This document shows, piece by piece, positions 1 through 64,000 of a stretch of DNA of 64,000 nt. The position numbers were made by a program, and so were the translations under genes. The stretch is taken from IMG/VR virus record IMGVR_UViG_3300023297_000003. One strand, written 5' to 3'. Below the pieces are notes generated by a model. That model was not told where the DNA came from. It made no database searches and saw only the letters and a list, made by a program, of their open reading frames with translations. This DNA is from a virus (Duplodnaviria > Heunggongvirae > Uroviricota > Caudoviricetes). Numbering within the stretch: position 1 is the stretch's first letter; the number at the start of each line of letters is the position of its first letter.

Positions 1-1416
1 GTGGCCTATATCATCTGGAAGTCCCACCGGGCACTGAGACCCGGTCACGCTTTGATCTTCCATGCGGATGACAAGTTCGGGACTACCATACACACCCTCT
101 GCCGTTATATTTTCAACACCCCAGCAGAGCCCATCTACTGGAGAAGAACCTCTAAGGAACGCCCCAACACCCAGTGGCAGGGACGTTGCGTGGACACGTT
201 GACAGTGATCTGGAAGGGGGGAGCCAAACCCTATTGGGAGAGCCATCAGATCCCCCTAAAGTGCCGAAGGCAAACCTACACGGACGCAATTGGAGAGTAC
301 ACACGCTCGGACCTGATCGGAGGACATCCCGCCTATACCTATGAATGGACGGGGTACAAATGCATCAGGGGCATCACCCGGAAAACGATGCAAGAGTACG
401 AGGATCAAGGGCTGTTGGACTACACGGACAGTAAGGCAAAGGACGGAGGGATCTACCGGCGTCCCTGGAAGAAGGTTTACGTGGGCGACGGGGGCATCCT
501 TAAAAATGCATCCCATTTTTGGGATAACCTTTTCCTCACACCCAAAGAAAAAGTGAAAGGCAAATGGGCCAATAGTACACAGAAACCGGAAGCTCTGGTG
601 GAGGCCCTCATTAAAGCCACCACCAAAGAAGGCGATCTGGTTATCGATCCCTTTGGAGGAACAGGAACAACGGCGGTGGCTGCGATGAGAACAAACCGCC
701 GGTTCTGGGTCTCCGATGTGAACATCCACTTCCCGGAGTTTGCATTGGAGCGTCTGACGAAGGCTTTTCCTGAGTCACCTGCGTTAGACAAAATCGAATT
801 GACCGGGTCACCTCGCACCTACGCCGGAGCGCATAAATTGAGCACCAATCCAGCCTTCAACAGCAAGGTGCTCAAAGGGTTGAAGGGACATAAAAAACTG
901 GAACAAGTGTGGGTGGCTTTATTGGAGGCGGAGGGATCAGACTCCCTTGGTGCTGATGGGGGTAAAGACGGAAGGTTGTACAGGGAGGACGGGACTTTAC
1001 TGGCCTGGGTGGACATCACGGCACAGACCGGGTCACTTCAGAATAAGATTGGGAAGGCTCGTGCCAAGTTAGAGGACGGTTTGATCCGTGGTGTGCGTTC
1101 TCGTCCACCCTATTTCGTAACCTACAGCCTGTATCCCATGAATGATTCAGATGCACGGTATCTGAAGGAAACCAACGACGCTCTTCCGGTTTCTCCTAAT
1201 CCGAGGTGTCCCCGGATCCAGGTTTTGTCCTGGGACGACTATGAGAGGGGGAAGAAGCCTTTGTTACCCCTCTACCGCCCTCGGGAAGAGTATGTTCCAC
1301 TCCCGGATCCAATTTACATTTTACGCAAGAAGGATAACGACAGGGTTTGGGACCAACAAACGTTCCAAGATCTGTGGGGTGATGATGAGGGATCATCTGA
1401 GCCGACCCCTGAGTAG
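1..1416 (+). CDS. Beta-class N4/N6 DNA methyltransferase (5' truncated by window) with C-terminal Mrr-like extension
   Basis: TQKPEALVEALIKATTKEGDLVIDPFGGTGTT (SAM-binding motif after the TRD); C-terminal PRIQVLSW..PLLP tail of the kind seen in MTase-Mrr_cat fusions. Confidence 0.85.
   Translation: MAYIIWKSHRALRPGHALIFHADDKFGTTIHTLCRYIFNTPAEPIYWRRTSKERPNTQWQGRCVDTLTVIWKGGAKPYWESHQIPLKCRRQTYTDAIGEYTRSDLIGGHPAYTYEWTGYKCIRGITRKTMQEYEDQGLLDYTDSKAKDGGIYRRPWKKVYVGDGGILKNASHFWDNLFLTPKEKVKGKWANSTQKPEALVEALIKATTKEGDLVIDPFGGTGTTAVAAMRTNRRFWVSDVNIHFPEFALERLTKAFPESPALDKIELTGSPRTYAGAHKLSTNPAFNSKVLKGLKGHKKLEQVWVALLEAEGSDSLGADGGKDGRLYREDGTLLAWVDITAQTGSLQNKIGKARAKLEDGLIRGVRSRPPYFVTYSLYPMNDSDARYLKETNDALPVSPNPRCPRIQVLSWDDYERGKKPLLPLYRPREEYVPLPDPIYILRKKDNDRVWDQQTFQDLWGDDEGSSEPTPE
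1389..1416 (+). promoter_or_regulatory. Phage promoter-like motif GGGATCATCT-N12-GAGTAG
   Basis: Exact motif followed by GGAGG and ATG at 1439; its TAG is also the stop codon of the MTase. Confidence 0.75.
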
Positions 1417-1438
1417 ACAGGGTAGGAGGCATAACAAA

Positions 1439-2578
1439 ATGAAACATCCCCTTCGTACCCTTGGTATCCTGGCGGCGTTCGCCTTTGTCGCTCTACTGTT
1501 CGTCCTGTCCGACGTCCCGACCGTTTACAAGGACACCGCCACGAAGGAAGTGGTCGGCTGTTCCCGTGACGGGATCAAGATGTCCGCCGATGACGAAATC
1601 TGCAAAGTCATCGTGAAGGAACGCAACGAGGTCATGTGGGTCCAGCCCGGTTGGGAGGTAGAGTGATGAATGCCTATGTCGTTGTTGGCATTGCCTTCCT
1701 GATCCTTGGCCTGTTCGAGGTTGTCCGCTACCAGCGCAAAGTAAAAGCGTTGACACGCTCTGTGCTTTCGGGGTCTCGTCCCAAGTTGCCTGATCGTTAC
1801 CATCTTCGTCCCGTGTCCTTCGAGGGTACTTCGGAAACGGGAGCTTGGCAGGAGGACACTCAGGAAGCATACATTGTGCTGGAAGGACACAGGCACGTGG
1901 GGATGATCTGCAACGTAGGGAAGCACTGGACTTGCGGGCTCAATACGGTTAGAGAGTTCGAAGGCTACAATACGGGTGCGGACGCTGTGGCTGCTTGTGA
2001 GATCCGTTATCACAGGACTATAAACACATGACGGGCTTCCCTAAACATACGATTTCCATCGGGGACTTCATCCCTCGTTCCGTCAGTCAGTTCGCTCCTG
2101 GCTATGGCCATCCCAAATGGGAACCCCTCGATGAGTCCAGATTGGTTCAGGAGAGATACCACCAGGAGGACCGCCAGACTCGGAAAGGGTTCGTGGTGTT
2201 CCGGGCGATTACAGGCATCCCCATCTACGTCAAAGACGCCAACAAACTCCTTTGCCGCCTCTGTGAGGGTGGGGCCGTGACCCTTTCGCTGGACGGCCAG
2301 GACGTTTCCGTGAGGGCCGGGGCCATACAGCCAAAAGGAAGCTGCTAATGGCAACGGTCAAAGAAATGCTGGTACTTTTGGGGCGGTTTCCGTTAGAACC
2401 TTTGCAAGAGAAACGCATACGAGGATGGCTGGACAAAACGATAGACCCACCGTTCTTGGGGGCTGTCCCAAACACGCTACTAGCTGACATCCTGTTAACG
2501 ATGGCGTTGGACATAGAGTGGGACGACCGACGAGGCATTATCCTGTATGAAGCGGGTGAACGGTTAAGGGAAGCGTGA
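1439..2578 (+). other. Four small hypothetical ORFs (1439-1666, 1666-2031, 2028-2348, 2348-2578); the first two have N-terminal TM helices
   Basis: Overlapping stop/start codons, RBS, hydrophobic N-termini. Confidence 0.7.
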
Positions 2579-2616
2579 TGTGCAACACAACGGAAACCCC
2601 TCTTTAGGAGGTAACT

Positions 2617-3330
2617 TTGCTGATCCGAATCACCAACTGCTGCACGATGGGCTGCACCCACTGCCTGATTGAGGCCAGCCACAACGGGGCGCACATGGCC
2701 TTCAACACGTACCTAATGGCCCTGAACTTCCTTCGCAGTCTGGACGCCCCCGTGGTGTTCCTGAGCGGCGGGGAGCCCACGGAGAACCCCAATCTGTTGA
2801 CCTTCCTGAGTGTCGCCAACACGATGGGGCTGAAGGTGCTTCTGATGTCCAACGGACTCTTCTTGGCCAATGAGGAACTACGGGAGCAGGTGCTTCCCCA
2901 GGTGTGGGGTGTCCAGGTCACCAACGATCCCCGATTCTACCCCGACACGATCAAGGTGTTCCCCCACCCCAAGGTCAAATACGAAAACCAGATCCGACAG
3001 GTTGCCCCCTTCGGGCGGGCTTTGACCAATAAGCTCCTGTGCAACCGGCTCACCCCTTACTGCTTCAACCTTCGAAGCTGTGCCCGATCTTTCGGGAACG
3101 TGGGGCAGGCGCTGGCATACCTCTGGGGTCTGGGGAAGTTCTGTACGCCCTCTATCAATCCGGACGGCACCGTGGTCGCCGGGGAAGCATCCTCGTGCCA
3201 CCCTATCGGGACCGTGTGGGACAGCCCCGAGACCGTGACCCGCAACCTCTGCGACATGAGATGCAACCGCTGCGGGCTGGTACTCAACCTGGACAAGCTC
3301 CAGCAGGAGGCCATCGGTGAAGCCCCTTGA
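2617..3330 (+). CDS. Radical SAM protein (TTG start)
   Basis: CTMGCTHC (CxxxCxxC), LSGGEPT, MSNG, Cys-rich C-terminus; AGGAGG upstream. Confidence 0.9.
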   Translation: MLIRITNCCTMGCTHCLIEASHNGAHMAFNTYLMALNFLRSLDAPVVFLSGGEPTENPNLLTFLSVANTMGLKVLLMSNGLFLANEELREQVLPQVWGVQVTNDPRFYPDTIKVFPHPKVKYENQIRQVAPFGRALTNKLLCNRLTPYCFNLRSCARSFGNVGQALAYLWGLGKFCTPSINPDGTVVAGEASSCHPIGTVWDSPETVTRNLCDMRCNRCGLVLNLDKLQQEAIGEAP

Positions 3331-3374
3331 AATGGATAATAGCCAAGGTCGGAACCCACTCCACGCAGCGTGTT

Positions 3375-3402
3375 TTGATCATCAAAGGCAGGCTTCGAGT
3401 AG
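3375..3402 (+). promoter_or_regulatory. Promoter-like motif variant TTGATCATCA-N12-GAGTAG
   Basis: GATCATC core and exact 12-nt spacer; about 100 nt upstream of the next ORF. Confidence 0.5.
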
Positions 3403-3503
3403 ATGAGGTGATACGCTTCTCTGAAACGGGAAAGGTCAGGGACGCTCAAAGAGGATTGGTGCGGCGGATCACCGTCACACACGTCTTCATCGAGAGGTTT
3501 TAG

Positions 3504-5833
3504 ATGGGTCTTCACATTGGGTTCAGTAACAGCATGAGTTCCTTTGACAAACCCCGTGGCGGCTGTTGCCCCCAACCCTCAACCCCTGCGCCTCCTCTCC
3601 CCAACCCTGACCCGTCCCGCTACAAAGTCCTGCGTTGGGATGAAGACCACCCAGGGGCGTTGATCATCGAGATCGAGTACCTGGACTGCACCAACTACGA
3701 GGGCCGCAAGGTGCTCCTGTTCCTGAACGTGACCCTGGCACAGTTGCTCCGACAGGGGAAGATCGACCCTCACTTCTCGGAAAACACGGAACACTTCTCC
3801 CCCACGGCTCGATTTGAACCCACCGAGGTGGGCTGGAATATGGCCCGGTGGCTGGCGGCAAAGATCGGGGAGATCTGATGGGTATCCGGGTCCACAAAAC
3901 TGTCGGCTACGGGATCACCAACCTGAAGATCGATTCCCCCGACACCCTCAATCCAACGATGTTGGACCCCCGGCTAGACTGGGAGAAGCTCGCCGCTACC
4001 GCCGAGGAGCGGTGTGCCACGAGCCTTCAGGATTTCATGTCCTGGATGCAACGGAACAAGGCTGACATCATCGAGCTTCACCGCAGGGAGGATCCCCGTG
4101 CGATCTCGGGGCACAGCTTCCAGTGGGACATCCAGATGATTGAACAGATGCTGGAGCGTGATCCCCAGCGGATGTTCGGGGTGGCACCGGAACAGTGTTT
4201 CATCCATGAAACGGAGGGTGGCGATCCCCAGGTGCTGATGTTCGTCCCACCTGAGTGCTCCACCCAGTGGCACCGCAGGGACAACACCCTGGATTGGGTC
4301 GAGGAGTCCCAGTGGCACGGACAACAGACGAGGGTGCGTCGCCTCAGGCAATCCGGCATCTATCCCTACAACGGCTTCCGCATCCGGTTCCGCAAACCAG
4401 CACGGAGTTTCAGGTTGGATCCCACCGCCCCCGTGCCCTCGCCGGATGAATTGGGGAACATCGTGGACGAGTTGGGGCCGGTGAAGCTCTGTGACTCGAC
4501 CTACTCCTACCTTACAGGGGTCCGGAGGGGTCCAAGGGTACGAGGGGACGACCTATACGGACCTATGGCCACAGGAGCCCTCCTACGGCACCTGAAGCGG
4601 GACTTCCGCCCACCCCTGCCAATGACCGTGGTGGCCCTGGTCTTGTGGTTGGACTGTGTGATCGACCCTGCGGCTTTCCTCGATCAGTTGAGGCCGCTGC
4701 TCTATGCCTACTGGTGCTGAGGAGGGGGATATGAACATCTACGCCAAGAGAGGCAACAGCGGGGGCATCCCGGAGAAGCTCAAAGTCTTCGCCAGGGAAC
4801 CTATCGAGCAGCAGATGTACGTGGGGATGGTGCATGCCACCCCCGTCATGGTCGTTGACGCCAAGTCCAAAAAGGACACCACCGCTCGTTACTGGACGTT
4901 GGGTAACGTCGGTGGTGTGGTGGACAGGGCCGACGACGCCACCTTCGACCTGCGGGACAATGACCCGATCCCCTACCTGAAGCTCGTGGGGCTTGACCTC
5001 CGGGCGGAAGGTGGACGTGCCTGGAAGGTAATGACCCCCGAAAACCACCTTGTGGATCTGCGGGAGGATGTGATCCTCTACATCATCTTCACCCAGGGGA
5101 TTCCCCCGGACGGGATCCTGGAGGGACCGTTCAGGTGGGTGAAGCTCGGATCTTCGATGCGACTGGCCCCGATGAACTCTCTCCTCTACAAGGATCTGGA
5201 GAAAGTAGAGGCGCAACGGCGGCTCCCCCGTGGTGGGAAGCTACGGGTCAAGGATCTCGTCGTGGGTGGCATCTATAAAGGGTTGCAGGCCCACAAGCAA
5301 GCCGTCTTCCTGGGGCAGGTGCGCCACAAAGGAAAGGTGCTCTTTGCTTGGGAAGAACTACCGTATGGGGGACATCAGACACCCGAGGTGCTCTATAACG
5401 AGCTGGTAGAGATACGACAGGCGCACGTTCCTAACTATTTTGCCGTCACCTGTACGGGATCGTGTTCCTACACAATCAAGGTCGGACAGGTGACCCCGGA
5501 ACCAGTACCCGCAAATGTCCGCTTCAGAGATGGTTATCATGGGGCGCTACCTGGCCAAGTTCTGTGGCTCTTCTAATGAACGTCACATCAATCAGGCCAG
5601 ATTTACCTGTACTGACAAATCCCGACCTCACCTGTGATATTGTGGCTGTCAAAGCCAGTCTCGCCAAACGCCGGGCAACACACGGGGTCGTCTTGAAACC
5701 AGTAGAGGGACACCCTGACACTTGGTGGGTGAGCCACACGGATGATGACTCCCAGGCCCCCTACAGGTTTTGGGAACTGACCGAGGACGACAATCCTCCT
5801 GAGCCGGTGCGCTTTTCTATCCCATCCGAGTAG
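3504..5833 (+). other. Hypothetical ORFs 3504-3878, 3878-4720, 4731-5576, 5576-5833
   Basis: Coupled stop/start overlaps and RBSs; no family recognised. Confidence 0.7.
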
Positions 5834-5853
5834 AACAGTGACAGGAGGTGTCC

Positions 5854-6453
5854 GTGGGGACCGTCAAGGAAACACTGCTCCAGTATCTGAGGGAGACCGT
5901 CCGTTTCAAGAAGAGGCTCGGACTCGTCTTCCCGGAGGGCTACAACTACCAAGGTGGCGAGGATTATGTCCTGGACAGGGGTTCACCCTTTTCCTCTGGT
6001 CCTTTGACCCCGCAGGAAAGGACCACAGTCCTGCAAGCTCTTACCCTGTGCCCCGAGAAACACTTCAGATTGGGGCATTGCTATTACAACGCCCAACTCT
6101 TGGTGGCTTTCGATACATCACGGGAACTAATTTACTGCGAGGGGTGGGCCATCGGGTTGAACAGCGTCCCCACCCTCCACGGGTGGGCCTCCATCAACGG
6201 CAAAGTGGTCGACCTGACCTGGAAAACTGAGAAACCCAGGCACAGGGGAAGGTTACGAAATCGGATCTGGGGTACCATCCCCGAAGACTGGGCCTACTAT
6301 GGGGCCACCTTTGATACGGACTCCCTCCTTGCCCGGATGCACCGTATTGGGGCGACGGGGTCGTTCCTGGATGACGTGGCCTATGGCTTTCCCCTGTTTA
6401 GAGAACCACGGCTCCGTACTATTTTGGAATTGACTACCGGAGGTGATCCCTGA
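5854..6453 (+). CDS. Hypothetical protein with possible Cys-His-Asp (papain/transglutaminase-like) triad
   Basis: GHCYYNA ... LHGWAS ... VVDLTW order of residues; AGGAGG upstream of GTG. Confidence 0.45.
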   Translation: MGTVKETLLQYLRETVRFKKRLGLVFPEGYNYQGGEDYVLDRGSPFSSGPLTPQERTTVLQALTLCPEKHFRLGHCYYNAQLLVAFDTSRELIYCEGWAIGLNSVPTLHGWASINGKVVDLTWKTEKPRHRGRLRNRIWGTIPEDWAYYGATFDTDSLLARMHRIGATGSFLDDVAYGFPLFREPRLRTILELTTGGDP

Positions 6454-6467
6454 TCAAACAAGCACCG

Positions 6468-7151
6468 ATGTGGAGTGGATTGGAGAGGGCGTATAGCAGA
6501 CTGGGTCTGCGTCCCTTGGATGAGTTCATGCAGGATGCTTTCCTGATGAACGTCTCTCGTCATAGTAGTGGCGGGTTGCTTTCCACAAAACCCCAAGTTC
6601 CTACCGACGATTGTTTCCGTCAGCTTGGGGCCAGCACCTGGATGTGTGTCCGAGCGTGCATGGACCTTAGGCAAAGTCAAAGTTGCTTCCTTATCGCTGA
6701 CTGCCAGGACGACCGAGACGAGCTGTTCATCCAGGCACGGGCGATCATGCAGACCCTTAATCGCCCCATGGGAGGGGACGGTGGTGTGGTTCCCCCCTCC
6801 AGGAACAGAATCCGATTTGGGTCTGCCCTTCTCTCCGTTACCCACCAAGCGGATCCGGGCACCCCACCTGATAGGATTTACGTGGACACAGAGTGGGCAG
6901 AACGTGCTCGGCGTCGGGTACTCGGACCTTATGAGATGGTTCGAGAGGTGCGTTGGGAGAACGACACGTTACGAGCCTACGCTGAGGAGGACGAGTACCT
7001 GTTCGATCTGGACGAATCCTCCGCCAACGAGTTGCTGGCCCAGAGCCCCCTCGTGGATGTAGTGGGCCTCCCCCTTCAGGACAACAGAATTATGCTCCCA
7101 GGGAGACCCGCCGTCGTCACACCGACGTTTCAGCCCGATGTCACCCCCTGA
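6468..7151 (+). CDS. Hypothetical protein (start uncertain)
   Basis: Long ORF co-oriented with its neighbours. Confidence 0.55.
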   Translation: MWSGLERAYSRLGLRPLDEFMQDAFLMNVSRHSSGGLLSTKPQVPTDDCFRQLGASTWMCVRACMDLRQSQSCFLIADCQDDRDELFIQARAIMQTLNRPMGGDGGVVPPSRNRIRFGSALLSVTHQADPGTPPDRIYVDTEWAERARRRVLGPYEMVREVRWENDTLRAYAEEDEYLFDLDESSANELLAQSPLVDVVGLPLQDNRIMLPGRPAVVTPTFQPDVTP

Positions 7152-7295
7152 ATCTTAGAGGCCCCATCACAATGGGAGAGAACACAATGGCCATAAAAAC
7201 CAAGGACTGGTCTGTCCCCGCTGTTACTGCAAGGGCACGAATGAAGGTCGCCTTTGAACCCTTCCCAAATGGATGATAAATCGCCCCAAGGAGAA

Positions 7296-7928
7296 ATGAT
7301 GTCGAAAGAGACCCTGAAACACATCCAGAAAGCCCTGGTGAACTGCCCCCGATGCAGGCTCCAAAAAGATCGACATAATGTCGTCTTCGGAGCCGGTGAC
7401 CCCAACGCCCGCATCATGATCGTAGGAGAGGCACCCGGTCAACACGAGGATGAGCAGGGAGTGCCCTTTGTGGGCCGTGCGGGGGGCATCCTGGACGTTC
7501 TCCTGACAAGGGCGGGGGTGACACGGGATGAGTGTTACATCGCCAACGTGCTCAAATGTCGGCCTCCGGGGAACCGTGACCCCCAGCCTGACGAGGTTGC
7601 TGTTTGCTACCCCTTCCTCCAACGTCAGATCGCCGCCATCGGTCCGAGAGTCCTGATCACGTTGGGAAGGCATGCCACCAGTAAATTGTCCCAGCAGTGG
7701 GGTGCGATGGGTTCGCTGCTCAAGGTAACGGATCTGATCTATGAGGCTGGTGGGATCCCTATCGTGCCGATTTACCATCCGGCGTACCTTCTCAGGGCCG
7801 CTTCAGGACCGTCTGACAAAGCGAAGGCTCTCATCCAGGACACTATTGACCGCATCAGGCGTGCCGTGGAACTCTCCGCCATATTCATAGGTGCTGAGAA
7901 CTCCTCTGGGTGGTATAGCTTACCTTGA
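7296..7928 (+). CDS. udg: Uracil-DNA glycosylase family 4 (Fe-S type); last codons supplied by the IS left end
   Basis: CPRC, GEAPG..ED..G.PFVGRAG, NVLKCRPPGNR.P, YHPAY. Confidence 0.95.
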   Translation: MMSKETLKHIQKALVNCPRCRLQKDRHNVVFGAGDPNARIMIVGEAPGQHEDEQGVPFVGRAGGILDVLLTRAGVTRDECYIANVLKCRPPGNRDPQPDEVAVCYPFLQRQIAAIGPRVLITLGRHATSKLSQQWGAMGSLLKVTDLIYEAGGIPIVPIYHPAYLLRAASGPSDKAKALIQDTIDRIRRAVELSAIFIGAENSSGWYSLP

Positions 7929-9274
7929 TAAGAAGGCTTGTGTTTTTTGTTTTTCTTTAGTAAACTGCAACCATGGGATTGAGAACTTAAGGTGGCTAAA
8001 TGATTCGGTCTTCTGCCCATAGTTTGCGGTTTGCAAACCCAGGTAAGGTGAGATTGGTAGGCGAACTTATCGGAGAGTACCGCCTTTTTGTCCAATGCAT
8101 CATAAACGACATATGGGAGAAGGGGTTTCCAGCGTGGAACATTTTCCCAAGCTCAAACAGACTGGACTTCAAGGGCAAGAATCATTTACCCACAAAATAT
8201 CTCAAGCAGTTCCCAACGTGGATGTCAGCAAGGCTTCAGCAAGCTGCTGGAAAACAAGCCATTATGATGCTCAAGGCAGCCACAGAGAAACGACGGAAAC
8301 AACTTTTCGTGTTGGCCAACCTTCAGCGAGAAGGTGGCAAGTACAAACGACTTCAGTCAAAGGTTGACCGGCAACCTCTTGTTAAGCCAGATGCTTCAGG
8401 AATCAATCTGGAACTAGACTCTCGCTTTGTGAGTTTCCAAGAGACAGACATCTTTTGTTTGTCCAACTCTCATCCCTTGGTATTCCACACATTAGAGTCC
8501 CCATCAAAAGAACTCGATGCTCCAACAAGTGGCAGACTAAAGGAATCCTGAAAGTGTGTGTTAGGATCTCTGAAGACACACTACATCTAATTTACGAAGT
8601 ACCAAACAAAAACGTTTCAGGAAGTCAGATAGTTGGGGCAGACCAGGGATTAGTTACTGCGTTGACTCTTTCAAATGGTGCAACGACACTGTCGTGTCCC
8701 CATGGGCATAACCTCCAAACGATCCAAGCAAAACTTGCTCGTAAGCAAAAGGGATCGAATGGCTTTCGTCGTACCCAAGAGCATCGCAAGAACTACATCC
8801 ATTGGTCCTTGAATCAACTTAACTTCAAGGACGTGAAAGAAGTTCGTTTTGAGAAGATCAAGCATCTCCGTAGGGGTGAACGGAGTTCACGTTATATGTC
8901 ACACTGGCGTTACACTTTGATCAAAGACAAACTTGTTCGTCTCTCTGAGGAGGAAGGTTTCCTTTTTCGGGAGGTAGCGAATGAGTTTAGGTCTCAGAGG
9001 TGTAGCCAATGTGGCTGGGTCCGTAAGAGTAACAGGAAAGGTAAGACGTTCAGATGCGGCAAATGTGGTTTTATCACCGATGCTGACTTGAATGCGGCTT
9101 CCAACTTGAAACTCGATCTCTTTGAGATCCAATGGTGGGTGCGGCTAAGTCAAATAAATCGTAAAGGGTTCTTCTGGACTTCTGATGGTTTGTTTGATGA
9201 AGGGCGGGAGCCTATAGTCCCCGTTACCATAAAAGACAATGAAAGCAAGAAATTGCTACAGCATTGTTGACTAT
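7917..9274 (+). mobile_element. Non-autonomous tnpB-only IS200/IS605/IS607-superfamily element, copy 1 (1358 bp)
   Basis: Near-identical to 46514-47872 in inverted orientation; shared ends AGCTTACCTTGATAAG ... CATTGTTGACTAT. Confidence 0.9.
8000..9270 (+). pseudogene. tnpB: TnpB split by a 1-nt deletion (T4 at 8453-8456 versus T5 in copy 2)
   Basis: ORFs 8000-8551 and 8455-9270 together match the intact 423-aa copy; GADQG, RFEKI, zinc finger and DADLNAA are retained. Confidence 0.9.
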
Positions 9275-9299
9275 AGTTCCTCTACCAAAGGTAAGGGAC

Positions 9300-12200
9300 A
9301 TGAAAGCCGCTTTCCTAGTCGCTACACATCACAGGCCGCAGCTTCTCCGAGCGTGCCTGGACTCTCTCCAGCAACAGCAGGGCATTCCTGACGGTTGGGA
9401 TGTTGAGATCTTGGTGGCGGGAGAGGCTGAGGACCCTGGCAAAGAGGTGGCCGCTGAAGCAGATGTTCCCTATCAGGTTGTTGCCGATCCCAAGGTCACG
9501 GTGAAGCTGAACGCCTTGGTGGCCAGGACCGACGCTGAACTGGTGATGCTGGCGGATGATGATGACCTTCAACCTCCGAACAGGGCTGCGGCTTCTATCC
9601 AAGCCTTCTTGGAGGGTTATGAATGGTCGGGCACTCGAAACTGTTACTTCTATGACATGATCCACGATTGTGTAACCTTCTGGAAGGGGGACAAGGATGG
9701 CTTGGTGGGCACCTCTATGTCCTACACCACGAAGCTCCTGAGGGAAATCCGAGGGTGGCCCCCAATCCCGAATGGCAAGGATGCCAAGGCTGCATATAGA
9801 ATCCGCAGGCTCCCCCGGAAACCAGCGCACAAGGATATCACTTCGTTGCTCGAAGGGATGCCCGTATGCCTTCAGCATGGGGAAAACATCTGGGACCGGC
9901 CTGTGCTGGAGTCAGAACGCTCAATGGTCCGGGGTCGCTTTATAGTGACAGGTAAAGGAAACAGAGCAACATGGGCGGAGTCTGAAGCTAAGGAACTCCT
10001 TCGCCGGGGGCTAGGTGTTTTGGACGGCACGTGGGTAGCTCCAAACCCCCCTAAAGAAGCACCCAAAAAGATTTCGGCTACTCCCCAAGTGATCACACCC
10101 AGACCACCCCCCATCCTCGTACCCCAAGGCAACGTCCCGCTCACATGTGTCCCCGGAGGGGCCGGACAACAAGCCTTCACTGACGGTCTTTTGAGCATCG
10201 GGTTCAAAGCAGTCTCTCGTGCAGAAGCGGATGAGGCACTCCGTTCGGGTCAACCCGTTTTGTTCCATGGCTGGTGGACAGGAGCACGAAAACTCTGTGC
10301 CTACTACCCCAAACTTGCACACATTCTGTGGCACAGTGGCTTTGCTGGCTCTGATCTGATGGGTGAGGGAGGAACATTAAGCGAAGCTCTACGGATGTCA
10401 GCCAGTGGACAGGGCCGGTTCCTGTGGCTTGAAACCCGAGATGTTCTTCCTGTAGGAGCTACCCGAATGGTCCCCGTATGGGACTCCCAACGACTTCAGT
10501 CATTAGGGAGGGCACCAAAAAAGCCAGGCTCTGTGATGGTGGGGTTTTGCGGACATTACCCTTCGAATGCTAAAAATATTTTGGCATGCGTTGCAGGAGC
10601 AACCCAGACCAGTGGACACTTACACCTGTCAACGTCATCAACATTAGAACTGCGGGGGGCTGCCGTTCAGGCTCTTCTCGTTGCCGCTCAGAGTTGGAAA
10701 ACATACGGTGTACTTTCCCGTGGAGCAGCCGTCAAACTCGTGTCCTCTATGGACGTGATGATCCACACGAGCCTGTCGGACACCTGGCCTTACCTCGTGA
10801 TGGAGGCCATCTACGCAGGCACCCCCGTAGTTTTGTGTGATACTATTCGTTGGGTCAAGGATCTGCCAAAATGGGCACAGGAACTATGTTGTGTCCGACC
10901 AGCCATTGCTAGTGATGAAATCCGAAGGCTTACCCAGCATCTTCTTGATCATCCGGCGGACAGGATTAAACTGCTTCATGCCCAAAGGGAACTGCTTGAC
11001 AGGTTGTCCCTCCAGTACAAGGCGGAGGCTACTGACATTCTGCAAGGGTTAGGCTTCCCCATGATGCCACAGGAACCCGTCCCAGCGGCGGTCACAGCCC
11101 CAGCTTTGTCGCTTTCCACTCCTGCCCTGGTAAACCCTCCCGTACACCCTATTAGGGTAAATCCTCCTGCACACCCGGCAAAGGAATCAGAAATGGCAAA
11201 TGGCAAACAGGATCTGCAAAACTTTGTGACCGTATTTGTTATCTCTAGCGGAGAACCATCAACACCGACCTGTCACAAACACTTAGACAACCAGGATTCC
11301 CTATTTCTTCGGGAGGATATTCGTAATGTAGCCCCTATGTGGCGGGCCTTCCAGCAGATGATGGATCGTTGTCAGACACCCTATTACGTTCAGATCGATG
11401 CTGATATGCTATTAGATCCCTCTGCTATCAGACGCCTTTATGAAAAGATCACGACAACGAAAGCTGCTCAGTATGTTGGGTGGTTGTGGGACGATGACGT
11501 TCACCGACCCATTCAGGGTGTCAAAATATACAATCACGCTATCTGTAAACAGTACCCGTACAAAGAAGCCCTCTCCTGTGAGATGGGCCAGAATGAGCTA
11601 CTGCGTACAAACGGCCACGAGATCGTGGCCGACAACTCCCCTGGTAGAGTCCGCAAAGAAACTAATGGGGTGTGGACCGAGGAATACACCCGGACTGCCG
11701 AGATCTTTGGAACGCATCTCGCATCCCAGACACCCGAGATGGCTTTCGTCCGTTGGAAGCGACTGATGCAGAAACATCGGAAGTTATCCTGGATGGGTTG
11801 GTTGTCAAAGTACCCTCAGATGTTGATGCAGGAGTGGTTGGCTGAACCAGGCAACGAAATTCGCCAGGCCAAGTTTTTGGGTGCTACCGTGGGGCTGACT
11901 GGGGAACAACCGGAGGACAAGGAGATGGACTTCCGGGCTGCAGATCAGGACTACCGTCGCCTTGCTTCCTACGTAGGGGAGTTCAGCCATGGACCCCGTG
12001 AGATGACCCTTTACCTCACAGACAAGTGCAATTTCAAATGTGTGTTCGGTACAACCCCCTGCAAACGACAAACTCCCGAAGGCGTGCCTCAACAAGGGGA
12101 TATCACCCCCGCAACCCTGACGACAGCTTTGAACAGGTATCCCACCATCCGGGGCTGCTGTATCGCTGGTTTCGGGGAACCGCTGCTGCATCCACAGTTG

Positions 12201-12908
12201 CCGGAGTTGATTCGCATCTGCGGGTCACATAAGGTTGTTGTCGGGCTCATCACCAACGGCAGTCTCCTCTGGAAAAATGCTGCGGAGCTTCAGGGGCTTC
12301 CCATCAGCTACCTTTCCGTGTCCTTGAATGCCACCACGGCGGAGGAGCACCAGGCCACGACCCGCACCGATTTCTGGCTCAAGGTATTAGAGGGGATCCG
12401 ATTAATGAGTGCCTCCCCGATCCGCTCGGGAGTGTCCTATGTCGTAACGAATAGCAATGCACACAGGATCCCTGCCCTCCTAGCTCTGGCAAAGGAACTT
12501 AGAGTTCAATTCGTACACCTGATCAATGTGTTGCCTCACAATGGCCCATTGGACAAGGACTTCTTGAACGACGTCTTAACCCCCAGATCTGACAAAGCGT
12601 TAGCGGAAATAGCACACGCCAAAACTTGTCCGGGGGCGGAATTGGTCGAGGTGTGGCCTGAGGTGATCCTGGGGCCAGAGGGTGCCCCAGGCAAATGTAT
12701 GTCACCGATGGTCTCTCTGGGGTTGGACGCCAAGGGAGCGATTTCGGGGTGCAGACGGATAGATCCCCCATCTGAGTCCTCCGGTAACATACGGCTCGGA
12801 GGTACTTGGCAGAACAACCACTATGCTCAACTGCGGCTGTCCGTAACGGGGGACCAGCCGAACGCTCACCCGGCGTGTCAGGGTTGCTTTGGAAACTGGA
12901 AGGGATAG
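9300..12908 (+). CDS. Multidomain GT2 + GT4-like + GT2-like + radical SAM/SPASM-like protein (about 1200 aa)
   Basis: THHRPQLL..CLDSL and LADDDD; HTSLSDTWPYLVMEA.YAGTPVV; YVQIDAD; CNFKCVFGTTPC, GFGEPLLHP, ITNG; C-terminal CMSP..SGC..CQGC. Confidence 0.85.
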   Translation: MKAAFLVATHHRPQLLRACLDSLQQQQGIPDGWDVEILVAGEAEDPGKEVAAEADVPYQVVADPKVTVKLNALVARTDAELVMLADDDDLQPPNRAAASIQAFLEGYEWSGTRNCYFYDMIHDCVTFWKGDKDGLVGTSMSYTTKLLREIRGWPPIPNGKDAKAAYRIRRLPRKPAHKDITSLLEGMPVCLQHGENIWDRPVLESERSMVRGRFIVTGKGNRATWAESEAKELLRRGLGVLDGTWVAPNPPKEAPKKISATPQVITPRPPPILVPQGNVPLTCVPGGAGQQAFTDGLLSIGFKAVSRAEADEALRSGQPVLFHGWWTGARKLCAYYPKLAHILWHSGFAGSDLMGEGGTLSEALRMSASGQGRFLWLETRDVLPVGATRMVPVWDSQRLQSLGRAPKKPGSVMVGFCGHYPSNAKNILACVAGATQTSGHLHLSTSSTLELRGAAVQALLVAAQSWKTYGVLSRGAAVKLVSSMDVMIHTSLSDTWPYLVMEAIYAGTPVVLCDTIRWVKDLPKWAQELCCVRPAIASDEIRRLTQHLLDHPADRIKLLHAQRELLDRLSLQYKAEATDILQGLGFPMMPQEPVPAAVTAPALSLSTPALVNPPVHPIRVNPPAHPAKESEMANGKQDLQNFVTVFVISSGEPSTPTCHKHLDNQDSLFLREDIRNVAPMWRAFQQMMDRCQTPYYVQIDADMLLDPSAIRRLYEKITTTKAAQYVGWLWDDDVHRPIQGVKIYNHAICKQYPYKEALSCEMGQNELLRTNGHEIVADNSPGRVRKETNGVWTEEYTRTAEIFGTHLASQTPEMAFVRWKRLMQKHRKLSWMGWLSKYPQMLMQEWLAEPGNEIRQAKFLGATVGLTGEQPEDKEMDFRAADQDYRRLASYVGEFSHGPREMTLYLTDKCNFKCVFGTTPCKRQTPEGVPQQGDITPATLTTALNRYPTIRGCCIAGFGEPLLHPQLPELIRICGSHKVVVGLITNGSLLWKNAAELQGLPISYLSVSLNATTAEEHQATTRTDFWLKVLEGIRLMSASPIRSGVSYVVTNSNAHRIPALLALAKELRVQFVHLINVLPHNGPLDKDFLNDVLTPRSDKALAEIAHAKTCPGAELVEVWPEVILGPEGAPGKCMSPMVSLGLDAKGAISGCRRIDPPSESSGNIRLGGTWQNNHYAQLRLSVTGDQPNAHPACQGCFGNWKG

Positions 12909-12910
12909 AG

Positions 12911-13945
12911 ATGAACCCGAAAGAAGCAGAGATCTATTTTGGTAACCACATCGAAGTGCCCCCTCACTGGCTCTGGTGGCAGGAAGGTGGCCTTGGAGTC
13001 AGGGCACTGGCCCTACACACCCGGTCCTCCGTTATAGAAGGACTCATCGCCGGAAAGGACCCTGAGGAATACACTCCCTCGGGTCATGACCGGGATCTGG
13101 AAGGCGTCAAGGAACTGTTGCGGTCTATCCAGACCAAGGGTTTCGATCCTAAGCAACGGATCAAGGTGGCGATCAATCCGCATGGTCAGATTATCATCAC
13201 TGACGGGTTGCACCGATCCTGCACAGCCCTCGCCCTGGGGTTGCCCAAAGTACCCGTGGAAGTTGTTTACCGAGCCTCGGAGTGGTGGCGTTTGAAGGAA
13301 GCTCTGTTTGCCCAGAACGGGGGTCTGAGCCTATACCAATGGGTGGAGCATCCCGACTTGTCTCTCTGGAGGGGATGGCGGAGGGACTCGGAATTCCGGG
13401 CTGCCGTCCTGGGGGACTACCTGGCGAAACATCTCCCAAACGCAACCTACGGTATGGATGTGGCGTGTAACTCGGGCGTACTGACATGCGGCCTCGCCCG
13501 GCGGGGTCACAGTATGGTCGGGATCGATCTCGACGCCAAGTGTGTCGCCACGGGCAATGCGCTGGCGTGGATGAAGGTCATCGGGGCCTGGTGTGACGAG
13601 GACAAGGCACCTCGGGCCAGCTTCCACAAATGTGGCAACATCCCGGACGTGACCGAACATCAGAAACGAACTGACTTCATCGTCTGCCTATCCCTGCTCA
13701 ATCACCACCAAGTGGATGGGCGGGATGAACAGGGACATGAGATCTTCCGGCGGTTGGTGGCAAAGGCTCCCACTGTGTTCCTCGACTGTCCTGCTCCCGA
13801 AGATCCCGTAGGAGGAAACTCCTCATTCGTGAAACCTGAAGCTGTCTTCGATTGGTGCCGCAAATCGGGGGCCGCTGGAGAAGGTTCTGTGGTCGCAGAA
13901 CGTGGTAGTGGATTGATGCGAACGCTGCTGGCATGGAAACGCTAA
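12911..13945 (+). CDS. ParB/Srx-like domain fused to a class I SAM methyltransferase
   Basis: LLRSIQTKGF..IIITDGLHR..ALALG; MDVACNSG, VGIDLD, IVCLSLLNH. Confidence 0.75.
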   Translation: MNPKEAEIYFGNHIEVPPHWLWWQEGGLGVRALALHTRSSVIEGLIAGKDPEEYTPSGHDRDLEGVKELLRSIQTKGFDPKQRIKVAINPHGQIIITDGLHRSCTALALGLPKVPVEVVYRASEWWRLKEALFAQNGGLSLYQWVEHPDLSLWRGWRRDSEFRAAVLGDYLAKHLPNATYGMDVACNSGVLTCGLARRGHSMVGIDLDAKCVATGNALAWMKVIGAWCDEDKAPRASFHKCGNIPDVTEHQKRTDFIVCLSLLNHHQVDGRDEQGHEIFRRLVAKAPTVFLDCPAPEDPVGGNSSFVKPEAVFDWCRKSGAAGEGSVVAERGSGLMRTLLAWKR

Positions 13946-13946
13946 G

Positions 13947-14990
13947 ATGACCAAACTGCGTGTACGCATCCCAGTGTCAACCATCAGTGACCGATCCCAC
14001 TCTCGACATCTGTTCGAAGCAATGGGTCGCTCTCCTCATCTGACACAAGTCGATGAGGGACAGTCCGCTGATGTCGCTTTTAATGAAGGTCCCGCAACCC
14101 TGAATGTTTTCCGTGTCCAAAGCGACCCTCATGCTTTGTCACACCTTCGGCCTGTTTCAGAGATGATCGTGGACTGGGCGGAACCTGCCATGACCCAAGC
14201 TGTGAAAATGGTCCCCACTCTCTCCAGTGCCTTCCTCGCTCAGTGGCTGCACTGGGTGAGAAACATAGATGAGCATCCTTTTCCCCAGAATCCTTTTCCC
14301 ACCAAGGGTAAAGGGTGGGACGTGATGACAGCCTGGATGACGGATCCTTACAAACGGATCCTCCAACCGGCTTCGGATCTCCCTTTCCTCCGGGTACCCT
14401 TCTGTGTGCCTGAATGGTTTTTCCACACAACCTTGGAGGAAGAGCGTCCCTTTGACGTGTTTTTTACCGGAGCCATAGGACGTTTCTATCCCATTCGAAT
14501 CCTTGTAACAAATCATCTCCGGTCTCGTGAGGCTAAGGACATCATTTTTAGATTGATTTCCACAACGCCCCGAGAGAAGACCAGCGATATCCCTGTTTTC
14601 GACAAGCACCAAAACTGGTATGCTGATTGTCTGAGACAGTCTAAAACGATCCTTTTTTGTGGGAGCATCATCAATGTCCCCGTTCAGAAGTTCTATGAGT
14701 CAATGGCCTGCGGATGCCTCGTTATGGCCCCTCTGCCCAAGGACGCAGCAATCAACGGGTTCGTGGACGGAGAAACGATGGTGGTCATTGACCACCTAAA
14801 TTACCTGGACAAGCTAAGATACTATCTGAAGAACAACACTGAACGGAGAAGGATCACTCGTAATGCTGCTCGGCTTATCCAACGAAACCACACCTGTTCG
14901 GCACGGGTCGGGTTGCTTACTGAACGACTCACCCAAATTCTAGACGGGGTGCCCGCAGAGGAAACCCCGGACGAGTTGATACCATGGTAG
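13947..14990 (+). CDS. Glycosyltransferase, CgeB-like (Glyco_trans_1_2)
   Basis: DVFFTG..YPIR; KFYESMACGCLV; FVDGE; YYLKN..ERRRI..NA..NHT..RV. Confidence 0.8.
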   Translation: MTKLRVRIPVSTISDRSHSRHLFEAMGRSPHLTQVDEGQSADVAFNEGPATLNVFRVQSDPHALSHLRPVSEMIVDWAEPAMTQAVKMVPTLSSAFLAQWLHWVRNIDEHPFPQNPFPTKGKGWDVMTAWMTDPYKRILQPASDLPFLRVPFCVPEWFFHTTLEEERPFDVFFTGAIGRFYPIRILVTNHLRSREAKDIIFRLISTTPREKTSDIPVFDKHQNWYADCLRQSKTILFCGSIINVPVQKFYESMACGCLVMAPLPKDAAINGFVDGETMVVIDHLNYLDKLRYYLKNNTERRRITRNAARLIQRNHTCSARVGLLTERLTQILDGVPAEETPDELIPW

Positions 14991-15799
14991 GAGAAAATCG
15001 GAACATCGTCGATAAGATCAAGGGAGCACAGGACTTCCTGACATCGTCCCGAATATGGGATCTCTGGCGGGCACATTACCCTGAGTTCACCTATGCTGAG
15101 CACCGTGAGATCTGGGACACACTGTACCCCAAACTCAAACAGCAGCACTGCGCTGACGTGCAGTGGTTCCTCCGGTCCTTCCAACAACTAAAGGACTGGG
15201 GGATGGACCTTTCTCAGGCACGGGTCGTTGAGTTCGGCTCCTATGATGGGTGGCTGGCAGCAGAGTGTATGAGGGTCTTCCCCATTGCAGGGTGGACCGG
15301 GTACGAAATGGTCCCCTACGCCGTTCAACAGACGAGCCCAGAGGCCATCGGACGAGGGGTCCTGAACATCGCTGCGGACAAGCCTCTTTGGGAGATGTCC
15401 GATATGGGAACATTCGACATCTTCGTATCCTCCCATGCTATAGAACACATCTCCACTGAAGACTGCCTCGCTCTCCTGGACTTTGTGTGTGCCCGCAGTC
15501 AGGTGATGTTGGTGGAGATTCCAACTCTTGCGCCAGGTCAGACCTGGGACGGGGCGATCTCATCCCACATTCTGGACCTGACCCAGAGTCAGTTCGTGGG
15601 TGCCGTCCACGCTCGCTGGCTCGCCCGGACTATACCGGAGCCACTCCCGAACGTAACAGGGGATAAGGCAGCGATTCTCAAACTGATGGGGCGGGAGAAG
15701 GTTCTCCAACCGAGAGTGCTGCACCGGGACTCTGATCTGACAGCGGTATTGGGGAGCAGTCTTCTGAAAAACCCGCATCTGGATCCCATTGAGGTTTAG
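14984..15799 (+). CDS. Class I SAM methyltransferase
   Basis: VVEFGSYDG, WTGYEM, FDIFVSSHAIEHI. Confidence 0.8.
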   Translation: MVGENRNIVDKIKGAQDFLTSSRIWDLWRAHYPEFTYAEHREIWDTLYPKLKQQHCADVQWFLRSFQQLKDWGMDLSQARVVEFGSYDGWLAAECMRVFPIAGWTGYEMVPYAVQQTSPEAIGRGVLNIAADKPLWEMSDMGTFDIFVSSHAIEHISTEDCLALLDFVCARSQVMLVEIPTLAPGQTWDGAISSHILDLTQSQFVGAVHARWLARTIPEPLPNVTGDKAAILKLMGREKVLQPRVLHRDSDLTAVLGSSLLKNPHLDPIEV

Positions 15800-15824
15800 G
15801 ATGATCAAACCTCAATGGGATCCA
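15780..15824. repeat. 18-bp perfect inverted repeat with 9-nt loop
   Basis: TGGATCCCATTGAGGTTT aggatgatc AAACCTCAATGGGATCCA. Confidence 0.9.
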
Positions 15825-15898
15825 AACCCCTACAGTGACTGCCTCGCCCCTTCGGGAAGGATTTGGGGTGCGACATCTAAGTCACAAAGGATGAACAA

Positions 15899-16525
15899 AT
15901 GAGGATAGATGAGGCCATTGTGCATGTCGGCGGAGGCAACCCCAAGGAGTGGGCTGTAGCTTCCGAACTACAGTTCAAAGTCCTGAGAGACCACGGACTG
16001 ACACCTTCGTCTTCGGTTTTGGAGGTGGGTGCCGGATGCCTCGGCCTTGCCCGTTTGCTGGTTCCCTACCTGAATGAGGGGGGGTACACCGGAATCGAGC
16101 CGAACGAGGACGTAACGGGCGCTGTGGCCCCCCTGGACCCGGATCGGGACACCATCCTGCTGACCTGTTCCGATTTCGACTCATCAGAGGCAGAGCGGAC
16201 CTTTGATATCGTGTTTGCACACTCCGTACTGACGCACATTGGGGCACCCCAGTTACCTGAGTTCCTCCACAACATCCGGCCTCATTTGCGGGAAGGTAGC
16301 CTCATCCTGGCATCCTTACGCCTTGGGGAGAAGGACACCGCTACCGATACTTGGACGTATCCCAGGGCAGTCGAGTTCAGCCTTGAAACGCTGGAAGCGA
16401 CGTCTAAGCAGGAGGGCTACACCGTTGAACTGCGGAGTGCTATCCGTGACAAGTGCGAAGCAGCGCTGCCTCGGATGTTCCACGACTGGGTCCTCTTCCG
16501 TCCGGTGGCACCCGCATCGGAGTAG
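15899..16525 (+). CDS. Class I SAM methyltransferase
   Basis: VLEVGAGC, YTGIEP, FDIVFAHSVLTH. Confidence 0.85.
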   Translation: MRIDEAIVHVGGGNPKEWAVASELQFKVLRDHGLTPSSSVLEVGAGCLGLARLLVPYLNEGGYTGIEPNEDVTGAVAPLDPDRDTILLTCSDFDSSEAERTFDIVFAHSVLTHIGAPQLPEFLHNIRPHLREGSLILASLRLGEKDTATDTWTYPRAVEFSLETLEATSKQEGYTVELRSAIRDKCEAALPRMFHDWVLFRPVAPASE

Positions 16526-16544
16526 GAGAGCAAAGGGGGGATCC

Positions 16545-17357
16545 ATGTCACAGCTTCTGGGTGGACTCATCGGAAACGGTTACGTGGGGGGTGCTGTCCA
16601 CGCTTTCCTACGAAGCAAAGGCTATATCGTCCGGGTACACGACACCAACCCGGACAGATCTACCTACGCCATGGGGACGGTCAAAGAGTGTCCTTTGATC
16701 TTCGTCTGTGTCCCAACCCCGACTGGGGAACAAGGTCAGGATCTGAAACACGTCTACGAAGCCTTCCGCCACCTCCAGGGGACGAGCAGCATCGTGGTGC
16801 TGAAGAGCACTGTGTTGCCGGGGACGTGTTTCAAGCTGGCCTCCCAGTTTGATCTTCCGAACCTCGTGTTCAGCCCTGAGTTCCTGACCGCCCGGACTGC
16901 GGACCAGGACTTTGCGTCACCGACCAGCATAATCCTCGGCACTGAAGGCCCACAGCCGCCCACTGTGGGCCTTTTCCAGGAACTGTGGCCGGACGTACCG
17001 ATCCTCCAGATGACGTGGGAGGAGGCCGAACTGGTGAAGTACGCCCGTAACACGTTCTACACTACCAAGGTGGCGTGGTGGAACGAGATGTATGCCCTGT
17101 GCCAGAAACTCGGCGTGACGTTTGACAGGGTGAAGCAGGGCGCTCTGGCGGGAGGTTGGATCAACCCTATGCACTGTGACGTGCCTGGACCGGACGGGAA
17201 GCTCGGTTTCGGGGGTGCCTGCCTACCCAAAGACTCAGAAGCCCTGGTGGAGTTCGCCTTCGCCAACGGTGTCCAACTGTCCATCCTAGAACAGGCACTG
17301 AAAAGCAACAAAAGGCACCGGCTAGGGGATATCAGTAATCCCACCCAGCAAACCTGA
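16545..17357 (+). CDS. ugd: UDP-glucose/GDP-mannose dehydrogenase family, lacking the C-terminal domain (270 aa)
   Basis: IGNGYVG, FVCVPTP, KSTV.PGT, SPEFL, AE..KY..N, GFGGACLPKD. Confidence 0.85.
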   Translation: MSQLLGGLIGNGYVGGAVHAFLRSKGYIVRVHDTNPDRSTYAMGTVKECPLIFVCVPTPTGEQGQDLKHVYEAFRHLQGTSSIVVLKSTVLPGTCFKLASQFDLPNLVFSPEFLTARTADQDFASPTSIILGTEGPQPPTVGLFQELWPDVPILQMTWEEAELVKYARNTFYTTKVAWWNEMYALCQKLGVTFDRVKQGALAGGWINPMHCDVPGPDGKLGFGGACLPKDSEALVEFAFANGVQLSILEQALKSNKRHRLGDISNPTQQT

Positions 17358-18652
17358 AGGATGATCGAACGGGTCAACCTGTGACATTGCGATGGCAGCG
17401 GCGACGCCGTTGACGTATTCCTGGAGCCACCGTAGGGCCTCCTCTATGCCTCTCATATCATTGATGTCCTGAAGGGCACGGATGGGCTGGTGCCCCCGCT
17501 GGTCAACCCACCGGAAGCGCACCTCATTGCGTCCTGTGCCCACCTTGTCCTTGTGATGCATCTTGGCCGTGACCACGGTGAAGATGACCTCGAAGTTCCA
17601 GACCCAGAAGGCCACCCACACCACCCCAGCACTTTCGGTCACATGTATGTCAACACCGGGGAAGGCTTTCTCACAGGCCGTTCGGAGGGCTGTAGGAGTG
17701 ACGGGCCTGGGAGTAGGAGGGGTCTTCGCCATGCCTTACCCTACCCGACCCGGATTGCTCCGAGTCGGGTGGTCGGTCGTTACACGGCCTGGGACAGGTC
17801 CACCGTGATCTCGGTCGGGCTGACCGTGACCTTGTAGTACTTCCCGCAGGGGAAGGGGTTGGCCTTGTCGCCGCTGGAGAACAGTACACAGCCTTTTTCC
17901 GAGGAGATGTTGCACGCCTTGGCCCCGATGCCGGGATCCGTCAGGGTGACAATGACATTGCTGTCGGTCTCCACCTGGACGAACACCGGCTGGCCTGCCC
18001 GGATGCTGGTCCCGCTCATGTGGCAGAGGGCCTCGAAGATCCCCCGCCCCAGGTGCATCCGGGGTTCCTGGCGGGTCTCGGTCCGCACGGAGGCGACGTA
18101 GTCGTCTGCCTTGAGCTTGGAGGCCGCTCCGGCGATGACCACGTTCTTCGTGTACGCTGCCTGGGCGTTGGCGTGGGCAAGGGTACCGGGTGCGCTGGCG
18201 GCGCTGGTCGTGGTCAGGGAAGGGGGAGGGGCGTCCGCCATCGTCTCCATCCGTCCCTGGTCCCAGCGGGGGACAAAGATCTCGAACTCGTGGGCGTCGC
18301 AGGCATCGGTGTTCGGTCCGTACACGAACACCTCGACACCCGGCTCGGTCCGGTCCGGATACAGGCCCACCGTGAAGCGGCTGCGCTGCACCGGGGAGCA
18401 GGGACCGTTGCCGTTCCCGTACTGCGGGAGGGTGTCCCCGTAGAACAGGTCACGCAGGTAGGAACCGAGGATGGTGGTCCTGAAAGCGAAGTCCGAACGA
18501 TGGACCCGCAGGACTGCGGTGACCTCACCGCTGGAGTAGCAACGACCTGCTTCCGCCCAGAGGGCAAGAAGGTCCTCCACTGCGGTCTTCCAGTCGGGGG
18601 AGTTGGCGATGGCGTCGGCGTTGCGGGTGTCTTCGATCTCGATTGCACTCAT
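17322..18652 (-). other. Two hypothetical ORFs (17780-18652, 17322-17732)
   Basis: Downstream of a promoter-like motif; AGGAGG RBS. Confidence 0.7.
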
Positions 18653-18713
18653 TTGGTGCCTCCTCATTTGGTTTCAATCCATGCACCCTCAGCGAGTGCA
18701 ACTGCTACCTTGT

Positions 18714-18741
18714 CTACTCCAACGGTCCTGGAGATGATCCT
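18714..18741 (-). promoter_or_regulatory. Promoter-like motif AGGATCATCT-N12-GAGTAG
   Basis: Motif match on the minus strand upstream of ATG 18652. Confidence 0.7.
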
Positions 18742-18783
18742 TTCTTTTGGCTCCGTGTCCTCATTGCGTCCTCAAAGCGTTCA

Positions 18784-19359
18784 CTAAATCAGGGACCAGT
18801 CAGCGATGCAGCAGGGGACCGCCCGTGTGCCAACTTCGTACTGGAGGGCATCCGGTGCCCACTCCATCGGCCCCAGGGACGTGGCCAACATTTCCTTAAG
18901 GGATCGTGCGTCCGCATAGGTCAACCCCTTGAAGGTGTCAGGCTGTACCAAGCGGGAACGAAGCTGCCCCATGTCCGAGTTATCATCCAGGATAGCGATC
19001 TTCAGCGTTTCCGGTTCCGGGTGATAGGTGCGGAGGAACCACTGGATCTCCATCCCACGCCCGGCAGTCCTGTGAAGTTCAGCATCATCTAGATGGATGA
19101 CAGGAGTCCGTCCGATGATGGGTGCTGTGAGACCCTTGTCACCCAGCATATCGACCAGTTCGTTCATGTGCCACAGGTGCCTCCAGGTAGAGGAGATCAC
19201 CACAGCAGCGTCCACAGGGGCCAACACTCGCTGGAGCCTGCGGCATAGGACCGGGTCGAGATGGTCCCGTCCGAGGTTCAACCGTTTCGCTTTCTTGAAC
19301 CAGGAGGTGCGGTTTAACACTCCATCGATGTCCAGGAAACATAGGGTGTCGGGGTTCAT
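18784..19359 (-). CDS. HAD phosphatase, Swiss-army-knife RNA-repair-like (HAD_SAK_2)
   Basis: FLDIDGVLN, VVISSTWR, AILDD. Confidence 0.85.
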   Translation of the reverse strand: MNPDTLCFLDIDGVLNRTSWFKKAKRLNLGRDHLDPVLCRRLQRVLAPVDAAVVISSTWRHLWHMNELVDMLGDKGLTAPIIGRTPVIHLDDAELHRTAGRGMEIQWFLRTYHPEPETLKIAILDDNSDMGQLRSRLVQPDTFKGLTYADARSLKEMLATSLGPMEWAPDALQYEVGTRAVPCCIADWSLI

Positions 19360-20316
19360 CCTGTCTTCTTCACGGAGGCCCCCCAGCCGGGACGGGCCAA
19401 AACTGAGCGGATTTCCCGTTGCCTGGTCTTCGGGTGCATCCGGTGCCGGAACTGGTGCCATGCTGTTGCCGGGATACCCTGCACGTTCTCGTACACGGTT
19501 CCCATGTACTGCCAGATTTCACCACACTCGGGGTGCTCGCAGGCAATGGGATCCGCTTGGCCCAGGTTGATGTCCGCTGTCGCCAACTGGTCCCAGGCGT
19601 AGTCCCACTCGGGGGTGCCCTGATCGATGAAGTGAATGCTCATGTCGGTTCCTTCGAGACCTTCAGGAAGCTGTCAGGAACCTCGACGGGGTCAGCCGTG
19701 AATCGGATGTCTCCCTTTACGAGAGGCGTCCCCTCCTGCACCGAGCGAATCTCTTCCGGGGTGAGCTTGAACCGAGCTTCCCCCTGCCAGTCCAACTCGT
19801 AAGAACCCCATTTGTCCCCGAACTTTCGCTGCACATACCAGTTGTAGGCGGTTGCCATCGTCAACTCTCCTTATGCGTTCCTGTTATTGGATTGGTGTCC
19901 GCCTGCAGGGCGTAAAGTGCCCACTCTCCCCCAGGGGAGGTGACGTAGCCCTCACCATCACAACGGTCACAGTCAACTTCGTCCCCCTCACAGGAACATT
20001 CCCGTTCACTTTCGTTCACGGTGCCATCTCGTACAAGGTAGAAGGTGTCCTCACCGACCTTGTACTTGGATGGCCACACCGTGCGCTGGAAATGACCACT
20101 GTTGGGGGCAAAGGCATACAGGGGGGCTGACAGTCCGAAGAACTCCCGGCGGCTGTGATGATCGTCATCCCCGACGACCCATGGGATGTAGTCTGTGTCC
20201 GGATCCTCCCAGACTACGACACCGAGGTTCCCGAGAGCTTCAGGGGGTGGCTCAAAGGAATAACCCCCTCCGTCAAGGTCGTAACCGATGTTGCAGTAGC
20301 GGATTTGTTCCTCCAT
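19356..20316 (-). other. Three small hypothetical ORFs (19861-20316, 19640-19864, 19356-19643)
   Basis: ATGA overlaps, downstream of a promoter-like motif. Confidence 0.7.
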
Positions 20317-20335
20317 TACGCCCTCCTCACTTCAG

Positions 20336-20402
20336 CTACTCTGGACGCCCGCCAGATGATCCCTGTAACATTGCGGGATCATCTCGCCGGGTGGCGGAGT
20401 AG
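20336..20402. promoter_or_regulatory. Divergent pair of GGGATCATCT-N12-GAGTAG motifs (20336-20363 minus, 20375-20402 plus)
   Basis: Two exact motif copies back to back between divergent operons. Confidence 0.8.
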
Positions 20403-20445
20403 TCAGTGTGAACGGGGGCAAATGACCCCACTACAGGAGGGCACG

Positions 20446-20823
20446 ATGGATAAACCGCAAGTGAATCAGATCGTGGAGAAAGCGAAGGAAGCGATGAGCG
20501 AACTGGCGGCAGCCCTTGGGATACAGATCATCTATCGGGGCGGACGGTACGGTGAGGACACGCTTACCGTGAAGTTCGAGTTCCAGGAGATGACGGCCCA
20601 CGCTGATGGTGCCTCCGATGCCGTTCCCGCTGCCTTCGCCCGCACGGCTCAGATGTTGGGTGTCCCCACCGACAGTTTCGGCAAAACCTTCAAACAGGGG
20701 CAACGCACCTACACGGTGGTGGGCCTGAGCACCCGACGCCCCAAGTTCCCCGTGTCCGCCACCCGTGACGATGGCAAACAGTTCAAGTTCCCGATGCATG
20801 TGTTGAACCGGGTGGCAGTATGA
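20446..20823 (+). CDS. Hypothetical phage protein
   Basis: AGGAGG RBS; first gene after the motif. Confidence 0.7.
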   Translation: MDKPQVNQIVEKAKEAMSELAAALGIQIIYRGGRYGEDTLTVKFEFQEMTAHADGASDAVPAAFARTAQMLGVPTDSFGKTFKQGQRTYTVVGLSTRRPKFPVSATRDDGKQFKFPMHVLNRVAV

Positions 20824-21491
20824 AGGCCCGTGACCCCAGGCTCCCAGCGGCTGGTGTCTTCCTCACCAGGGATTTCAAGGGGGCCAACGTCCTGGTTCAG
20901 GTGCTGGAGGACCACTTCATTTATGACGGGTCGTCTTATGGCTCCCTCTCCAAGGTCGCCTCCGTCATTACAGGGAAGGCATCGATCAACGGCTACGCCT
21001 TCTTCGGGCTGACGGACACGCAACAGCGAGAACCCAAGCGGAAAACCGCAGCGGACAGGCCGGTGCTGGACTACCCCAAAGGTTTGGACTTCAACGTGAA
21101 GGACCGAGTACATCTGACAACACTATATGGCAAAGTCCACGGGATCGTCAGTTGGTACACCACGGGGCGGGGTTACAACATCCTGACGTGCAAAGGCGAT
21201 CGCAACAGCGATGTCGACAACCTCGAACTGGTCAAGGGTGATCGTTCCGAGCACGAGATCCTGGAGAACATCACCGAGTGCTACGATGGCCTGTCCGGGG
21301 AACGCCTCACCTGTGATGGTGAAGCGTCCGCTGCTCACATACGCACCCAAAAGTGCAGCCTCAACCGGATGCTGATCTACCTGTTTGGAGAACTCGGGCG
21401 GAAGGTCACCGAAGACGAGGCATACGAGTGGGCATCGGTCCACTCCAAGGTGAACGCAGCGGTAGACGCAGCGATGGACGCACCCCGGTGA
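20820..21491 (+). CDS. DUF2924-like winged-helix domain protein
   Basis: G..LTRDFKG..V.V....FIYDG..YGSLSKVA..ITG...NGY.FFGL. Confidence 0.7.
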   Translation: MKARDPRLPAAGVFLTRDFKGANVLVQVLEDHFIYDGSSYGSLSKVASVITGKASINGYAFFGLTDTQQREPKRKTAADRPVLDYPKGLDFNVKDRVHLTTLYGKVHGIVSWYTTGRGYNILTCKGDRNSDVDNLELVKGDRSEHEILENITECYDGLSGERLTCDGEASAAHIRTQKCSLNRMLIYLFGELGRKVTEDEAYEWASVHSKVNAAVDAAMDAPR

Positions 21492-22572
21492 TGAAAACCG
21501 TCTCCCTGAACTTCAACGTGCCTGAGGGCATCGAGACCACGTCCGAGAACCTCGCTGCGATGAGGCAGCTTCTCCTTTCCGCTTTGGCGGAAACCCGTGA
21601 CAATCAGGTGGAGGATTTCCCACAGCTTCGGAAACAACACCCGGAGTTGATAGACGCCCTCCTGACGGAGTGTTGACGTGAGGGCCGTTTTCATCTCCTT
21701 CGAGACTCCCGGTGACGTGGACATCCTCCCGGACGACCCAGCCAAGATGAAACAGCTTCTCCTGGAGGGCCTCATCGACTACAACGTTGGGGTGGCTTTG
21801 ACTCAGGATGAGCTGCGGTGTGTAAACCTTTTGCTGACGGAGAATTAACATGGGTATGTCTACAGACGGCCACATCTGTTTCGGGATATTGTTCCCCGAG
21901 GACCATCCCTTCCCCTGGGAAAATGACGAGGAAGAGGAGTGGTGGGAGGAGCACGGTCCGGGCGGGCCTCTGCCCGTGGAGTTCGTTAACGTGTGCAGTG
22001 CTGAGTACCCCCACTACGTCATTGCCGTTCCTTCCACACCTTCCACAAGTCTGATTGCGAACCGGGGATACCCCCAGGCATTCGACCCCTCAGCCTTGAC
22101 GGTGACCCAGGAAGAAACCGAGGTGCTCATCCGTTTTTGCCAGGACCATTGCCTCAGCGAGATGGACCTGGTGTTTGACAAGCCGGTCGACCTGACCCCG
22201 AAATGGTATCTCGGCAGCTACTTGGGCTGATCGATGCTTCCTTGGATCCAAACGGGGTAGTCCAAAGTGGACAGCCCGGTATTTCAAACTCCAGGAACAG
22301 ATCGAAACGTTGGAGTGGGAAGTCCTCCACAAAGAAAAGGAGCCGTCATGTTCGCAATCCTGATCAAAGGCAAATGGTGGAAGGTGCCCCCACGGGAGGG
22401 ACACGCCACGCCCGTCACGCTGATGGATGTTCCCTGGTCAATCTCCCTGGCGCACGGTGCCGACATCATCTATGACATGGATACGGGGACGTGCCTCAAA
22501 GGATGGCCCCACCCCGACCTCGGGTGCATCCCCGTCATGCAGGGCTTCACACCGGAGACAGGTCCTCGTTAG
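21488..22572 (+). other. Small hypothetical ORFs (including 21850-22230)
   Basis: Co-oriented short ORFs with RBSs. Confidence 0.55.
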
Positions 22573-22601
22573 CCCACCCGAGTCTCTTCTCGTTAGGCTG
22601 G

Positions 22602-22640
22602 CTATAAGGCCACCTCATTGTAGAAATGGAGGTGGCCTTA
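22602..22640 (+). promoter_or_regulatory. CTATAA box overlapping a 12-bp hairpin that sequesters the RBS and the A of ATG
   Basis: TAAGGCCACCTC (22605-22616) pairs with GAGGTGGCCTTA (22629-22640). Confidence 0.7.
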
Positions 22641-22960
22641 TGAGCCTACGCAAAGAGATCCTGAAACTCGCCAAAGCGAACCCCGATGGCATCCGTGCCC
22701 ATCTCGTTCCTATCCTGAAGGAAGCCGTCGCAGACAAGATCTGGAAGATGATCGGGGATCTGAAGAAGACCCCTGACGGTTCCATGACCCTGCGGGTTGG
22801 GATGCGAAGCGGCGGGAACGCCTCCACGCTCTGGCGCAAATTCCAGATGGCCAACCAGCAGCGCAAGCTCCAGGTGACCTTCGATGACACGGCACTGATC
22901 CTGACGCTCAACAGCGGCAGGGGTCCGGCACCGACGATGGATGAAGAGCCTCAGTTCTAG
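22640..22960 (+). CDS. Hypothetical protein (MSLRKEILKLAKANP..IRAHLVPILKEA), candidate late/virion protein
   Basis: GGAGG RBS; isolated gene between convergent blocks. Confidence 0.7.
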   Translation: MSLRKEILKLAKANPDGIRAHLVPILKEAVADKIWKMIGDLKKTPDGSMTLRVGMRSGGNASTLWRKFQMANQQRKLQVTFDDTALILTLNSGRGPAPTMDEEPQF

Positions 22961-23744
22961 GCACTGTCCTCTTCGTCGTCGTTGTCCGTCTCCGTTTCCC
23001 ACAGATTTCCCACAGGGAAGCTGAAAGTATCATGGTCATAGTCCGAGCACATGGCGAGGCGCATCAGGCAGTGGACGTGAACCTCGCCATCCTCGAAGGT
23101 GATGTGATCGACCTCGGGACGGTAAACCGCTCCCTTCCTGAATTCCCGGTCGTTGTCCCACCGTGCCCAGAAACGCTTTTCGGCCAGGACCTGAAGCGAT
23201 GCCGATGCCTCCAGCATCGCTTCGACCTGGGCCTTCGTGTACCCGCTCACGGGGTGCTCCCGTCGAGCACGTCGGGGTGCTTCTTGGCAAGCTCCTGAAG
23301 CTGTTTGCGTTCGGCCTTCTCCCGTTCCTTCCGGCGACGTTCCTCCGCCGCTTCCAGTTCCTTTTTGCGACGCTCCTCGGCCTCCTTCTGCCGCCGAGCC
23401 ATGTCCACCAAGACTTCCATCTGGTCCTGCCAGAGGTAGGACAGGGGGAACTCGAAGGTGTGGTTGTCGTAACCGCAGCAGCCACACCCGCAAGCCCTGG
23501 CCTCGCAGTAAATGAAGACCGTGTCCGCATAGAAGTTGATGTTGTTGATGGAGGGAGTATGGAGGAACTCTCTCCCTTCGTAGTCCTCCTCATCCTTCGC
23601 CGCATCATCCTCATCCCATTCGAGGCAGCGGAACCTGGGGTCGGCGTGATACCGATCCCAGAAATAGTCCTGGGCCAGTTTGTTGAGCTTGTCCTGCCCT
23701 TCGACCATTGCCCGGATCTGTTCCTCGGTGTACTCAGCGTTCAT
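22957..23744 (-). other. Two tandem paralogous hypothetical ORFs (23247-23744, 22957-23250)
   Basis: Shared YT..Q..AM..L..LA...FW.R...D..FR and HxTFxFP..LW patterns. Confidence 0.7.
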
Positions 23745-23795
23745 GATGCCACCGCCTTTAGGTTCCCCAGGGGATCCCCGTTGTCAACACACCAT

Positions 23796-23823
23796 CTACT
23801 CTGTCCGGCCCAGCGATGATCCA
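23796..23823 (-). promoter_or_regulatory. Promoter-like motif TGGATCATCG-N12-GAGTAG
   Basis: Motif match; also one arm of an 11-bp inverted repeat (23811-23821 / 23830-23840). Confidence 0.7.
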
Positions 23824-23907
23824 CCAATCGATCATCGCTGACTTTGGGAGAGACGGTGAAAGGACAATACGGAGTAGAAGGAACGTGATTAGCGGCGGCT
23901 GGTAGGT

Positions 23908-24363
23908 CTATTTGCCGGGTGGTGTCTCGCCCGTGAGTAAGAAGTAGATCAGCGCCGCCAGTATCGTAAGCACTGCCGTGCCACCCCCCCCGATCAAACC
24001 ATAACGCATGGCCGTCTTCTTCAGGGTACCCGTTGCTTCCTTCAGAGTCGCAATGTCGGTCACTGCTGTGTCCGTCTTGATGCGAAGGTCCAACAGACCG
24101 ATGTCCTCGATCCGTTGGTTAAATGAGGTCTCGGCCTTCTGGTATGCATCGGTGACGGCCTTCTGGACGGCACCAGGGATGTCGTCCACGGTCTTCTGTA
24201 GTCTCGTGACCTTATCGCAGAGAGACTTGTAGTCTCGGCTGGTGGTCCTGTCAGTCTCTATCTTCTCAACCGACTCCTTCAGGTGTTCTAGAGCTTGGGT
24301 CACTTGTCCTTGCCATTTCCAGAAGGTACGATCCGCATCAATGGGGGGTGTGCCAGTCATCAT
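23908..24363 (-). CDS. Coiled-coil protein with C-terminal TM helix (holin-like or membrane anchor)
   Basis: Helical repeat pattern followed by GLIGGGGTAVLTILAALIYFLL. Confidence 0.55.
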   Translation of the reverse strand: MMTGTPPIDADRTFWKWQGQVTQALEHLKESVEKIETDRTTSRDYKSLCDKVTRLQKTVDDIPGAVQKAVTDAYQKAETSFNQRIEDIGLLDLRIKTDTAVTDIATLKEATGTLKKTAMRYGLIGGGGTAVLTILAALIYFLLTGETPPGK

Positions 24364-24888
24364 CTACTCCACGGGTATTAGCTTGAGTTTGACGCAGTCA
24401 ACAGCGACAGAAGCAGAAGCAGCGCAACGACCAGATCGGTGTAGGAGACAGAACCGTGGCTCTTTGGAACCCTTTTCCTCCTCTCGTAGCACAAAGTTTT
24501 GCTCGGGGGGTGCGAGAAGAACCCAACCAGAACAAGGGCCATCCTCAGGTTTACAGAGCACCTCGTGGGGAGTGTTGGCACGGACAATGAGGCTGTCCCC
24601 AGGTCGGGACAACACAGTGGTCCCCTCCTCGGTTTTACAGATGAATTTCCCACCCCTCAGAAGTCCAATGGTTTCGATTACGTCCTTGTGTACGTGCTTG
24701 GGGAAGGTGGTAGGCTCTACCCCCTTGTAGTCCCACAACAGAAGCATGACGTGTCCGTTGCAGAAAGCCGCTGAGATAGTCATCCCATGGAGGTTGAAGG
24801 ACAATTCGTCCTCGGGCAACGCCGTATCCAATGCATCGGATAGCGTTCGCAACTCCTGGAACAGCACCTCTCGTTCTAACTCGGCCAT
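24364..24888 (-). CDS. Cupin-fold protein
   Basis: FPKHVH...E...LLRGG....EEG..VL..PGDSLIV.ANTPH. Confidence 0.7.
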   Translation of the reverse strand: MAELEREVLFQELRTLSDALDTALPEDELSFNLHGMTISAAFCNGHVMLLLWDYKGVEPTTFPKHVHKDVIETIGLLRGGKFICKTEEGTTVLSRPGDSLIVRANTPHEVLCKPEDGPCSGWVLLAPPEQNFVLREEEKGSKEPRFCLLHRSGRCAASASVAVDCVKLKLIPVE

Positions 24889-24987
24889 GCCACACCCCAG
24901 TGCCTCCAGCAGTCTAAGCGTCGAGCGGCGTTTGAACCTCTACTGGAGGGGCACTATTGAAGGGAAAACGGGGCCGGGTGTCCTTTT

Positions 24988-25015
24988 GGGATCATCTCCT
25001 CCGACCCCAGAGTAG
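24988..25015 (+). promoter_or_regulatory. Promoter-like motif GGGATCATCT-N12-GAGTAG
   Basis: Exact motif upstream of ATG 25032. Confidence 0.8.
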
Positions 25016-25031
25016 TAGAGGTGAGGGGCAA

Positions 25032-25817
25032 ATGACCCTGAAGGAGAACGAGATGAAAACCAACGCCAACAGCAAACTGCTCGCCGTCATGCTCGAAAAG
25101 GCTCACGCTGGTTTCACCGGATTGCAGATCACAAAAAAGGGAACGGTCCGGGGCGGTCTCGTGTACGGAGATGAAAGGGTTTGGGTTACACTCATTACGG
25201 GGTTCCACTATGATCGCCTCGTGCAGCGCAGTCTGAATGTCCTCCCGGACGTGTGGGCCACGGACATGATCACCAAGGCCGCAGCCGAGGGCCACACAAT
25301 CACGGTAGCGGACGTTGAGCAGGCACGGGGCGAGTTGATTGCCTCCTTCGAGAGGAGCCTCGCCGGGAACAACACCTCGGACAGCACCGCAACCAACAGT
25401 CACGTATTCGAACCGCTGGTGGTTGACGGGGAGACCGTCCGGGGGAGCAAGGTCTATCATTGCGTAAAGGGAACACGGGACAGGAATGGAGCCTACCGGA
25501 TGTGCCACTGCCGGAACTGTACGGGAGAACCCCGTGCCGCCTTGCCGGGAACCATTTATCTCCACGCTCTCAAGACACATTCCAAGGTGCTGGAACCTGC
25601 CCCAAATGGTCCAATCCCGGAGCCCAACAGCAAACCCAAAACCATCGCCAAGAACACCCTGCGGTCAATGCTCCCGGTCAGCCGCTACGTCAGCTATGTC
25701 CTGGAGCCGGGTACAGGCTTCATTCTCGCTGCAGGCGGGGTGGCGAAAATCATGGCAGCGGAAAATGGCTTCATTGCAACCGACGAGGTTGTCCAGATCG
25801 TACAGCAGGTGATCTGA
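25032..25817 (+). CDS. Hypothetical protein, paralog of 27871-28689
   Basis: Shared KKG.VRGG..YGD, TGFHY..LV.RS, PRA..PGTIY, EPAPNG, LPV..YV.Y. Confidence 0.8.
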   Translation: MTLKENEMKTNANSKLLAVMLEKAHAGFTGLQITKKGTVRGGLVYGDERVWVTLITGFHYDRLVQRSLNVLPDVWATDMITKAAAEGHTITVADVEQARGELIASFERSLAGNNTSDSTATNSHVFEPLVVDGETVRGSKVYHCVKGTRDRNGAYRMCHCRNCTGEPRAALPGTIYLHALKTHSKVLEPAPNGPIPEPNSKPKTIAKNTLRSMLPVSRYVSYVLEPGTGFILAAGGVAKIMAAENGFIATDEVVQIVQQVI

Positions 25818-26637
25818 TGAAGGGCACTGACAAACACCAGTGTAAATGGTGCAAGCAAAGGAAAGCGGTCTCCTCTGTCCGAGGGCGAAACTTCCGGTGG
25901 CGGCAGGATCACCCTCTCTGTTTCCAGTGTTACCGTTCACTACAAGAACGTCTGAAGCAACAATTGATCGTAGCCCAAACCCAGGAACAGGTGGCTGTCT
26001 GATGGTTACATTCATCCAGATCGTCCTGAGCTGGTTTGTGGTCGGGGGGTTTGTCCAGATGCTGTTGTTCCTCGCAGGACTGGCTGGGAGTTACACCCGA
26101 GGACCCGAGTACGCCACCTGGGTGAACGAGCACCCCCACAGGCCCAAGGACAGACCGATGACCCCGAAGACCCTCTTCCTTCTCCTGGGGATGTGGCCGG
26201 TCTTCCTGTTCATCTTCCTCAGGGCATGTCAGGCACACCAGACCCCTGACGAGTGGGTGCTGCGGACAGCAGAGCGACAGGACCAACGACAACGAGACCA
26301 GATCGAAGCTGCTGTGGTCCGTATCCATTGGTGGAGTAATTTCACTACCAGGATAGCCACCGAGGGCAACCCCTTGATCTACGTTCGGACGGTGTTTTAC
26401 AAAGACGGTTCCGGGGCCACCACCCACATGGTTCTCGGAGGCCCTGACAGCGTGTACCTGCCCGTGAGGCTGTCAGACCAGGACCGACCGCTAGTTGCAC
26501 CAATGAAACCTGTGCGGACGTTAGACGCAGCCAAGCGGCTGTGTGACGAGGACATCAAATGGTTGACAGCATGCCTTCCTGGGAACGAGGTTTCGAGGAG
26601 TGTCCTGTCCCGTCAAAGCAAGGAGATCCCCATATGA
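25817..26637 (+). other. Small zinc-ribbon ORF (25817-26002) and a two-TM membrane protein (26002-26637)
   Basis: CKWC..CFQC; two hydrophobic segments. Confidence 0.65.
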
Positions 26638-27206
26638 CCGCTTCCAACAGATGCCCCCTGTGTGGCAACCCTCAGATCGGCTGTAACCTGGACTGTTCCC
26701 ACTGTCGTGTGGTGGCCCGGAAGAACTACCGGGGCCGTCCAACGAAGATCAACCTCTACCTGGATGACGTCCGGGGTTGTCCCTTTCCCGGCGACACGGA
26801 AGGTCCCTGGTACGAATCAAGACACATGAAGATCATCCCAGACGAACCAGGTGAGGGTATCGATTGGTTCGTCGTCCGCACCTACGCACGGTGCATCGAG
26901 ATGCTCCAGCAGGAGGCCATCGGGACCCTGTCCCTGGACCACGACATCGCTGACTACAGTCCCGAGAAGGGGCGTGAGGTGACGGGATATGATGTCCTGT
27001 GCTGGCTGGAAGAGCAACTCGATCGAGACATCAATTTCCCGATCCCGAACGATATCAGGGTCCACTCCGCCAACCCGGTAGGACGGAAGCGCATGGCCTC
27101 TGTGATCGAGCGGCTGGCCCGGAAACGGGATCTGCTGGCACGGATGAACAGACGACAGGAAGACACCCCCTCACCAAGTCGGTGGGGAAATGGGCTGAAC
27201 AAGTGA
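26634..27206 (+). CDS. Cyclic-phosphate-processing receiver (cREC)-like domain protein
   Basis: LYLDDVR.CP, VRTY, LSLDHD, TGYDVL.WLEE, VHSANPVGR..M. Confidence 0.8.
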   Translation: MTASNRCPLCGNPQIGCNLDCSHCRVVARKNYRGRPTKINLYLDDVRGCPFPGDTEGPWYESRHMKIIPDEPGEGIDWFVVRTYARCIEMLQQEAIGTLSLDHDIADYSPEKGREVTGYDVLCWLEEQLDRDINFPIPNDIRVHSANPVGRKRMASVIERLARKRDLLARMNRRQEDTPSPSRWGNGLNK

Positions 27207-27222
27207 GCAAACGATAGGTACC

Positions 27223-27250
27223 GGGATCATCTGACCGACCTACAGAGTAG
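27223..27250 (+). promoter_or_regulatory. Promoter-like motif GGGATCATCT-N12-GAGTAG
   Basis: Exact motif upstream of the macro domain gene. Confidence 0.8.
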
Positions 27251-27291
27251 TCTAGGTGAGGGCAAAGGACCCCCGCAAGGAGACACGCAAA

Positions 27292-27864
27292 ATGAGGCTG
27301 CATTACTACCGGGGGAACATCGTCCACGCACAGGTGGACGCCATCGTGAACGCTGCCAACCCCAGGATGCTTGGCGGTGGGGGGGTCGACGGGGCCATTC
27401 ACCGAGCGGCGGGTCCGGGGCTGAGGGCTGCGTGCAGGGAGTTCCCCGAGTTGGAACAGGGTGTCCGCATTCGGGTCGGACAGGTTCGGACGACCGAGGG
27501 CTTCGACCTGGACGCCGATTTCGTCATCCACACGGCGGGGCCGATCTTCGCTGGGTACGGCATACGAAGCCTCCGACCGGGCGAGCGGGTCGAACCCCGG
27601 CCCCTCAATGAACTCATGCACTGCATCGTCAACTGCCTGAAGGAAGCGGCCCGGATCGGAGCCAACAGGGTCGCCTTCCCCGCCATCTCAGCAGGGGTCT
27701 ACGGGGGCAGCGTGTCGGCCTTTGCCCACGCCCTCCACGAGGCCATGAAACAGGAAGCCCGCCTCCCCATCGAGGAGGTCCAGGTCGTCCTGTTCCAGGA
27801 CAACGAGTTCCAGGAGTTTAGCGACTGGCAGGAAACAGCGGACGACGCTCCGCCCATCCCCTGA
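27292..27864 (+). CDS. Macro domain ADP-ribose hydrolase (MacroD/YmdB-like)
   Basis: VDAIVNAAN..MLGGGGVDGAIHRAAG, VIHTAGP, AFPAISAGVYG. Confidence 0.95.
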   Translation: MRLHYYRGNIVHAQVDAIVNAANPRMLGGGGVDGAIHRAAGPGLRAACREFPELEQGVRIRVGQVRTTEGFDLDADFVIHTAGPIFAGYGIRSLRPGERVEPRPLNELMHCIVNCLKEAARIGANRVAFPAISAGVYGGSVSAFAHALHEAMKQEARLPIEEVQVVLFQDNEFQEFSDWQETADDAPPIP

Positions 27865-27870
27865 GCAGGG

Positions 27871-28689
27871 TCACGGGGCGATCTTGAACAGGGACCGGAT
27901 AGCTTCAGGATCGATGGGAACGCCCGCTTCCTTTGCGTGTGCCGACGCTTCCTTCCCCACCTTGCATGTGACCAGCTTCTCCCGATCCAGGCTGTAACGG
28001 ACGTACAGGCCCACAGGGAGGCGTTTGCGGATAATCTCCTTGGCCACGGTCTTGGCACTCTGCTTCGGAGACCATTTACCGTTCGGTGCAGGCTCCCGGA
28101 CGATTTCCCCGAGCTTCACCCCATCAATATAGATGGTACCCGGAGTAGGTGCCCTGGGGTTCCCCTCCTCCCCTTCTCCGACGTAGACCTTGGCCCCCAA
28201 GATGACGTTGCCGTCCACCTTGAGCGTCTCGAAGACGGGCTTGGACACGGGAGGACCACCCAGCGTAGTACCCTCGTCCATCTCCTTCCCCGGAAGAGTC
28301 AAAGGTTCCACCCCCGAGTCCAGCATCCTGTCAGCCTTGAGACCCCCCATTACCTCCCTGAAGTTGTCCTGAATTTCCTGAACAGCTTCGGAAACGTCCC
28401 GGATTGTAGCCTCCAGGTGCCCTGTGGCGTGAACCTCACCGAGAAGATCAGTAAGAAAATGGCCCCTCCACTCCGCTGTGAGCTTGGCGTTGCTCCGCTC
28501 TACCAGCGCCTGATAATGGAATCCCGTCCACATGAGAACTTGGACGAAGTCGTCACCGTAGATCTGTCCGCCCCGGACGACCCCCTTCTTCCGTAGGGTG
28601 AGGGACACCAACGTTCCCTGACCAAGGGAACCGATGTCAGTCAAAGTCTGGGCCATTTCCGTATCCGTTGCAATCACTTGTGTCGTCAT
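27871..28689 (-). CDS. Hypothetical protein, paralog of 25032-25817
   Basis: Same shared motifs as 25032-25817. Confidence 0.8.
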   Translation of the reverse strand: MTTQVIATDTEMAQTLTDIGSLGQGTLVSLTLRKKGVVRGGQIYGDDFVQVLMWTGFHYQALVERSNAKLTAEWRGHFLTDLLGEVHATGHLEATIRDVSEAVQEIQDNFREVMGGLKADRMLDSGVEPLTLPGKEMDEGTTLGGPPVSKPVFETLKVDGNVILGAKVYVGEGEEGNPRAPTPGTIYIDGVKLGEIVREPAPNGKWSPKQSAKTVAKEIIRKRLPVGLYVRYSLDREKLVTCKVGKEASAHAKEAGVPIDPEAIRSLFKIAP

Positions 28690-28710
28690 TTGCTGCACCT
28701 CCTGTCTGTA

Positions 28711-28758
28711 CTACTCCATCGGGAAACGAAGGGATCATCTGAGAGGCCCACTGAGTAG
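28711..28758. promoter_or_regulatory. Divergent motif pair sharing a single GATC: CTACTC-N16-GATC-N16-GAGTAG
   Basis: Symmetric geometry about GATC at 28733-28736; divergent genes on both sides. Confidence 0.75.
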
Positions 28759-28779
28759 ACTTGGTAGGAGGGTCTGACT

Positions 28780-29112
28780 ATGGCGGAAAAGGACGACACC
28801 AAAGAACTGAAGATGTGGTACGCTTTTGGGTTTCGGTCTCCCACGCAGTCACACCACCTCTATGAGGGGCGTATCGAGGCCGAGACCATAGAGGACGCCT
28901 TCGACTTCGTGTTCCGCCACGCTGACAACAGGAACAGGTTCAAACGCTATGTCGGTTTTTGGGTGCAGGAAAACATGATGAGCCGCACAGGGGATCTGCG
29001 TGTCGGATGGATCACCCCCTCAAGATACATGTCCCCCTCCTACCAGTGGAGATTACGAAAACCCGAAGACGTCCCGTTGAGGACGGAGGTGACAGCAAAT
29101 GAAAACCCCTGA
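28780..29112 (+). CDS. Hypothetical protein, first gene of the helicase operon
   Basis: RBS after the motif; overlaps the helicase start. Confidence 0.65.
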   Translation: MAEKDDTKELKMWYAFGFRSPTQSHHLYEGRIEAETIEDAFDFVFRHADNRNRFKRYVGFWVQENMMSRTGDLRVGWITPSRYMSPSYQWRLRKPEDVPLRTEVTANENP

Positions 29113-31078
29113 AACTCGTACCTTGCGCCCCTATCAGCAGGACTGTTTCCGGCACTTGTTCCGGCACGTCACCAACGGGAGACGAGAGGTAGTGCTGAGT
29201 GGTCCCACCGGAAGCGGCAAATCCCTCATGGTGACCTATCTGGCCGAACGGTTGCTCAACACGGAGATGTTTCGGTTAGCCGTTGTTCTCGCCCCACAGT
29301 GTCAGATTTCGGATGCCTTCATCTATGAGGGAGACCTGAAGATCCGCCCCAGCGAGGAAGTACCCCAGGGAAGAGTGTCTGTTGGGGGGCCACTCACGGT
29401 AGCGGCCCTTCAGTGGTTCCAAGTTCGGGATGGTAAGCGCCGGGAGTACCTCAAAGATCACGTCAGAAGTGTCCGCCCGGTTAACCGGGTGCTGGTCACG
29501 ACACATATGGCGGCGGCAGTCTGGTTTGCCCCTGACCTTCTCCCCAAGGACATGACCGGGCGTCTCCTGATCGTGGACGAGGCACACCACACAGCCCCCG
29601 AGAACGGTGTGGGTACCTTCGTCAAGGAGTGGCAGACCCGAGGGGGCACAGTCATTCACGTGACTGCCACGCCCTTCCGCACGGACGGTGATACCCTTAT
29701 TGATGACAACGCCCCCCGCTGGGACCGCACGCTGGCATCCCACATGGAGGGAGGCCAGTACGCACCGGGGCAGCTTTCTTTCCGCACACATCCTCTGGGC
29801 ATAAAGGCGAACACGACGAATCAGCTTGCTGGCGAGTCCATGACCAGTACTGCCCCACTCCAAACCTGTATCGACATCGTGGACTTGTGGGTCAAGGACA
29901 AGCGCCCCAAGGCTGTCATCATCGTCCCCGCTAACAGTGCCGATGCGTGGTCTAAACGGCTGGAGGACGAGTTCACCAGGCAGGGAGCGAGGGTACACAA
30001 CGCCATCAAGGGGGGGCAACGAGCCACCGACGCCCTCAAGCACCTCCTCCGAAAGGAACGTCGGGTCCGAGCCTACGAGGACTCCACCGTAGACGTGATC
30101 CTTGCCTGTGCCCGGTTCAATGAGGGAACCGACTGGCCCCTGTGCAGCCATGTCTACAACATCGGCCTGACCAGTTCCTTCGTCCGCATCCTTCAACGCC
30201 TGGGGCGGGCGTTGCGCTTCAAGGGAGCCATCGATGGCTACCCCGAGGAGCACAAGAACACGGCCACCTTCACCTTCCTGGTACCCTGTGTGACCGAGAA
30301 CTTGTTTGCCCAGTTCGAACAGCAGCACCAGGATCATGCCTTCCTGACGGCGTGCTTCATGGCGGATTTTAGTGTCGGCCAGGACTACATCCTGGGGGAC
30401 ATCCAGCGACGTTTGGAGGACATCGGGCACAAGCGTCAGGGCAAAAAGCATCGCCCGGCGGAGGAAACCTGGGAGGATGTCACCCAGTTCATCGGGGCTG
30501 ATGTTCAACAGTGCCGGGAGGCCATGGGTCTCATGGTCAAGGCCGTTATCCTTCTCCGTGAGAGTGGGGTCAAGAAACCGACCAACAAAGAGGTGGCCCA
30601 CTACCTGAGGACAGCGATGCGGTTGTCCAAGGAGCAGATGGAACAGGCTGAACGAGCACTGGCGTACAGCATCCTCAAAAAACAAACCCGAGCCTTCTCC
30701 TACTTTCACAAGACCCTGTGGAGGAAGGCCCAGGGCGGGGATTTGTCTGACTACCGCATCATCCGAGAGGAGTTGAGGCCGGTCTTCGACGCAGTGATCC
30801 AAGAGTTCGAAGGGGCGACGGCGGACATTGGTCAGGCGGACAGGGTCGTTGACTTCCTGTCCCGTTTCGAGGGCAGGACAGCGAAGCAGGTCGCTGAACG
30901 TCTGAAAGCTGCGATACCTCCGCCACAGTTCACCTTGGCTCAGATAGATGACGCCTTGATGTCCTACTTTGAGGAGCACAAAGTTGAACCCCCTATTGAT
31001 AACACCGACGCTTCCCCTCACTTCAAGCTCCCCCCGATCACAATCAACTGGAAGCAGGTCTACGGGCAGATGCCATGA
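29099..31078 (+). CDS. SF2 DEAH-box helicase (ResIII-like)
   Basis: LRPYQ, GPTGSGKS, IVDEAHH, TATPFRTD, NEGTDWP, QRLGRALR. Confidence 0.92.
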   Translation: MKTPETRTLRPYQQDCFRHLFRHVTNGRREVVLSGPTGSGKSLMVTYLAERLLNTEMFRLAVVLAPQCQISDAFIYEGDLKIRPSEEVPQGRVSVGGPLTVAALQWFQVRDGKRREYLKDHVRSVRPVNRVLVTTHMAAAVWFAPDLLPKDMTGRLLIVDEAHHTAPENGVGTFVKEWQTRGGTVIHVTATPFRTDGDTLIDDNAPRWDRTLASHMEGGQYAPGQLSFRTHPLGIKANTTNQLAGESMTSTAPLQTCIDIVDLWVKDKRPKAVIIVPANSADAWSKRLEDEFTRQGARVHNAIKGGQRATDALKHLLRKERRVRAYEDSTVDVILACARFNEGTDWPLCSHVYNIGLTSSFVRILQRLGRALRFKGAIDGYPEEHKNTATFTFLVPCVTENLFAQFEQQHQDHAFLTACFMADFSVGQDYILGDIQRRLEDIGHKRQGKKHRPAEETWEDVTQFIGADVQQCREAMGLMVKAVILLRESGVKKPTNKEVAHYLRTAMRLSKEQMEQAERALAYSILKKQTRAFSYFHKTLWRKAQGGDLSDYRIIREELRPVFDAVIQEFEGATADIGQADRVVDFLSRFEGRTAKQVAERLKAAIPPPQFTLAQIDDALMSYFEEHKVEPPIDNTDASPHFKLPPITINWKQVYGQMP

Positions 31079-31782
31079 ACAAGTTCCGCAAAAGACTGGC
31101 CGAAATGGGGCTGGTGGAACCCGTATCCGAATGGTTCCTGGACTACGTGGCCCGTATGACACGGTACATGGAGGAAAATGACGGGAGGACACCCCCTCAG
31201 ACGTATGCCTGCGAAGATGGGTACAAGCTAGGGTCGAAAACCAACTCCATCCGAACTAGCTACCGCCGAGGAACTGGTCATAAGCTTACGTCCGAGATGA
31301 TTCGGATGCTCGATGACATTGGCTTCCCGTGGAACGGGAACGGGTGGTTCAAAGGTGTCCTTCGCCGTCTGATTGAGTACAAGGCGGAACACGGTCACTG
31401 CGCCCCCCCTGGCACGCATGTCCACCATGACGGATACAAGCTGGGGAAACGAGTACAAGTGATCCGTTCCGGAAGGAGGGGCATAGGTAGTCTCAAGGTC
31501 ACCTCCGAGATGGTCGAGCAGCTTGACGCTATAGGGTTTGTCTGGGACGCCTGCAACACTGGCAAATGGTGGCCAGAGTTCTACGCCCACATCAAAGCGG
31601 TGCTGGAAAAGTACCCCGTGGGCCACATCCCGAAGGACTACGTGTGCCCCGATGGGTACAAGTTGGGAGAAAAGGCGAGCCATGTTCGATGCGGGAGACG
31701 AGGCAAAGGTTTCCTCCAAGTGATCCCCGAGATGATCGCCAAACTTGATGCCCTCGGTTTCCTCTGGGTGGTTCCGAGATGA
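31075..31782 (+). CDS. Helicase-associated (HA) repeat protein, 3 repeats
   Basis: W....L.EY...HG...P..Y...DGY.LG......R......LD.IGF.W repeated three times. Confidence 0.85.
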   Translation: MNKFRKRLAEMGLVEPVSEWFLDYVARMTRYMEENDGRTPPQTYACEDGYKLGSKTNSIRTSYRRGTGHKLTSEMIRMLDDIGFPWNGNGWFKGVLRRLIEYKAEHGHCAPPGTHVHHDGYKLGKRVQVIRSGRRGIGSLKVTSEMVEQLDAIGFVWDACNTGKWWPEFYAHIKAVLEKYPVGHIPKDYVCPDGYKLGEKASHVRCGRRGKGFLQVIPEMIAKLDALGFLWVVPR

Positions 31783-32705
31783 ACAAGTTCCGGCAACGCC
31801 TCAGTGTGTTGGGTTATGTGCCTTCCTGGCCAGCTTGGTTTGACCTCTTCCTGGAGAAACTGAAGGAATACAAAAAGGAGCGTGGGCACTGTCAGGTGCC
31901 TAAATCCTACAAGTGTCCCGAGGACGGGTACCATCTGGGGGAACGGGTAATGGTTGTTCGGTCAGCTAAGAGAGGCAAAGGGAACGTCACACTGACCGAC
32001 GAGATGACCAAGGAACTCGACGCCATCGGTTTCGTATGGGATCCGAGGGAGTGGTTCCCTGAGTTCCTGGAGAAACTGAAGGAATACAAAAAGGAGCGTG
32101 GGCACTGTCAGGTGCCTAAATCCTACAAGTGTCCCGAGGACGGGTACAAGCTCGGGGGCAGAGTAGATAATGTCCGACAAGCTAAGAGAGACAAAGGGAG
32201 ACTCAAAATAGCCCCCGAAATGATCAAGGAACTCGACGCCATTGGGATCGTGTGGGATCCGAGGGAGTGGTTCCCTGAGTTCCTGGTGAGGCTGAGGGAA
32301 TACAAAAGGGAGCATGGCCACTGTCAGGTGCCGACGTCCTACAAGTGGCCCGAGGACGGATACCATCTGGGGGAACGGGTAAGGGGTGTTCGGTCAGCTA
32401 AGAGAGGCAAAGGGACGGTCATCCTGACCGACGAGATGACCAAGGAACTCGATGCCATCGGGTTCGTGTGGGATCCGAAGGAGTGGTTCCCTGAGTTCCT
32501 GGTGAGGCTGAAGGAATACAAAAAGGAGCACGGGGACTATCAGGTGCCCACATCCTACAAGTGTCCCGAGGACGGGTACAAGCTCGGGACACGGGTAAAG
32601 GGTGTCCGACAAGCTAAGAGAGGCATAGGCAGGATCAAAGTGACTCCCGAGATGATCAAGGAACTCGACGCCATCGGTTTCGTGTGGGAGGTCATCCGTG
32701 CGTAG
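31779..32705 (+). CDS. HA repeat protein, 4 near-identical repeats
   Basis: Four 72-aa HA units. Confidence 0.9.
   Translation: MNKFRQRLSVLGYVPSWPAWFDLFLEKLKEYKKERGHCQVPKSYKCPEDGYHLGERVMVVRSAKRGKGNVTLTDEMTKELDAIGFVWDPREWFPEFLEKLKEYKKERGHCQVPKSYKCPEDGYKLGGRVDNVRQAKRDKGRLKIAPEMIKELDAIGIVWDPREWFPEFLVRLREYKREHGHCQVPTSYKWPEDGYHLGERVRGVRSAKRGKGTVILTDEMTKELDAIGFVWDPKEWFPEFLVRLKEYKKEHGDYQVPTSYKCPEDGYKLGTRVKGVRQAKRGIGRIKVTPEMIKELDAIGFVWEVIRA
31836..32699 (+). repeat. Coding tandem repeat, 4 x 216 bp
   Basis: Units start at 31836, 32052, 32268 and 32484. Confidence 0.9.
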
Positions 32706-33702
32706 GAGGAGCAACAAATTCAGACTGCGGCTCGTTGAGCTTGGGCGGATGAAACCTTGGCCAGCGTGGTTCGATGAGTTCCACTCCCACCTTCAGACGT
32801 ACAAGGCGGAGCACGGGGATTGTGAAGTGCCCCACAACTACAAGTGTGAAGACGGGTACCGCTTAGGGAACAAGGTGGGGCGAATCCGTTCCGCAAGGAA
32901 GCGCCCATCAAACCGTGTGTTGACGGAGGAGATGAGTACTGCCCTCGATGCCATCGGTTTTGACTGGCTGGCTCCAAAAGATCGCTGGTTCCAAAAGTTC
33001 CGGGTTCGTCTGGTGGAATATATGACCGCTCACGACGGCCAAAACCCACCCGTTCCTTATGAGTGCCCCGATGGATACACCCTGGGTAAAACTGCCGCCG
33101 CTGTTCGGGCAGCGAAACGGGCAAGGGCACTGAATAAGAAGGCGTTCCGGCAACTCACGGATGAGATAATTGCTGACCTGGACGCACTTGGATTTGAATG
33201 GGAACCCTCGGAATGGTTCCCCGACTTTGTGCAGCGTTTGCGTGAATACAAGGCGGAACATGGGAACTGTTCGATCCCTGTCAAATTTGAATGTGCGGAT
33301 GGACACAAGTTAGGCCTGAGGGTCCAACGCATCCGAACGAGCATCCGCCGGTTGGAGGAGGGCAGCGATGAGTCGATGCCCCTCCAGGTCACCCCAGAGA
33401 TGGTCTTAAAACTGGATGCCCTCGGGTTCGAGCGGGACCGGAACCTGACGGGCAAATGGTTCCCCAAGTACCTCAGTCACCTGACGAAGTTCTACCGGGA
33501 GCACGGCGACAGCATGGTGCCCAGGGGATATTGCTGTCGGGATGGGTACAAGTTAGGGGCCATGACGAACAGCGTTAGAGAGGGCCGTAGGGACGCAACA
33601 GGTCGGAGGAAAATCACCCTGCCCATGGTTGCTGATCTAGCTGCCCTCGACTTTATGTGGGATGTTCGAATAACGGGATCATCTCGGCCACCTACAGAGT
33701 AG
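32698..33702 (+). CDS. HA repeat protein, 4 repeats
   Basis: NKFR leader plus four HA units. Confidence 0.85.
   Translation: MRRRSNKFRLRLVELGRMKPWPAWFDEFHSHLQTYKAEHGDCEVPHNYKCEDGYRLGNKVGRIRSARKRPSNRVLTEEMSTALDAIGFDWLAPKDRWFQKFRVRLVEYMTAHDGQNPPVPYECPDGYTLGKTAAAVRAAKRARALNKKAFRQLTDEIIADLDALGFEWEPSEWFPDFVQRLREYKAEHGNCSIPVKFECADGHKLGLRVQRIRTSIRRLEEGSDESMPLQVTPEMVLKLDALGFERDRNLTGKWFPKYLSHLTKFYREHGDSMVPRGYCCRDGYKLGAMTNSVREGRRDATGRRKITLPMVADLAALDFMWDVRITGSSRPPTE
33675..33702 (+). promoter_or_regulatory. Promoter-like motif GGGATCATCT-N12-GAGTAG
   Basis: Exact motif; its TAG is the stop codon of the upstream gene. Confidence 0.8.
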
Positions 33703-33721
33703 TCTTGGTAGGAGGTCGTCC

Positions 33722-34607
33722 GTGGGCAAAAGGAACAACAAATTCCGTGAACGTCTCGCCAAGCTTGGGCTGATGAAACCTTGGCCAGCGTGGTTCGATG
33801 TGTTCCTGGCACATCTGAAGGCGTACAAGGAAGAACACGGGGACTGTAAGGTGCCGCAGCTTTACAAGTGTACTGACGGGTACACATTGGGGAACAGGGT
33901 CGGGGACATTCGCAGGTTTCGACAAGGGAAAAGTGTTCGGACAGTGACTCCCTCAATGGTGCCTGTACTGGATCAACTCGGTTTCCTTTGGGAGATCCCC
34001 TGTTGGTTCGACGAGTTCCTCCGGCGTCTGAAGGACTATAAAGCCGAGTACGGCCATTGTCAGGTGCCCACCCAGTACAGATGTCAGGACGGGTATAGAC
34101 TTGGCCCAAAAGTGAATGCTGTTCGGACAGGCAAAAGGCACAAAGTGGGCGTCCAAATCACCCCGAGCAGGGCGGAGAAACTTGAGCAACTAGGTTTCCT
34201 GTGGGATGTCCCGACAGAGTGGTTCCCGGAGTTCCTGGAACATTTGAAGGCGTACAAGGCCGTGCATGGCCGTTGTCAGGTGCGTGGCACCTATGTATGC
34301 GATGATGGCTACAAACTAGGCCATCACACAGCGGGGGTACGAAATCACCGGGTCTTGACCCCCACTATGCGGAGCCAACTCGGTGCTCTCGGCTTTGTCT
34401 GGGACGCCACCACGAAAGGGCAGTGGTGGCCGGAGTTCCTTTGTCACCTCAGAGAGTACATGGACGCACACGGGGGACAGACACCCCCCCAAAAATACGT
34501 CTGCCCCGGCGGATGGCCGTAAACTGACACCCACTCAGATCAACCAGATTGATGTCCTCGGTTTCGTTTGGGATCTCCGCAATCAGAAGAAGGACAACAC
34601 CCCATGA
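33722..34607 (+). CDS. HA repeat protein, 3 repeats plus a broken 4th (in-frame stop at 34522; tail continues in another frame to 34607)
   Basis: CPGGWP* then RKLTPTQINQIDVLGFVW in a shifted frame. Confidence 0.75.
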
Positions 34608-35257
34608 CCACCCCGCAGGCTGACATCCATTCCTTCCCCCCTGAACAACACCCGGAGAAGCACAAGACCAGGACCACGACCCTCGACCTCCTCCGTGACC
34701 CAGAGTGCCCCACGAACCTCTTCTACGACGGGCACCTGACCAGGGACTGGATGGAGTTGTGCGGTGATGCCCCTGACGCTACCTGTGGCCTCCTCCTGGA
34801 CGAAGGCGTCCTTGCCCCCGACCATGGCCGATACATCGGCGTCAACACCAACCAGGGGATCCTTGACCGCAACGCCACCCACTACAACGACGACCGCACC
34901 GAGTGGCGTTGCGGCGACATGTCCCGGCTCCTCCTGGACCTGGACGACCCGACCCTCCGCAACATCGGCGTCCTCGTGTTCGACGGGTTTCGCAGTCCCA
35001 GCAACCTCCACCTGGAGAGCATCCTCCTTCCGATGTTCGCCTTTGCCCAGTCCCAACAGCAGCGCCTGGGACAATTCCTCCTGGTCATCAACCTAGCCCT
35101 CCGGGGCAACGCCAGCGCTCCCTTGGAAAAGGCGAAGCGGCAGTTCGAGGCCATCGTCCACAAACACTGCGGCGTCCAGGTGCCGAAGCAAGCGTTCACT
35201 ACGTACCGCAGCCGAGTCATTCCGATGCAACTCCTCCGCCTTTCCTACGGCTGGTAG
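34604..35257 (+). CDS. Rossmann-fold methyltransferase-like protein
   Basis: MELCG..., YIGVN....L..N, WRCGDM, GVLVFDGF resemble class I MTase motifs I/II/III/IV; divergent. Confidence 0.45.
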   Translation: MTTPQADIHSFPPEQHPEKHKTRTTTLDLLRDPECPTNLFYDGHLTRDWMELCGDAPDATCGLLLDEGVLAPDHGRYIGVNTNQGILDRNATHYNDDRTEWRCGDMSRLLLDLDDPTLRNIGVLVFDGFRSPSNLHLESILLPMFAFAQSQQQRLGQFLLVINLALRGNASAPLEKAKRQFEAIVHKHCGVQVPKQAFTTYRSRVIPMQLLRLSYGW

Positions 35258-35267
35258 GAGGTCGTCC

Positions 35268-35987
35268 GTGGGCAGGAGTAACAGCAACAAATTCCGTAAA
35301 CGCCTCACTGAGCTTGGGCGGATAAAACCTTGGCCAGCGTGGTTCGATGTGTTCCTGGGGGAAATCAAAGCCTATCAGAAATGTCATGGACATTGCCGAG
35401 TGCCGCAGTCCTACCTGTGTGACGACGGGTACAGGTTGGGTGCCCGTGTAAGTAGTGTCCGGCATAACAAGTCCAGACACCTTCCCGAAATGATCGCTGA
35501 ACTTGATGCCCTGAAGTTCGTTTGGGTTGTGTGCGAATGGTTCCCTGAATTCCTGTCCCACATGAAGGAGTACAAAAAGACCCACGGGCACTGCCGTGTC
35601 CCAAAGTCCTACAAATGTCCCGATGGTTACGCCCTTGGGATGAGGGTATCTGATGTCCGGACAAGAAAAAAGGACAAGAAACGTGTAAGCCCTACCTCAG
35701 AGATGATAGCGGCGCTGGACCTTCTTGGGTTCGTCTGGAATGGGAACGAGTGGTTTCCCCAATTCCTGAAGAGGCTGAAGGAGTACCATGCCAAATTCGG
35801 GGACTATTCTCCGGCGCAATCCTACAAATGCCCCGATGGCTACCAACTCGGTGTTCGAACAAACAGTATTCGTTCATCCCGTAATGGTGGGGGTCAGGTC
35901 AAGGTGACTCCCGAAATGGTCACCGAACTGGACGCTCTGGGTTTTGTCTGGAGTCTCAGGGGATCATCCAAGCCCACCCCTGAGTAG
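35268..35987 (+). CDS. HA repeat protein, 3 repeats
   Basis: NKFR leader plus three HA units. Confidence 0.85.
   Translation: MGRSNSNKFRKRLTELGRIKPWPAWFDVFLGEIKAYQKCHGHCRVPQSYLCDDGYRLGARVSSVRHNKSRHLPEMIAELDALKFVWVVCEWFPEFLSHMKEYKKTHGHCRVPKSYKCPDGYALGMRVSDVRTRKKDKKRVSPTSEMIAALDLLGFVWNGNEWFPQFLKRLKEYHAKFGDYSPAQSYKCPDGYQLGVRTNSIRSSRNGGGQVKVTPEMVTELDALGFVWSLRGSSKPTPE
35960..35987 (+). promoter_or_regulatory. Promoter-like motif GGGATCATCC-N12-GAGTAG
   Basis: Motif match; its TAG is the stop codon of the upstream gene. Confidence 0.75.
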
Positions 35988-36010
35988 TCTCCAGTACAAG
36001 GAGGACGAAC

Positions 36011-36346
36011 ATGAAGAACAAGACACCTGAGACGCCCTGGTTCCCCGAGTTCCTGAGTCGCCTGACGGCCTACCGAAAGGCACACGGTCACTGTGTGGTG
36101 CAACGCCTTGGGAGGACGAACAGGACATCCGAGAAGCCCTGGCTCCCCAACTTCCTTTCCCACCTGACGGCGTTCAAGCGGGCGCACGGCCACTGTGCCG
36201 TGCCCCACAACTACGTCAGCCCGGACGGCTACAAGCTGGGAAGCCGTGTCGGAACGGTCCAGGAGGGGCAGCACAAGGTCAGGATGACCCCGGAAAGGAT
36301 CGCCCAGTTGAACGCTCTCGGATTCACCTGGGACACCAAGGAGTGA
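36011..36346 (+). CDS. HA repeat protein, 1.5 repeats
   Basis: Half repeat followed by a full repeat; the 5' leader is duplicated internally. Confidence 0.8.
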   Translation: MKNKTPETPWFPEFLSRLTAYRKAHGHCVVQRLGRTNRTSEKPWLPNFLSHLTAFKRAHGHCAVPHNYVSPDGYKLGSRVGTVQEGQHKVRMTPERIAQLNALGFTWDTKE

Positions 36347-36969
36347 AAATGGAACACAAAACACCACTCGAACTCGTTCAGCGTATCGTTGCACACCACG
36401 GACCGATCCTCGGGAAGCAGGTCGTGTCCCTGTGCGCCAGCGTGGGCTACACCAACAAGCGCTCCACGGGAGCGGTCCTGTTCAACGCCCGCAGAGCGAA
36501 GACCCTGACCAAGGACGCCCATGGCCGATGGACCTGTCCTAAGTCGAAAACGACTGGACAAGCCTGACACGACAGAGGTATCCTTCAGCAATGGACACGA
36601 GGAACCACATCGATAGTGCCTTCATATCCGAGCGGGTGACGCCCGCTGGAGGAGGATGCTATGGACCGTGGAACCCGCCGCCAGAGGACAGCAAATGTCA
36701 TCCGTTCACGTCTTGAAATCTACAGCGCTCCCGAGGATGTGGAGCCACATCGGTACGCCAAGACCCCATCGTTAGCCTGCCACTGCCGCAAGCGCACTTT
36801 CGGTCGTCCTCGTATGAGCCGGGGCATCTGTGACATCGGGTGCCGTGACCGGATCTATCGGTGGCGACGAGAAACACGAGAGTTTAGGACATGGGCACGA
36901 TGCCAGGGTGTGGATTGGGAGGACGACAGCGTCACCCTGATCTTTGTCCCCCGGAACAAGTGGGTGTGA
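36343..36969 (+). other. Two small hypothetical ORFs (36343-36567, 36661-36969)
   Basis: RBSs; co-oriented. Confidence 0.6.
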
Positions 36970-37025
36970 AAGTCCTTGCCGGTCAGAGATCGTCGTGTAG
37001 AGTGGGGCTGTCAGAGGAGGACGTT

Positions 37026-38141
37026 ATGCCCAAAAGACTCACGTTGGATGACGCAGACATTGTTCGTCGGTACCAAGCGGGGGAACTGGAGTTGCACATT
37101 GCTAAGGCACTAGGTGTTTCAGCACCTGTGATTCATCGACGGTTGGCTAAAGCAGATGTTTCTTTCCGCACCCACAGTGAGGCTGCAACAATCGCTCAAG
37201 GCAAACGAGATGCAAAAACAACGGAAAGCCTTCCCGCTGAGTATCTGTCAGGACGTTCTGTCTCTGAGTTAGCGAAGGCAACGGGTTTCAGTCGCAACTG
37301 GGTGCGTATCCGTTTAGAGCGGGCTGGTGTTCCTCTACGGGGGGTACAGGAGGCACATACTCTGATTTGTCACAAGACCTTCCCTACCACAGAGGAGTCC
37401 CTTGAATTAATCGATGGTTTACTTCTTGGTGACGCCTGGTTGGAAAAAACAGGTGGCAGTGAGGGTCGTCTGGGACTAGCACAAAGAGCAGACCGAAAGG
37501 AATGGCTTGAACAGGTTCAAAGGGAACTTAGGGCCGGGGGTGTTAAAAGCAACATAAAACCACGTCCGGCAAGAATCGGTCACATTGGGAAACAGGTTCT
37601 CCGAGGTAACCCGAGTTTACAGTTAAGGACACTGAAATACAAAACATTTACGGACCAGCGCCTCCGTTGGTACCCAAAGGGTAAAAAAATTATTCCTCTG
37701 GACATCCGGCTAACCCCCCGAGCGTTAGCGCATTGGTACTGGGGTGATGGTGGGCTGATTAATACAGGGTATGGGGTAGCCTTTTGCACGGACGGTTTCA
37801 CCTGGGAGGATGTCGAGTTTCTAGCCTCTAGACTGCGGCTACTTTATGGTTGGTCTCCTCGTGTGCAGAGCCACAGAGGGAATCCTAGACTGGTCCTAAG
37901 CCAACGAAAACACCGACTGGAACTGGTGGCCCTAACGGAACCTTTTTGTCCTGATTGCTTCCGATACAAGCTTCAGGTGAGGGGTAAAGCTCCCGCAAAA
38001 ATTGATCAAGTCGAAAAGGAACTCCGTCAACTGAGGGGGCAAGGCTGGACACAAAAACGCATTGCGGAACATTTTCAAATGACCCCGGCATGGGCTGGGT
38101 GGGCCTGCCGACGACTAGGGCTAGAGAAGGAGTCAAACTAA
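37026..38141 (+). CDS. Free-standing LAGLIDADG homing endonuclease with HTH segments
   Basis: IDGLLLGDAW and LAHWYWGDGG; FCTDGF; N- and C-terminal HTH-like segments; own GAGGAGG RBS. Confidence 0.88.
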   Translation: MPKRLTLDDADIVRRYQAGELELHIAKALGVSAPVIHRRLAKADVSFRTHSEAATIAQGKRDAKTTESLPAEYLSGRSVSELAKATGFSRNWVRIRLERAGVPLRGVQEAHTLICHKTFPTTEESLELIDGLLLGDAWLEKTGGSEGRLGLAQRADRKEWLEQVQRELRAGGVKSNIKPRPARIGHIGKQVLRGNPSLQLRTLKYKTFTDQRLRWYPKGKKIIPLDIRLTPRALAHWYWGDGGLINTGYGVAFCTDGFTWEDVEFLASRLRLLYGWSPRVQSHRGNPRLVLSQRKHRLELVALTEPFCPDCFRYKLQVRGKAPAKIDQVEKELRQLRGQGWTQKRIAEHFQMTPAWAGWACRRLGLEKESN

Positions 38142-38825
38142 TGGAAACTGTCATAATAGAAATAAGAGCAGGTGAGGGAGGTCGGGATGCCTCCTTATTG
38201 GTTCATGAACAGTACGGTGTTTATGTGCGATGGGCACAGAGGAGGTCCCTTTGACGTGGTGTTGCTGGAGGACCGTCCCGGTTTCCTTGCCTTCCAGGCG
38301 GTCGGGAAGGGGGCTGTAAGGGCTTTTCGGCATGAAGCCGGTGGTATGAGATGGCAGCGGGTACCCCCCACGGAGAAACGGGGCAGGACACACACGTCAA
38401 CAGTTACTATCGCTATACTCTCTCTCGTGGACGAGCAGACCGTCAAACTGAACGAGCGAGACCTGGAGTGGCAGGCGACCCGTGGCTCAGGTCCTGGAGG
38501 CCAACATCGGAATAAAACCTCGTCTGCAGTAATCCTCACACACAAACCCACGGGTCTGGTTGTCCGAGTAGAGAACGAACGATCACAGTACCGGAATTTA
38601 CAAACGGCGAAGGCAATCCTGTCTGCCCGATTACAGGAGGCAGAGGCATCCTCTCAGTTGGACCAACGTAACCAGCAACGGAAAGCTCAGGTGGGGAGAG
38701 GCATGATGTCCGACAAGGTACGAACTATCGCTCTCCAGAGGGATCAGGTCACAGATCATCGACTGGGGAAACGTATCTCAGCCGTGAAGTATCTGAGGGG
38801 TGAGTTGGACAAACTGGTGGGCTAG
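38141..38825 (+). CDS. Short RF1-type peptide chain release factor, predicted to need a +1 frameshift (join 38141-38251, 38253-38825; about 227 aa)
   Basis: 0 frame METVIIEIRAGEGGRDA...; +1 frame RWQRVPPTEKRGRTHTST, GSGPGGQHRNKTSSAV, QVTDHRLG. Confidence 0.88.
38240..38255 (+). promoter_or_regulatory. prfB-type +1 programmed frameshift cassette AGGAGG-TCC-CTT-TGA-C
   Basis: Internal SD, 3-nt spacer and CTT TGA C match the architecture of the RF2 site. Confidence 0.85.
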
Positions 38826-39169
38826 TTGGATGCGACCTCGGGGAGTACGTCCACCGGGGTGTGCGTTTCCTCCAGGTTGTCGTACATCGGAGGCGCATCC
38901 CCAACGGCGTCCATTGGGGTGTGCTCGTCCTGGATCACGTCCACCGGGGTGGGCATCTCTTCCAGAAGGGTGTCTTCGGTGGGGACGGTGTCCAGGGCTG
39001 CGACAGTCTCGACGGTTCCGTCCGTCAGGGGCACGTCGCCCTCGATGAGGTCTGCCAGGGTGTCCTCGGCAACAGTCACGTCCTCGGCATTCTCTTCCGT
39101 GGTGTTACAGGACAAGACGAATGCTGCCGCCAAGATCAGTGTCAACAGTGCAATCAGAATCCTTTTCAT
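38822..39169 (-). CDS. Acidic lipoprotein with short xTP(V/M)D repeats
   Basis: MKR + hydrophobic stretch + VLSC lipobox. Confidence 0.75.
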   Translation of the reverse strand: MKRILIALLTLILAAAFVLSCNTTEENAEDVTVAEDTLADLIEGDVPLTDGTVETVAALDTVPTEDTLLEEMPTPVDVIQDEHTPMDAVGDAPPMYDNLEETHTPVDVLPEVASN

Positions 39170-39456
39170 GTCTTTCTCCTTTGCCCACTTTCGCTGTGGG
39201 AGTCAATGCTGTGGGATGTCAGATAGGCGTTCTACCGAGGAGAGGCTATTTGAGTTCGATGTAGGCGTGAATCCAGGACTTTTCTTCGCCCCCGAACTGG
39301 ACCTCTTTGATGTGCTTCCGGTAGGACTTCAACAATGGGTCCAGCTTCTTACGGAAGCGACTGATTTCTTCGCCCACCATCTCGTCGTATTTGTACTCTC
39401 CGACATCGCTGGCCCCCCCTTCGGGAGGTCACTACGGTACCATTCCTTAAAACCTG

Positions 39457-40878
39457 CTAGAATGTAACAGGCATCAAGTTTGAGGCTGTGCCGATCCTTG
39501 GTAACCCAAGTGCCTCGGTAGTAAGCTCCCGGCCCAACGGTAAGGGCTCGGATGACGGTTGCTCTTGCCGTCCGAATCCCAAGGAACTGGTCCGCTTAAT
39601 ACGGAATCGCTCTCTTAGCACTCGTTTTACGCCTCGTGGGTGATCATTAGCTTTGATGTGTTCGTCTCCAGAACGTCTGAGCACACCAGCGCTTCCTACC
39701 CAATCAGCATGAGCTTTCCTGCCGCACGAGCGGCAACGGAACCTTATTGAACTTCGGTTTCCTCGATGAACATAACCACAAGAAGGACACTCCTGCGACG
39801 TGTAAGCAGGGTTCACTTTCTTTGTTGGAGCTTTCCTTTCCAAGTTGATCTGTAACGCCCTGTAAGCAAACCTTTTTTGACCCCTACAACCTCGAAGATC
39901 GAGATCTTCGACCACGAACACCGTCTCGGGATGACGAACGATAAGGGTGTTTACCACACGACCCGTCTCTGTCTTGATCAACCCACTCAATTTGCTCTCA
40001 AGGTGATCCAACTTTGGGCTGTTATCCTTCAAATCCTGCCGTTGGCGATTTGCTCGAAGATTTCTGACACGAGCGTAGAGTTTGTCGAACTTAGGTTTGA
40101 CGTGTTCACCGTAAATCACTCCATCTGATGTAGCTGCAAGGACGTTCAGACCAACGTCAACGCCCAACTTAGGCCAACCTTCCTGTGCTTCGGGAACAAC
40201 CCATTCAGCCTTACTGACCGCCTCAAAGCGCCAAAAGCCTCGCTTGGTTTTGCGGGCTGAGATCCCTTTGCTGACCTGATCAGCTTGTTGAATGTAAAGA
40301 TTCCCAACGAGAGGCAACCAGACGGACTTACGAGCTTCTAACGAAGACACCCTCAACCAGAAGTCCCCGAGAGGGGCTTTAGATGCGTCCTCCAACCGAG
40401 CCGTCATCTCCGACAACCGCATGGGCAGGTTGTCCCTTACGATAGGCTTATTACCTCCGTAGGTGTCCAACAGGGTGTGGTAGGCGTCGAGATGGTCTTG
40501 GGTGATAAACTTCCAGGGCTTACTGATGGCTTTTAATCCGATGACACAGAGTGCTTTGGCGTCCTGTTCGGTGAGGGTACCCTCGTGCTTGAGGTTGGTG
40601 ATAGTCGGTTTCAACTTGCGGGCGTAAGTGGCTTTGGCCCAAGCGCTCACAATTTGGATAGCGTGGTCTCGTGCGATCTTTTCGATTTGGGACGTAAGGT
40701 TGGTGGCCCGTGGGAAGAACGTTTGTTTGGCGGCTTTCGGGAGATTATAGACCTGCTGGTCAAGCATCGTTTGTACGCAAATGCGGACGTACTTGACGTA
40801 TGCTTTGTGTAGGGCTTCCAACTTATCGATCTTGGACTGATTGGTATCCTTGTGAAGTCGGAAGATGCGACACTTCAT
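39457..40878 (-). CDS. tnpB: TnpB, second family (473 aa); probable tnpB-only IS with unresolved ends
   Basis: LGVDVGL, FVVEDL, SQECPSCG..CRSCG, HAD; TTCCTG-N7-CAGGAA hairpin upstream of the start. Confidence 0.9.
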   Translation of the reverse strand: MKCRIFRLHKDTNQSKIDKLEALHKAYVKYVRICVQTMLDQQVYNLPKAAKQTFFPRATNLTSQIEKIARDHAIQIVSAWAKATYARKLKPTITNLKHEGTLTEQDAKALCVIGLKAISKPWKFITQDHLDAYHTLLDTYGGNKPIVRDNLPMRLSEMTARLEDASKAPLGDFWLRVSSLEARKSVWLPLVGNLYIQQADQVSKGISARKTKRGFWRFEAVSKAEWVVPEAQEGWPKLGVDVGLNVLAATSDGVIYGEHVKPKFDKLYARVRNLRANRQRQDLKDNSPKLDHLESKLSGLIKTETGRVVNTLIVRHPETVFVVEDLDLRGCRGQKRFAYRALQINLERKAPTKKVNPAYTSQECPSCGYVHRGNRSSIRFRCRSCGRKAHADWVGSAGVLRRSGDEHIKANDHPRGVKRVLRERFRIKRTSSLGFGRQEQPSSEPLPLGRELTTEALGLPRIGTASNLMPVTF

Positions 40879-40985
40879 TTGCTAACCTCTGCTTCCTGAT
40901 TCAAGCAGGAATAATTAATCTCTAGCAAGTAAGTCGGATACTGTCAAGTACCCCTTCTCCCCGAGATGAAGACACCTCACAGTAC

Positions 40986-42011
40986 TCACCTGTACCTGCG
41001 GATGTGCTCCCCGTGTTCTCTTGCCATGATCTTTGCATACTTTTTCGCTATGCTGATGGGACTTCCAATAACGTCAGTCCCCCCAATTGAAACATCTACG
41101 GTGTTTTCACCGTTATATCCTGATAACATTATTGTGGGTGTTATATACCCACGCCCACTTTCTGCAAGCACCACATCTGCTCTCCACGCCTGACCTCGTT
41201 GCAAGAAGTGGATGTGAACGCTTAGACTGACTAGTTTGTCCAGCTCCTTGGCGATCTTACTTGCTAATGAACGGAGGGGCTTCGGAAGATCAGGATCATT
41301 AGTACTGACTCCGATCCAAGGTTTGGATGCTTGCCGTGTCCCTCTACTGGAGGAGTTTCGTGACAACACCCCTAAGTACCTGAGTGCAATTCTATGGCTA
41401 CTTTTGCGTGAAAGCATCCCCTTCTCCTCAACGTGCAAGCCCTTGCTGGATTCGGCCATTGGTTTGTCATCTATGTCGAAGACCTTCATCTCCCACACGC
41501 CGTCCGCCCCGGTGTTGAACACAGCACCACCGTGCTGCCTGATGATCTTGTCCATGGCCCGGACGTGAGCCGTCGTGTCGCCCTTGTGATCTTTCCAGAG
41601 CGCCTTGGCGTGCTCCGTCCATTTGCCGTCCTCAAAGACGGTGGCGAGTTGCTCCGGGGCAATGGTGTAGAAGCTGGCCGTGTCCGTAGCCACTTCGGCG
41701 GCTTCTTTCGGGTAGGCTGCCTGGGCCTTCATCTGAGTCTCGAACTCATCGGCTTCGGCCTCACCCCCTGAAGGGAAGGTGGCGAAATACTCACGGGGAA
41801 GCGTCATCGGGTTGAGGATGTTCCGAGAGCCCGGAAGGGTGTCAAGGAAGGCCATCCCCAGCAGGATGTTACCGGCTGCGATGAGAACGTGTCGGTCGGA
41901 CCCGGAGGGTAACTCCCAGATCCCATGGTGGTGGGCCTGGTGCCCTTTGACCCACCAGTAGATCTCTTCCAGGGCCTTCCAGTCGAAGGAATTTGCGTCC
42001 CAGGTGTTCAT
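40986..42011 (-). CDS. Hypothetical multidomain protein with RIALRY motif
   Basis: Long ORF in an ATGA/TAATG-coupled operon. Confidence 0.7.
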   Translation of the reverse strand: MNTWDANSFDWKALEEIYWWVKGHQAHHHGIWELPSGSDRHVLIAAGNILLGMAFLDTLPGSRNILNPMTLPREYFATFPSGGEAEADEFETQMKAQAAYPKEAAEVATDTASFYTIAPEQLATVFEDGKWTEHAKALWKDHKGDTTAHVRAMDKIIRQHGGAVFNTGADGVWEMKVFDIDDKPMAESSKGLHVEEKGMLSRKSSHRIALRYLGVLSRNSSSRGTRQASKPWIGVSTNDPDLPKPLRSLASKIAKELDKLVSLSVHIHFLQRGQAWRADVVLAESGRGYITPTIMLSGYNGENTVDVSIGGTDVIGSPISIAKKYAKIMAREHGEHIRRYR

Positions 42012-42751
42012 TTAATGGTCACGATGAGACTGACCCACTCGTCAACCACATCTACTTCACCTTTGATTACGTGGTTGAAGGCCAGATGCAACGCCCGGTA
42101 GAGACTGCGGGCCTCCCGAAGATCTCGTCCCCCTGGTTCTCCATCGGCCACATCCCCATGATCTCGGGTGGTGAAAATGATAGTGTTGTGAACGTCATCT
42201 TCAAACTCGAACCATGTCCGGTCCTTCCGAACGTGGTCTTTGACCGCTTGCCGTCTTTCCTCCAGTGTGCCCCTGACAGCCTCCAGGTAACGTGATGCCA
42301 GGCGACCCGCTGCGGTGGGGGCCATGCGTTGCTTGAGGAGGTAGATCGCTGTTTCGTGCTTGTCAGCCAAATCACCCAGGAAACTCTCCATCCCGGTGGT
42401 CAGAGCACCCGTGGCCAAAGACTGAAGGGTCGTGTCCAGGAACTTCTGAAACTCCTGCTCCGCCTTCAGGGACCGTGTGACCGGACCCTTTTCCTTCGCC
42501 CACTTCTTGAGGTACTTCAGTTCGGCTTCGGTCACCTTAATGGCGTCAACGGGGCTGCCCCCGTAGGAAGCTACAATCTTCTCAGCCAGCGTATCGATCT
42601 CGTCAGGAAGGTTCTCGTACAACCGCTCGAACAGGAGATGGTCCCCATAGTCAGCAACCACCTGCCAGTGCGCTGACTGGTGCTGCTGGTAGAGGGCCTT
42701 TAGAAAACCCAGCAAAGATCCCAGTTTACTCGCAGATGCTTGCCTATCCAT
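42008..42751 (-). CDS. Ferritin/Dps-like four-helix bundle protein (DUF5856-like) with an extra C-terminal domain
   Basis: HQSAHWQV..YGDHLLFERLYE....EID.LAE ... DLADKHE...YLL. Confidence 0.75.
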   Translation of the reverse strand: MDRQASASKLGSLLGFLKALYQQHQSAHWQVVADYGDHLLFERLYENLPDEIDTLAEKIVASYGGSPVDAIKVTEAELKYLKKWAKEKGPVTRSLKAEQEFQKFLDTTLQSLATGALTTGMESFLGDLADKHETAIYLLKQRMAPTAAGRLASRYLEAVRGTLEERRQAVKDHVRKDRTWFEFEDDVHNTIIFTTRDHGDVADGEPGGRDLREARSLYRALHLAFNHVIKGEVDVVDEWVSLIVTIK

Positions 42752-42754
42752 CGG

Positions 42755-43576
42755 TTAGTCCTCTAGGGCCTGAAAGTATCGTTGCGCCAGCTTCGTGGTT
42801 CCTGAAGCCCTCTTGTTCCGCTGGAAAGACTTCAGCAACTCGGTCTGAGCACGAGGGCTCATCGCACGCCACCGTTTCCGGTACATTGCATAAACAGCCA
42901 GGCGGCTCATCCGAAGCTCTCCGTCCATCCAGAAGTTCTCGGGAGCCTGGCCCTCATAGAAGGCGACCCATTCGTTCAGTTCCCTGTCCGACATATTGGA
43001 GAAGGGCCTGTCCGTCACAGCATCCAAGGGCACTGCATTGATGGTGGCCCCGACGACGACCTTGAGCTTGAGCTTGTCCCGGATCGACAGAATACCACCA
43101 GGAGGGGTCTCGAAGTCAATGCCCTGGAAGCTAACTAACGTTGGGGTTTCCCATTCTGCGGACCCATGGACCCCCTTCAGATCACTAAAAGGCTTCCAAG
43201 TTTGGGTCTGAAAGAACTTTTTTATCTCCTGAGTCAATTTCGCTTGCCGAGATTCGGCAATGTCGTAGAAAGCCGACTCCAACGTGGTGTCATACGCAGG
43301 GTGGGCTGTTCGGAAGCGTTGGATCAGTCGAAAGTCGTCGCAGTAGTAGCCGTCACTGAAGCGGTTGTACCCGTACACCCACGTCGTCCTGAAGGTGACA
43401 CTGCCATCCTTCGGGTGAACCGTTTCCTTGGGTGGTCGCACGGCGGGATTGACGTAGCTCATCCCAATCCGGGGAGCGCCCCCGTTCCACGGCTTACCAT
43501 CGGGGGACTGCCCTTTCAGGAGCATGGCCTTGGCGACGTCGTAGACCTCGCCAATCGTGTTGTTCCGCCTACTCAT
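42755..43576 (-). CDS. Hypothetical protein ending in KLAQRYF
   Basis: Operon context. Confidence 0.7.
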   Translation of the reverse strand: MSRRNNTIGEVYDVAKAMLLKGQSPDGKPWNGGAPRIGMSYVNPAVRPPKETVHPKDGSVTFRTTWVYGYNRFSDGYYCDDFRLIQRFRTAHPAYDTTLESAFYDIAESRQAKLTQEIKKFFQTQTWKPFSDLKGVHGSAEWETPTLVSFQGIDFETPPGGILSIRDKLKLKVVVGATINAVPLDAVTDRPFSNMSDRELNEWVAFYEGQAPENFWMDGELRMSRLAVYAMYRKRWRAMSPRAQTELLKSFQRNKRASGTTKLAQRYFQALED

Positions 43577-44015
43577 CCCACCCTTCCATCACATGCCCCA
43601 GTTGCTCGATGATATACCCGAGGTCACCGACGTAGCCCCAGTCGGTCTCTCCCTGGGTTTTGAACTCCTGGGCGTTCTTCTTCATACGGCGCTCAATCTT
43701 CGCCCACATCGTGTTGACTTCACGAGTCCGTTTGGCGAAGGCTTGCTTCGCAGACTCGGCTGCTCTGCGCTCTTGGAAATACCGGGTGGCGATTCTGTGG
43801 GCTGCATTTTTCTGACTTTCCATAACTTCCAACTTTTTGTAATAGTCGGGGTCTTCGGTGAGGTGATCCATTGCAATTTCACGAGCGAGGTCGGGGTCGG
43901 TGGTGTGTTCCATTTCCACCTTCCGACCCTTCCCCAATTGCTTGGGGTTGAAATCGGAGGGCTTTTTGCCGACAGCCAGTCCGCCGGGCACCTTCTCTTC
44001 CGTTCCTCTCCTCAT
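43569..44015 (-). CDS. DUF5661-like protein with RIATRYF linker
   Basis: G.KVEMEHT.D...A.EIAMDHL.EDPDYY.KL..ME. Confidence 0.8.
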   Translation of the reverse strand: MRRGTEEKVPGGLAVGKKPSDFNPKQLGKGRKVEMEHTTDPDLAREIAMDHLTEDPDYYKKLEVMESQKNAAHRIATRYFQERRAAESAKQAFAKRTREVNTMWAKIERRMKKNAQEFKTQGETDWGYVGDLGYIIEQLGHVMEGWDE

Positions 44016-44667
44016 GTTGAGCCTCCACCCTGGGGCAACCCCTGGTCGACAAGGCTACTGTATAGGGAGGCTAACGGGGGAGATCCGCAGGGAATCGCCC
44101 CGAACCGGGACAGGGTACTCCTGGTTCAACAACATGACGGCGAAAACGTCCATTGGGATAGGTCGAGGTTGTGCGGCCACAATAGGGACAGGTGGCCGGA
44201 ACACCCCCCGTGTGGGAGCTTTTCCTGGAGCGTGAAACTATCAACACACCATCCAAGAAAATGCGTTCACCGGCCTCTGTGACCCAGAGGCCCCGCTTCC
44301 CCTCATGCAGTGCCAACTCATAGCTGGAGAAGTTCCCTCTGCCAGGGATGTTGTAGCGAGCTTTGGGTGTCACCGGACCCATCGGCCCCGAGCCCTATCC
44401 CGTATCATCCGTTTCGGGTTGCGAGGATCATTGTCACGAACGAGACCCTCTAGATCCTGGATCGTTCGCAGAGCCACCCGGTACTCCTGCATCGTGAGAC
44501 TAGCCCCCTCGGGGGAACCCCGGTGGGACTCTGGAAGGCTCTCCTTCAGGGTTTCCAAGGGCCTCAGTTTACGTCTGAACTCCATCTCATCGCCGGGGTG
44601 CCACCCGTGGGTGCTGGTTCGCATCAGGTTGTCGATCTGAACAGCCAAACGGCGAAGGTCTAATGGA

Positions 44668-45579
44668 CTAGGCATAAAACAAACCCTCCTCATCCGGTGG
44701 GTCTTCCTCGGGCACGGGTGGAACCACATGAAAGGACTGGAGAAGTTGTGCGTCCAGCTTTCGCAGGTAGTCCCGCCCGTAGGGACCGTTCTCCAGCTTG
44801 TCCCACAACACGTCGGGCAGATCGCAGGGGATGTCCGGGTGCATCGCCGCTGCGCCCATTGCCAGGGCGGCGACCGTGTCGGTGTCCCCGGTGAAGGCGA
44901 CGCTGGCCTTGAGGATCCCCTTCATCGTCTTGTGACCGGCGAGCGCCGTGACCACCGCACGGAGCACCGGGATTCCCCTGTTGGAGACTGGCCCCTCCCA
45001 GGGTGTCGCCCAGGAGTACCCCGGCACCACATCGTTCAGGTAGTGGGGGAGATCTTTCTGGTCATGACCCTCACGGCAAGCAAACACCAGGGCCGCAGCG
45101 GCAGCGGCTGCATTCATTCCATCTACCGTTGCATGGGTTATGCTGGCCTGCCACACGGCCAAATTCATCGCTTCCCACACGGTTGGGTACAGCCCACAAG
45201 GACCAGCCCGCATTGCACCTCCTGACCTGTCGCTCTGAGGGGTCAGTTTTTGTACCAACTCCGTGCCATTCTGACACTCCAGCAGGACGTTGTAGAAGCC
45301 CGAAGCGTATCCCGGTCGGGGGTCACGCTTGAAAGCGATGAGAAGGCGACGAGCGAGGTACACGGTCGTCCAGGGATCATCCGAGAGCATGAACTCGGCC
45401 ACCCCGCAACTCAACTGAGTATCGTCGGTGTACCGTCCCGGCTTGATCCCGCCCTTGGGGTGCGGGCGATAACCCTGCACCGTGTTGGTCTTGGCGACCA
45501 TCTCAGGTGGGGCAAATTCAAAACCGGCACCGTAAGCATCCCCGATAGCTAGGGCCACCATGAGTCCTGGTTTATCCAT
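44668..45579 (-). CDS. ADP-ribosylglycohydrolase (DraG/ARH family)
   Basis: AIGDAYG, YTDDTQ, GGAMR, THA, GDTDT. Confidence 0.93.
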   Translation of the reverse strand: MDKPGLMVALAIGDAYGAGFEFAPPEMVAKTNTVQGYRPHPKGGIKPGRYTDDTQLSCGVAEFMLSDDPWTTVYLARRLLIAFKRDPRPGYASGFYNVLLECQNGTELVQKLTPQSDRSGGAMRAGPCGLYPTVWEAMNLAVWQASITHATVDGMNAAAAAAALVFACREGHDQKDLPHYLNDVVPGYSWATPWEGPVSNRGIPVLRAVVTALAGHKTMKGILKASVAFTGDTDTVAALAMGAAAMHPDIPCDLPDVLWDKLENGPYGRDYLRKLDAQLLQSFHVVPPVPEEDPPDEEGLFYA

Positions 45580-46485
45580 CAGTGCTCCAGCATCTCAGCG
45601 ACCTGAACTTCGGTGAGGATCTCCCACTCTCCAGTAATGTAGCGGACCTCGGAGAGGGCGCAGATTTCGTGTCCTACGGGAGAATTGTACCGTCGCAACC
45701 CACCCTCGATACACCGGATGGCTGAAAACTTGGCCCGCCACTCAACGGGGCGAACCCACTTGGTGGGGTCTTCCCTGATTGCCCAGATAGCGTCTCGGAT
45801 GAGCATTGTTTCCTCCAGGGGTCATTTGCTCCTCACTTACCCTACTCTGCGGGTCGGGGAGATGATCCCACAGATTTAGGTTCGATGGAAGTGTCGGGTC
45901 GGACAGTGACGTGCGTTGTAACGTCCTCTCTGACGCCGCTGAACGGTCCGTGGCGGCGGTTTCAACGTCGGGCGGGGGCTTCCCCGAGGATGAGGATAAA
46001 CGAGTTTGCGACGGGCTGGTGCGTCAACCTCGGAAACGGGGTCGCCTATCTCGTAATGGGTGCTACCGCTACTCGTGCTGGAGATGGTGATGGTTGCCCC
46101 GCACGTCAGGGTGCTCCCGTGTGCGGTATAGCTCGTCGTGGACGTCATGTCCCCGGTGTTGACGTACAGCGTGAGGGCGACGGTAGAGGTCGGGTGTACG
46201 TCGCAGTGGGTGCCCCCGCAATGAGGACAACGCCACGGAAGGGGCCAAAGTTTAACCACGTTACTTCTCCTCTACCCAGTCCGGTTTCTCCTCACGGAAC
46301 CGATACTGACGGCCCTTGTCCGCAGCGGTAAGGGCGTGACAGCCTGAAGGGATGCCCCCGTCGTGAAGCGCCTGCAACTCGGCTTCAAGTGGTTTCGTGT
46401 TCCCCAGAAGCGCCGCCTCAATACAAACACGCCACTGATGGATGATCCCGTAAACACGATCTAAATGGATGTCGGGGCGTTTCAT
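45579..46485 (-). other. Small hypothetical ORFs (45579-45806, 45876-46259, 46261-46485)
   Basis: Co-oriented, with RBSs; CPHC..HC in the middle ORF. Confidence 0.55.
45842..45869 (-). promoter_or_regulatory. Promoter-like motif GGGATCATCT-N12-GAGTAG
   Basis: Exact motif upstream of the ARH operon. Confidence 0.8.
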
Positions 46486-46513
46486 TCACACCTCCCTTGC
46501 ACCATCTACTCTG

Positions 46514-47872
46514 ATAGTCAACAATGTTGTAGCAATTTCTTACTTTCATTGTCTTTTATGGTGGCGGGGACTATAGACTCCCGCCCTTCGTCAAACAAAC
46601 CATCAGAAGTCCAAAAGAACCCTTTACGATTTATTTGACTTAGCCGTACCCACCATTGGATCTCAAAGAGATCGAGCTTCAAGTTGGAAGCCGCATTCAA
46701 ATCAGCATCTATGGTAAAGCCACATTTGCCACATTTGAACGTCTTACCTTTCCTGTTACTCTTACGGACCCAGCCACACTCGCTACACCTCTGAGACCTA
46801 AACTCGTTCGCAACCTCCCGAAAAAGGAAACCTTCCTCCTCAGAGAGACGAACAAGTTTGTCTTTGATCAAAGTATAGCGCCAATGTGACATATAGCGTG
46901 AACTCCGCTTTGATAAGCGGAGATGCTTGATTTTCTCAAAACGAACTTCTTTCACGTCCTTGAAGTTGAGTTGATTCAAGGACCAATGGATGTAGTTCTT
47001 GCGATGCTCTTGGGTACGACGAAAACCATTCGACCCCTTTTGCTTACGAGCAAGTTTTGCTTGGATCGTTTGGAGGGTATGCCCATGAGGACAACGTTTG
47101 GTTGCTTCTCCATTTGAGAGAGTCAACGCAGTTGTGATACCTTGGTCTGCACCAACTATCTGACTTCCTGAGGCGCTTTTGTTTGGCACTTCGTAAATTA
47201 GATGTAGTGTGTCCTCAGAGATCCTAACACATACTTTCAGGAGTCCCCTAGTCTGCCACTTGTTAGAGCAACGGGTCTTTTTGATAGGAATTCTAATGTG
47301 TGGGATTCCAAGGGATGAGAGTTGAACAAACAAAAAGATGTCTGTCTCTTGGAAACCCACAAAACGAGAATCTAGTTCCAGATTGATTCCTGAAGCGTCC
47401 GGTTTCACAAGAGGTTGCCGGTCAACCCTTGACTGGAGGTACTGGTACTTCTTACCTTCTCGCTGAAGGTTAGCCAGCACGAAAAGTTGTTTCCGTCGTT
47501 TCTCCGTGGCTGCCTTGAGCATCATAACGGCTTGTTTACCAGCAGCTTGTTGAAGCCTTGCTGATATCTCTGTTGGGAACTGCTTGAGGTACTTTGTGGG
47601 TAGAAGGCTCTTGCCTTTGAAATCCAGTCTGTTTGAGCTTGGGAAAAAGTCCCACGTTGGAAAGCCATTCTCCCATATGTCGTTTAGAATGCGTTGGACA
47701 AAAAGGCGATACTCTCCGATAAGTTCCCCTACCAATCTCACCTTACCTGGGTTTGCAAACCGCAAGCTATGAGCAGAAGACCGAATCATTTCGCTACCTT
47801 AAGTTCTCAATCCCATGGTTGCAGTTTACTAAAGAAAAACAAAAAACACAAGCCTTCTTATCAAGGTAAGCT
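46514..47872 (-). mobile_element. tnpB-only IS, copy 2 (1359 bp), inserted into a promoter-like motif
   Basis: Ends shared with 7917-9274; joining the flanks gives TGGATCATCC-N12-GAGTAG. Confidence 0.9.
46518..47789 (-). CDS. tnpB: TnpB, intact (423 aa)
   Basis: IVGADQG, VRFEKI, SQRCSECG..CGKCG, DADLNAASNL. Confidence 0.93.
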   Translation of the reverse strand: MIRSSAHSLRFANPGKVRLVGELIGEYRLFVQRILNDIWENGFPTWDFFPSSNRLDFKGKSLLPTKYLKQFPTEISARLQQAAGKQAVMMLKAATEKRRKQLFVLANLQREGKKYQYLQSRVDRQPLVKPDASGINLELDSRFVGFQETDIFLFVQLSSLGIPHIRIPIKKTRCSNKWQTRGLLKVCVRISEDTLHLIYEVPNKSASGSQIVGADQGITTALTLSNGEATKRCPHGHTLQTIQAKLARKQKGSNGFRRTQEHRKNYIHWSLNQLNFKDVKEVRFEKIKHLRLSKRSSRYMSHWRYTLIKDKLVRLSEEEGFLFREVANEFRSQRCSECGWVRKSNRKGKTFKCGKCGFTIDADLNAASNLKLDLFEIQWWVRLSQINRKGFFWTSDGLFDEGRESIVPATIKDNESKKLLQHC

Positions 47873-47901
47873 GTACGGGGTAGGATGATCCAGGAGGCGC
47901 A

Positions 47902-48798
47902 ATGGCTGGACTACGTGTGATCACCGGGAGGGAGGACCAGCGTCTCGGGGTTGCCGATTACGTTTGGATAGATGAAAAAGGTACCTCCAGGGTCAAAACC
48001 CGCACGATCCCGGTCGCCTCAGGGAAAGGGGCTGACGTTCCGATCCTGGAACCCTGGACTACCTCAAGTAGCGCCTCAGACGAGCAGACCATCCTGTCCG
48101 TCTGCCACTACCTCCCGGACCCGGTACGCCCACAGCCCAGCTTCATCGCCCTGTGTGAGGTTCGGGATCCCCAGAACGTTCCAACAGACGACAACAAACG
48201 AGCAGCCCTCAGGAAACACACCGCTGCGGAGGACTCCAGATTCTGGTGGGGCCTTTGCCAGCCCTACTGTCTGGAACCTCAGAGTAAGGTGGGCTGCCAA
48301 ACCGTTGCCGAAAGGCATCTGGCGATGTGCGTGGACGCCGGGATCATGATCCACAGTGCCCAACATGATGACATCCTCGGCCATTGGGACTTCAAAGTGG
48401 GGTACCGGAGTTTGCCGACAAACATCGACCCGGAGCCTCCTGTCGCCCTGGTGGTTGCCGACCACCTCTGGATCGCCCGGTATCTTCTCAGTCGAGCTGC
48501 CCGAGAAATGGGTCTGACGGTGGTGTACCCGCACGGGTCCGTTGGTTCCGTGTTCTTCTCCTCGGAGGACATGCGGAACAAGGTAGTCTCCACGCCCGAC
48601 GTGGTCACAGAGGTGCGGAAGTACGCCAAGGGCCTCACCGTCCGGTCCCGTTTGTCCCTGGCCTTCGGAGGCCGTGTTTGTATCGAGATCAGGGGCTTCA
48701 AGGTCGACGCCGACCCCTACGTCACACTCAACCAGAGCATCCAAATGATCCTCATAGACACGGGAGATACGAATGGCAAAGAAGGTCGTGATAGTTGA
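47902..48798 (+). CDS. Glutamine synthetase type II-like protein with degenerate active site
   Basis: YVWID..G..R.KTRTI, HWDFKVG, ADHLWIARYLL.R, S...MR, DPY; the conserved EQEY reads CQPY. Confidence 0.7.
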   Translation: MAGLRVITGREDQRLGVADYVWIDEKGTSRVKTRTIPVASGKGADVPILEPWTTSSSASDEQTILSVCHYLPDPVRPQPSFIALCEVRDPQNVPTDDNKRAALRKHTAAEDSRFWWGLCQPYCLEPQSKVGCQTVAERHLAMCVDAGIMIHSAQHDDILGHWDFKVGYRSLPTNIDPEPPVALVVADHLWIARYLLSRAAREMGLTVVYPHGSVGSVFFSSEDMRNKVVSTPDVVTEVRKYAKGLTVRSRLSLAFGGRVCIEIRGFKVDADPYVTLNQSIQMILIDTGDTNGKEGRDS

Positions 48799-49474
48799 AG
48801 GACTGATCAGCGCTGGAAAAACCACGCTGGCTCAAGAACTGGGTGTGGCGCTGGGCGAGGGCACCCTCACCCTGATCGAGCCGGATGAGAAGGACAACGC
48901 CAATCCTTACCTGGCGGACTACTACTCGGATCCCAAGGCTTGGGCCTTCCCGATGCAAATTCACCTGTTGGCGATGAGGTACCGGATGCACCTTCACGCC
49001 CAGTGGCACGCCATGCAGGGCCACGGGCACGCCGTGCTGGATCGGAGTTACCAGGGCGACACAGCTTTCGCCAGGCTTCAACTCAAGAATGGGATGATGA
49101 GTGACCGGGAGTTCAAAACCTATCAGACCCTGTACCACGGGATGACAGCATCAGTACTTCTCCCGACCGTGTGCCTCCACATCCTGGTGTCCCCAGAGGT
49201 CGCCCAAGAGCGCATAGCCAAGCGGATGAGGACTGAGCTGGGACGGGATTGTGAAAGCGGGATCAGCCTGGAGTACCTCCGGGATCTCGATCAGGAGATC
49301 AGCCACATGATCAGTGTTCTCCAACAACAAGGCGTCACAGTGTATCAGATCCCCTGGGAGGACGACCGGGCAACCCCTGAATCGAGGGCGAGTGCCGTTG
49401 ACAGTATTGCCTCCCGGATCAAGAATCTCACCCCACCTGATCTGTTCCTGGACATGCACCGTCGTACTCTCTGA
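48773..49474 (+). CDS. Deoxynucleoside kinase
   Basis: VEGLISAGKTT, EP, YY.DP..WAF.MQI, LDRS. Confidence 0.92.
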   Translation: MAKKVVIVEGLISAGKTTLAQELGVALGEGTLTLIEPDEKDNANPYLADYYSDPKAWAFPMQIHLLAMRYRMHLHAQWHAMQGHGHAVLDRSYQGDTAFARLQLKNGMMSDREFKTYQTLYHGMTASVLLPTVCLHILVSPEVAQERIAKRMRTELGRDCESGISLEYLRDLDQEISHMISVLQQQGVTVYQIPWEDDRATPESRASAVDSIASRIKNLTPPDLFLDMHRRTL

Positions 49475-49776
49475 ATCCTCCCAAAAGCCCCCGTTAAAGG
49501 GGTCGCCGGATGTGTCTGATAAGTTGGGGCCTTTTCAAAACTTTTCTGCCCCCTTGTCTAGTTTCAGGGTGAGAAACCGAAATCTGCGTCACCAGAGGTC
49601 AAACTTCAACCGGGGTTCTCATCTGAGGTGGGCAAGTTGGGGCTGGGTGAGGGCAAACTCGTAGCAGAGGCGGGACTTCCCCCTCTCATCCTAATCATCT
49701 CCCGCTCATCCCCGGAAACATCTGAAGGGGCATCAGCCGGGATGTCCGTGCCCACCTGGGTCTTCGTAACGGGGTA

Positions 49777-51123
49777 TCATCCCCCCTTTTTGGGGTCCGT
49801 TATGAAGCGGATTTCTAACCCGTGGATATGTTTGAATAAATCCAGGACCCCGGCAACGGGGGACTCGGGTGGCAGAGTGACAGGTGCCTCGGGAGAGACC
49901 GACTCAACCTCCTCGACCCGGTGCCTCAAGGCTATCACCTCATCGATCAAGGGGCGTATCAACCCTGCCAGCTTCTCCTCCACCAGGGATGCCAGGGTCA
50001 TCAGGTCATCGTTGGGGGCAGGGGTGGGAGCCGGGGCAGAGGTGGGAGCTTCCTCCGTCCCCTGAGCCTCCACTTGCTCAGGGTTGGTCTCATCCAGGTA
50101 CTCGGTGATGGCCATCACCGAGGTCACGTATCGTGTGCCAATGTGAAGGTGCTTGACGTGACCCGTTTTGCAGAGGGTGATCAGGTCCAACTCGGGAGCG
50201 TGCTGCTTCAGATAGGCACTGGCCTTATTAGCGTCCAGGTGTCGTGCCCATTCCCCCAACACGTCTGCCCGAACATCCACGGCAAGGGTATGGGGTAGCA
50301 TCAACCCGAAAAGCGCCCTGGATTGTGCGTACAACTGCTTGAGGTTTGGCCAGGGGAGATCCTCGGCCTGTACCTTGATCAGGACTCGTCGCAGCCAGTT
50401 CCCCTGGCATTTGTGTCGCCATGCCTTGTCCTTGAGCCAACGGGCACGGAGACGATCGATCTCGTCTCCAGCCATCTCCTTGGTAGGGAGAGAGGCACCC
50501 TTCATCAGGTCAGGCACCCGCAGCGCTGCAGCGGGATTGTCCTCTGCGAAAAGGTCCACCATGACGGTGGCATCCTTGAGGCCCTGCTTGAGATCCTCTG
50601 CGATCTTCTCCGGTTGCACGGGCAGCCCCTGGCGCACCCAGGAGATGATGCCATGTACGGATTTGGCAGAGACGGTGACCTTCGGTCCCAGGGCCGTTTG
50701 CACGGCGGCTTCGACCTCGGCTGCTTTGGGAACCCTGCCCCCGAGCATCTCCATGTGGACGTAGTCCTTGGCGGTCTCCGTAACCCTCCCCTTGGGCACC
50801 CCCTTCGACGGTTGTCGGGCCGGGGGTAGTATCCCGTGCATCCGTAGGAGGGGTTCGGCTTTGCTCCACTTCCGTGGGATGACGGCAATGGGGACGGGCT
50901 TCTCCTTCGCAGCCTTGTTGACCTCATGGTAGAGGCTGTGACTGATGATATCTCGGATGACCAGGACTGCATCGCAGTCCGAGGGGATTCCCCTGAAAGG
51001 GTCACCATCCAAATCCGAGATGTACCACCCGACCGTGAGGTCGTTCTTTTCGAGCTTCCTGGAGAGATTACCGTACACGAGGGAACGGGCACCTCCGGCG
51101 ACAAGTATCTTTTTCATGAGCAC
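49777..51123 (-). CDS. DUF2325-like N-terminal domain protein
   Basis: ILVAGG ... IPSDCDAVLVIRDIISHSL...V.KAAK. Confidence 0.65.
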   Translation of the reverse strand: MLMKKILVAGGARSLVYGNLSRKLEKNDLTVGWYISDLDGDPFRGIPSDCDAVLVIRDIISHSLYHEVNKAAKEKPVPIAVIPRKWSKAEPLLRMHGILPPARQPSKGVPKGRVTETAKDYVHMEMLGGRVPKAAEVEAAVQTALGPKVTVSAKSVHGIISWVRQGLPVQPEKIAEDLKQGLKDATVMVDLFAEDNPAAALRVPDLMKGASLPTKEMAGDEIDRLRARWLKDKAWRHKCQGNWLRRVLIKVQAEDLPWPNLKQLYAQSRALFGLMLPHTLAVDVRADVLGEWARHLDANKASAYLKQHAPELDLITLCKTGHVKHLHIGTRYVTSVMAITEYLDETNPEQVEAQGTEEAPTSAPAPTPAPNDDLMTLASLVEEKLAGLIRPLIDEVIALRHRVEEVESVSPEAPVTLPPESPVAGVLDLFKHIHGLEIRFITDPKKGG

Positions 51124-51137
51124 CTCCGTACCCTTAA

Positions 51138-51165
51138 CTACTCCAAGGGGCCGGAAGATGATCTC
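51138..51165 (-). promoter_or_regulatory. Promoter-like motif GAGATCATCT-N12-GAGTAG
   Basis: Motif followed by GGAGG and ATG. Confidence 0.75.
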
Positions 51166-51179
51166 TTAGGGGTTCGGGC

Positions 51180-52556
51180 TTACTCCCCGAACAGGTCTAG
51201 GATGAGGTTGCTCTCATCAGTTTCAGTACTCTTCTGTGAGGAGGAGGGCGCACCCCCTAAACGGGTCAGGGCGAGATCCAGATAATCTTCTTGAAGATCA
51301 ATCCCTATGTAGTCCCTGCCGAAACGCATTGTTACGACTCCCGTGGTTGCCGAACCCGAAAAAGGATCAAGTACAGTACAAGGGATAGGTTTTTCAAGGG
51401 CACAGGCACAGGAAGCCTGCCATCCAACAGTTCGTTTTTGGATTGTGTCCGTTAGGGGTGACGACGATTGTCCTCTTTTGTAACTACCCTCCCCAGCAAG
51501 TTCTCCGGGTATACCCTTGGGGATCATTTTGTCCTTGCGCCAGTCACGCCCCCCTTCCTTTTCTATCACCCGTTCCCACTGTGCCCCACAGGCCGGACAG
51601 CAACCCTTTTCGCTCGTTCCCGCTTTGATCATAGGTTCAACCAGGGCTTCCGGCCATACGGCGAAATGAGCACCTCTATAAGGCTGTGTACTGATTGTCC
51701 AAACAGAACGCCTATTTCGTTTCCCATCAGGGGTATCCTGAGCACTTACCTCACGAGATACCGTTGACCAAGCTTGACGCAACTGTCCCTGACGAGAAAT
51801 AACATCTTTAGGACGCCCAACAGGTCTCCTTAATGGTTTCATTACCGCAGGCTCTCGAAGTGCCTCATTGTCGTAGAAATACCGTTTCGATTTCGACAAC
51901 ATGAAAATGTATTCATGTTGTCGGGTGCAGCGATCCCGCACGGGTTCTGGCATGGGGTTAGGTTTACAAAAAATGATATCCTGACGTAACCACCACCCAT
52001 CCGCTTGAAGTGCAAAGGCCACCCTCCAGGGAGTGCCAACCAGATCCTTAGGCTTTAAACCAGAGGTTGTTTTGCCCCTACCAATCCCACTCTTTCCATG
52101 AAGCCCTGAGGCATGCTTACCCCCTGTTGATCCCCCCCACTTCCCGTCATTCGCATAACTGTCCCCAAGATTCAGCCACGCTGTCCCGTCTTTGCGGAGT
52201 ATCCGATGTAACTCGCGAAACACCAATATAATGTGGATGACATAGAGCGCAGGGGTCGGCTCTGCACCTAATTCCCCTAGCCATGCCCCACACTTAACAC
52301 ATGATGCGTCCTTCCACAGATGGTCACATCCGGGTTCTCCGCCCCACACCTGAGGAGGCGTTCCATAGTCACGAAGACCCCAAAAAGGAGGACTGGTGCA
52401 AATGGTGTGGACACTCTCAGCGGGTAATTGCCGAAGCGTGTCTATGACGTTAGCACCGTAGTAAAGATCCGCTTTCGGGGGGTCGTCCCCAAGAGGAGCA
52501 AATACAGTGACAGGATCCATCAGGACTCCTTTGGGGGTGTGAAGTGTTCGTGGCAC
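51180..52556 (-). CDS. Beta-class N4/N6 DNA methyltransferase
   Basis: TSPPFWGLRDY, LNLGDSY, KPNPMPE, HFA.WP, VLDPFSGSATT. Confidence 0.92.
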   Translation of the reverse strand: MPRTLHTPKGVLMDPVTVFAPLGDDPPKADLYYGANVIDTLRQLPAESVHTICTSPPFWGLRDYGTPPQVWGGEPGCDHLWKDASCVKCGAWLGELGAEPTPALYVIHIILVFRELHRILRKDGTAWLNLGDSYANDGKWGGSTGGKHASGLHGKSGIGRGKTTSGLKPKDLVGTPWRVAFALQADGWWLRQDIIFCKPNPMPEPVRDRCTRQHEYIFMLSKSKRYFYDNEALREPAVMKPLRRPVGRPKDVISRQGQLRQAWSTVSREVSAQDTPDGKRNRRSVWTISTQPYRGAHFAVWPEALVEPMIKAGTSEKGCCPACGAQWERVIEKEGGRDWRKDKMIPKGIPGELAGEGSYKRGQSSSPLTDTIQKRTVGWQASCACALEKPIPCTVLDPFSGSATTGVVTMRFGRDYIGIDLQEDYLDLALTRLGGAPSSSQKSTETDESNLILDLFGE

Positions 52557-53074
52557 CGGGCTGCGTATTCGGCCTTAGCCCCGCACTCTATCTGTTCCGT
52601 TGACTCGGTCAAACGCTGGGATCTAGTCGCCTCACCACCACACACGGTGCAGATGGCAGTGAGCTTGAGAAATTTGTCAGCCAGGGCGAGCAGTTGAGGC
52701 ATCGAGCCAAAAGGCACCCCACGGTAATCCAGATCCAACCCTGCCACAATGACCCGGATACCTCGGTCAACCATGGACTGACACACGGGCACAATGTCGG
52801 AATCGAAAAACTGAGCCTCGTCTATCCCCACAACATCCACGTGAGGTTCCCGATGAACAAGGCTAAGGATTTCCGCAGCGCACCCCACCTCCGTTGCAGG
52901 AAATTCGGATTGCACATGAGAAGCTAATCGCCCCCCTGAACGGGTGTCCGTTTGGGGCTTTACTGCTAGTGTGTGCTGTTGATCGTTCTGTGCATTTTGT
53001 AAACGGTGTATCAACTTCACCGTTTTTCCCGAAAACATGCAGCCGCAGATCAACTCTAACTGACCTAATCGCAT
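52520..53074 (-). CDS. tdk: Thymidine kinase (type II)
   Basis: GCMFSGKT, IDEAQFF, AGLD.DY...PFG, L.AIC..CG..A.RS. Confidence 0.95.
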   Translation of the reverse strand: MRLGQLELICGCMFSGKTVKLIHRLQNAQNDQQHTLAVKPQTDTRSGGRLASHVQSEFPATEVGCAAEILSLVHREPHVDVVGIDEAQFFDSDIVPVCQSMVDRGIRVIVAGLDLDYRGVPFGSMPQLLALADKFLKLTAICTVCGGEATRSQRLTESTEQIECGAKAEYAARCHEHFTPPKES

Positions 53075-53111
53075 CGACCCCTCCCGTTCCTCTTACTCTA
53101 CCCGGAAAAGG

Positions 53112-53558
53112 CTAATGAGGGTGGGCTTCCTGCATCATTAAATAAACGGAAGCAATACGATTGATGGTGCTACGGGGGTCGCAGGCAACGGGTGTGAGGA
53201 TTTTGCGTAGCTGGCGTACCTGTTGAGCGATCTCGGCAGGTGACTCCCCGTCATGGAAGTTTTCCATTGTCCCCCGAGCGAACTCGGCTACACCCTCCAA
53301 GGCATCGGTGTAAACACCGTTTGGAGTGTCCAGGGTCACGCCCTCGTCCCCGAGGGCCTCTATGGTCAGTAGATGCTTGTGAATGCAGTCGGGACAGAGC
53401 TTGTAGGGATGGAGGAGGTGGTCCTCTAACAGGACACACTGCTTCAGGATCTCTCGGACGTTGAACAGGGGGTCCATCAGTGTCAGCCGCTCTTGCTGAT
53501 ACTTGACCGCCAGCCTACGGACGGCTGCTGCATGACGGCGTGCTGCGATTCTACCCAT
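53112..53558 (-). CDS. Hypothetical protein with RLAVKY/RIASVY motifs
   Basis: KQCVLLEDHL..P..CPDCI.KH; RBS. Confidence 0.7.
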   Translation of the reverse strand: MGRIAARRHAAAVRRLAVKYQQERLTLMDPLFNVREILKQCVLLEDHLLHPYKLCPDCIHKHLLTIEALGDEGVTLDTPNGVYTDALEGVAEFARGTMENFHDGESPAEIAQQVRQLRKILTPVACDPRSTINRIASVYLMMQEAHPH

Positions 53559-53596
53559 GGAGTCGTTCCCCCTATCCGGGGTAGAGGATAGAGCAG

Positions 53597-54208
53597 CTAT
53601 TGACCTTCAAGCTTCCTGACCTTCTCGGCGTCGCTCCGTCGCATTTTCTCGTCAGCGGCGTCAACCACACGAAGCTTGGCCCTCTTTTCCCCCTTGTACC
53701 GCAGGTTCCCCTCAGGTGTCCGTTCCTTCGTGTCAGGATCGATCCGCCGTGAAGTGAGTCCCTTTGCCCCAGGCTTGACAGCTTTGACGAGCCTGGGATC
53801 GATATGGTCGATGGCGATGTCCCATTGAAGCTCTACGGACAGGCCAGCACCGATCAACATGGGGGACCCATCGGGCATGATCGTGGGGTAGGGTCTGCGA
53901 AGGAGCGTAACGCCACCATATGCCTGGAGTTCTATGTCTAGGGACTTCACAGGGATCAGCGTTTCCGGGGCCGTGAATGCCAGTCCGAACTTCACGGCGA
54001 CCCGCTTGTCACCCACACCGATCCAGGATGGCGTGACGACCATGTTCCAGGGGTGGACCACGATCCGTATGGTCTGGGAGTCGATGATACGCTGGATGGT
54101 TTCCTGTTCATCCTCTGACATCGGAACGTACAGACCGTGCGGATTTCCGCCCCCGAAAATGTTTTTATCCTTGGCCATCACACATCTCCACAAATCCGAA
54201 TGTGACAA
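53597..54208 (-). CDS. Hypothetical protein
   Basis: Operon context. Confidence 0.7.
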   Translation of the reverse strand: MSHSDLWRCVMAKDKNIFGGGNPHGLYVPMSEDEQETIQRIIDSQTIRIVVHPWNMVVTPSWIGVGDKRVAVKFGLAFTAPETLIPVKSLDIELQAYGGVTLLRRPYPTIMPDGSPMLIGAGLSVELQWDIAIDHIDPRLVKAVKPGAKGLTSRRIDPDTKERTPEGNLRYKGEKRAKLRVVDAADEKMRRSDAEKVRKLEGQ

Positions 54209-54672
54209 GCTCTAGGCTTGCCCTGCCTGACGCCCGCAAAAAACATCACGGACTGACTTGGGATGGGGAGTCTCCCCTCCACCACTTCACTACGATGGAG
54301 ATGGTAGACAACATCGTCCTCACCCCGGATAAAACCGTACCCTCGTGTGACATCAAAGGTGTCGACTTTTCCGGCGACAGGAAGGGGTGATTTCAGCCTG
54401 GTGACCGTTTTCGCCCGTGACTGCAAAGAGGACGTGTCCATTTCCACCTCTACCTCCTCCCCAAGGATCGGAGGCGGCGGAGCTTCGGCCCACTGACAGG
54501 ACAACGCACACGCTGCACATACCGGGTTGACAGTCCATTCCGTTGGCGGGTGGAACACCCGTAGATGGAAAAAGACCTCGTCGCCCGAGTCCGGTTGCAG
54601 GAAGCCATACATCCTTTCGGGGATGTACTTTGCGACCCGCATCAGAGATGTTGGTGCGGTAACCTTACTCAT
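54178..54672 (-). CDS. Tandem cold-shock/OB-fold protein with Cys-rich insert
   Basis: YGFL...FFH and GYGFI...YHLH (RNP1/RNP2 twice); CAACALSC between the domains. Confidence 0.8.
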   Translation of the reverse strand: MSKVTAPTSLMRVAKYIPERMYGFLQPDSGDEVFFHLRVFHPPTEWTVNPVCAACALSCQWAEAPPPPILGEEVEVEMDTSSLQSRAKTVTRLKSPLPVAGKVDTFDVTRGYGFIRGEDDVVYHLHRSEVVEGRLPIPSQSVMFFAGVRQGKPRACHIRICGDV

Positions 54673-54675
54673 GGA

Positions 54676-55203
54676 TCAGGCCAGGGCCTTCTCCAGAGCC
54701 TTCAGGATCTCTTTCTTGGTGTCGTCCATGGTCACATGGACCGCCAGGGCATCTGCGATCTCCAAGAGCCTCGTCTTGTTCGTCTTGGACGAGAACTCGG
54801 GAACCACGTACTCGGGCTTGGCCTCAGGGTCCGCCTCTACCTCAGGCTCCTGTTCCTCTTTGACCTCTGGCTTGGCATCCAGAGCCGCCTCGACCGCTTC
54901 CTCGTCCTCTAGGATGAGGTCGTCCACGTTCTCAGGTTCGTCTTCCAGCTTGTCCTCAGGCACCGCTTCGACCTCGGGCTCTTCCTCGGCCAATGCCGGG
55001 TCGGGTTCCGCAGGAGGCACGACCTCAGGTTCGGCCTCGATGACAGGCTCCGGCTCCACCACGGGGACCTCTACCTCGGGAAGCGCCTGGGTGGGGATAG
55101 GGATGCCCCGCTTACGGAACAGGGCCTCGGCCTCCAACTGCTCCCTTGCGTTGGCGGCGATTGAACGTCCCCGTGCAGATGGGGGTGTAAACAAATTAGA
55201 CAT
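54676..55203 (-). CDS. Acidic Pro/Glu-rich protein with C-terminal HeH/Rho_N-like motif
   Basis: NKTRLLEIADAL.V....TKKEILKAL. Confidence 0.65.
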   Translation of the reverse strand: MSNLFTPPSARGRSIAANAREQLEAEALFRKRGIPIPTQALPEVEVPVVEPEPVIEAEPEVVPPAEPDPALAEEEPEVEAVPEDKLEDEPENVDDLILEDEEAVEAALDAKPEVKEEQEPEVEADPEAKPEYVVPEFSSKTNKTRLLEIADALAVHVTMDDTKKEILKALEKALA

Positions 55204-55219
55204 GACGTCCTCCTCTTCC

Positions 55220-55947
55220 TCAAATCAGTTTGAACAAACCACCCAGGATCAATCCGAATACCCTCGAGATTTTCACCAGGAAGTCATGAGCAGCAGTTTT
55301 CTTGTCCGCCTCGGCGTTCTGGAGTTCCGCCAGTATATCACTGGACACCCGCAGATTTGCCCAGGGCATATCCGGCACCTTGTTTTTCTTCAGATCTTTG
55401 ACCACATTGATGGCCATGACGATCCCCTCGGGACCAAACTTCTCGATTGCATCGGCGGCCAACGCCAGGACTGACTTCTGCCAGCCCTTGGACTTGTCAA
55501 TGACACCGTCCAATTCGTCCGTGATCTTGTCGATGACCTTCTGTCCAAGAATAGGAAGCAACTTCTCTAGCAGCTTGTCAAAATCCATGATCAGTTACCT
55601 CTCTTCAGGCACAGTGACTCAGGCAACGGAATGACAGGCGGCTCTTTCGGGGGCCGTTTTTTCGACAACCCACCCAGGTACAATGACATCGCTTTATGCC
55701 AGGGTACCCTCGCCTGTACCGTCACGACCTTGTCCGCAGCATCCCGGCAAACATCAGTCGTAAACTGACCAGCCACGCACACACAATGCTGCTGGATGAA
55801 GATCTCCAGGGAAGCTGCAGGTTGTAGAGCCGCCTGCTCCATGAAGTCCATCTCGGTGCGGTAGACAGCCTCGTCCCGCACGAGACATGTGGAGGAGCAC
55901 CCCCACAACAGAGCCGCAGAAATCACGAAGACCACAAAAGTACGCAT
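55220..55947 (-). other. Predicted lipoprotein (55591-55947, LWGC) and hypothetical protein (55220-55588)
   Basis: Lipobox; AGGAGG RBS. Confidence 0.65.
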
Positions 55948-57185
55948 CTGACTTCCTCCTGTAAGGCACTAGGACAAAAAAGCCCAAGCACACCTATATA
56001 CACTAGACCTTTTGGTCGCCATAGCAACTGGGTTTTACTATATGACACAGGGAAGTTACTATCCCCATGTGTTCGTAAGGTTAGGCCACGCTCCTTTAAG
56101 CTCCGTACCGACCCTACAACCACTCCCCGACTACGATGTCTTGCTCGTACCAAGTCCCAATGCCGAAACCCCATACGTTCATGACATTTCTTCGTTGGGT
56201 TGTCCTCCCACACCTTAGTTCGACGGGGGATTATAGTGAACATCCTTTCCGTGATTGTCGGTCTGTATGCTCGGCACACCATCGCTACAGCATCGAGATC
56301 GTGCGCCTTGGGCAACTTTAAGGTGTCACGCCACAACTTAGTCATCCACCCACAACAAGTGTTCACAGCGAGACCGCATGAACGCAACCCTTCACGCAGG
56401 TACTTCTTTCCTGCTTGTAAATGAGCAGGGTAGAGGAACCGCTTGGGTCTGGCAGTTAGCACCCACAGCCCATCGTGAAGTTCCTTGTGGCAAGTTCTAC
56501 ACAGGGTAAGGCCGTTGCTCGGGGAGTTCCCACCACCCACACTCTTTGGCTTGATGTGATGTGCTTGGAGCCACTCAGTAGAGCTGCAACGTGTGCATTT
56601 GTAACGATCCCGCCAGAGTACCTTGGCACGGAAGTTCCGACCCTCGTATTCCGACTGTTGGAACTCTGCACCAACCAACTTCCTGCCTGCCGCCATACTG
56701 CTAATGTCAAACTGCCCCTCTTCAACAACAGCCTTGGTGATGTGAAGAACCTTCCCAAGATCTCTAATCACTCGAAGTATGCTATCCTTCTTCTGTCGAA
56801 TAGTCGGGGACAAAAAACCCTTCCTTCCTCGGTTCAGGAATCGAGCTGGGCGATGTCGGAGCTTCCGATTTCTTCTTGTTCGTCGATACGCTGCCCGTTG
56901 CGTCATCTTCCTTGTAACATCCTGACGTAACCGGACAGTACCTCGGAAAACTACTTCCTTGGTATGCTCGTTTACCATCGCTATGCCAACGTGTTTTGCC
57001 CCATCATCGATGCCAACAGTAAAAGTTCCAACAGGATTCTCAACAACACGGGCCAATTGGATTGTAAAGGGTACCACTTGGTGTACCTGGGCACGACCAG
57101 CTTGCACTAACTTTCTAGCCCGTGCCGGATGAGTGGGAAGTAACTGCTTCCCGTCAGCGTCTATCACAAAGACTTTCTGTGTCAT
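55923..57185 (-). CDS. iscB: IscB (RRXRR/PLMP + split RuvC + HNH)
   Basis: VFVID..G.QLLPTHPARARKL; GIDDG; Arg-rich bridge helix; VVEEG.FD; AHHI..G.N..NG.TLC..CH; HDLDA. Confidence 0.92.
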   Translation of the reverse strand: MTQKVFVIDADGKQLLPTHPARARKLVQAGRAQVHQVVPFTIQLARVVENPVGTFTVGIDDGAKHVGIAMVNEHTKEVVFRGTVRLRQDVTRKMTQRAAYRRTRRNRKLRHRPARFLNRGRKGFLSPTIRQKKDSILRVIRDLGKVLHITKAVVEEGQFDISSMAAGRKLVGAEFQQSEYEGRNFRAKVLWRDRYKCTRCSSTEWLQAHHIKPKSVGGGNSPSNGLTLCRTCHKELHDGLWVLTARPKRFLYPAHLQAGKKYLREGLRSCGLAVNTCCGWMTKLWRDTLKLPKAHDLDAVAMVCRAYRPTITERMFTIIPRRTKVWEDNPTKKCHERMGFRHWDLVRARHRSRGVVVGSVRSLKERGLTLRTHGDSNFPVSYSKTQLLWRPKGLVYIGVLGLFCPSALQEEVRCVLLWSS

Positions 57186-57401
57186 TTAAGACACCTCCCG
57201 AAGGGAAATTGTTGTCCTCGGCAAAGTTTCCGGGCCTCTGGTTGTATCGAAGATGTTACCAACCATTTCAGGTCTTGTTTCGTCCTTTGATACCGCTAGA
57301 GCCTGGAACTGGACACATTCCAGGGTAGCTGTCCTTAAGGACAACCCGGAGAACGTAGGAGTCTCACCCTTAGTTCCACCATTTTTATTCTGGTGGTTCA
57401 C
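57186..57401 (-). ncRNA. IscB omega-RNA (HEARO-like) scaffold; 5' boundary approximate
   Basis: CTACGTT, ACCCTGGAATG..CCAGTTCCAGGCTCT and TTGCCGAGG blocks directly upstream of iscB. Confidence 0.75.
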
Positions 57402-57484
57402 CTTAACACTCCTCCTTAGCCTCAAAGCCGCATGTCCAGTTTTGTCTACCTTTCACGAAGCTCCTGTCCGTTGTACCATACCCA

Positions 57485-58451
57485 TCAAGGTGCCTTGTAG
57501 GGGGGTGGTTTCCACCGGCCCCCACGTTGAACACCAGCCGTATTCATTACGTTTTGTAGACGGTCGGCTGCGACCACGTCATCCAGGATCATTTCCGAAG
57601 CCGCAGTCTCTGTGAGCCTGTCTAATCGGGCCTGCTCTTCCGGTAACAAACTGGGGTAAAGACGATTGTAGGAGGCTCGGGCACTGGGGATGTGCAATAG
57701 AAACTGATTGATGTAGTGGTCGCTCAGTCTCAACGGGTTGGTGACGTCGCCATCAACCCCTTTAAGCATGTTCTGCCCTACATTGTCTATCCAGAAGTCC
57801 TCTGCCATTCTAGTCCCCCATCCTGCTGACAGGATCTATAAAGGCAGATCAACGAGATTAGGAGTTGTTCCCGTGAGGATCACGAAGGATGTCGTTCCGA
57901 CCATCTGCAGTAGGATCGGCCTCAAGTCTTCCCACGATGTCGGAGGTGTTGGACTCGGGGAGAGTGACGATGATAGCCTGACCAAGTGCTGGGGCCGTTT
58001 TAACCATCCGACGTTTCGGGGTGGGCTTCGCAGTCGCCTCCTGAATCGCCTCCATCAGGGCACGTTTGCCTCTACCAAAGGGTTCAGGATCGATCCCAGC
58101 TTCCTTCGCAGCTTTCCGAAGAGCATCCAACGACGGGAGGGTGCTCGTCCAGTTCTTGTCCCCATCCGTGTTCGCCGCAACCTCCAACTGAACGATCCCG
58201 AGGGCGTCAACCTTGATGGTACAGACGCCTTTCCTGTTGGACTTCTGGGCTGCTGCTTTCGCCACCGTTTCAGTCAGGGGGTTGGCTGCCAGAGCTTCAT
58301 TGGCCTCGTCCACAACTGTTTCAAGATGTTCACGAGCAGCCAACAAACGCTGATACAAAGGACCGTCCGACCCTTCCGTTGTAGCAGCCAGTAGTGCTTC
58401 CGCCCAACGACCGTCCAGGGATTCCCTGTATGTTTTTCGATCCATCTGCAT
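57485..58451 (-). other. Two hypothetical ORFs (57858-58451, 57485-57808)
   Basis: RBSs; co-oriented. Confidence 0.65.
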
Positions 58452-58567
58452 CTCCTTTCCGGTACCTTACCTTCATCTACTCATCAGGGCGGGGAAAGGG
58501 CATTAGTTTCCCTTCCTTTCAGAAAGTTTCAAGGGATTTGGGGTAGAGTCAGAGGACGGAGGTACCA

Positions 58568-59134
58568 ATGAAACTGAAAGATCGCAGACTTTGCTTTATC
58601 GACACGGAAACAACTGGGCTCGATCCTTTTGTTCACGAGATGATCGAGTTTGCAGCAGTGTTTCAGGATGGGACCGTTGGCCAAGGGTTCAGGATCAAAC
58701 CACAGCACATAGAGACGGCCAGTCCCAAGGCTCTGGAAGTCAACGGCTACAAACCGGAGGACTGGAAAGACGCTTTAGCCCCTCTGGATGCTGCTGAGAG
58801 GATCGGCAAGTTGCTGGACAACTGCATCCTGGTGGGACACAACGTCGGCTTCGACATCGGCTTCATCAAGGCCCTCCTGAAACGGGAAGAGATCGATGCC
58901 TGGATCGACCACCGACACATCGACACCTCAGTGCTGGCCATGGAGCACCTGCCCCTCTGCGGGTTAGAGAGTGCCTCCCTTCACAACGTCTGCGTTTTCC
59001 TGGGCATCGAACCTGAGCAGGCTACACACAGGGCCGAGAACGGCGCTATCAGGGCTTTACGAGTCTACAACGCACTGTGCCGGGCTGGATGGTGGAAACG
59101 GCTGTGGTGGCGCTGGAGGAACCGGAAGGGCTAA
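58568..59134 (+). CDS. DEDDh 3'-5' exonuclease (DnaQ-like)
   Basis: IDTETTGL..EMIE, VGHNV.FD, IDT, HRA..A (third Asp appears to be Gly). Confidence 0.88.
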   Translation: MKLKDRRLCFIDTETTGLDPFVHEMIEFAAVFQDGTVGQGFRIKPQHIETASPKALEVNGYKPEDWKDALAPLDAAERIGKLLDNCILVGHNVGFDIGFIKALLKREEIDAWIDHRHIDTSVLAMEHLPLCGLESASLHNVCVFLGIEPEQATHRAENGAIRALRVYNALCRAGWWKRLWWRWRNRKG

Positions 59135-59484
59135 GAGGGGGTTGCTAACAGTGGGTTAAAACAGCCTTTAATAGGACATTAGTCCTTGCGAGGTCAAGAA
59201 TCCTTGACTTCTTTTCTCTTTCTTCTTATCGTGATTGGCGTAAGGGCGATAGCCAAGCTCTTCAAAGTGTTCTTTGGAATTTTGGATTCGGTGGTTGGTG
59301 AGAAAAGATCTCACCGTAAAATCCAAATCGTTGAGAGACTTAATGTCTTTTGCGATTGTTTTTTGACCGTCAGTTCGACGGTGACAGCCTGTGGAGAGGG
59401 GAGCGCTGGCTTGGTCCTAGATCAAGTGAAACTGTCTTCTGTGAAGCAGGAACCTAACACCAATCGGGTGTGTCCTTGATTGGG

Positions 59485-62159
59485 TCAGTTTAGGAGAACG
59501 GTGTCCTCGTTCAGGCCCAGCAACCCCATGCGCTCACGCTTCTGAGATGCCGACTGGATCTCGGTGAGCCTTTCCACTCGGACGCCCGCCCGTTCCTTGA
59601 TCAACTCCTCCACGGCCATCACAGCCTCCTCCGTTCCGTGCATCTTCCACACAGTACGCCCCCCGTCATGATGGAGGGTCGGTGTCATGGTCATCTCGAT
59701 GATGAAGGAGTTACCGCCAGTTATCACCAGCGTCCAAACACGGGAAGGCTCTACCCTTAGGGGAGCCACCCTGCTGATCTCGTTTGCCATTCCGTTGTCT
59801 CCTCCGCAGAGGTTTGGTCCCAACCGAACAACTTCAGAAGGAAGGGGCTCGCTGGGGGAACAAAGACCTCCTCGGAGACAGCAGCCACCGAGATCCTGTG
59901 GGATCTCAACACCGCCGTCCGCCCTGAGAACTTTGCATCCTTAGGTAACAGTACCGCTAGCATCCGACTATGTTGGAGGGCGGACTCAACTGTGGGGCAC
60001 AGAAAAACGATCCAGTCGGGCTTGGCAGGGAGACTCTGGATGGCTGCGATCAGTTCTACGATCATGGTGAGGACTCGTACAAGCGCCCGCACCAACCCAC
60101 CGTCCTCTCATTGATCTGGTGCATCGGTGCAACCTCAAGGATCAGGGGTCTAGGTGTTTTGTCCTGGAGCTTGTCCACAAGGTCAGAGGCCAAGGCCATC
60201 GCTGCTATGTCAAAAAAAGAAAAGTTCGGGGACAAGGATTCCCGACCTGAGATGTCCACTGCCCACGTTGCAAGGGCGCAGGGGGTCTCATTTCCCTCCA
60301 CAGGATCTCGGGGTGTCACATCGAACCTCAACCGGGCCAGAGCCTGGATGATCCCATCCCTGATCACGGGCGACACAGAACGCCGCCCCTGGGATGTTGC
60401 CACCGCTGCCCAGGTGGCCTCCAGGGTTTCCTTCTTTTTGAGCACAGCCAACTCCGCCCCAGTAGGTTTGGCCGTTTTTGCCAGGGCCGGGAGTTGCCCC
60501 CGGCGATACCCTGACAGATCCGTTCCCGCAGACCCGAACTTGGCGATGTCTAGGGCTACGTCCGGTTTGACAACAGCCCTCCCATGGTCGGCTATAACTT
60601 TGAGGACTGCGGGATCGGCTGTAATACCTTGAAGCCGTTTCTTCTCGTGGGTGTCCAACTGTGTCTGGGTTTCCAATGCGGCAGCGGCAAGCATCCGACC
60701 TACCATCACAGAGTTCCTAGCAGTGGTGTCCACAGGGACAGAAGGGAGTTGCCCCTTGAGGATCGGTCCTGACCGTAACTCAGGCATGTCACCATCCAAC
60801 TGGGCACGCTCAATCAGTCCGGCTTCTACCAGAGGATTGATCCGAGGGAGCTTGTTGGTCGGGTTATGTGTCTCAAGCTGAGGTTCAGGCAGCTTCTCAG
60901 CGGCCTTCTCCAGTGCCTCTCGGGCCTTCGGATCCTCCTCGCTGATCTGCATGATCCAACGAACGGCTTCCGTTACCTCAATCTTTTTGTCACGAGCGTC
61001 AGCCAGGATCTGCCCCAACGCAGGGGACTCCTCCGTGACTTCCTTCTCCAGAGAGGCCAGGGCGTCCAGAAGGGTCCTTGGATCTTCGGTCATTTCTTCC
61101 CCCCTAACTGGATGCGTGCCCCTGGCTTGACCAAGTTGTCTACCACGGGACTCGCTGTCCAGGGATCCCCCTGCGGGATGTGCGGCGACGCTGGGGGAGG
61201 TCCCTCATCTATCATCAACCCACCGGAGGGGGCCTCAGTGTTCCCCGTTGGGGGATGAGGCGACGGAGCTTCCTTCTTTGACGGTGCCGGGGGTTCCGGC
61301 TCGGGGACTGGTTCCGGGACAGGCGTGCCCCCCATCAACGCTTCAGTGTCCTCAGGGAATTCGGTGGGGACGGGAGTCTGTTCAGGCGGGTCCAGGTTCA
61401 TCTCCTGACCCCGACTCCGGGCCAGCACCTGGGCAGCGGCATCTACCGCTGAGGTGGTAGTCAGAGTGGCGGTCTCGGTGTTTCCATCCCTGATTGGGAT
61501 TTCCGGTACAGACCAATCCCCCTTCTGTTCCGCCGCTGCAATTGCTTCGGCGTACTCGGACATATCAGGAAAGTCTGCCAGTGCAGCATAGTCCCGAGCA
61601 TCAACCCTGAGGGGGTTGAGCATCCGGTCCACCTGGACTGCAACCCTGGCCCCGAACCTGTCCACCCCCCACTTTGCCAATCGGCACCCTGGGTTTCGGC
61701 AATGAGCACAGAATATCTCCTGAAAACTCTTAGCGTCAAGGCCCCGATCCTCTGCCATGCACCCCTGTAACAAGTCCTGCATCATCTCCCTCCGCCTGGA
61801 GGGGTAATCATCTCCAGGAATTTACGATGCCGGGCGGAACTTTCCAAAGAAGGCAGATCCAAAGTGGGGGTGACGATTTTTCCGTCTAGGCTAACAAGCG
61901 AAGGAAGTTGTTTATGGAACATGGCTTTACGGACATGGGGGCATTTGAGACACTTGTCTGGGTCCATTGTGATGAGGCCACAAATCTTCTCCCAGATCTG
62001 GAAACGTTGATACTCGGCGTCATCGATGATGCCTTCGGAACGTAGCTCGTCGGAGGACTTCTTTCGGCCCGCTGCCAAAGGCGGAAAACTCCGCCAATGA
62101 GCACAGGCTAATTGTACCTTTTTCCCATCCAACTCGGCACGTAATATTCTCATCGGCAC
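59485..62159 (-). other. Hypothetical ORFs downstream of the polymerase (61782-62159, 61090-61785, 60062-61093, 59757-60095, 59485-59823)
   Basis: ATGA-coupled operon. Confidence 0.7.
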
Positions 62160-62185
62160 ACCCCCGAGAACACCCTACCCACCAT

Positions 62186-64000
62186 CTACCGGAAAACGTA
62201 CTGGATCAGGGTTTCTAATTGTACAGGGCTCACCCGGATCGTCGTGAGGTTCAATCCCTCCAACCAACCTTCTACCTCTATACCCTCAACTGTCCTGAGG
62301 CGCAATGGACTTGATCCTTTTCCGTGACACTCGGCAATGATCTCTGCAAGCTGACCCGCCAGTTTGTACGTCATCGGACCAGGAAGCTGAAAGAAGTAGT
62401 CCTCCCCAGGAACCGCTGTGGGGGCGAGAGACGTCACTGGGACGACACTGGGCACCTCGGGGGCCTCTCCCTTCGGGAACGCCACAGAAAGCGACGTAGA
62501 CACCCCAGCGGCTGGTGCGCCCTGGGCCTCCTTGAACCAGGGGGCCAACTCCTCAGGCCAAGACGGGAGATCATCCCAAACAACACCTTCCGGGAGATCC
62601 TTCTTTTTGCCATACTTTTTGCCTTCGTGGAACCGCACCTCCCCATACCTCATCGCATTGAGGTCCCAGGGAACTGTCCAGTCAGTACCGATCTCGACAT
62701 CGGTGGTGAACGGTACAGGCCAGTTCTTGACCAAAATGTAATCGTTGGCCACCATTAAATCGACCAGGACAGGAACAGCCTCTTCCAGCACGTCAGCATC
62801 TACCTCAAAGACAAGCTCATCATGCATAGTGATGTTCATGGCCACCTTGTCCAACCAACCCCGACGCTTACATTCCTTGTAAATCAGAGCCATCGCAGTT
62901 TTGGTGACGTCAGCGGAACTGTTGTGAACGATGATATTGTTGCAAACGAAGGCATGGTCTTCATCAAAGATCTCAACATCGTACATTGGGACGGTTCGTT
63001 CCGACTGTTCCGTAAGAACTGCTTTTTCATAGTCATACTGCAACAACCGCCGCAACTCCTCCGGTTGTTCCTCTATCGGAAGTTGATTGAAATAAACAAG
63101 ACACTGTTCTTTACTTGCTGCTCCTGCGACCATTCTTAGCACCGCAGACTTTTTAGCTCTAGGCAAAGGAGCGTAAACACTAGAGGTTTTGACTAGTCTC
63201 CCGATCTTTTTCACCAGGAAAGGCGGAAGACAATGTCGCTGGTTATGGTAGTAACCCACACGCATATCGTCGAGCCTTTTCCGTTTGTAGTCTAAAGACG
63301 ATCCGACCAAATCCCGAAAACGTGTTCTGTCAAGCACACGTACCCACATTCCCCGTCGTCGCAGGGACGCCCGGATACCTAACGAATGGAGTAATTTTTG
63401 GGTGTCTGAAAGAAGTTCAAAATTGGCACTACGAAAAGCAGGCGCTGCATCCGCTTTTTTGGGGGTTCGAGGTGACACTGTGCCGTCAGTATCAAAATAA
63501 CCTCGCAAAAAAGCCGCCCTGTTTTCAGATGTTTCGCTCCACAAAGCAACAGGAAATCTTTTTGTGTGTGTTGTTTGATCTAACACACCGAGCACGTCAC
63601 GACAAAACGTCCTGAAATCTTTGTTCAGTACTTTAACCTGCCACATGTCCTGTCTGTTGTCGTCTTCTCGTCGTCGTTGCTTCCTTGTTATTGCTTCCAC
63701 CTGCAAATGGGTGTTGAGTTTCAGCATCCATTCTGAAGACCGCTGCCCCGCTGGGATTTTTGAAAGGTTGGACTCACCAATGTGCAAGATGAAGGCGTTC
63801 TGTTGGATTGAACCGTCCCCGTAGATAGCACCCAAAAACTCCCATAGTACGGCGGAATTACCAGCAAACAGAAAACGTTTGGCATTGTGCGACGTCATTC
63901 CTTTCGAAAACAGGTGTCCTCGTTGAGGATCTCTTGCTCTATCCCATTGGTAATGGGGAACATCCGTCGTTGTTACAGATGTTGCATTGGTAACTACCCA
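62186..64000 (-). CDS. polA: Family A DNA polymerase, C-terminal part, interrupted by an intein; runs off the window
   Basis: SSADVTKTAM (motif following IQG), MHDELVFEV (motif C); frame open to position 64000. Confidence 0.9.
   Translation of the reverse strand, partial: WVVTNATSVTTTDVPHYQWDRARDPQRGHLFSKGMTSHNAKRFLFAGNSAVLWEFLGAIYGDGSIQQNAFILHIGESNLSKIPAGQRSSEWMLKLNTHLQVEAITRKQRRREDDNRQDMWQVKVLNKDFRTFCRDVLGVLDQTTHTKRFPVALWSETSENRAAFLRGYFDTDGTVSPRTPKKADAAPAFRSANFELLSDTQKLLHSLGIRASLRRRGMWVRVLDRTRFRDLVGSSLDYKRKRLDDMRVGYYHNQRHCLPPFLVKKIGRLVKTSSVYAPLPRAKKSAVLRMVAGAASKEQCLVYFNQLPIEEQPEELRRLLQYDYEKAVLTEQSERTVPMYDVEIFDEDHAFVCNNIIVHNSSADVTKTAMALIYKECKRRGWLDKVAMNITMHDELVFEVDADVLEEAVPVLVDLMVANDYILVKNWPVPFTTDVEIGTDWTVPWDLNAMRYGEVRFHEGKKYGKKKDLPEGVVWDDLPSWPEELAPWFKEAQGAPAAGVSTSLSVAFPKGEAPEVPSVVPVTSLAPTAVPGEDYFFQLPGPMTYKLAGQLAEIIAECHGKGSSPLRLRTVEGIEVEGWLEGLNLTTIRVSPVQLETLIQYVFR
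62921..64000 (-). mobile_element. Intein with LAGLIDADG endonuclease (partial)
   Basis: LGAIYGDG, FLRGYFDTDG, YDVEI..HAFVCNNIIVHN followed by Ser. Confidence 0.93.

Follow-up and report, generated by a model that had tools for sequence, protein, structure and literature searches.

A split huge-phage module of an SF2 helicase and HA-repeat arrays, whose array proteins may dock on a truncated helicase tail

SF2 helicases with C-terminal HA domains (PF03457) are the closest described counterparts of the locus analysed here. The solved HA domain comprises residues 627–691 of Bacteroides vulgatus BVU_0683 (Mills et al. 2013, as cited in PMC12191111), and the link between HA and DNA binding is given by the title of that paper as it appears in the citing article. 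HA domains are also fused to TniQ in Tn7-family elements (bioRxiv 10.1101/2025.07.27.667033) and to PLD nucleases (PMC12191111), where they likewise represent an add-on nucleic-acid-binding module on another machine; those fusions are covalent and contain one or few HA units, in contrast to the detached, multi-gene arrays described below.

Our locus lies in a 64-kb stretch of DNA, analysed as a whole and hereafter called the window, from a ~520 kb phage of a salt lake. It shares with the SF2 helicase–HA fusions both the ResIII plus Helicase_C class and the repeat family, but here the repeats are spread over six separate genes, five of which share a helix at the N terminus, the last unit of the helicase is truncated and belongs to another repeat type, TD, and a gene with a methyltransferase fold, X, is a neighbour (Table 1). 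HA scores above the Pfam cut-off in all six array genes (E 2e-20 to 3e-53), and a sequence comparison with the HA profile from the window did not recover the solved BVU_0683 chain. An HMM built from the HA2 units returned 18 complete and 2 partial repeats over the six genes, identical to the tally in an earlier note on this DNA. All HA proteins are basic (pI 9.3–10.1). The helicase/HA1 and HA1/HA2 junctions are ATGA overlaps, HA2/HA3 and HA6/Y overlap by 8 and 4 nt, respectively, and X and HA5 are separated by 10 nt. The gene Y is 54% identical (E 3e-23) to the gene immediately 3' of X in a related locus, L007, and gave no match in Pfam and further family searches. At the other end, the 110-aa ORF showed no similarity to the gene upstream of the helicase in locus L001 and therefore probably lies outside the conserved module.

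Table 1 Features of the helicase and HA-repeat locus, in window coordinates.
Feature	Coordinates	Strand	Basis
GATCATC-N13-GAGTAG before operon	28733..28758	+	exact; 21 nt 5' of ORF start 28780
110-aa ORF, overlaps helicase start	28780..29112	+	listed ORF, no family match
SF2 helicase, 659 aa	29099..31078	+	Pfam ResIII, DEAD, Helicase_C
Truncated terminal TD unit, helicase aa 608-657	30920..31069	+	TD profile match
HA1: leader + 3 HA units, ATGA-coupled to helicase	31075..31782	+	Pfam, unit HMM
HA2: leader + 4 units of 72 aa	31779..32705	+	unit HMM
HA3: leader + 4 HA units	32698..33702	+	Pfam, unit HMM
GATCATC-N13-GAGTAG in HA3 3' end	33677..33702	+	exact; 19 nt 5' of HA4 start
HA4: leader + 3 HA units + truncated fourth	33722..34522	+	unit HMM
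HA4 fourth-unit out-of-frame remnant (LTPTQINQIDVLGFVWD...), deletion scar	34524..34607	+	three-frame translation
X: 217 aa, class I methyltransferase fold	34604..35257	+	predicted structure, pLDDT 95.5
HA5: leader + 3 HA units	35268..35987	+	Pfam, unit HMM
GATCATC-N13-GAGTAG in HA5 3' end	35962..35987	+	exact; 23 nt 5' of HA6 start
HA6: no leader; partial unit (first helix only) + 1 complete	36011..36346	+	Pfam, unit HMM
Y: 74-aa basic protein, pI 10.5; conserved tail gene of the module	36343..36567	+	relative comparison

The helicase motifs are intact (GPTGSGKS at residue 35, DEAH at 160, TATP at 189 and QRLGRALR at 366) and begin at residue 8; Pfam detected no nuclease domain in the protein. 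Its family comprises 45 relatives, many on 0.1–0.5 Mb contigs, which usually end in tandem TD repeats of ~70 aa. The tail of the window's helicase matches positions 2–48 of the 70-position TD profile (24.9 bits, E 6.7e-10 as a single comparison), so that the protein stops inside a TD unit, without the last helix, as do seven relatives. These eight helicases fall into two clades (30–55% mutual identity) and end at TD positions 48–52, whereas fused relatives finish with a full TD unit (positions 63–69). A helicase truncated within a TD unit, accompanied by array genes that open with a helix of the missing kind, is the new feature of this locus.

The fused huge-phage relatives P0006, P0008, P0011, P0015, P0171 and P0215 share the helicase family (30–55% identity), X and the arrangement of parts with the window, but are single polypeptides that have neither leader nor truncated unit. 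P0006, P0008, P0011 and P0015 carry 6–7 TD units; in P0171 the helicase, 5 TD units and X form one chain, as do helicase, HA and X in P0215. A further relative, P0005 (42% identical), has the architecture of the known helicase–HA proteins, with five fused HA units. Separate array genes adjoin the helicase in the five split-type loci with gene context, namely the window, L001, L007, L008 and the P0004 contig, the last counted by its gene layout only. Other relatives have one or three separate HA genes, and HA unit number among relatives ranges from 2 to 18. X lies immediately 3' of the helicase in 10 of 14 IMG/VR loci, and also follows it in L001, L002, L007 and the P0004 contig. Together, the helicase–HA, helicase–repeat–X and helicase–HA–X fusions and the adjacency of X show, at the level of gene organisation, that helicase, repeat array and X are one module, whose parts would form one functional unit. 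The earlier note had read the arrays as detached forms of a helicase C-terminal array, to be compared among related phages, and the fused (P0005), one-gene and three-gene forms bear this out; its module of helicase and arrays also stands, although it overlooked that X and Y belong to it and that two HA units are deletion scars. Stand-alone HA-only proteins form >100 clusters elsewhere, so detachment from a helicase is not unusual in itself. The neighbourhood of the module in relatives also contains HU genes and anti-defence-like genes (macro, NADAR, Lar).

In a six-frame translation of the window, the leader NKFR.RL..[LM]G has five matches, all at the starts of HA1–HA5 (MNKFRKRLAEMGLVEP in HA1) and followed by PWPAWF in HA3–HA5, as the earlier note had claimed for NKFRxRLxxLG in five array genes; it is absent from HA6 and from the window's X. 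A helix of the pattern hxxxhxxhGh opens the array genes of split-type loci wherever the sequence is readable: NKFRKRLAEMGL in the window, NALGHKLVEMGL in L001, KALGRHLVTMGL in L007 and RNSREIAVILGL on both TD-array genes of L008, with similar leaders in L017 and L018. X also starts with a leader in L001 (MNALEDKLAQLGL) and L007 (MNALDAKLTQMGL), showing that a leader does not require HA units behind it. In the fused P0171, the last helix of a TD unit precedes X, and in the fused relative L002/L010 X opens with a weak leader-like helix even though the helicase there lacks a truncated unit. A monomer model of HA1 gave the leader a pLDDT of 61, compared with about 90 for the HA unit, indicating loose packing of the leader against its own repeat. 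The leader adds only ~1 bit to the profile score (shuffled mean 31.0, sd 0.8), and its likeness to the last helix of TD or HA units is not statistically demonstrable at the sequence level.

We consider it an even chance that the locus is a split huge-phage module in which the leader of the five HA proteins docks on the truncated helicase tail, making these proteins alternative tails. Such a module would combine a nuclease-free SF2 helicase, small basic three-helix nucleic-acid-binding repeats and X, then Y, with the repeat array covalently attached to the helicase C terminus in most relatives. In the window, the chain would have been cut inside the first repeat unit, leaving helices 1 and 2 of a TD unit on the helicase, and the orphan amphipathic leader helix would most likely supply the missing third, its insertion restoring an uninterrupted array from chains that are not covalently joined. 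A single helicase would thereby have a choice of alternative basic tails of 3–4 HA units, one at a time, which would tether or direct the motor on DNA, with X as the putative enzymatic or cofactor-binding partner. The HA arrays presumably bind DNA. In modular polyketide and non-ribosomal peptide synthases, a short helix at the N terminus of one subunit completes a C-terminal element of the preceding one and thereby joins modules encoded by separate genes; the resemblance to these docking domains, and to split-domain complementation, is an analogy between unrelated proteins, and differs in that several alternative partners would share one acceptor in a predicted interaction.

Complex prediction with helicase residues 400–659 and HA1 residues 1–92 gave a median score of 0.55 (runs 0.54–0.58), compared with 0.02 for the best of three controls, with 100% contact agreement and a partner pLDDT of at least 81 across runs. 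The verdict of the tool was 'weak support', and no interface was returned; when the tool was calibrated, 58 of 80 solved complexes attained the mark, as did 2 of 110 mismatched pairs, and scores of 0.60 or lower were seen for just 7 of the 80 complexes and for both mismatches that passed. A leader-mediated contact thus remains a prediction: the modelling of helicase and leader proposed in the earlier note sets the pair apart from its controls, with a score in the weak band. Docking of the leader on the helicase tail, which we infer, also has a counterpoint, in that a single acceptor would have to serve five competing leader-bearing proteins. Taken together, the conserved leader, the truncated tail and the weak complex score make the idea of swappable subunits plausible but unproven.

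Possible, although less likely than docking, is gene fission and duplication without it, whereby the HA proteins act alone as basic DNA-binding proteins, for instance in a nucleoid-associated or regulatory role, the leader is a capping helix and the helicase tail is a leftover. Stand-alone HA-only proteins are indeed widespread, and in many unrelated ones the N terminus is a part-repeat that corresponds to the leader (e.g. ...RKARLDALGFVWD); HA arrays may in general be capped by an N-terminal helix. P0005, a fused form, has a helix of the helicase itself (GKTAQGVAEYLSGR) in the leader position immediately ahead of its first HA unit, relatives have HU genes close by, and the start regions of HA3, HA4 and HA5, including the ribosome-binding site, share 64–77% nucleotide identity, which points to whole-gene duplication. 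This account is harder to reconcile with the presence of a leader on X, which is not an HA protein, in L001 and L007, with helicases cut at the same within-unit position in two distant clades, with the poor packing of the leader in the monomer model, and with the separation of the complex score from its controls.

The class I SAM-methyltransferase fold of X was predicted with a pLDDT of 95.5; nearly all of the best 50 Foldseek matches listed are methyltransferases, and a structural match gave Z 13.3 over 175 residues with an rmsd of 3.4. X most likely starts at ATG 34604 (217 aa), for which a TTG at 34568 was set aside. The earlier description of a methyltransferase-like gene thus holds in terms of fold, though X has no match in Pfam, NCBIfam or PADLOC. 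The protein is 51% and 35% identical to the post-array genes of L001 and L002, respectively, and may be catalytically active.

An arrangement resembling Type I restriction-modification, with the helicase as HsdR, X as HsdM and the HA proteins as exchangeable HsdS-like specificity subunits, appears improbable. The two systems are alike in layout only, in that a motor is encoded together with a methyltransferase-fold protein and separate DNA-binding subunits, and the ResIII domain and weak matches of the helicase to restriction-type helicases, the adjoining X and the variable HA copy number among relatives would all fit. However, the helicase has no nuclease domain, X shows no DNA-methyltransferase family match, no HsdM-type motifs and, by direct reading, neither GxGxG nor (D/N)PP(Y/F), the HA proteins have no HsdS-like architecture, restriction logic is absent, and variable HA positions do not cluster in a few code-like sites but occur all along the unit. 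Furthermore, four DNA runs, where their contigs cover the stretch, contained no differences, insertions, deletions or joints and gave no support to interchange of HA subunits. Of the interpretation in the earlier note, the detached arrays, conserved leader, truncated helicase unit and weak complex score are retained; the HsdS analogy, sequence-specific binding and an anti-host, anti-competitor or protective role found no support. Phage P1 DarB-type 'polyvalent' anti-restriction proteins contain methyltransferase and helicase domains, DarB being a single giant virion protein; the resemblance would lie in a phage helicase paired with a methyltransferase-fold domain and in an anti-defence-like neighbourhood.

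Slimmer still is the chance that the leader is a sorting signal, which might for instance direct proteins into the capsid, to be injected along with the DNA, or bring them into a phage compartment. T4 internal proteins have N-terminal capsid-targeting peptides, and here a short N-terminal peptide is common to otherwise different HA arrays and to X in L001 and L007, with anti-defence-like neighbours in relatives. An L-x-E ending on some leaders (GLVE, GLLE) may be reminiscent of prohead protease sites, but HA2–HA5 have no such ending (LGYVPS, LGRMKP, LGLMKP, LGRIKP), and sorting would leave unexplained the end of the helicase within a repeat unit, precisely ahead of the position of the helix to which the leaders are similar.

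The motif GATCATC-N13-GAGTAG has 16 matches with up to two mismatches in the window, compared with 1.2 expected, and all 13 exact copies sit 5–101 nt upstream of a same-strand ORF start. Both internal promoter motifs of the earlier note are exact copies, and the stop codons of HA3 and HA5 each come from the GAGTAG of the motif. A sigma-70 scan found no + strand site within the array; enrichment and position suggest that the motif acts as a promoter.

All six HA frames are open. Among HA2 units (85–90% nucleotide identity) dN/dS is 0.34–0.64; for all unit pairs with finite dS the median is 0.28, synonymous sites being near saturation (pS 0.73), and on these sequence comparisons the repeats are shown to be under purifying selection. 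Two HA units are, as read from the sequence, deletion scars: the HA4 frame ends ...YVCPGGWP*, and the remnant behind it, identical in the DNA runs covering it, corresponds to the last helix of the fourth HA4 unit, displaced by an internal deletion, which makes it a third repeat remnant beyond the two partial units described earlier. Least probable of all is a decaying duplication, with the extra HA genes as redundant copies heading to loss, for which the out-of-frame break in HA4 and the loss from HA6 of its leader and most of one unit would speak, but against which stand the six open frames, dN/dS well below 1 (albeit near synonymous saturation), the conserved leader and start regions, the two gene-start motif copies kept within the array and the identical sequence across the DNA runs covering the stretch.

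The earlier note had described an SF2 helicase followed by six separate genes with 18 complete and two partial HA repeats, and a leader common to five of these genes; both descriptions are borne out. All six genes match the HA domain (PF03457) at 73–178 bits, against a Pfam gathering score of 28.4 bits, and an HMM built from four units of the second gene, HA2, recovers the same 18 complete and two partial units. In a six-frame translation of the window, the leader pattern NKFR.RL..[LM]G is matched five times, solely at the starts of HA1–HA5. The genes, which include X, encoding a methyltransferase-fold protein, and Y, a small basic tail gene, form one co-oriented set, with ATGA overlaps at helicase/HA1 and HA1/HA2, an overlap of 8 nt at HA2/HA3 and of 4 nt at HA6/Y. 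The ORF upstream of the helicase shows no conservation in the related viral locus L001.

Coordinates of the helicase–HA module and of other features discussed, in the window unless another locus is named
Feature	Coordinates	Strand	Remark
Co-oriented gene set	28733-36567	+	
GATCATC-N13-GAGTAG, exact copy	28733-28758	+	start of locus
ORF, 110 aa		+	first gene of the set
Helicase, 659 aa	29099-31078	+	
HA1	31075-31782	+	3 HA units
HA2	31779-32705	+	4 HA units
HA3	32698-33702	+	4 HA units
GATCATC-N13-GAGTAG, exact copy	33677-33702	+	3' end of HA3
HA4	33722-34522	+	3 HA units and a partial unit
Last helix of fourth HA4 unit	34524-34607		in another frame
X	34604-35257	+	
HA5	35268-35987	+	3 HA units
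GATCATC-N13-GAGTAG, exact copy	35962-35987	+	3' end of HA5
HA6	36011-36346	+	a partial unit and 1 HA unit
Y, 74 aa	36343-36567	+	
Y homologue	L007 3590-3793		
Detached TD arrays	L008 7989-11602; L018 9000-13288		second helicase clade
Glycosyltransferase/radical SAM gene	9264-12908		
cREC_REC-domain, macro-domain and ADP-ribosylglycohydrolase genes	26559-27864 and 44668-45579		around module
LAGLIDADG homing endonuclease	36891-38141		directly after module
Release-factor-like gene	38090-38825		
TnpB-type genes	39457-40878 and 46518-47789	-	
Family A DNA polymerase fragment	62186-63898		

The helicase keeps SF2 motifs I, II, III and VI intact (GPTGSGKS, DEAH, TATP and QRLGRALR) along with both RecA-like domains, matches ResIII (E 1.6e-11), Helicase_C (1.4e-5) and DEAD in Pfam, and shares invariant SF2 motif columns with 30 relatives. 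No nuclease family was detected in the chain, whose motifs begin at residue 8. It resembles restriction-type, RadD and PbeA helicases only remotely; its own family comprises 45 relatives, many of them on contigs of 0.1–0.5 Mb, and in cultured phages the only hit was a Klebsiella phage match, 24% identical.

Most members of this family terminate in four to seven tandem copies of a unit of ~70 aa, here called TD (consensus LTxxxIxxAIxxYxxxHGxxP...SGDASxYFG...W...SLxxLCxELGL), which gave weak matches only to HNH_repeat (PF18780) in Pfam and, used as a profile, found no relevant chain among solved structures. Against a profile built from 28 TD units, residues 608–657 of the window's helicase correspond to positions 2–48 of 70 (24.9 bits, E 6.7e-10 for this one comparison), and since the chain ends two residues further on, the last helix of the unit is missing (the last 20 positions are absent). 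Seven other helicases from two clades, 30–55% identical to this one, stop at TD positions 48–52, and relatives with the array fused to the helicase chain terminate in complete units. TD and HA units align with an hhalign probability of 18%, and sequence comparison does not establish that they are homologous.

Relatives of the module, whose composition the earlier note had proposed comparing, carry between 2 and 18 HA units and occur in both split and fused layouts. In L001, the helicase is followed by three HA genes and then by a 244-aa protein that shares 51% identity with X, and in a second split locus, L007, by one HA gene of two units, X, a homologue of Y (54% identity) and HU. On the P0004 contig, judged by gene layout alone, three HA genes precede the helicase and a 240-aa gene of the size of X comes after it; in the fused loci L002/L010, the helicase carries five HA units and X follows at 35% identity. 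An exhaustive search, counted in clusters at 50%, yielded about 90 relatives of X, including two natural fusions: P0171, which joins helicase, five repeats and X, and P0215, which joins helicase, HA and X. X lies directly after the helicase in 10 of 14 IMG/VR loci. Together, the shared gene contexts and the fusions indicate that helicase, repeat array and X constitute one functional module.

Separate array genes adjoin the helicase in all five split-type loci with gene context, and in the four with readable DNA (all but the P0004 contig) the array genes open with an amphipathic helix and then G-L. Both TD-array genes of L008 (9 and 8 units) start with RNSREIAVILGLV, and the array genes of L018 carry similar leaders. 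The leader also stands at the N-terminus of a non-HA protein, namely X in L001 (MNALEDKLAQLGL) and in L007 (MNALDAKLTQMGL), and in the fused P0171 the last helix of a TD unit precedes X. L008 and L018 belong to a second helicase clade, whose detached arrays consist of TD rather than HA units (8–9 per gene) and have a last helix of TD type at their start; neither locus has an adjacent X gene.

On the simplest reading, an ancestral fused protein would have been severed at the loop preceding the third helix in one repeat unit, and the downstream genes would then have retained, or gained, that third helix as their N-terminus. Whether the leader docks on the helicase, as the earlier note proposed, we regard as evenly balanced. 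Complex prediction with helicase residues 400–659 and HA1 residues 1–92 gave a median of 0.55 (runs 0.54–0.58) versus 0.02 for the best of three controls, with the runs agreeing in 100% of contacts and a partner pLDDT of at least 81. The tool grades this as weak support and reports no interface; contact through the leader is accordingly putative. In calibration, 58 of the 80 solved complexes passed the tool's mark, as did 2 of the 110 mismatched pairs; just seven of the 80, along with both passing mismatches, had scores of 0.60 or under. In the monomer model of HA1 1–92, the leader has a pLDDT of 61 versus about 90 for the HA unit, and thus lacks firm packing against the repeat that it precedes.

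Three considerations argue against docking: five clients would share a single acceptor; one fused relative lacks a truncated unit but has an X with a weak leader-like helix; and many unrelated stand-alone HA proteins start with a part-repeat, so that capping at the N-terminus may be common to such proteins in general. Joining the leaders to the helicase tail in silico raised the profile score by about 1 bit, which is not significant versus shuffles, and an anchored position-matrix comparison of the leader with TD and HA last helices gave no clear result, four leaders being mis-anchored. A more elaborate form of docking, which we consider unlikely, would make the helicase a one-socket platform, the socket being its unfinished C-terminal repeat, for which the five HA arrays, and in related phages the methyltransferase-fold enzyme, compete through the shared helix; one motor would thereby receive alternative DNA-binding tails or an enzyme, in a mix that three transcription units could vary during infection.

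The methyltransferase-like gene noticed inside the array holds up at the level of its predicted fold. The model of X (pLDDT 95.5, pTM 0.92) shows a Rossmann-like, seven-stranded class I SAM-dependent methyltransferase fold, with methyltransferases making up almost all of the top 50 Foldseek matches listed and a second structural aligner matching it to RNA and other class I methyltransferases at Z 13.3, with an rmsd of 3.4 across 175 aligned residues; activity is putative. X has no curated-family match in Pfam, NCBIfam or PADLOC, and its nearest Atlas clusters are viral hypothetical proteins. Its cofactor motifs look degenerate: the loop after strand 1 reads ELCGDAPD, with a single glycine, and strand 2 ends in N81 in place of the D seen in most relatives (consensus RFIGVD). 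Both the GD that follows strand 3 and an invariant residue, D127, are retained. Y, of 67–74 aa and pI 10.5, is 54% identical between this phage and L007, consistently closes the module and matches no known family.

The HA proteins themselves are all basic (pI 9.3–10.1), an indirect sign that they may bind nucleic acid, and the HA1 1–92 model has three helices per unit at a pLDDT of about 90. A Foldseek search of this model against the PDB returned nothing with E below 3.7, and no solved HA chain was reached by the window's HA profile or by phmmer with HA2. HA2 had no HA match in cultured phages at E 1e-5, and IMG/VR single-protein scans found no close relatives. The HA domain is reported to bind DNA, going by the title of Mills et al. 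2013 (cited in PMC12191111), and also occurs appended to TniQ (bioRxiv 10.1101/2025.07.27.667033) and to PLD nucleases (PMC12191111).

Judged by its sequence, the array appears in part maintained and in part decaying. Between HA2 units dN/dS is 0.34–0.64, and over all unit pairs with finite dS the median is 0.28, with synonymous sites near saturation. The start regions of HA3, HA4 and HA5, ribosome-binding site included, are 64–77% identical in nucleotides, which reflects whole-gene duplication. HA6 lacks the leader and most of one unit, and in HA4 an out-of-frame deletion disrupts the fourth unit, whose last helix (LTPTQINQIDVLGFVWD) is kept in another frame that ends in an ATGA overlap with X. 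The frames at HA4/X accord with an internal deletion and lack a slippery stop context, so a programmed frameshift was rejected there. Contigs from four DNA runs show no differences, insertions, joints or loose ends, and they break in the HA2 repeats, where copy-number variants could escape. A repeat code of the TALE or PUF kind is not indicated by the units, because variable columns, as judged by entropy, are spread across many positions.

The two internal promoter motifs of the earlier note correspond to exact copies of GATCATC-N13-GAGTAG at the 3' ends of HA3 and HA5. With up to two mismatches the motif has 16 matches in the window versus 1.2 expected, and all 13 exact copies lie 5–101 nt upstream of a same-strand ORF start. 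Its GAGTAG supplies the stop codon (TAG) of HA3 and HA5, and the embedded motif thus itself specifies the C-terminal tails of the two proteins, GSSRPPTE and GSSKPTPE, which are nearly identical. A sigma-70 promoter scan found none inside the array on the + strand. The motif may act as a promoter, in which case the locus would comprise three transcription units: the 110-aa ORF, helicase and HA1–HA3; HA4, X and HA5; and HA6 with Y.

Taken as a module, we infer that the helicase is a translocase, that the basic HA arrays tether or direct it on DNA and that X is its enzymatic partner. The likeness to Type I restriction-modification and its HsdS subunits drawn in the earlier note does not hold. Type I systems combine an HsdR endonuclease domain, an HsdM N6-adenine methyltransferase and an HsdS with two target-recognition domains, whereas in the phage module the helicase has no such endonuclease domain, X matches no DNA-methyltransferase family and the HA proteins match PF03457 only. 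Helicases with HA tails have been catalogued, and this phage lineage, in which a single module occurs naturally in fused, split and expanded forms, makes the role of the tails testable. The points at issue are tethering of the motor by its tails, the sufficiency of a short helix for attaching them, and the part played by the ever-present methyltransferase-fold partner. If split-domain docking were true, it would represent a compact natural way to equip one motor with several exchangeable DNA-binding modules, and would also define a conserved, uncharacterised helicase–methyltransferase-fold module of huge phages.

The window's own proteins were found on 521–528 kb contigs in several ENA assemblies, and the stretch is present in 24 salt-lake metagenome runs, none of them an RNA run. 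Around the module lie genes for a cREC_REC-domain protein, a macro-domain protein and an ADP-ribosylglycohydrolase, and NADAR, NUDIX, SIR2 and Lar genes are found near the modules of relatives, hinting that the module sits among genes for ADP-ribosylation and anti-defence. The homing endonuclease directly after the module, which has HTH domains, may mark an insertion, because an HU gene sits after Y at that place in relatives. The window also encodes DNA methylases, homing endonucleases, two TnpB proteins (with a Cas12f1-like TNB domain) and a family A DNA polymerase, present as a fragment with an intein-like LAGLIDADG/Hom_end insert. Genes for methyltransferases and a UDP-sugar dehydrogenase cluster with one for a 1214-aa protein that has a radical SAM domain as well as two glycosyltransferase domains. 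Finally, a release-factor-like gene (PCRF and RF-1 domains) is apparently split over two frames, with the EIRAGEGG segment on a 54-aa ORF and the remainder on a 217-aa ORF.

Follow-up and report, generated by a model that had tools for sequence, protein, structure and literature searches.

Selection for difference on one helix face of the HA repeats encoded beside a phage helicase gene

The present study shows that in tandem repeats of the HA domain (PF03457) four positions of the second helix and one position in a loop change more rapidly than silent sites do. The domain itself is known and has long been catalogued. The repeats are encoded in a 64,000-nucleotide stretch of DNA (the window) whose source looks like a very large phage, and the rate pattern is common to this huge phage and to unrelated metagenomic HA arrays. 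The four positions are 1, 4, 5 and 8 of the octapeptide that follows a conserved LG in each repeat. We give about even chances to the reading that they form a selected ligand-contact surface of the HA modules, that the ligand is most likely DNA, and that the modules serve the helicase as targeting or anchoring subunits.

Six small HA genes, mostly tightly packed or overlapping, lie directly downstream of an SF2 helicase gene (Table 1), and the stop codon of the helicase and the start codon of the first HA gene overlap in ATGA. All six score between 73 and 178 bits with the Pfam HA model, the gathering cut-off of which is 28.4. The helicase begins at the motor, has no nuclease domain, and gives weak PbeA and ResIII matches. 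In a related phage locus (L002) the order of helicase and then HA array is kept, and the helicase that precedes the array is 54% identical to that of the window. The first HA gene of L002 holds 8 repeats and, therefore, the division of the array into genes is not conserved. The initial annotation had recognised the 18 full repeats of the window but had passed over the two partial repeats in HA genes 4 and 6. The array is interrupted by a non-HA ORF, which falls within the stretch 31075-36346 that was annotated at that time. This ORF gave no match in Pfam, PHROG, PADLOC or NCBIfam, and in the ESM Atlas the clusters nearest to it hold hypothetical proteins of viruses.

Table 1. Coordinates of the helicase gene, the HA genes and the HA repeats in the window.
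Feature	Coordinates	Strand	Helix-2 octapeptide	Details
SF2 helicase gene	29099..31078	+		659 aa; Pfam ResIII, DEAD, Helicase_C; PHROG 16 DNA helicase
HA gene 1	31075..31782	+		235 aa; R01-R03; Pfam HA E 3.8e-24; own HMM: 3 full domains
R01	31129..31332	+	31234-31257	
R02	31342..31545	+	31447-31470	
R03	31564..31767	+	31669-31692	
HA gene 2	31779..32705	+		308 aa; R04-R07; Pfam HA E 2.8e-53
R04	31836..32039	+	31941-31964	
R05	32052..32255	+	32157-32180	
R06	32268..32471	+	32373-32396	
R07	32484..32687	+	32589-32612	
HA gene 3	32698..33702	+		334 aa; R08-R11; Pfam HA E 5.4e-39; 4 domains
R08	32764..32967	+	32869-32892	
R09	32983..33201	+	33088-33111	
R10	33211..33435	+	33316-33339	
R11	33454..33660	+	33559-33582	
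HA gene 4	33722..34522	+		266 aa; R12-R14 and a truncated fourth repeat; Pfam HA E 4.2e-36
R12	33788..33991	+	33893-33916	
R13	34001..34204	+	34106-34129	
R14	34217..34402	+	34322-34345	
Truncated HA repeat	34421..34516	+		helix 1 and part of loop 1; HMM positions 1-32 only; ends at HA gene 4 stop
Non-HA ORF	34568..35257	+		229 aa (217 aa from internal Met); interrupts array
HA gene 5	35268..35987	+		239 aa; R15-R17; Pfam HA E 1.1e-32
R15	35337..35525	+	35442-35465	
R16	35535..35738	+	35640-35663	
R17	35748..35951	+	35853-35876	
HA gene 6	36011..36346	+		111 aa; partial repeat, then R18; Pfam HA E 2.4e-20
Partial HA repeat	36038..36103	+		HMM 2-23
R18	36137..36331	+	36242-36265	

The 18 octapeptides translate exactly as they had been quoted, and the division of their positions into a constrained and a variable set is borne out. 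Entropies at positions 2, 3, 6 and 7 are 1.61, 1.22, 0.92 and 0.31 bits (R/K, V/T/A, V/I and R), and at positions 1, 4, 5 and 8, which lie on one exposed helix face, they are 3.46, 2.97, 3.02 and 2.86 bits. Among the aligned columns of the 18 repeats position 1 is the most variable, and positions 5, 4 and 8 rank third, fourth and sixth. One column in loop 2 (3.12 bits) and one in loop 1 (2.97 bits) are nearly as variable; thus, the variation is concentrated on the helix-2 face and is not exclusive to it. The initial annotation had also missed a hypervariable loop-1 position right after a conserved V-P.

The single-repeat AlphaFold2 model (pLDDT 86) has helices at residues 2-16, 34-45 and 55-63. 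The LG and the octapeptide lie in helix 2 (repeat residues 34-45), with the octapeptide as its core, and it is by lying in this helix, with a spacing of i, i+3, i+4, i+7, that the variable positions share one face. When 48,161 chains were searched, the top match among solved folds was 2KTA, an HA domain, with a Z of 5.7 and an rmsd of 2.2 A over 58 residues; the next match had a Z of 4.0. It should be noted that a Z of 5.7 is modest, as expected of a 68-residue helical domain. The repeats, of 62-75 residues each, are three-helix globular bundles. A loop-1 H-G-H-C motif has its H in 12 and its C in 12 of the 18 repeats.

A spacing of i, i+3, i+4, i+7 is typical of any surface helix, and the pattern could come from an ordinary amphipathic helix, conserved on its buried side and drifting neutrally on its exposed one, with no recognition by the face. 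Conserved and variable positions alternate along helices 1 and 3 as well, and in the wider family several loop columns are equally high in entropy (3.5-3.8 bits). The substitution rates, however, argue against neutral drift. Only R04-R07 are young enough for a rate test in the window (78-86% nucleotide identity; 4 of the 18 repeats), the other 14 being saturated at about 50-60%. Throughout, rates were counted by parsimony and not fitted with a likelihood site model. Within these four repeats the nonsynonymous/synonymous ratio is 2.0-2.6 at positions 1, 4, 5 and 8 (P 0.02-0.0007) and 0.35-0.40 outside them. An independent test, in which young repeats of 14 metagenomic HA loci formed 16 clusters, gave a ratio of 1.84 (CI 1.54-2.18, P 2e-10) at the corresponding HMM columns 36, 39, 40 and 43, and 2.72 at column 24, a loop position. 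The hydrophilic faces of helices 1 and 3, with 'exposed' control positions picked from sequence and not from solvent accessibility, gave 0.47 and 0.53, and all the remaining columns 0.39. At the level of loci, 12 of 14 have a nonsynonymous rate above the local synonymous one (Wilcoxon P 0.002).

By these ratios, about 2 in the window and 1.84 in independent HA arrays, the variation at the four positions is neither neutral nor evenly spread; it exceeds the synonymous rate and not merely the rate of buried sites. The residues found there point the same way. Over 686 repeats D and E together make up 4.5% of positions 1, 4, 5 and 8 as against 28% on helix 1, and N/S/T/H/G make up 47% as against 13%; such strong depletion of acids and enrichment of these five residues is unexpected on a face that is simply free and solvent-exposed. 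A neutrally drifting amphipathic helix is, in our judgement, quite unlikely to be the explanation. The source of the rate excess might be old differences that were shielded from gene conversion, instead of rapid substitution. Selection for difference is implied in both cases, although by different processes.

Selection keeps the helix-2 face different between repeats and, therefore, the face is best taken as a ligand-contact surface. In such a module positions 3 and 6 (V/T and V/I) would pack into the helix bundle, and the conserved basic positions 2 and 7 would form its positively charged part together with the K/R-rich stretch that follows. It was observed that helix 2 with the following loop carries a net charge of +4.7 per repeat and is the most basic segment of the repeat. 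Positions 1, 4, 5 and 8 would face the solvent, and this side probably takes in position 9 and the residue of loop 1 that follows the conserved V-P. DNA is the most likely ligand. Each repeat would then have a binding preference of its own, and the binding would be sequence-selective. The multi-repeat HA proteins could be playing the role of separate targeting or anchoring subunits with which the helicase cooperates.

A selected contact surface need not read plain DNA sequence. It could instead meet modified bases, DNA structure or proteins, with its diversity arising from conflict between phage and host. HA domains stand at the C-terminal, substrate-selecting position of PLD nucleases in a paper that concerns enzymes sensing hypermodified phage DNA (PMC12191111), a passage of which describes the domains as 'previously shown to bind DNA', citing a 2013 NMR paper. 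Bacterial HA-bearing relatives are nuclease-helicases without a methylase, as is typical of modification-dependent or other non-classical restriction. The window itself also encodes several DNA methyltransferases and a fusion of a glycosyltransferase with a radical SAM protein, and the four-residue words at positions 1, 4, 5 and 8 turn over completely between its array and a related phage array. Against a protein partner, however, stand the depletion of acids and the basic setting, which suit a nucleic acid better. As to modified bases, one phage is likely to meet only a few modifications, fewer than the 18 different faces.

Population variants bear on the idea of conflict. In P0121, the one diverged variant, R04-R06 keep their residues at positions 1, 4, 5 and 8, with differences at 23 other residues, which speaks against rapid turnover within the lineage. 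On this single sequence, the unchanged words would agree better with repeats of fixed identity than with a continuing arms race. We regard a ligand other than plain DNA sequence as rather unlikely. With the targets of diversity-generating retroelements in mind, the codon differences among R04-R07 were compared and are not adenine-specific, and the population variants seen are nearly identical.

The strictest form of contact with DNA would be a code: every repeat would read a set number of neighbouring base pairs by way of positions 1, 4, 5 and 8, and the arrays would spell a composite target, reprogrammable by swapping residues. This proposal draws on the whole case for a selected helix face poor in acids, and the spacing is the same as that of zinc-finger positions -1, 2, 3 and 6. 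The linkers are short and fall into classes, with 4 residues in 8 of 13 junctions and, in 3 others, 7 residues that include a T/K-G-K/Q motif. Repeat number varies in the population, R05 being absent from variant P0002. Half-repeats are exchanged at a conserved D-G-Y-x-L-G motif, and the counterpart of R08 in locus L001 has a different helix 2-helix 3 half. On the other hand, there is no small alphabet of words: all 18 words of the window differ, and 593 of 651 are distinct in the larger set, against 637 when columns are shuffled. The repeats are globular bundles and build no solenoid, the four-repeat model has a pTM of 0.35 and does not confidently predict the geometry between repeats, and the splitting of the array into six proteins goes against one continuous readout. 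Thus, of the programmable zinc-finger- or TALE-like readout suggested in the initial annotation, the selected exposed face stands, whereas the modular code finds neither a restricted alphabet nor a confident inter-repeat geometry. A strict code appears very improbable to us. We see an equally slight chance that HA arrays add another class to the modular DNA readers found in nature, with a few adjacent base pairs read per repeat of about 70 residues by positions 1, 4, 5 and 8 and the loop-1 residue. Were it so, the arrays in phage partners of helicases and in nuclease-helicases of bacteria would spell composite targets, and exchange of residues or half-repeats would retarget them.

The rate pattern points to the likely specificity surface of a DNA-binding repeat that is widespread and little studied. 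One structure of the HA domain has been solved, and our literature search turned up almost no functional work. What HA arrays recognise now becomes directly answerable by binding assays and residue swaps. If the repeats prove to be sequence-selective and additive, designed DNA binding would gain a new scaffold; otherwise they would still clearly exemplify selection that favours diversity among the repeats of an array.

The repeats of the window match the HA family model, have the same three-helix fold as its NMR structure from Bacteroides vulgatus (2KTA), and stand in tandem next to an SF2 helicase. They differ from the family in having R/K at position 2 and V/I at position 6 of helix 2, where W and Q are usual, in the D-G-Y-x-L-G motif before this helix, and in being encoded by separate small genes rather than fused to the helicase. 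HA domains have also been found fused to the Tn7 target selector TniQ (10.1101/2025.07.27.667033).

HA-tailed SF2 helicases (ResIII-Helicase_C-HA x n; fused forms are seen in L008, L016 and L049) likewise carry their HA repeats after the helicase, with hypervariability at these four positions of helix 2 as well. They include proteins built as an Mrr nuclease, a helicase and 8-10 HA repeats, whereas in the window the helicase has no nuclease domain and the repeats are unfused. In the bacterial relatives L008 and L016 the array follows an Mrr nuclease-SF2 motor, and their first ~600 residues match positions 16-649 of the 1646 of the PADLOC model for Type IIG restriction-methylases (E 3e-126). 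The match ends there and HA repeats follow; hence the array occupies the place of the methylase and the target-recognition domain. Type ISP enzymes (LlaGI/LlaBIII type) consist of an Mrr nuclease, an SF2 motor, a methylase and a target-recognition domain. With Type ISP and IIG enzymes the bacterial relatives share the nuclease-motor part, the HA array replacing the rest, while the window helicase, which lacks the nuclease, matches these models weakly.

C2H2 zinc fingers are likewise small tandem modules with a conserved framework, short linkers and helix variation at i, i+3, i+4, i+7, and signs of diversifying selection at these positions are common to both. This is an analogy and not membership, as zinc fingers are Cys2His2, beta-beta-alpha units of ~28 residues, whereas HA repeats have three helices, ~70 residues and no Cys2His2 set. 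TALE repeats likewise have a framework partly homogenised by recombination, a few positions kept different, and a repeat number that varies between strains. They are, however, two-helix units of 33-35 residues that form a superhelix and vary at two residues with a small alphabet, whereas HA repeats are three-helix units of 62-75 residues that vary at four to six positions with almost no recurring words.

All 18 octapeptides that follow the invariant L-G of the HA (helicase-associated, Pfam PF03457) repeats translate exactly as quoted in the initial annotation. The division it drew between variable and constrained positions also holds in the aligned repeats. Entropies at positions 1, 4, 5 and 8 of the octapeptide are 3.46, 2.97, 3.02 and 2.86 bits, and those at positions 2, 3, 6 and 7 are 1.61, 1.22, 0.92 and 0.31 bits. 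Comparable entropy is seen elsewhere only in one loop-2 column (3.12) and one loop-1 column (2.97). The AlphaFold2 model of a single repeat (input, the alignment of all 18; pLDDT 86) shows helices at residues 2-16, 34-45 and 55-63, therefore L-G and the octapeptide constitute helix 2. In this model the four variable positions are predicted to lie on the same side of helix 2, in agreement with the single helix face that had been proposed. The best solved match of the model was 2KTA, the NMR structure of a Bacteroides vulgatus HA domain (Z 5.7, rmsd 2.2 Å over 58 residues; next match Z 4.0). It should be mentioned that 2KTA was recovered only by an exhaustive VIA search of 48,161 chains. Foldseek with the four-repeat and single-repeat models gave no match, and PDB sequence searches, whether the query was a single HA protein or the 18-repeat profile, gave no real match and missed 2KTA. 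Weak sequence matches to complement factor H were judged to be due to chance.

Any helix is expected to be conserved on its buried side and variable on its exposed one, and for this reason the rates of change were tested. Most repeats of the window are 45–65% identical in DNA and, being saturated, were unusable for such a test; R04–R07, the repeats of HA gene 2, are 78–86% identical. Among these four, the pairwise synonymous difference in the C-terminal half is 0.19–0.44, and the nonsynonymous difference is 0.21–0.88 at the four codons as compared to 0.03–0.17 in the rest of that half. With changes counted on a tree, the four codons had a nonsynonymous/synonymous ratio of 2.0–2.6, with P from 0.02 to 0.0007 according to the tree used, and the codons outside them one of 0.35–0.40. 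Cluster members at the population level were almost identical and gave no useful signal. In orthologs at 60–70% identity synonymous sites are saturated, which is why young paralogous repeats were used. Since four sequences are few, independent data were added.

In the metagenome collection, 54 HA-repeat loci were located by a profile scan; the full 18-repeat profile was too diverse for scanning, and an exact DNA pattern gave no match there. Repeat pairs were taken within the same protein at a synonymous difference below 0.40. The overall synonymous difference was 0.27, and the nonsynonymous difference exceeded it only at HMM columns 24, 25, 36, 39, 40, 43 and 44 and more weakly at 50 and 55; column 47 was also above 0.27, on only about 8 sites. 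Columns 36, 39, 40 and 43 are octapeptide positions 1, 4, 5 and 8. Of 14 loci, 12 had these positions above the synonymous rate, as compared to 2 for the helix 1 hydrophilic face and 3 for that of helix 3. When synonymous sites were restricted to the neighbourhood of helix 2 the result was still 12 of 14 (Wilcoxon P 0.002), so the excess does not stem from a recombination tract that is older in that region. Tree-based event counts in 16 clusters from the 14 loci, with the window excluded, gave a rate ratio of 1.84 at the four positions (CI 1.54–2.18, P 2e-10), 0.47 on the helix 1 hydrophilic face, 0.53 on the helix 3 hydrophilic face and 0.39 at all other columns, by parsimony counting and not by a likelihood site model. 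The highest ratio of all, 2.72, was that of column 24, which follows the conserved V-P of loop 1; column 25 gave 1.56. The column-24 signal persisted in clusters restricted to equal loop length and is therefore not due to misalignment. The four-repeat model predicts a beta-bridge between loop 1 and the residue that precedes L-G. On this model, column 24 may adjoin position 1 of helix 2 and be part of the same surface.

Rapid substitution can produce such a nonsynonymous excess, and so can old differences shielded by selection from homogenising gene conversion; with either origin, selection favours different residues in different repeats. The opposite possibility, that the variation is neutral or evenly spread over the surface, had been named in the initial annotation and disagrees with the rate tests, as the nonsynonymous/synonymous ratio across repeats is above 1 at the four positions both in the window and in the independent HA arrays.

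The array also appears to undergo exchange of its parts. R04–R07 (31836-32687) are mosaic: by their N-terminal halves R04 groups with R05 and R06 with R07, and by their C-terminal halves R04 groups with R06 and R05 with R07. P0002, a population variant of HA gene 2 (31779-32705), has three repeats instead of four, with exactly R05 (32052-32255) missing and the rest identical, which means that repeat number is polymorphic. In another variant, P0121, an R06-like helix 2 stands in place of that of R07, and 23 other residues differ while the four positions of R04–R06 are unchanged. In a close relative, L001 (442-840), the counterpart of R08 has helix 1 and loop 1 almost unchanged and a different helix 2–helix 3 half. 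From the mosaics, P0121 and L001 together, half-repeats appear to be exchanged around the conserved D-G-Y-x-L-G motif. A diversity-generating retroelement is unlikely, since the codon differences among R04–R07 show no specificity for adenine and the population variants seen are nearly identical.

The chemistry of the variable face was compared in 686 distinct HA repeats. Asp and Glu make up 4.5% of residues at the four positions versus 28% on the hydrophilic face of helix 1, and N, S, T, H and G together 47% versus 13%. In the window, the net charge per repeat is +4.7 for helix 2 with the following loop and -1.9 for helix 3. Such a face, poor in acidic residues, rich in small polar ones and surrounded by invariant basic ones, has the look of a helix that contacts nucleic acid.

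The array consists of seven short, closely packed genes on the + strand, directly after the SF2 helicase gene and extending to 36346. Pfam HA matches six of the seven at 73–178 bits (cut-off 28.4), and 18 complete repeats plus two partial ones (34421-34516 and 36038-36103) are detected with an HMM derived from the repeats themselves. The first partial repeat is the final repeat of HA gene 4, cut off after loop 1, and a 229-aa ORF follows (34421-35257 for the two together); this looks like an insertion or rearrangement within the array. The nearest ESM Atlas clusters of this ORF are viral hypothetical proteins, and a methyltransferase reading of it was rejected as unsupported by any family match. 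A common leader, N-K-F-R-x-R-L-x-x-L/M-G, opens five of the six HA genes and is followed in four by P-W-P-A-W-F. By eye the leader is similar to repeat helix 3, including the G-to-W spacing, but it escapes the repeat HMM. Another reading by eye, in which the helicase ends in part of an HA repeat and the leader of the following gene supplies the remainder, was dropped for want of HMM support. The linkers between repeats fall into classes, with 4 residues in 8 of 13 junctions (often D-P-R/K-E) and 7 residues in 3 of 13 (ending T-G-K or K-G-Q); the long class occurs also in the relatives P0003 and P0013. TnpB genes, HNH endonucleases and several DNA methyltransferases are encoded in the neighbourhood. 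The methyltransferase genes and a 1214-aa ORF may relate to DNA or surface modification. The HA proteins of the window are also on record from contigs as long as 528 kb, which fits a very large phage; no virion genes were seen within the 64-kb window.

Coordinates of the features in the window and of the large HA proteins in metagenomic loci
Feature	Coordinates	Strand	Remarks
DNA methyltransferase gene	1-1416		
1214-aa ORF	9264-12908		Glycosyltransferase family 2, glycosyltransferase group 1 and radical SAM matches
cREC_REC (cyclic-phosphate processing receiver) domain gene and Macro domain gene	26559-27864		Adjacent; upstream of helicase
SF2 helicase gene	29099-31078	+	ResIII, DEAD, Helicase_C; PHROG DNA helicase
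Shared HA gene leaders	31075-31130, 31779-31835, 32698-32765, 33722-33790, 35268-35340	+	Sequence
Non-HA ORF, 229 aa	34568-35257	+	Inside array; no family match
LAGLIDADG homing endonuclease	36891-38141		N-terminal HTH domains; directly downstream of HA array
TnpB gene	39457-40878	-	
DNA methyltransferase gene	51180-52556	-	
Large HA protein, L008	7175-10801		
Large HA protein, L016	157-4206		
Large HA protein, L049	6584-10432		

No relative was found in the phage collection by tblastn, in IMG/VR by helicase, exact DNA pattern or repeat profile, or in the reference-genome collection. Among the metagenomic loci, L002, from a 64-kb contig, encodes a helicase 54% identical to that of the window with an HA array immediately after it, and its first HA gene holds eight repeats. 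Thus, the linkage of helicase and HA repeats is conserved and the division into genes is not. The two arrays have no four-residue word in common. L008 and L016 are single large proteins with an Mrr-type nuclease, an SF2 motor and 8–10 HA repeats; in L049 an SF2 motor and HA repeats were matched in one large protein and no nuclease family was matched. The first ~600 residues of L008 and L016 match positions 16-649 of the 1646 of the PADLOC Type IIG restriction-methylase model (E 3e-126 and 3e-84). As the match ends there, the HA array stands in place of the methylase and target-recognition part, a position which lends circumstantial support to a targeting role. Proteins of this kind may form an undescribed class of methylase-less nuclease-helicases. 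The window helicase differs from the Type IIG restriction models in being without a nuclease, and matches them weakly.

HA domains are described as 'previously shown to bind DNA' (PMC12191111), and the same paper finds HA as a C-terminal domain of PLD nucleases, in the position of the substrate-selecting domain. It is also fused to the target selector TniQ in Tn7 (preprint 10.1101/2025.07.27.667033). No work on HA hypervariability was found in the literature. In the best-supported reading, to which we give an even chance, this side of a known domain is a specificity face that is under selection, probably contacts DNA and works with the adjacent helicase. The zinc-finger/TALE-like modular readout of the initial annotation went further and is not supported on present evidence. 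Among 651 four-residue words 593 are distinct, nearly as many as the 637 obtained with shuffled columns. The four-repeat model has a pTM of 0.35, too low to position successive repeats along DNA. A strict, programmable, repeat-by-repeat code is accordingly regarded as very improbable. TALE has a small alphabet of specificity residues, whereas the HA repeats have none of that kind and their array is split into six proteins.

Follow-up and report, generated by a model that had tools for sequence, protein, structure and literature searches.

The frameshift of prfB, the gene of release factor 2 (RF2), is the textbook recoding signal for autoregulation, and its site lies at codon 25/26 of RF2, in domain 1. 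Domain 1 of RF1 contacts the L11 stalk and RF3, and PrfH (RF-H) is known as a domain-1-less release-factor homolog which is paired with RtcB. By the tripeptide rule that Ito and colleagues are said to have put forward in 2000, Pro-x-Thr excludes G at position 2. In a recent survey of more than 12,000 genomes programmed frameshifting was shown for prfB and not for prfA, and TAG was not found among 8,164 prfB motifs (PMC12421855, 2025). The mechanism given there for prfB comprises an upstream Shine-Dalgarno (SD) sequence that strains the complex, the re-pairing of the P-site CUU as UUU and a slow stop codon of weak context in the A site (PMC12421855). Huge phages encode RF1 as well as RF2 (Al-Shayeb 2020, PMC7162821), and RF1 was tied to TGA-recoded phages (Borges 2021, preprint); a frameshift is mentioned in neither report. 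Among the GeneTack clusters prfB is the only release factor listed, and full-text literature searches, mostly outside the subscription journals, yielded no account of a frameshift in phage or RF1-type genes.

In the present study a 64-kb stretch of viral DNA (64,000 nucleotides, hereafter the window) was analyzed with regard to a release factor gene interrupted by a stop codon. We regard it as likely that 38141-38825 encodes one 227-residue, domain-1-less factor of the RF1 type, which would be made by programmed +1 frameshifting at a site that would gauge termination capacity. The gene is composed of the following features:

38127..38132, plus strand: AAGGAG, ribosome-binding site of the true start, by direct reading, 8 nt 5' of ATG 38141
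38141..38251, plus strand: ORF0, 37 codons in frame 0, with strand beta1 and the long helix carrying the stop-codon-reading tip
38240..38245, plus strand: internal Shine-Dalgarno-like AGGAGG (codons Arg35-Arg36), with TCC as the 3-nt spacer to the slip codon CTT
38249..38255, plus strand: shift site CTT TGA C, with the Leu codon CUU for the P site, UGA for the A site and C as weak context
38253..38825, plus strand: +1-frame ORF, residues 38-227 and TAG stop, with the rest of domain 2, domain 3 with GGQ, and domain 4
38364..38372, plus strand: PPT tripeptide, residues 75-77, at the PxT 'anticodon' position of RF1, by alignment to RF1
38496..38504, plus strand: GGQ catalytic motif, residues 119-121, invariant in a 41-sequence alignment

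The ATG (38141-38143) shares one base with the TAA (38139-38141) of the gene before it, a LAGLIDADG_2 endonuclease with HTH domains at 36891-38141, and SD-like motifs are present in the homologs at the position equivalent to AAGGAG. Frame 0 is composed of 37 codons, METVIIEIRAGEGG...RRSL, and stops at TGA 38252-54, its 3' end reading CAG AGG AGG TCC CTT TGA C, while the +1 frame runs from 38253 through 190 codons without interruption to TAG 38823-25. GGAGGNNNCTTTGA occurs once in the window with 0.06 occurrences expected from shuffles, and the same figures apply to GGAGG-N3-CTTTGA in the 64 kb. In the mechanical ORF list the gene starts out of frame at GTG 38172, and the public gene call on a contig of 95% identity (P0003, 212 aa) starts inside the +1 frame, the N-terminus being missed in both.

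Profile models assign the joined product to the class-I release factors of the RF1 type, with domain 1 missing. The NCBIfam RF1 model NF001859 covers it in one stretch (residues 3-226, model positions 105-335 of 347). The joined protein (P0001) scored 213 bits with the RF1 model, 141 with RF2, 87 with PrfH and 40 with ArfB, the prfA equivalog cut-offs not being reached (212.8 vs 400 for NF001859, 207.6 vs 423 for TIGR00019) and the PrfH model TIGR03072 (86.7 bits) likewise remaining under its cut-off of 166.65. Pfam detected the full RF-1 domain (PF00472, 2.8e-29, residues 98-207) and of PCRF (PF03462, 1.2e-17) the C-terminal half only. The best matches among solved structures were RF1 chains, with T. 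maritima RF1 residues 87-317 at E 3e-49. Domain 1, which would comprise about 105 N-terminal residues, is considered absent because the alignments to RF1 and RF2 structures begin past it: residue 3 aligns to RF1 residue 87 in T. maritima, 107 in T. thermophilus and 111 in E. coli, and in E. coli RF2 the counterpart of residues 6-225 is the stretch 130-356, so that the shift site falls near RF2 residue ~160. It was not found further upstream either, where the endonuclease gene is located, and the homologs start equivalently with a ribosome-binding site of their own.

The decoding elements of RF1 are complete and each occupies its RF1 position, namely the helix tip AGEGGRDA (residues 10-17), of the GxGGxE/D form, which aligns to the reader of the stop-codon U1, the Gln of RWQRV, PPT and THTS. 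PPT and HRWQR are specific to the family and depart slightly from the canonical PAT/PVT and HRVQR. By its motifs the product should read UAA and UAG, not UGA. In a structure model, predicted by AlphaFold with 40 uninterrupted relatives as alignment input, mean pLDDT was 89.7 and reached 97-98 around the junction, which was placed in the loop between helix and strand (strand 3-10, helix 15-34, strand 38-45). The predicted model resembles ribosome-bound RF1 with a TM of 0.88 and an rmsd of 2.5 Å; TM values were lower with PrfH (0.63) and with most chains of RF2 on the ribosome (0.79-0.84). A strand and the helix of domain 2 that reads the codon are thus encoded by ORF0 and would be missing from a product of the downstream ORF alone.

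A sequence-only reading of the window had already named ATG 38141 with its TAA overlap and the cassette AGGAGG-TCC-CTT-TGA-C (38240-38255), both of which proved exact, and had remarked that the ORF track misses the true N-terminus, which applies to the ORF list and to the public call, as both begin in the +1 frame. Its +1 continuation agrees with the unbroken match of the joined protein to RF1 models across the junction, its assignment to the RF1 type was supported by PPT, the Gln of RWQRV and GGQ as well as by 213 bits for RF1 versus 141 for RF2, and the lack of domain 1 which it had noted was confirmed by the alignment of residue 3 to RF1 residues 87-111.

Homologs were retrieved in two scans. 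Among 80 loci from the IMG/VR scan about 43 span the protein from end to end, and in about 30 of these full-length loci the frame changes exactly at query residue 37. Seven further loci with a shift site were obtained from a scan of one genome per species, where four of five full-length loci with the codon 37 site change frame at query residue 37. At codon 37 this second scan gave CTT TAG C in Archangium gephyra (finished chromosome) and Pyxidicoccus fallax, and CTT TGA G in a Myxococcales MAG and an Acidobacteriota MAG; CTT TGA C at a second site, ~10 codons later, was present in a Hydrogenophilales MAG and a Rhodocyclaceae MAG.

For cassette counts, 32 unique homologous DNA sequences of 40-60% protein identity were stacked on the gate stop, that is, the stop codon at the shift site. 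CTT-T is invariant (32/32) and the neighbouring codons vary freely; 25 sequences have TGA as the stop and seven have TAG, TAA being absent, and C follows in 22/32. The exact CGGAGG is found in 19/32, most others display weaker SD-like forms, and no clear SD is visible in 8/32. Three uninterrupted relatives encode the same R-R-G-L-D/E by CGT CGG GGC CTC GAC, AGA CGT GGT CTT GAT and CGC CGC GGC CTG GAA. As in-frame relatives thus vary their Arg and Leu codons, the fixed CGG-AGG and CTT reflect a nucleotide-level constraint specific to the interrupted genes. On the 5' side of the site (31 homologs), frame 0 is free of stops with a mean pairwise identity of 56%, and the other frames show 26-27% and stops; on the 3' side the +1 frame shows 36% identity versus 18% and is the sole open, conserved frame. 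Both frames are evidently under protein-level constraint.

Traces of the cassette were also detected in protein databases. The 120 nearest protein clusters consist of 53 uninterrupted full-length proteins and 67 calls truncated at the 5' end; about 40 of the 67 extend back to the site, and nearly all of those show the cassette as read in the +1 frame, with Phe (TTT) beside residue 38 and in most of them Gly-Gly (from GGAGG) before it. The residue after this Phe is D or E (TGA), S (TAG, ~10) or N or K (TAA, 2 of ~40). With 53 of 120 nearest clusters uninterrupted, the gate is dispensable.

A maximum-likelihood tree of 47 rows was calculated; candidates for an outgroup from the genome scan turned out to be small GGQ-only proteins and not canonical RF1, and hence the tree was midpoint-rooted, which puts the root on the branch leading to the RF2-like rows. 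The codon-37 gate is present throughout a group of 33 rows (support 88/89) except in L004, which is nested beside the gated L014 and whose position indicates a loss of the gate. TAG and TGA gates are intermixed, with at least four switches forced by well-supported branches, and the nearest relative of the window gene, L003, has a gate of the TAG type. No covariation of the gate codon with decoding motifs was detected, the motifs being the same in every gate type. Additional frame breaks occur in L038 and L106.

The sister clade (98/98) comprises six members with an in-frame TGA ~10 codons downstream, at a Gly/Ser-Trp position, and in the same clade L035 and L103 have CTT TGA C at the second place, also ~10 codons downstream. 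Two of the genes with in-frame TGA terminate with TGA as well. Genome-wide recoding of TGA in these relatives was considered and rejected, as code-11 coding density was 0.84-0.95 in 60 kb sampled from each of two phages. Density was lowest in the block that holds the release factor gene; many genes of the sampled parts end with TGA, and TerL is free of internal stops, terminase regions being included in the sample. Judged by the sampled parts, these phages therefore do not look recoded genome-wide, and the internal TGA seems specific to the release factor gene. As compared here, these placements show that the cassette apparently arose independently at new positions in a protein related to RF2.

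The window contains genes for a helicase, a DNA polymerase fragment, methyltransferases, HNH and LAGLIDADG endonucleases and TnpB-like proteins, and the neighbours of the release factor gene are the LAGLIDADG gene, a small acidic ORF and TnpB; RtcB was not seen beside it in the window. An alternative genetic code was ruled out by a code-11 coding density of 0.93. The 85 genes of the window stop with TGA (49), TAG (24) and TAA (12), some in ATGA overlaps, and no tRNA gene, suppressor tRNAs included, was found in the 64 kb. The stretch is present in many salt-lake metagenome runs of 2017-2019, the phage occurring in the samples behind runs X1-X18. Its relatives are viral contigs of 100-460 kb, in line with the presence of the gene in large phages. 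In about 24 of 43 loci the gene resides inside a phage tRNA array, in one locus it is adjacent to tmRNA, and in two loci with in-frame TGA (L025, L026) to tRNA-Trp; around the gene in the 43 loci neither a suppressor tRNA nor a conserved neighbouring protein gene was seen. Apparent clusters of neighbours were rejected, as they proved to be antisense ORFs over the release factor gene itself. The phage genomes of five relatives were checked for RF2 and none possessed an RF2 gene, each having a single RF1-like gene, and one of the five a small ArfB-like gene.

Because the anatomy is that of prfB, a ribosomal +1 shift is very probably the way in which the protein is made. Translation would start at ATG 38141 and reach codon 37 with tRNA-Leu on the P-site CUU and UGA in the A site, AGGAGG 3 nt upstream would pair with the 16S rRNA tail and strain the complex, and the tRNA-Leu would re-pair on UUU, whereupon decoding would resume at GAC in the +1 frame. 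The shift would compete with termination at the A-site stop, so that the yield of the factor should rise when termination at the gate codon is slow. With the UGA gate of the window gene the yield would report low host RF2; in relatives of the TAG type it would report low RF1 activity, that of the product included, and these relatives would fit autoregulation by their own product. As the predicted product should not read UGA, the autoregulatory loop of the prfB type would not close in the window gene. A role as 'RF2 sensor' cannot be universal in the family, because about a fifth of its members have a TAG gate, with the at least four switches to or from TGA, and since these gates interchange without change of the decoding motifs, the identity of the sensed factor may matter little. 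The sequence-only reading had offered two functional alternatives, a sensor of limiting host RF2 and a factor of altered specificity that autoregulates on UGA, and these family data complicate both. The common denominator would be a gauge of termination capacity which doses a phage-supplied UAA/UAG release factor, and a possible logic is that extra RF1-type activity would cover UAA stops and free RF2 for the many UGA stops of the phage. A sensor of termination capacity is a plausible regulatory meaning of the gate.

A break of the same anatomy might also do without sensing. If a one-base insertion converted CTT-GAN to CTT-TGA-N and was tolerated as a 'saviour' indel, the site would be a fixed-ratio attenuator with a constant cut in output, which we consider unlikely as the present state of the gene. 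The Arg-Arg codons would already have supplied the SD, and in-frame relatives with RRGL(D/E) need no more than a single inserted T; with C as the base next to the stop (22/32), efficient shifting is favoured over tight gating; gated and ungated genes coexist, the gate of L004 was lost, and TGA and TAG are interchangeable. However, the 33-row clade has kept the site at 40-60% identity, with an unvarying CTT-T and a CGGAGG that resisted synonymous drift, TAA gates are missing among the DNA sequences and scarce among the protein footprints (~2/40), and gates arose at the second codon and as in-frame TGA, too. The retained site, the scarcity of TAA and the new gates point to selection for a stop-dependent step, and hence the constant attenuator is plausible as an origin, but less so for long-term maintenance.

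Another possibility is true autoregulation. A factor of broadened specificity would read UGA, UAG and UAA and terminate at its own gate, whichever of the two stops it carries, and the same decoding motifs behind TGA and TAG gates are what would be expected if both were read; PPT and HRWQR, being slightly off the canonical forms, could be seen in the same light. This reading is nevertheless improbable, as all residues defining RF1 are present (Pro and Thr of PxT, Gln of (R/W)QRV, HTS, GGxDA) and the protein is closer to RF1 than to RF2 in sequence and in fold; nothing in its motifs points to a specificity adapted to UGA.

For the window gene alone it could further be supposed that the gene is split, ORF0 ending at TGA and GTG 38256 being used for reinitiation by means of AGGAGG, so that two polypeptides assemble. 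In the +1 frame directly 3' of the shift site there are indeed GTG, GTG and TTG, the first being GTG 38256, 10 nt after AGGAGG. The homologs make this very improbable, as a start codon within six codons after the site is found in 5/32 only and 8/32 are devoid of any upstream +1-frame start; reinitiation would leave the invariant CTT-T unexplained, and the break falls, by the predicted model, in a short loop of one compact domain.

As dozens of diverged relatives retain the cassette, the frame break is, on this comparative evidence, a real control switch and not an error. Contigs of the independent metagenome runs X15 and X16 cover the site with zero differences, a variant of ~97% identity in the marine run X19 extends over the complete gene, again with no indel, and the published 485-kb huge-phage genome LR745208.1, the record of which is unannotated, reads CGG AGG GGT CTT TGA C at the equivalent codon. 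The sequence-only reading had proposed to look for a cassette kept despite synonymous divergence, which was found with CTT-T in 32/32 and CGGAGG in 19/32, and had itself considered an assembly indel, which was excluded by the agreement of independent contigs and the recurrence in 32 unique homologs. Although errors in metagenome contigs typically show themselves as a lone break of frame, and L038 and L106 carry further breaks, an assembly or sequencing indel or a decaying pseudogene has a negligible probability in view of the agreeing independent assemblies, the same heptamer break in 32 unique sequences, the finished Archangium chromosome and the curated 485-kb phage genome among them, and the protein-level constraint in both frames.

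Returning to the gauge of termination capacity, a wider proposal can be put forward tentatively, namely that large phages and some myxobacteria place a domain-1-less RF1 behind a premature stop as a general trans-acting gauge of host termination capacity. At least three solutions for the gate would then exist, a +1 shift at codon 37/38 (UGA or UAG), a +1 shift ~10 codons later, and readthrough of an in-frame UGA, and extra UAA/UAG release would be provided only when host factors are saturated or disabled, for instance through takeover by the phage, RelE-like A-site toxins or other kinds of defence. If true, it would mean that RF2 activity and the supply of an RF1-type factor are linked by cross-regulation, a first among natural systems. 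The family moreover offers a natural experiment, with the same protein behind UGA, UAG, a putative read-through UGA or no gate, on what the gate senses. Its genes are cut short by gene callers, and the N-terminus which reads the stop codon is absent from roughly half of the closest database entries. Studies of termination and code engineering may also profit from a compact RF1 that lacks domain 1.

Compared with known systems, PrfH resembles the window protein in the lack of domain 1 and in similar length; unlike PrfH, which is without stop-codon reading motifs, the window protein retains them, and both the TM of 0.63 and the 87 bits, against a cut-off of 167, set the two apart. The release factors of huge and recoded phages share with the window family the phage-borne RF1 among tRNA arrays and translation genes, but the recoded-phage RF1 belongs to TGA-recoded genomes, whereas the window has the standard code and no suppressor tRNA. 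With canonical RF1 the window protein has domains 2-4, the tripeptide of the PxT type, GGQ, the helix tip and the fold (TM 0.88) in common; it differs in the missing domain 1 of ~105 residues, in a score of about half the equivalog cut-off and in the family motifs HRWQRVPPTE and SGPGGQHRNKT, and unlike prfA, for which no programmed frameshift is reported (PMC12421855), this RF1-type gene has a frameshift cassette.

The closest counterpart of the cassette is that of prfB, which the window gene matches in heptamer, SD content, 3-nt spacing and direction of the shift, and the window family in Asp or Glu as the first +1 codon, in coding for a class-I release factor and in the conservation of the site. 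However, prfB encodes a factor of the RF2 type and has its site at codon 26 in domain 1, whereas the window gene is of the RF1 type with the site in the helix-to-strand loop of domain 2. Because they are ~135 residues apart in the release factor fold, the two sites are not homologous, as the sequence-only reading had stated. TAG gates are present in 7/32 sequences of the window family as against 0/8,164 in prfB (PMC12421855), and together with the second site and the in-frame TGA variants, putatively read through, they constitute features absent from prfB; the window gene is moreover carried by a phage, and its product should not read the UGA of its own gate. The family thus breaks the survey statements on RF1 genes and on TAG, and what it presents is, as judged from its conservation, a recoding signal of known kind, real and conserved, placed in a gene family and at a position that are both new.

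In seven relatives of the release-factor gene (the homologous loci L009, L011, L025, L026, L029, L034 and L040), a Gly/Ser-Trp position holds an in-frame TGA in place of the frameshift; this TGA lies near base 3130 in L009, L011, L026, L029 and L040 and near base 970 in L025. The phages carrying it otherwise look standard-code, TGA also serves as the terminal stop in two of these genes, and a gene for tRNA-Trp(CCA) adjoins the release-factor gene or is near it in L025 and L026. The TGA position of these sister genes coincides with a second CTT TGA C, which was found about ten codons 3' of the usual frameshift site in L035 (3127-3133), L103 and L106 and is independent of the usual one. Additional frame breaks 3' of the cassette put the C-termini of L038 and L106 out of frame; the probable cause in both is gene decay or an error of assembly.

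The gene often lies within phage tRNA arrays, which were present in about 24 loci with up to 19 tRNAs within 3 kb (RNA-gene context in L006: 2218-2576), and some of which contain tRNA-Leu(GAG), the tRNA that decodes the slip codon; in one locus a phage tmRNA stands beside it. In the window, its surroundings and the more distant genes of interest are as follows.

9264-12908, +, protein of 1214 residues, its C-terminal third matching phage radical-SAM families
29099-36346, +, helicase gene followed by seven consecutive genes of helicase-associated (HA) repeats, PF03457
36891-38141, +, LAGLIDADG_2 endonuclease with several HTH domains, directly upstream of the release-factor gene
38822-39169, -, small ORF, very acidic, its hydrophobic N-terminus closing with a Cys in the manner of a lipoprotein signal
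39457-40878, -, TnpB/Cas12f-like protein (OrfB_IS605 and TNB domains), just 3' of the release-factor gene
46518-47789, -, second transposase-like gene, beyond the TnpB/Cas12f-like one

Since the endonuclease TAA and the release-factor ATG share one base, both genes may be translationally coupled; in relatives the upstream gene is a different one. The TAG stop codon of the release-factor gene is overlapped on the opposite strand by the small acidic ORF. The seven genes behind the helicase consist almost solely of HA repeats and form an unusual tandem family.

Chromosomal copies in the myxobacteria Archangium gephyra (L100) and Pyxidicoccus fallax (L101) display CGGAGG-GGN-CTT-TAG-C, and because of its flanking genes (glycosyltransferase, DUF1569, beta-propeller) the setting of L100 does not look like a prophage. 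LR745206.1 and LR756501.1 (635 and 735 kb) each show two in-frame TGA codons, and the published 485-kb phage LR745208.1 (L184) possesses the same cassette at codon 37/38; its protein (HRVQRT-SNGRIHSS) is, however, devoid of four residues of the loop bearing PxT, the stop-codon-reading tripeptide of RF1, and may therefore differ in stop-codon reading.
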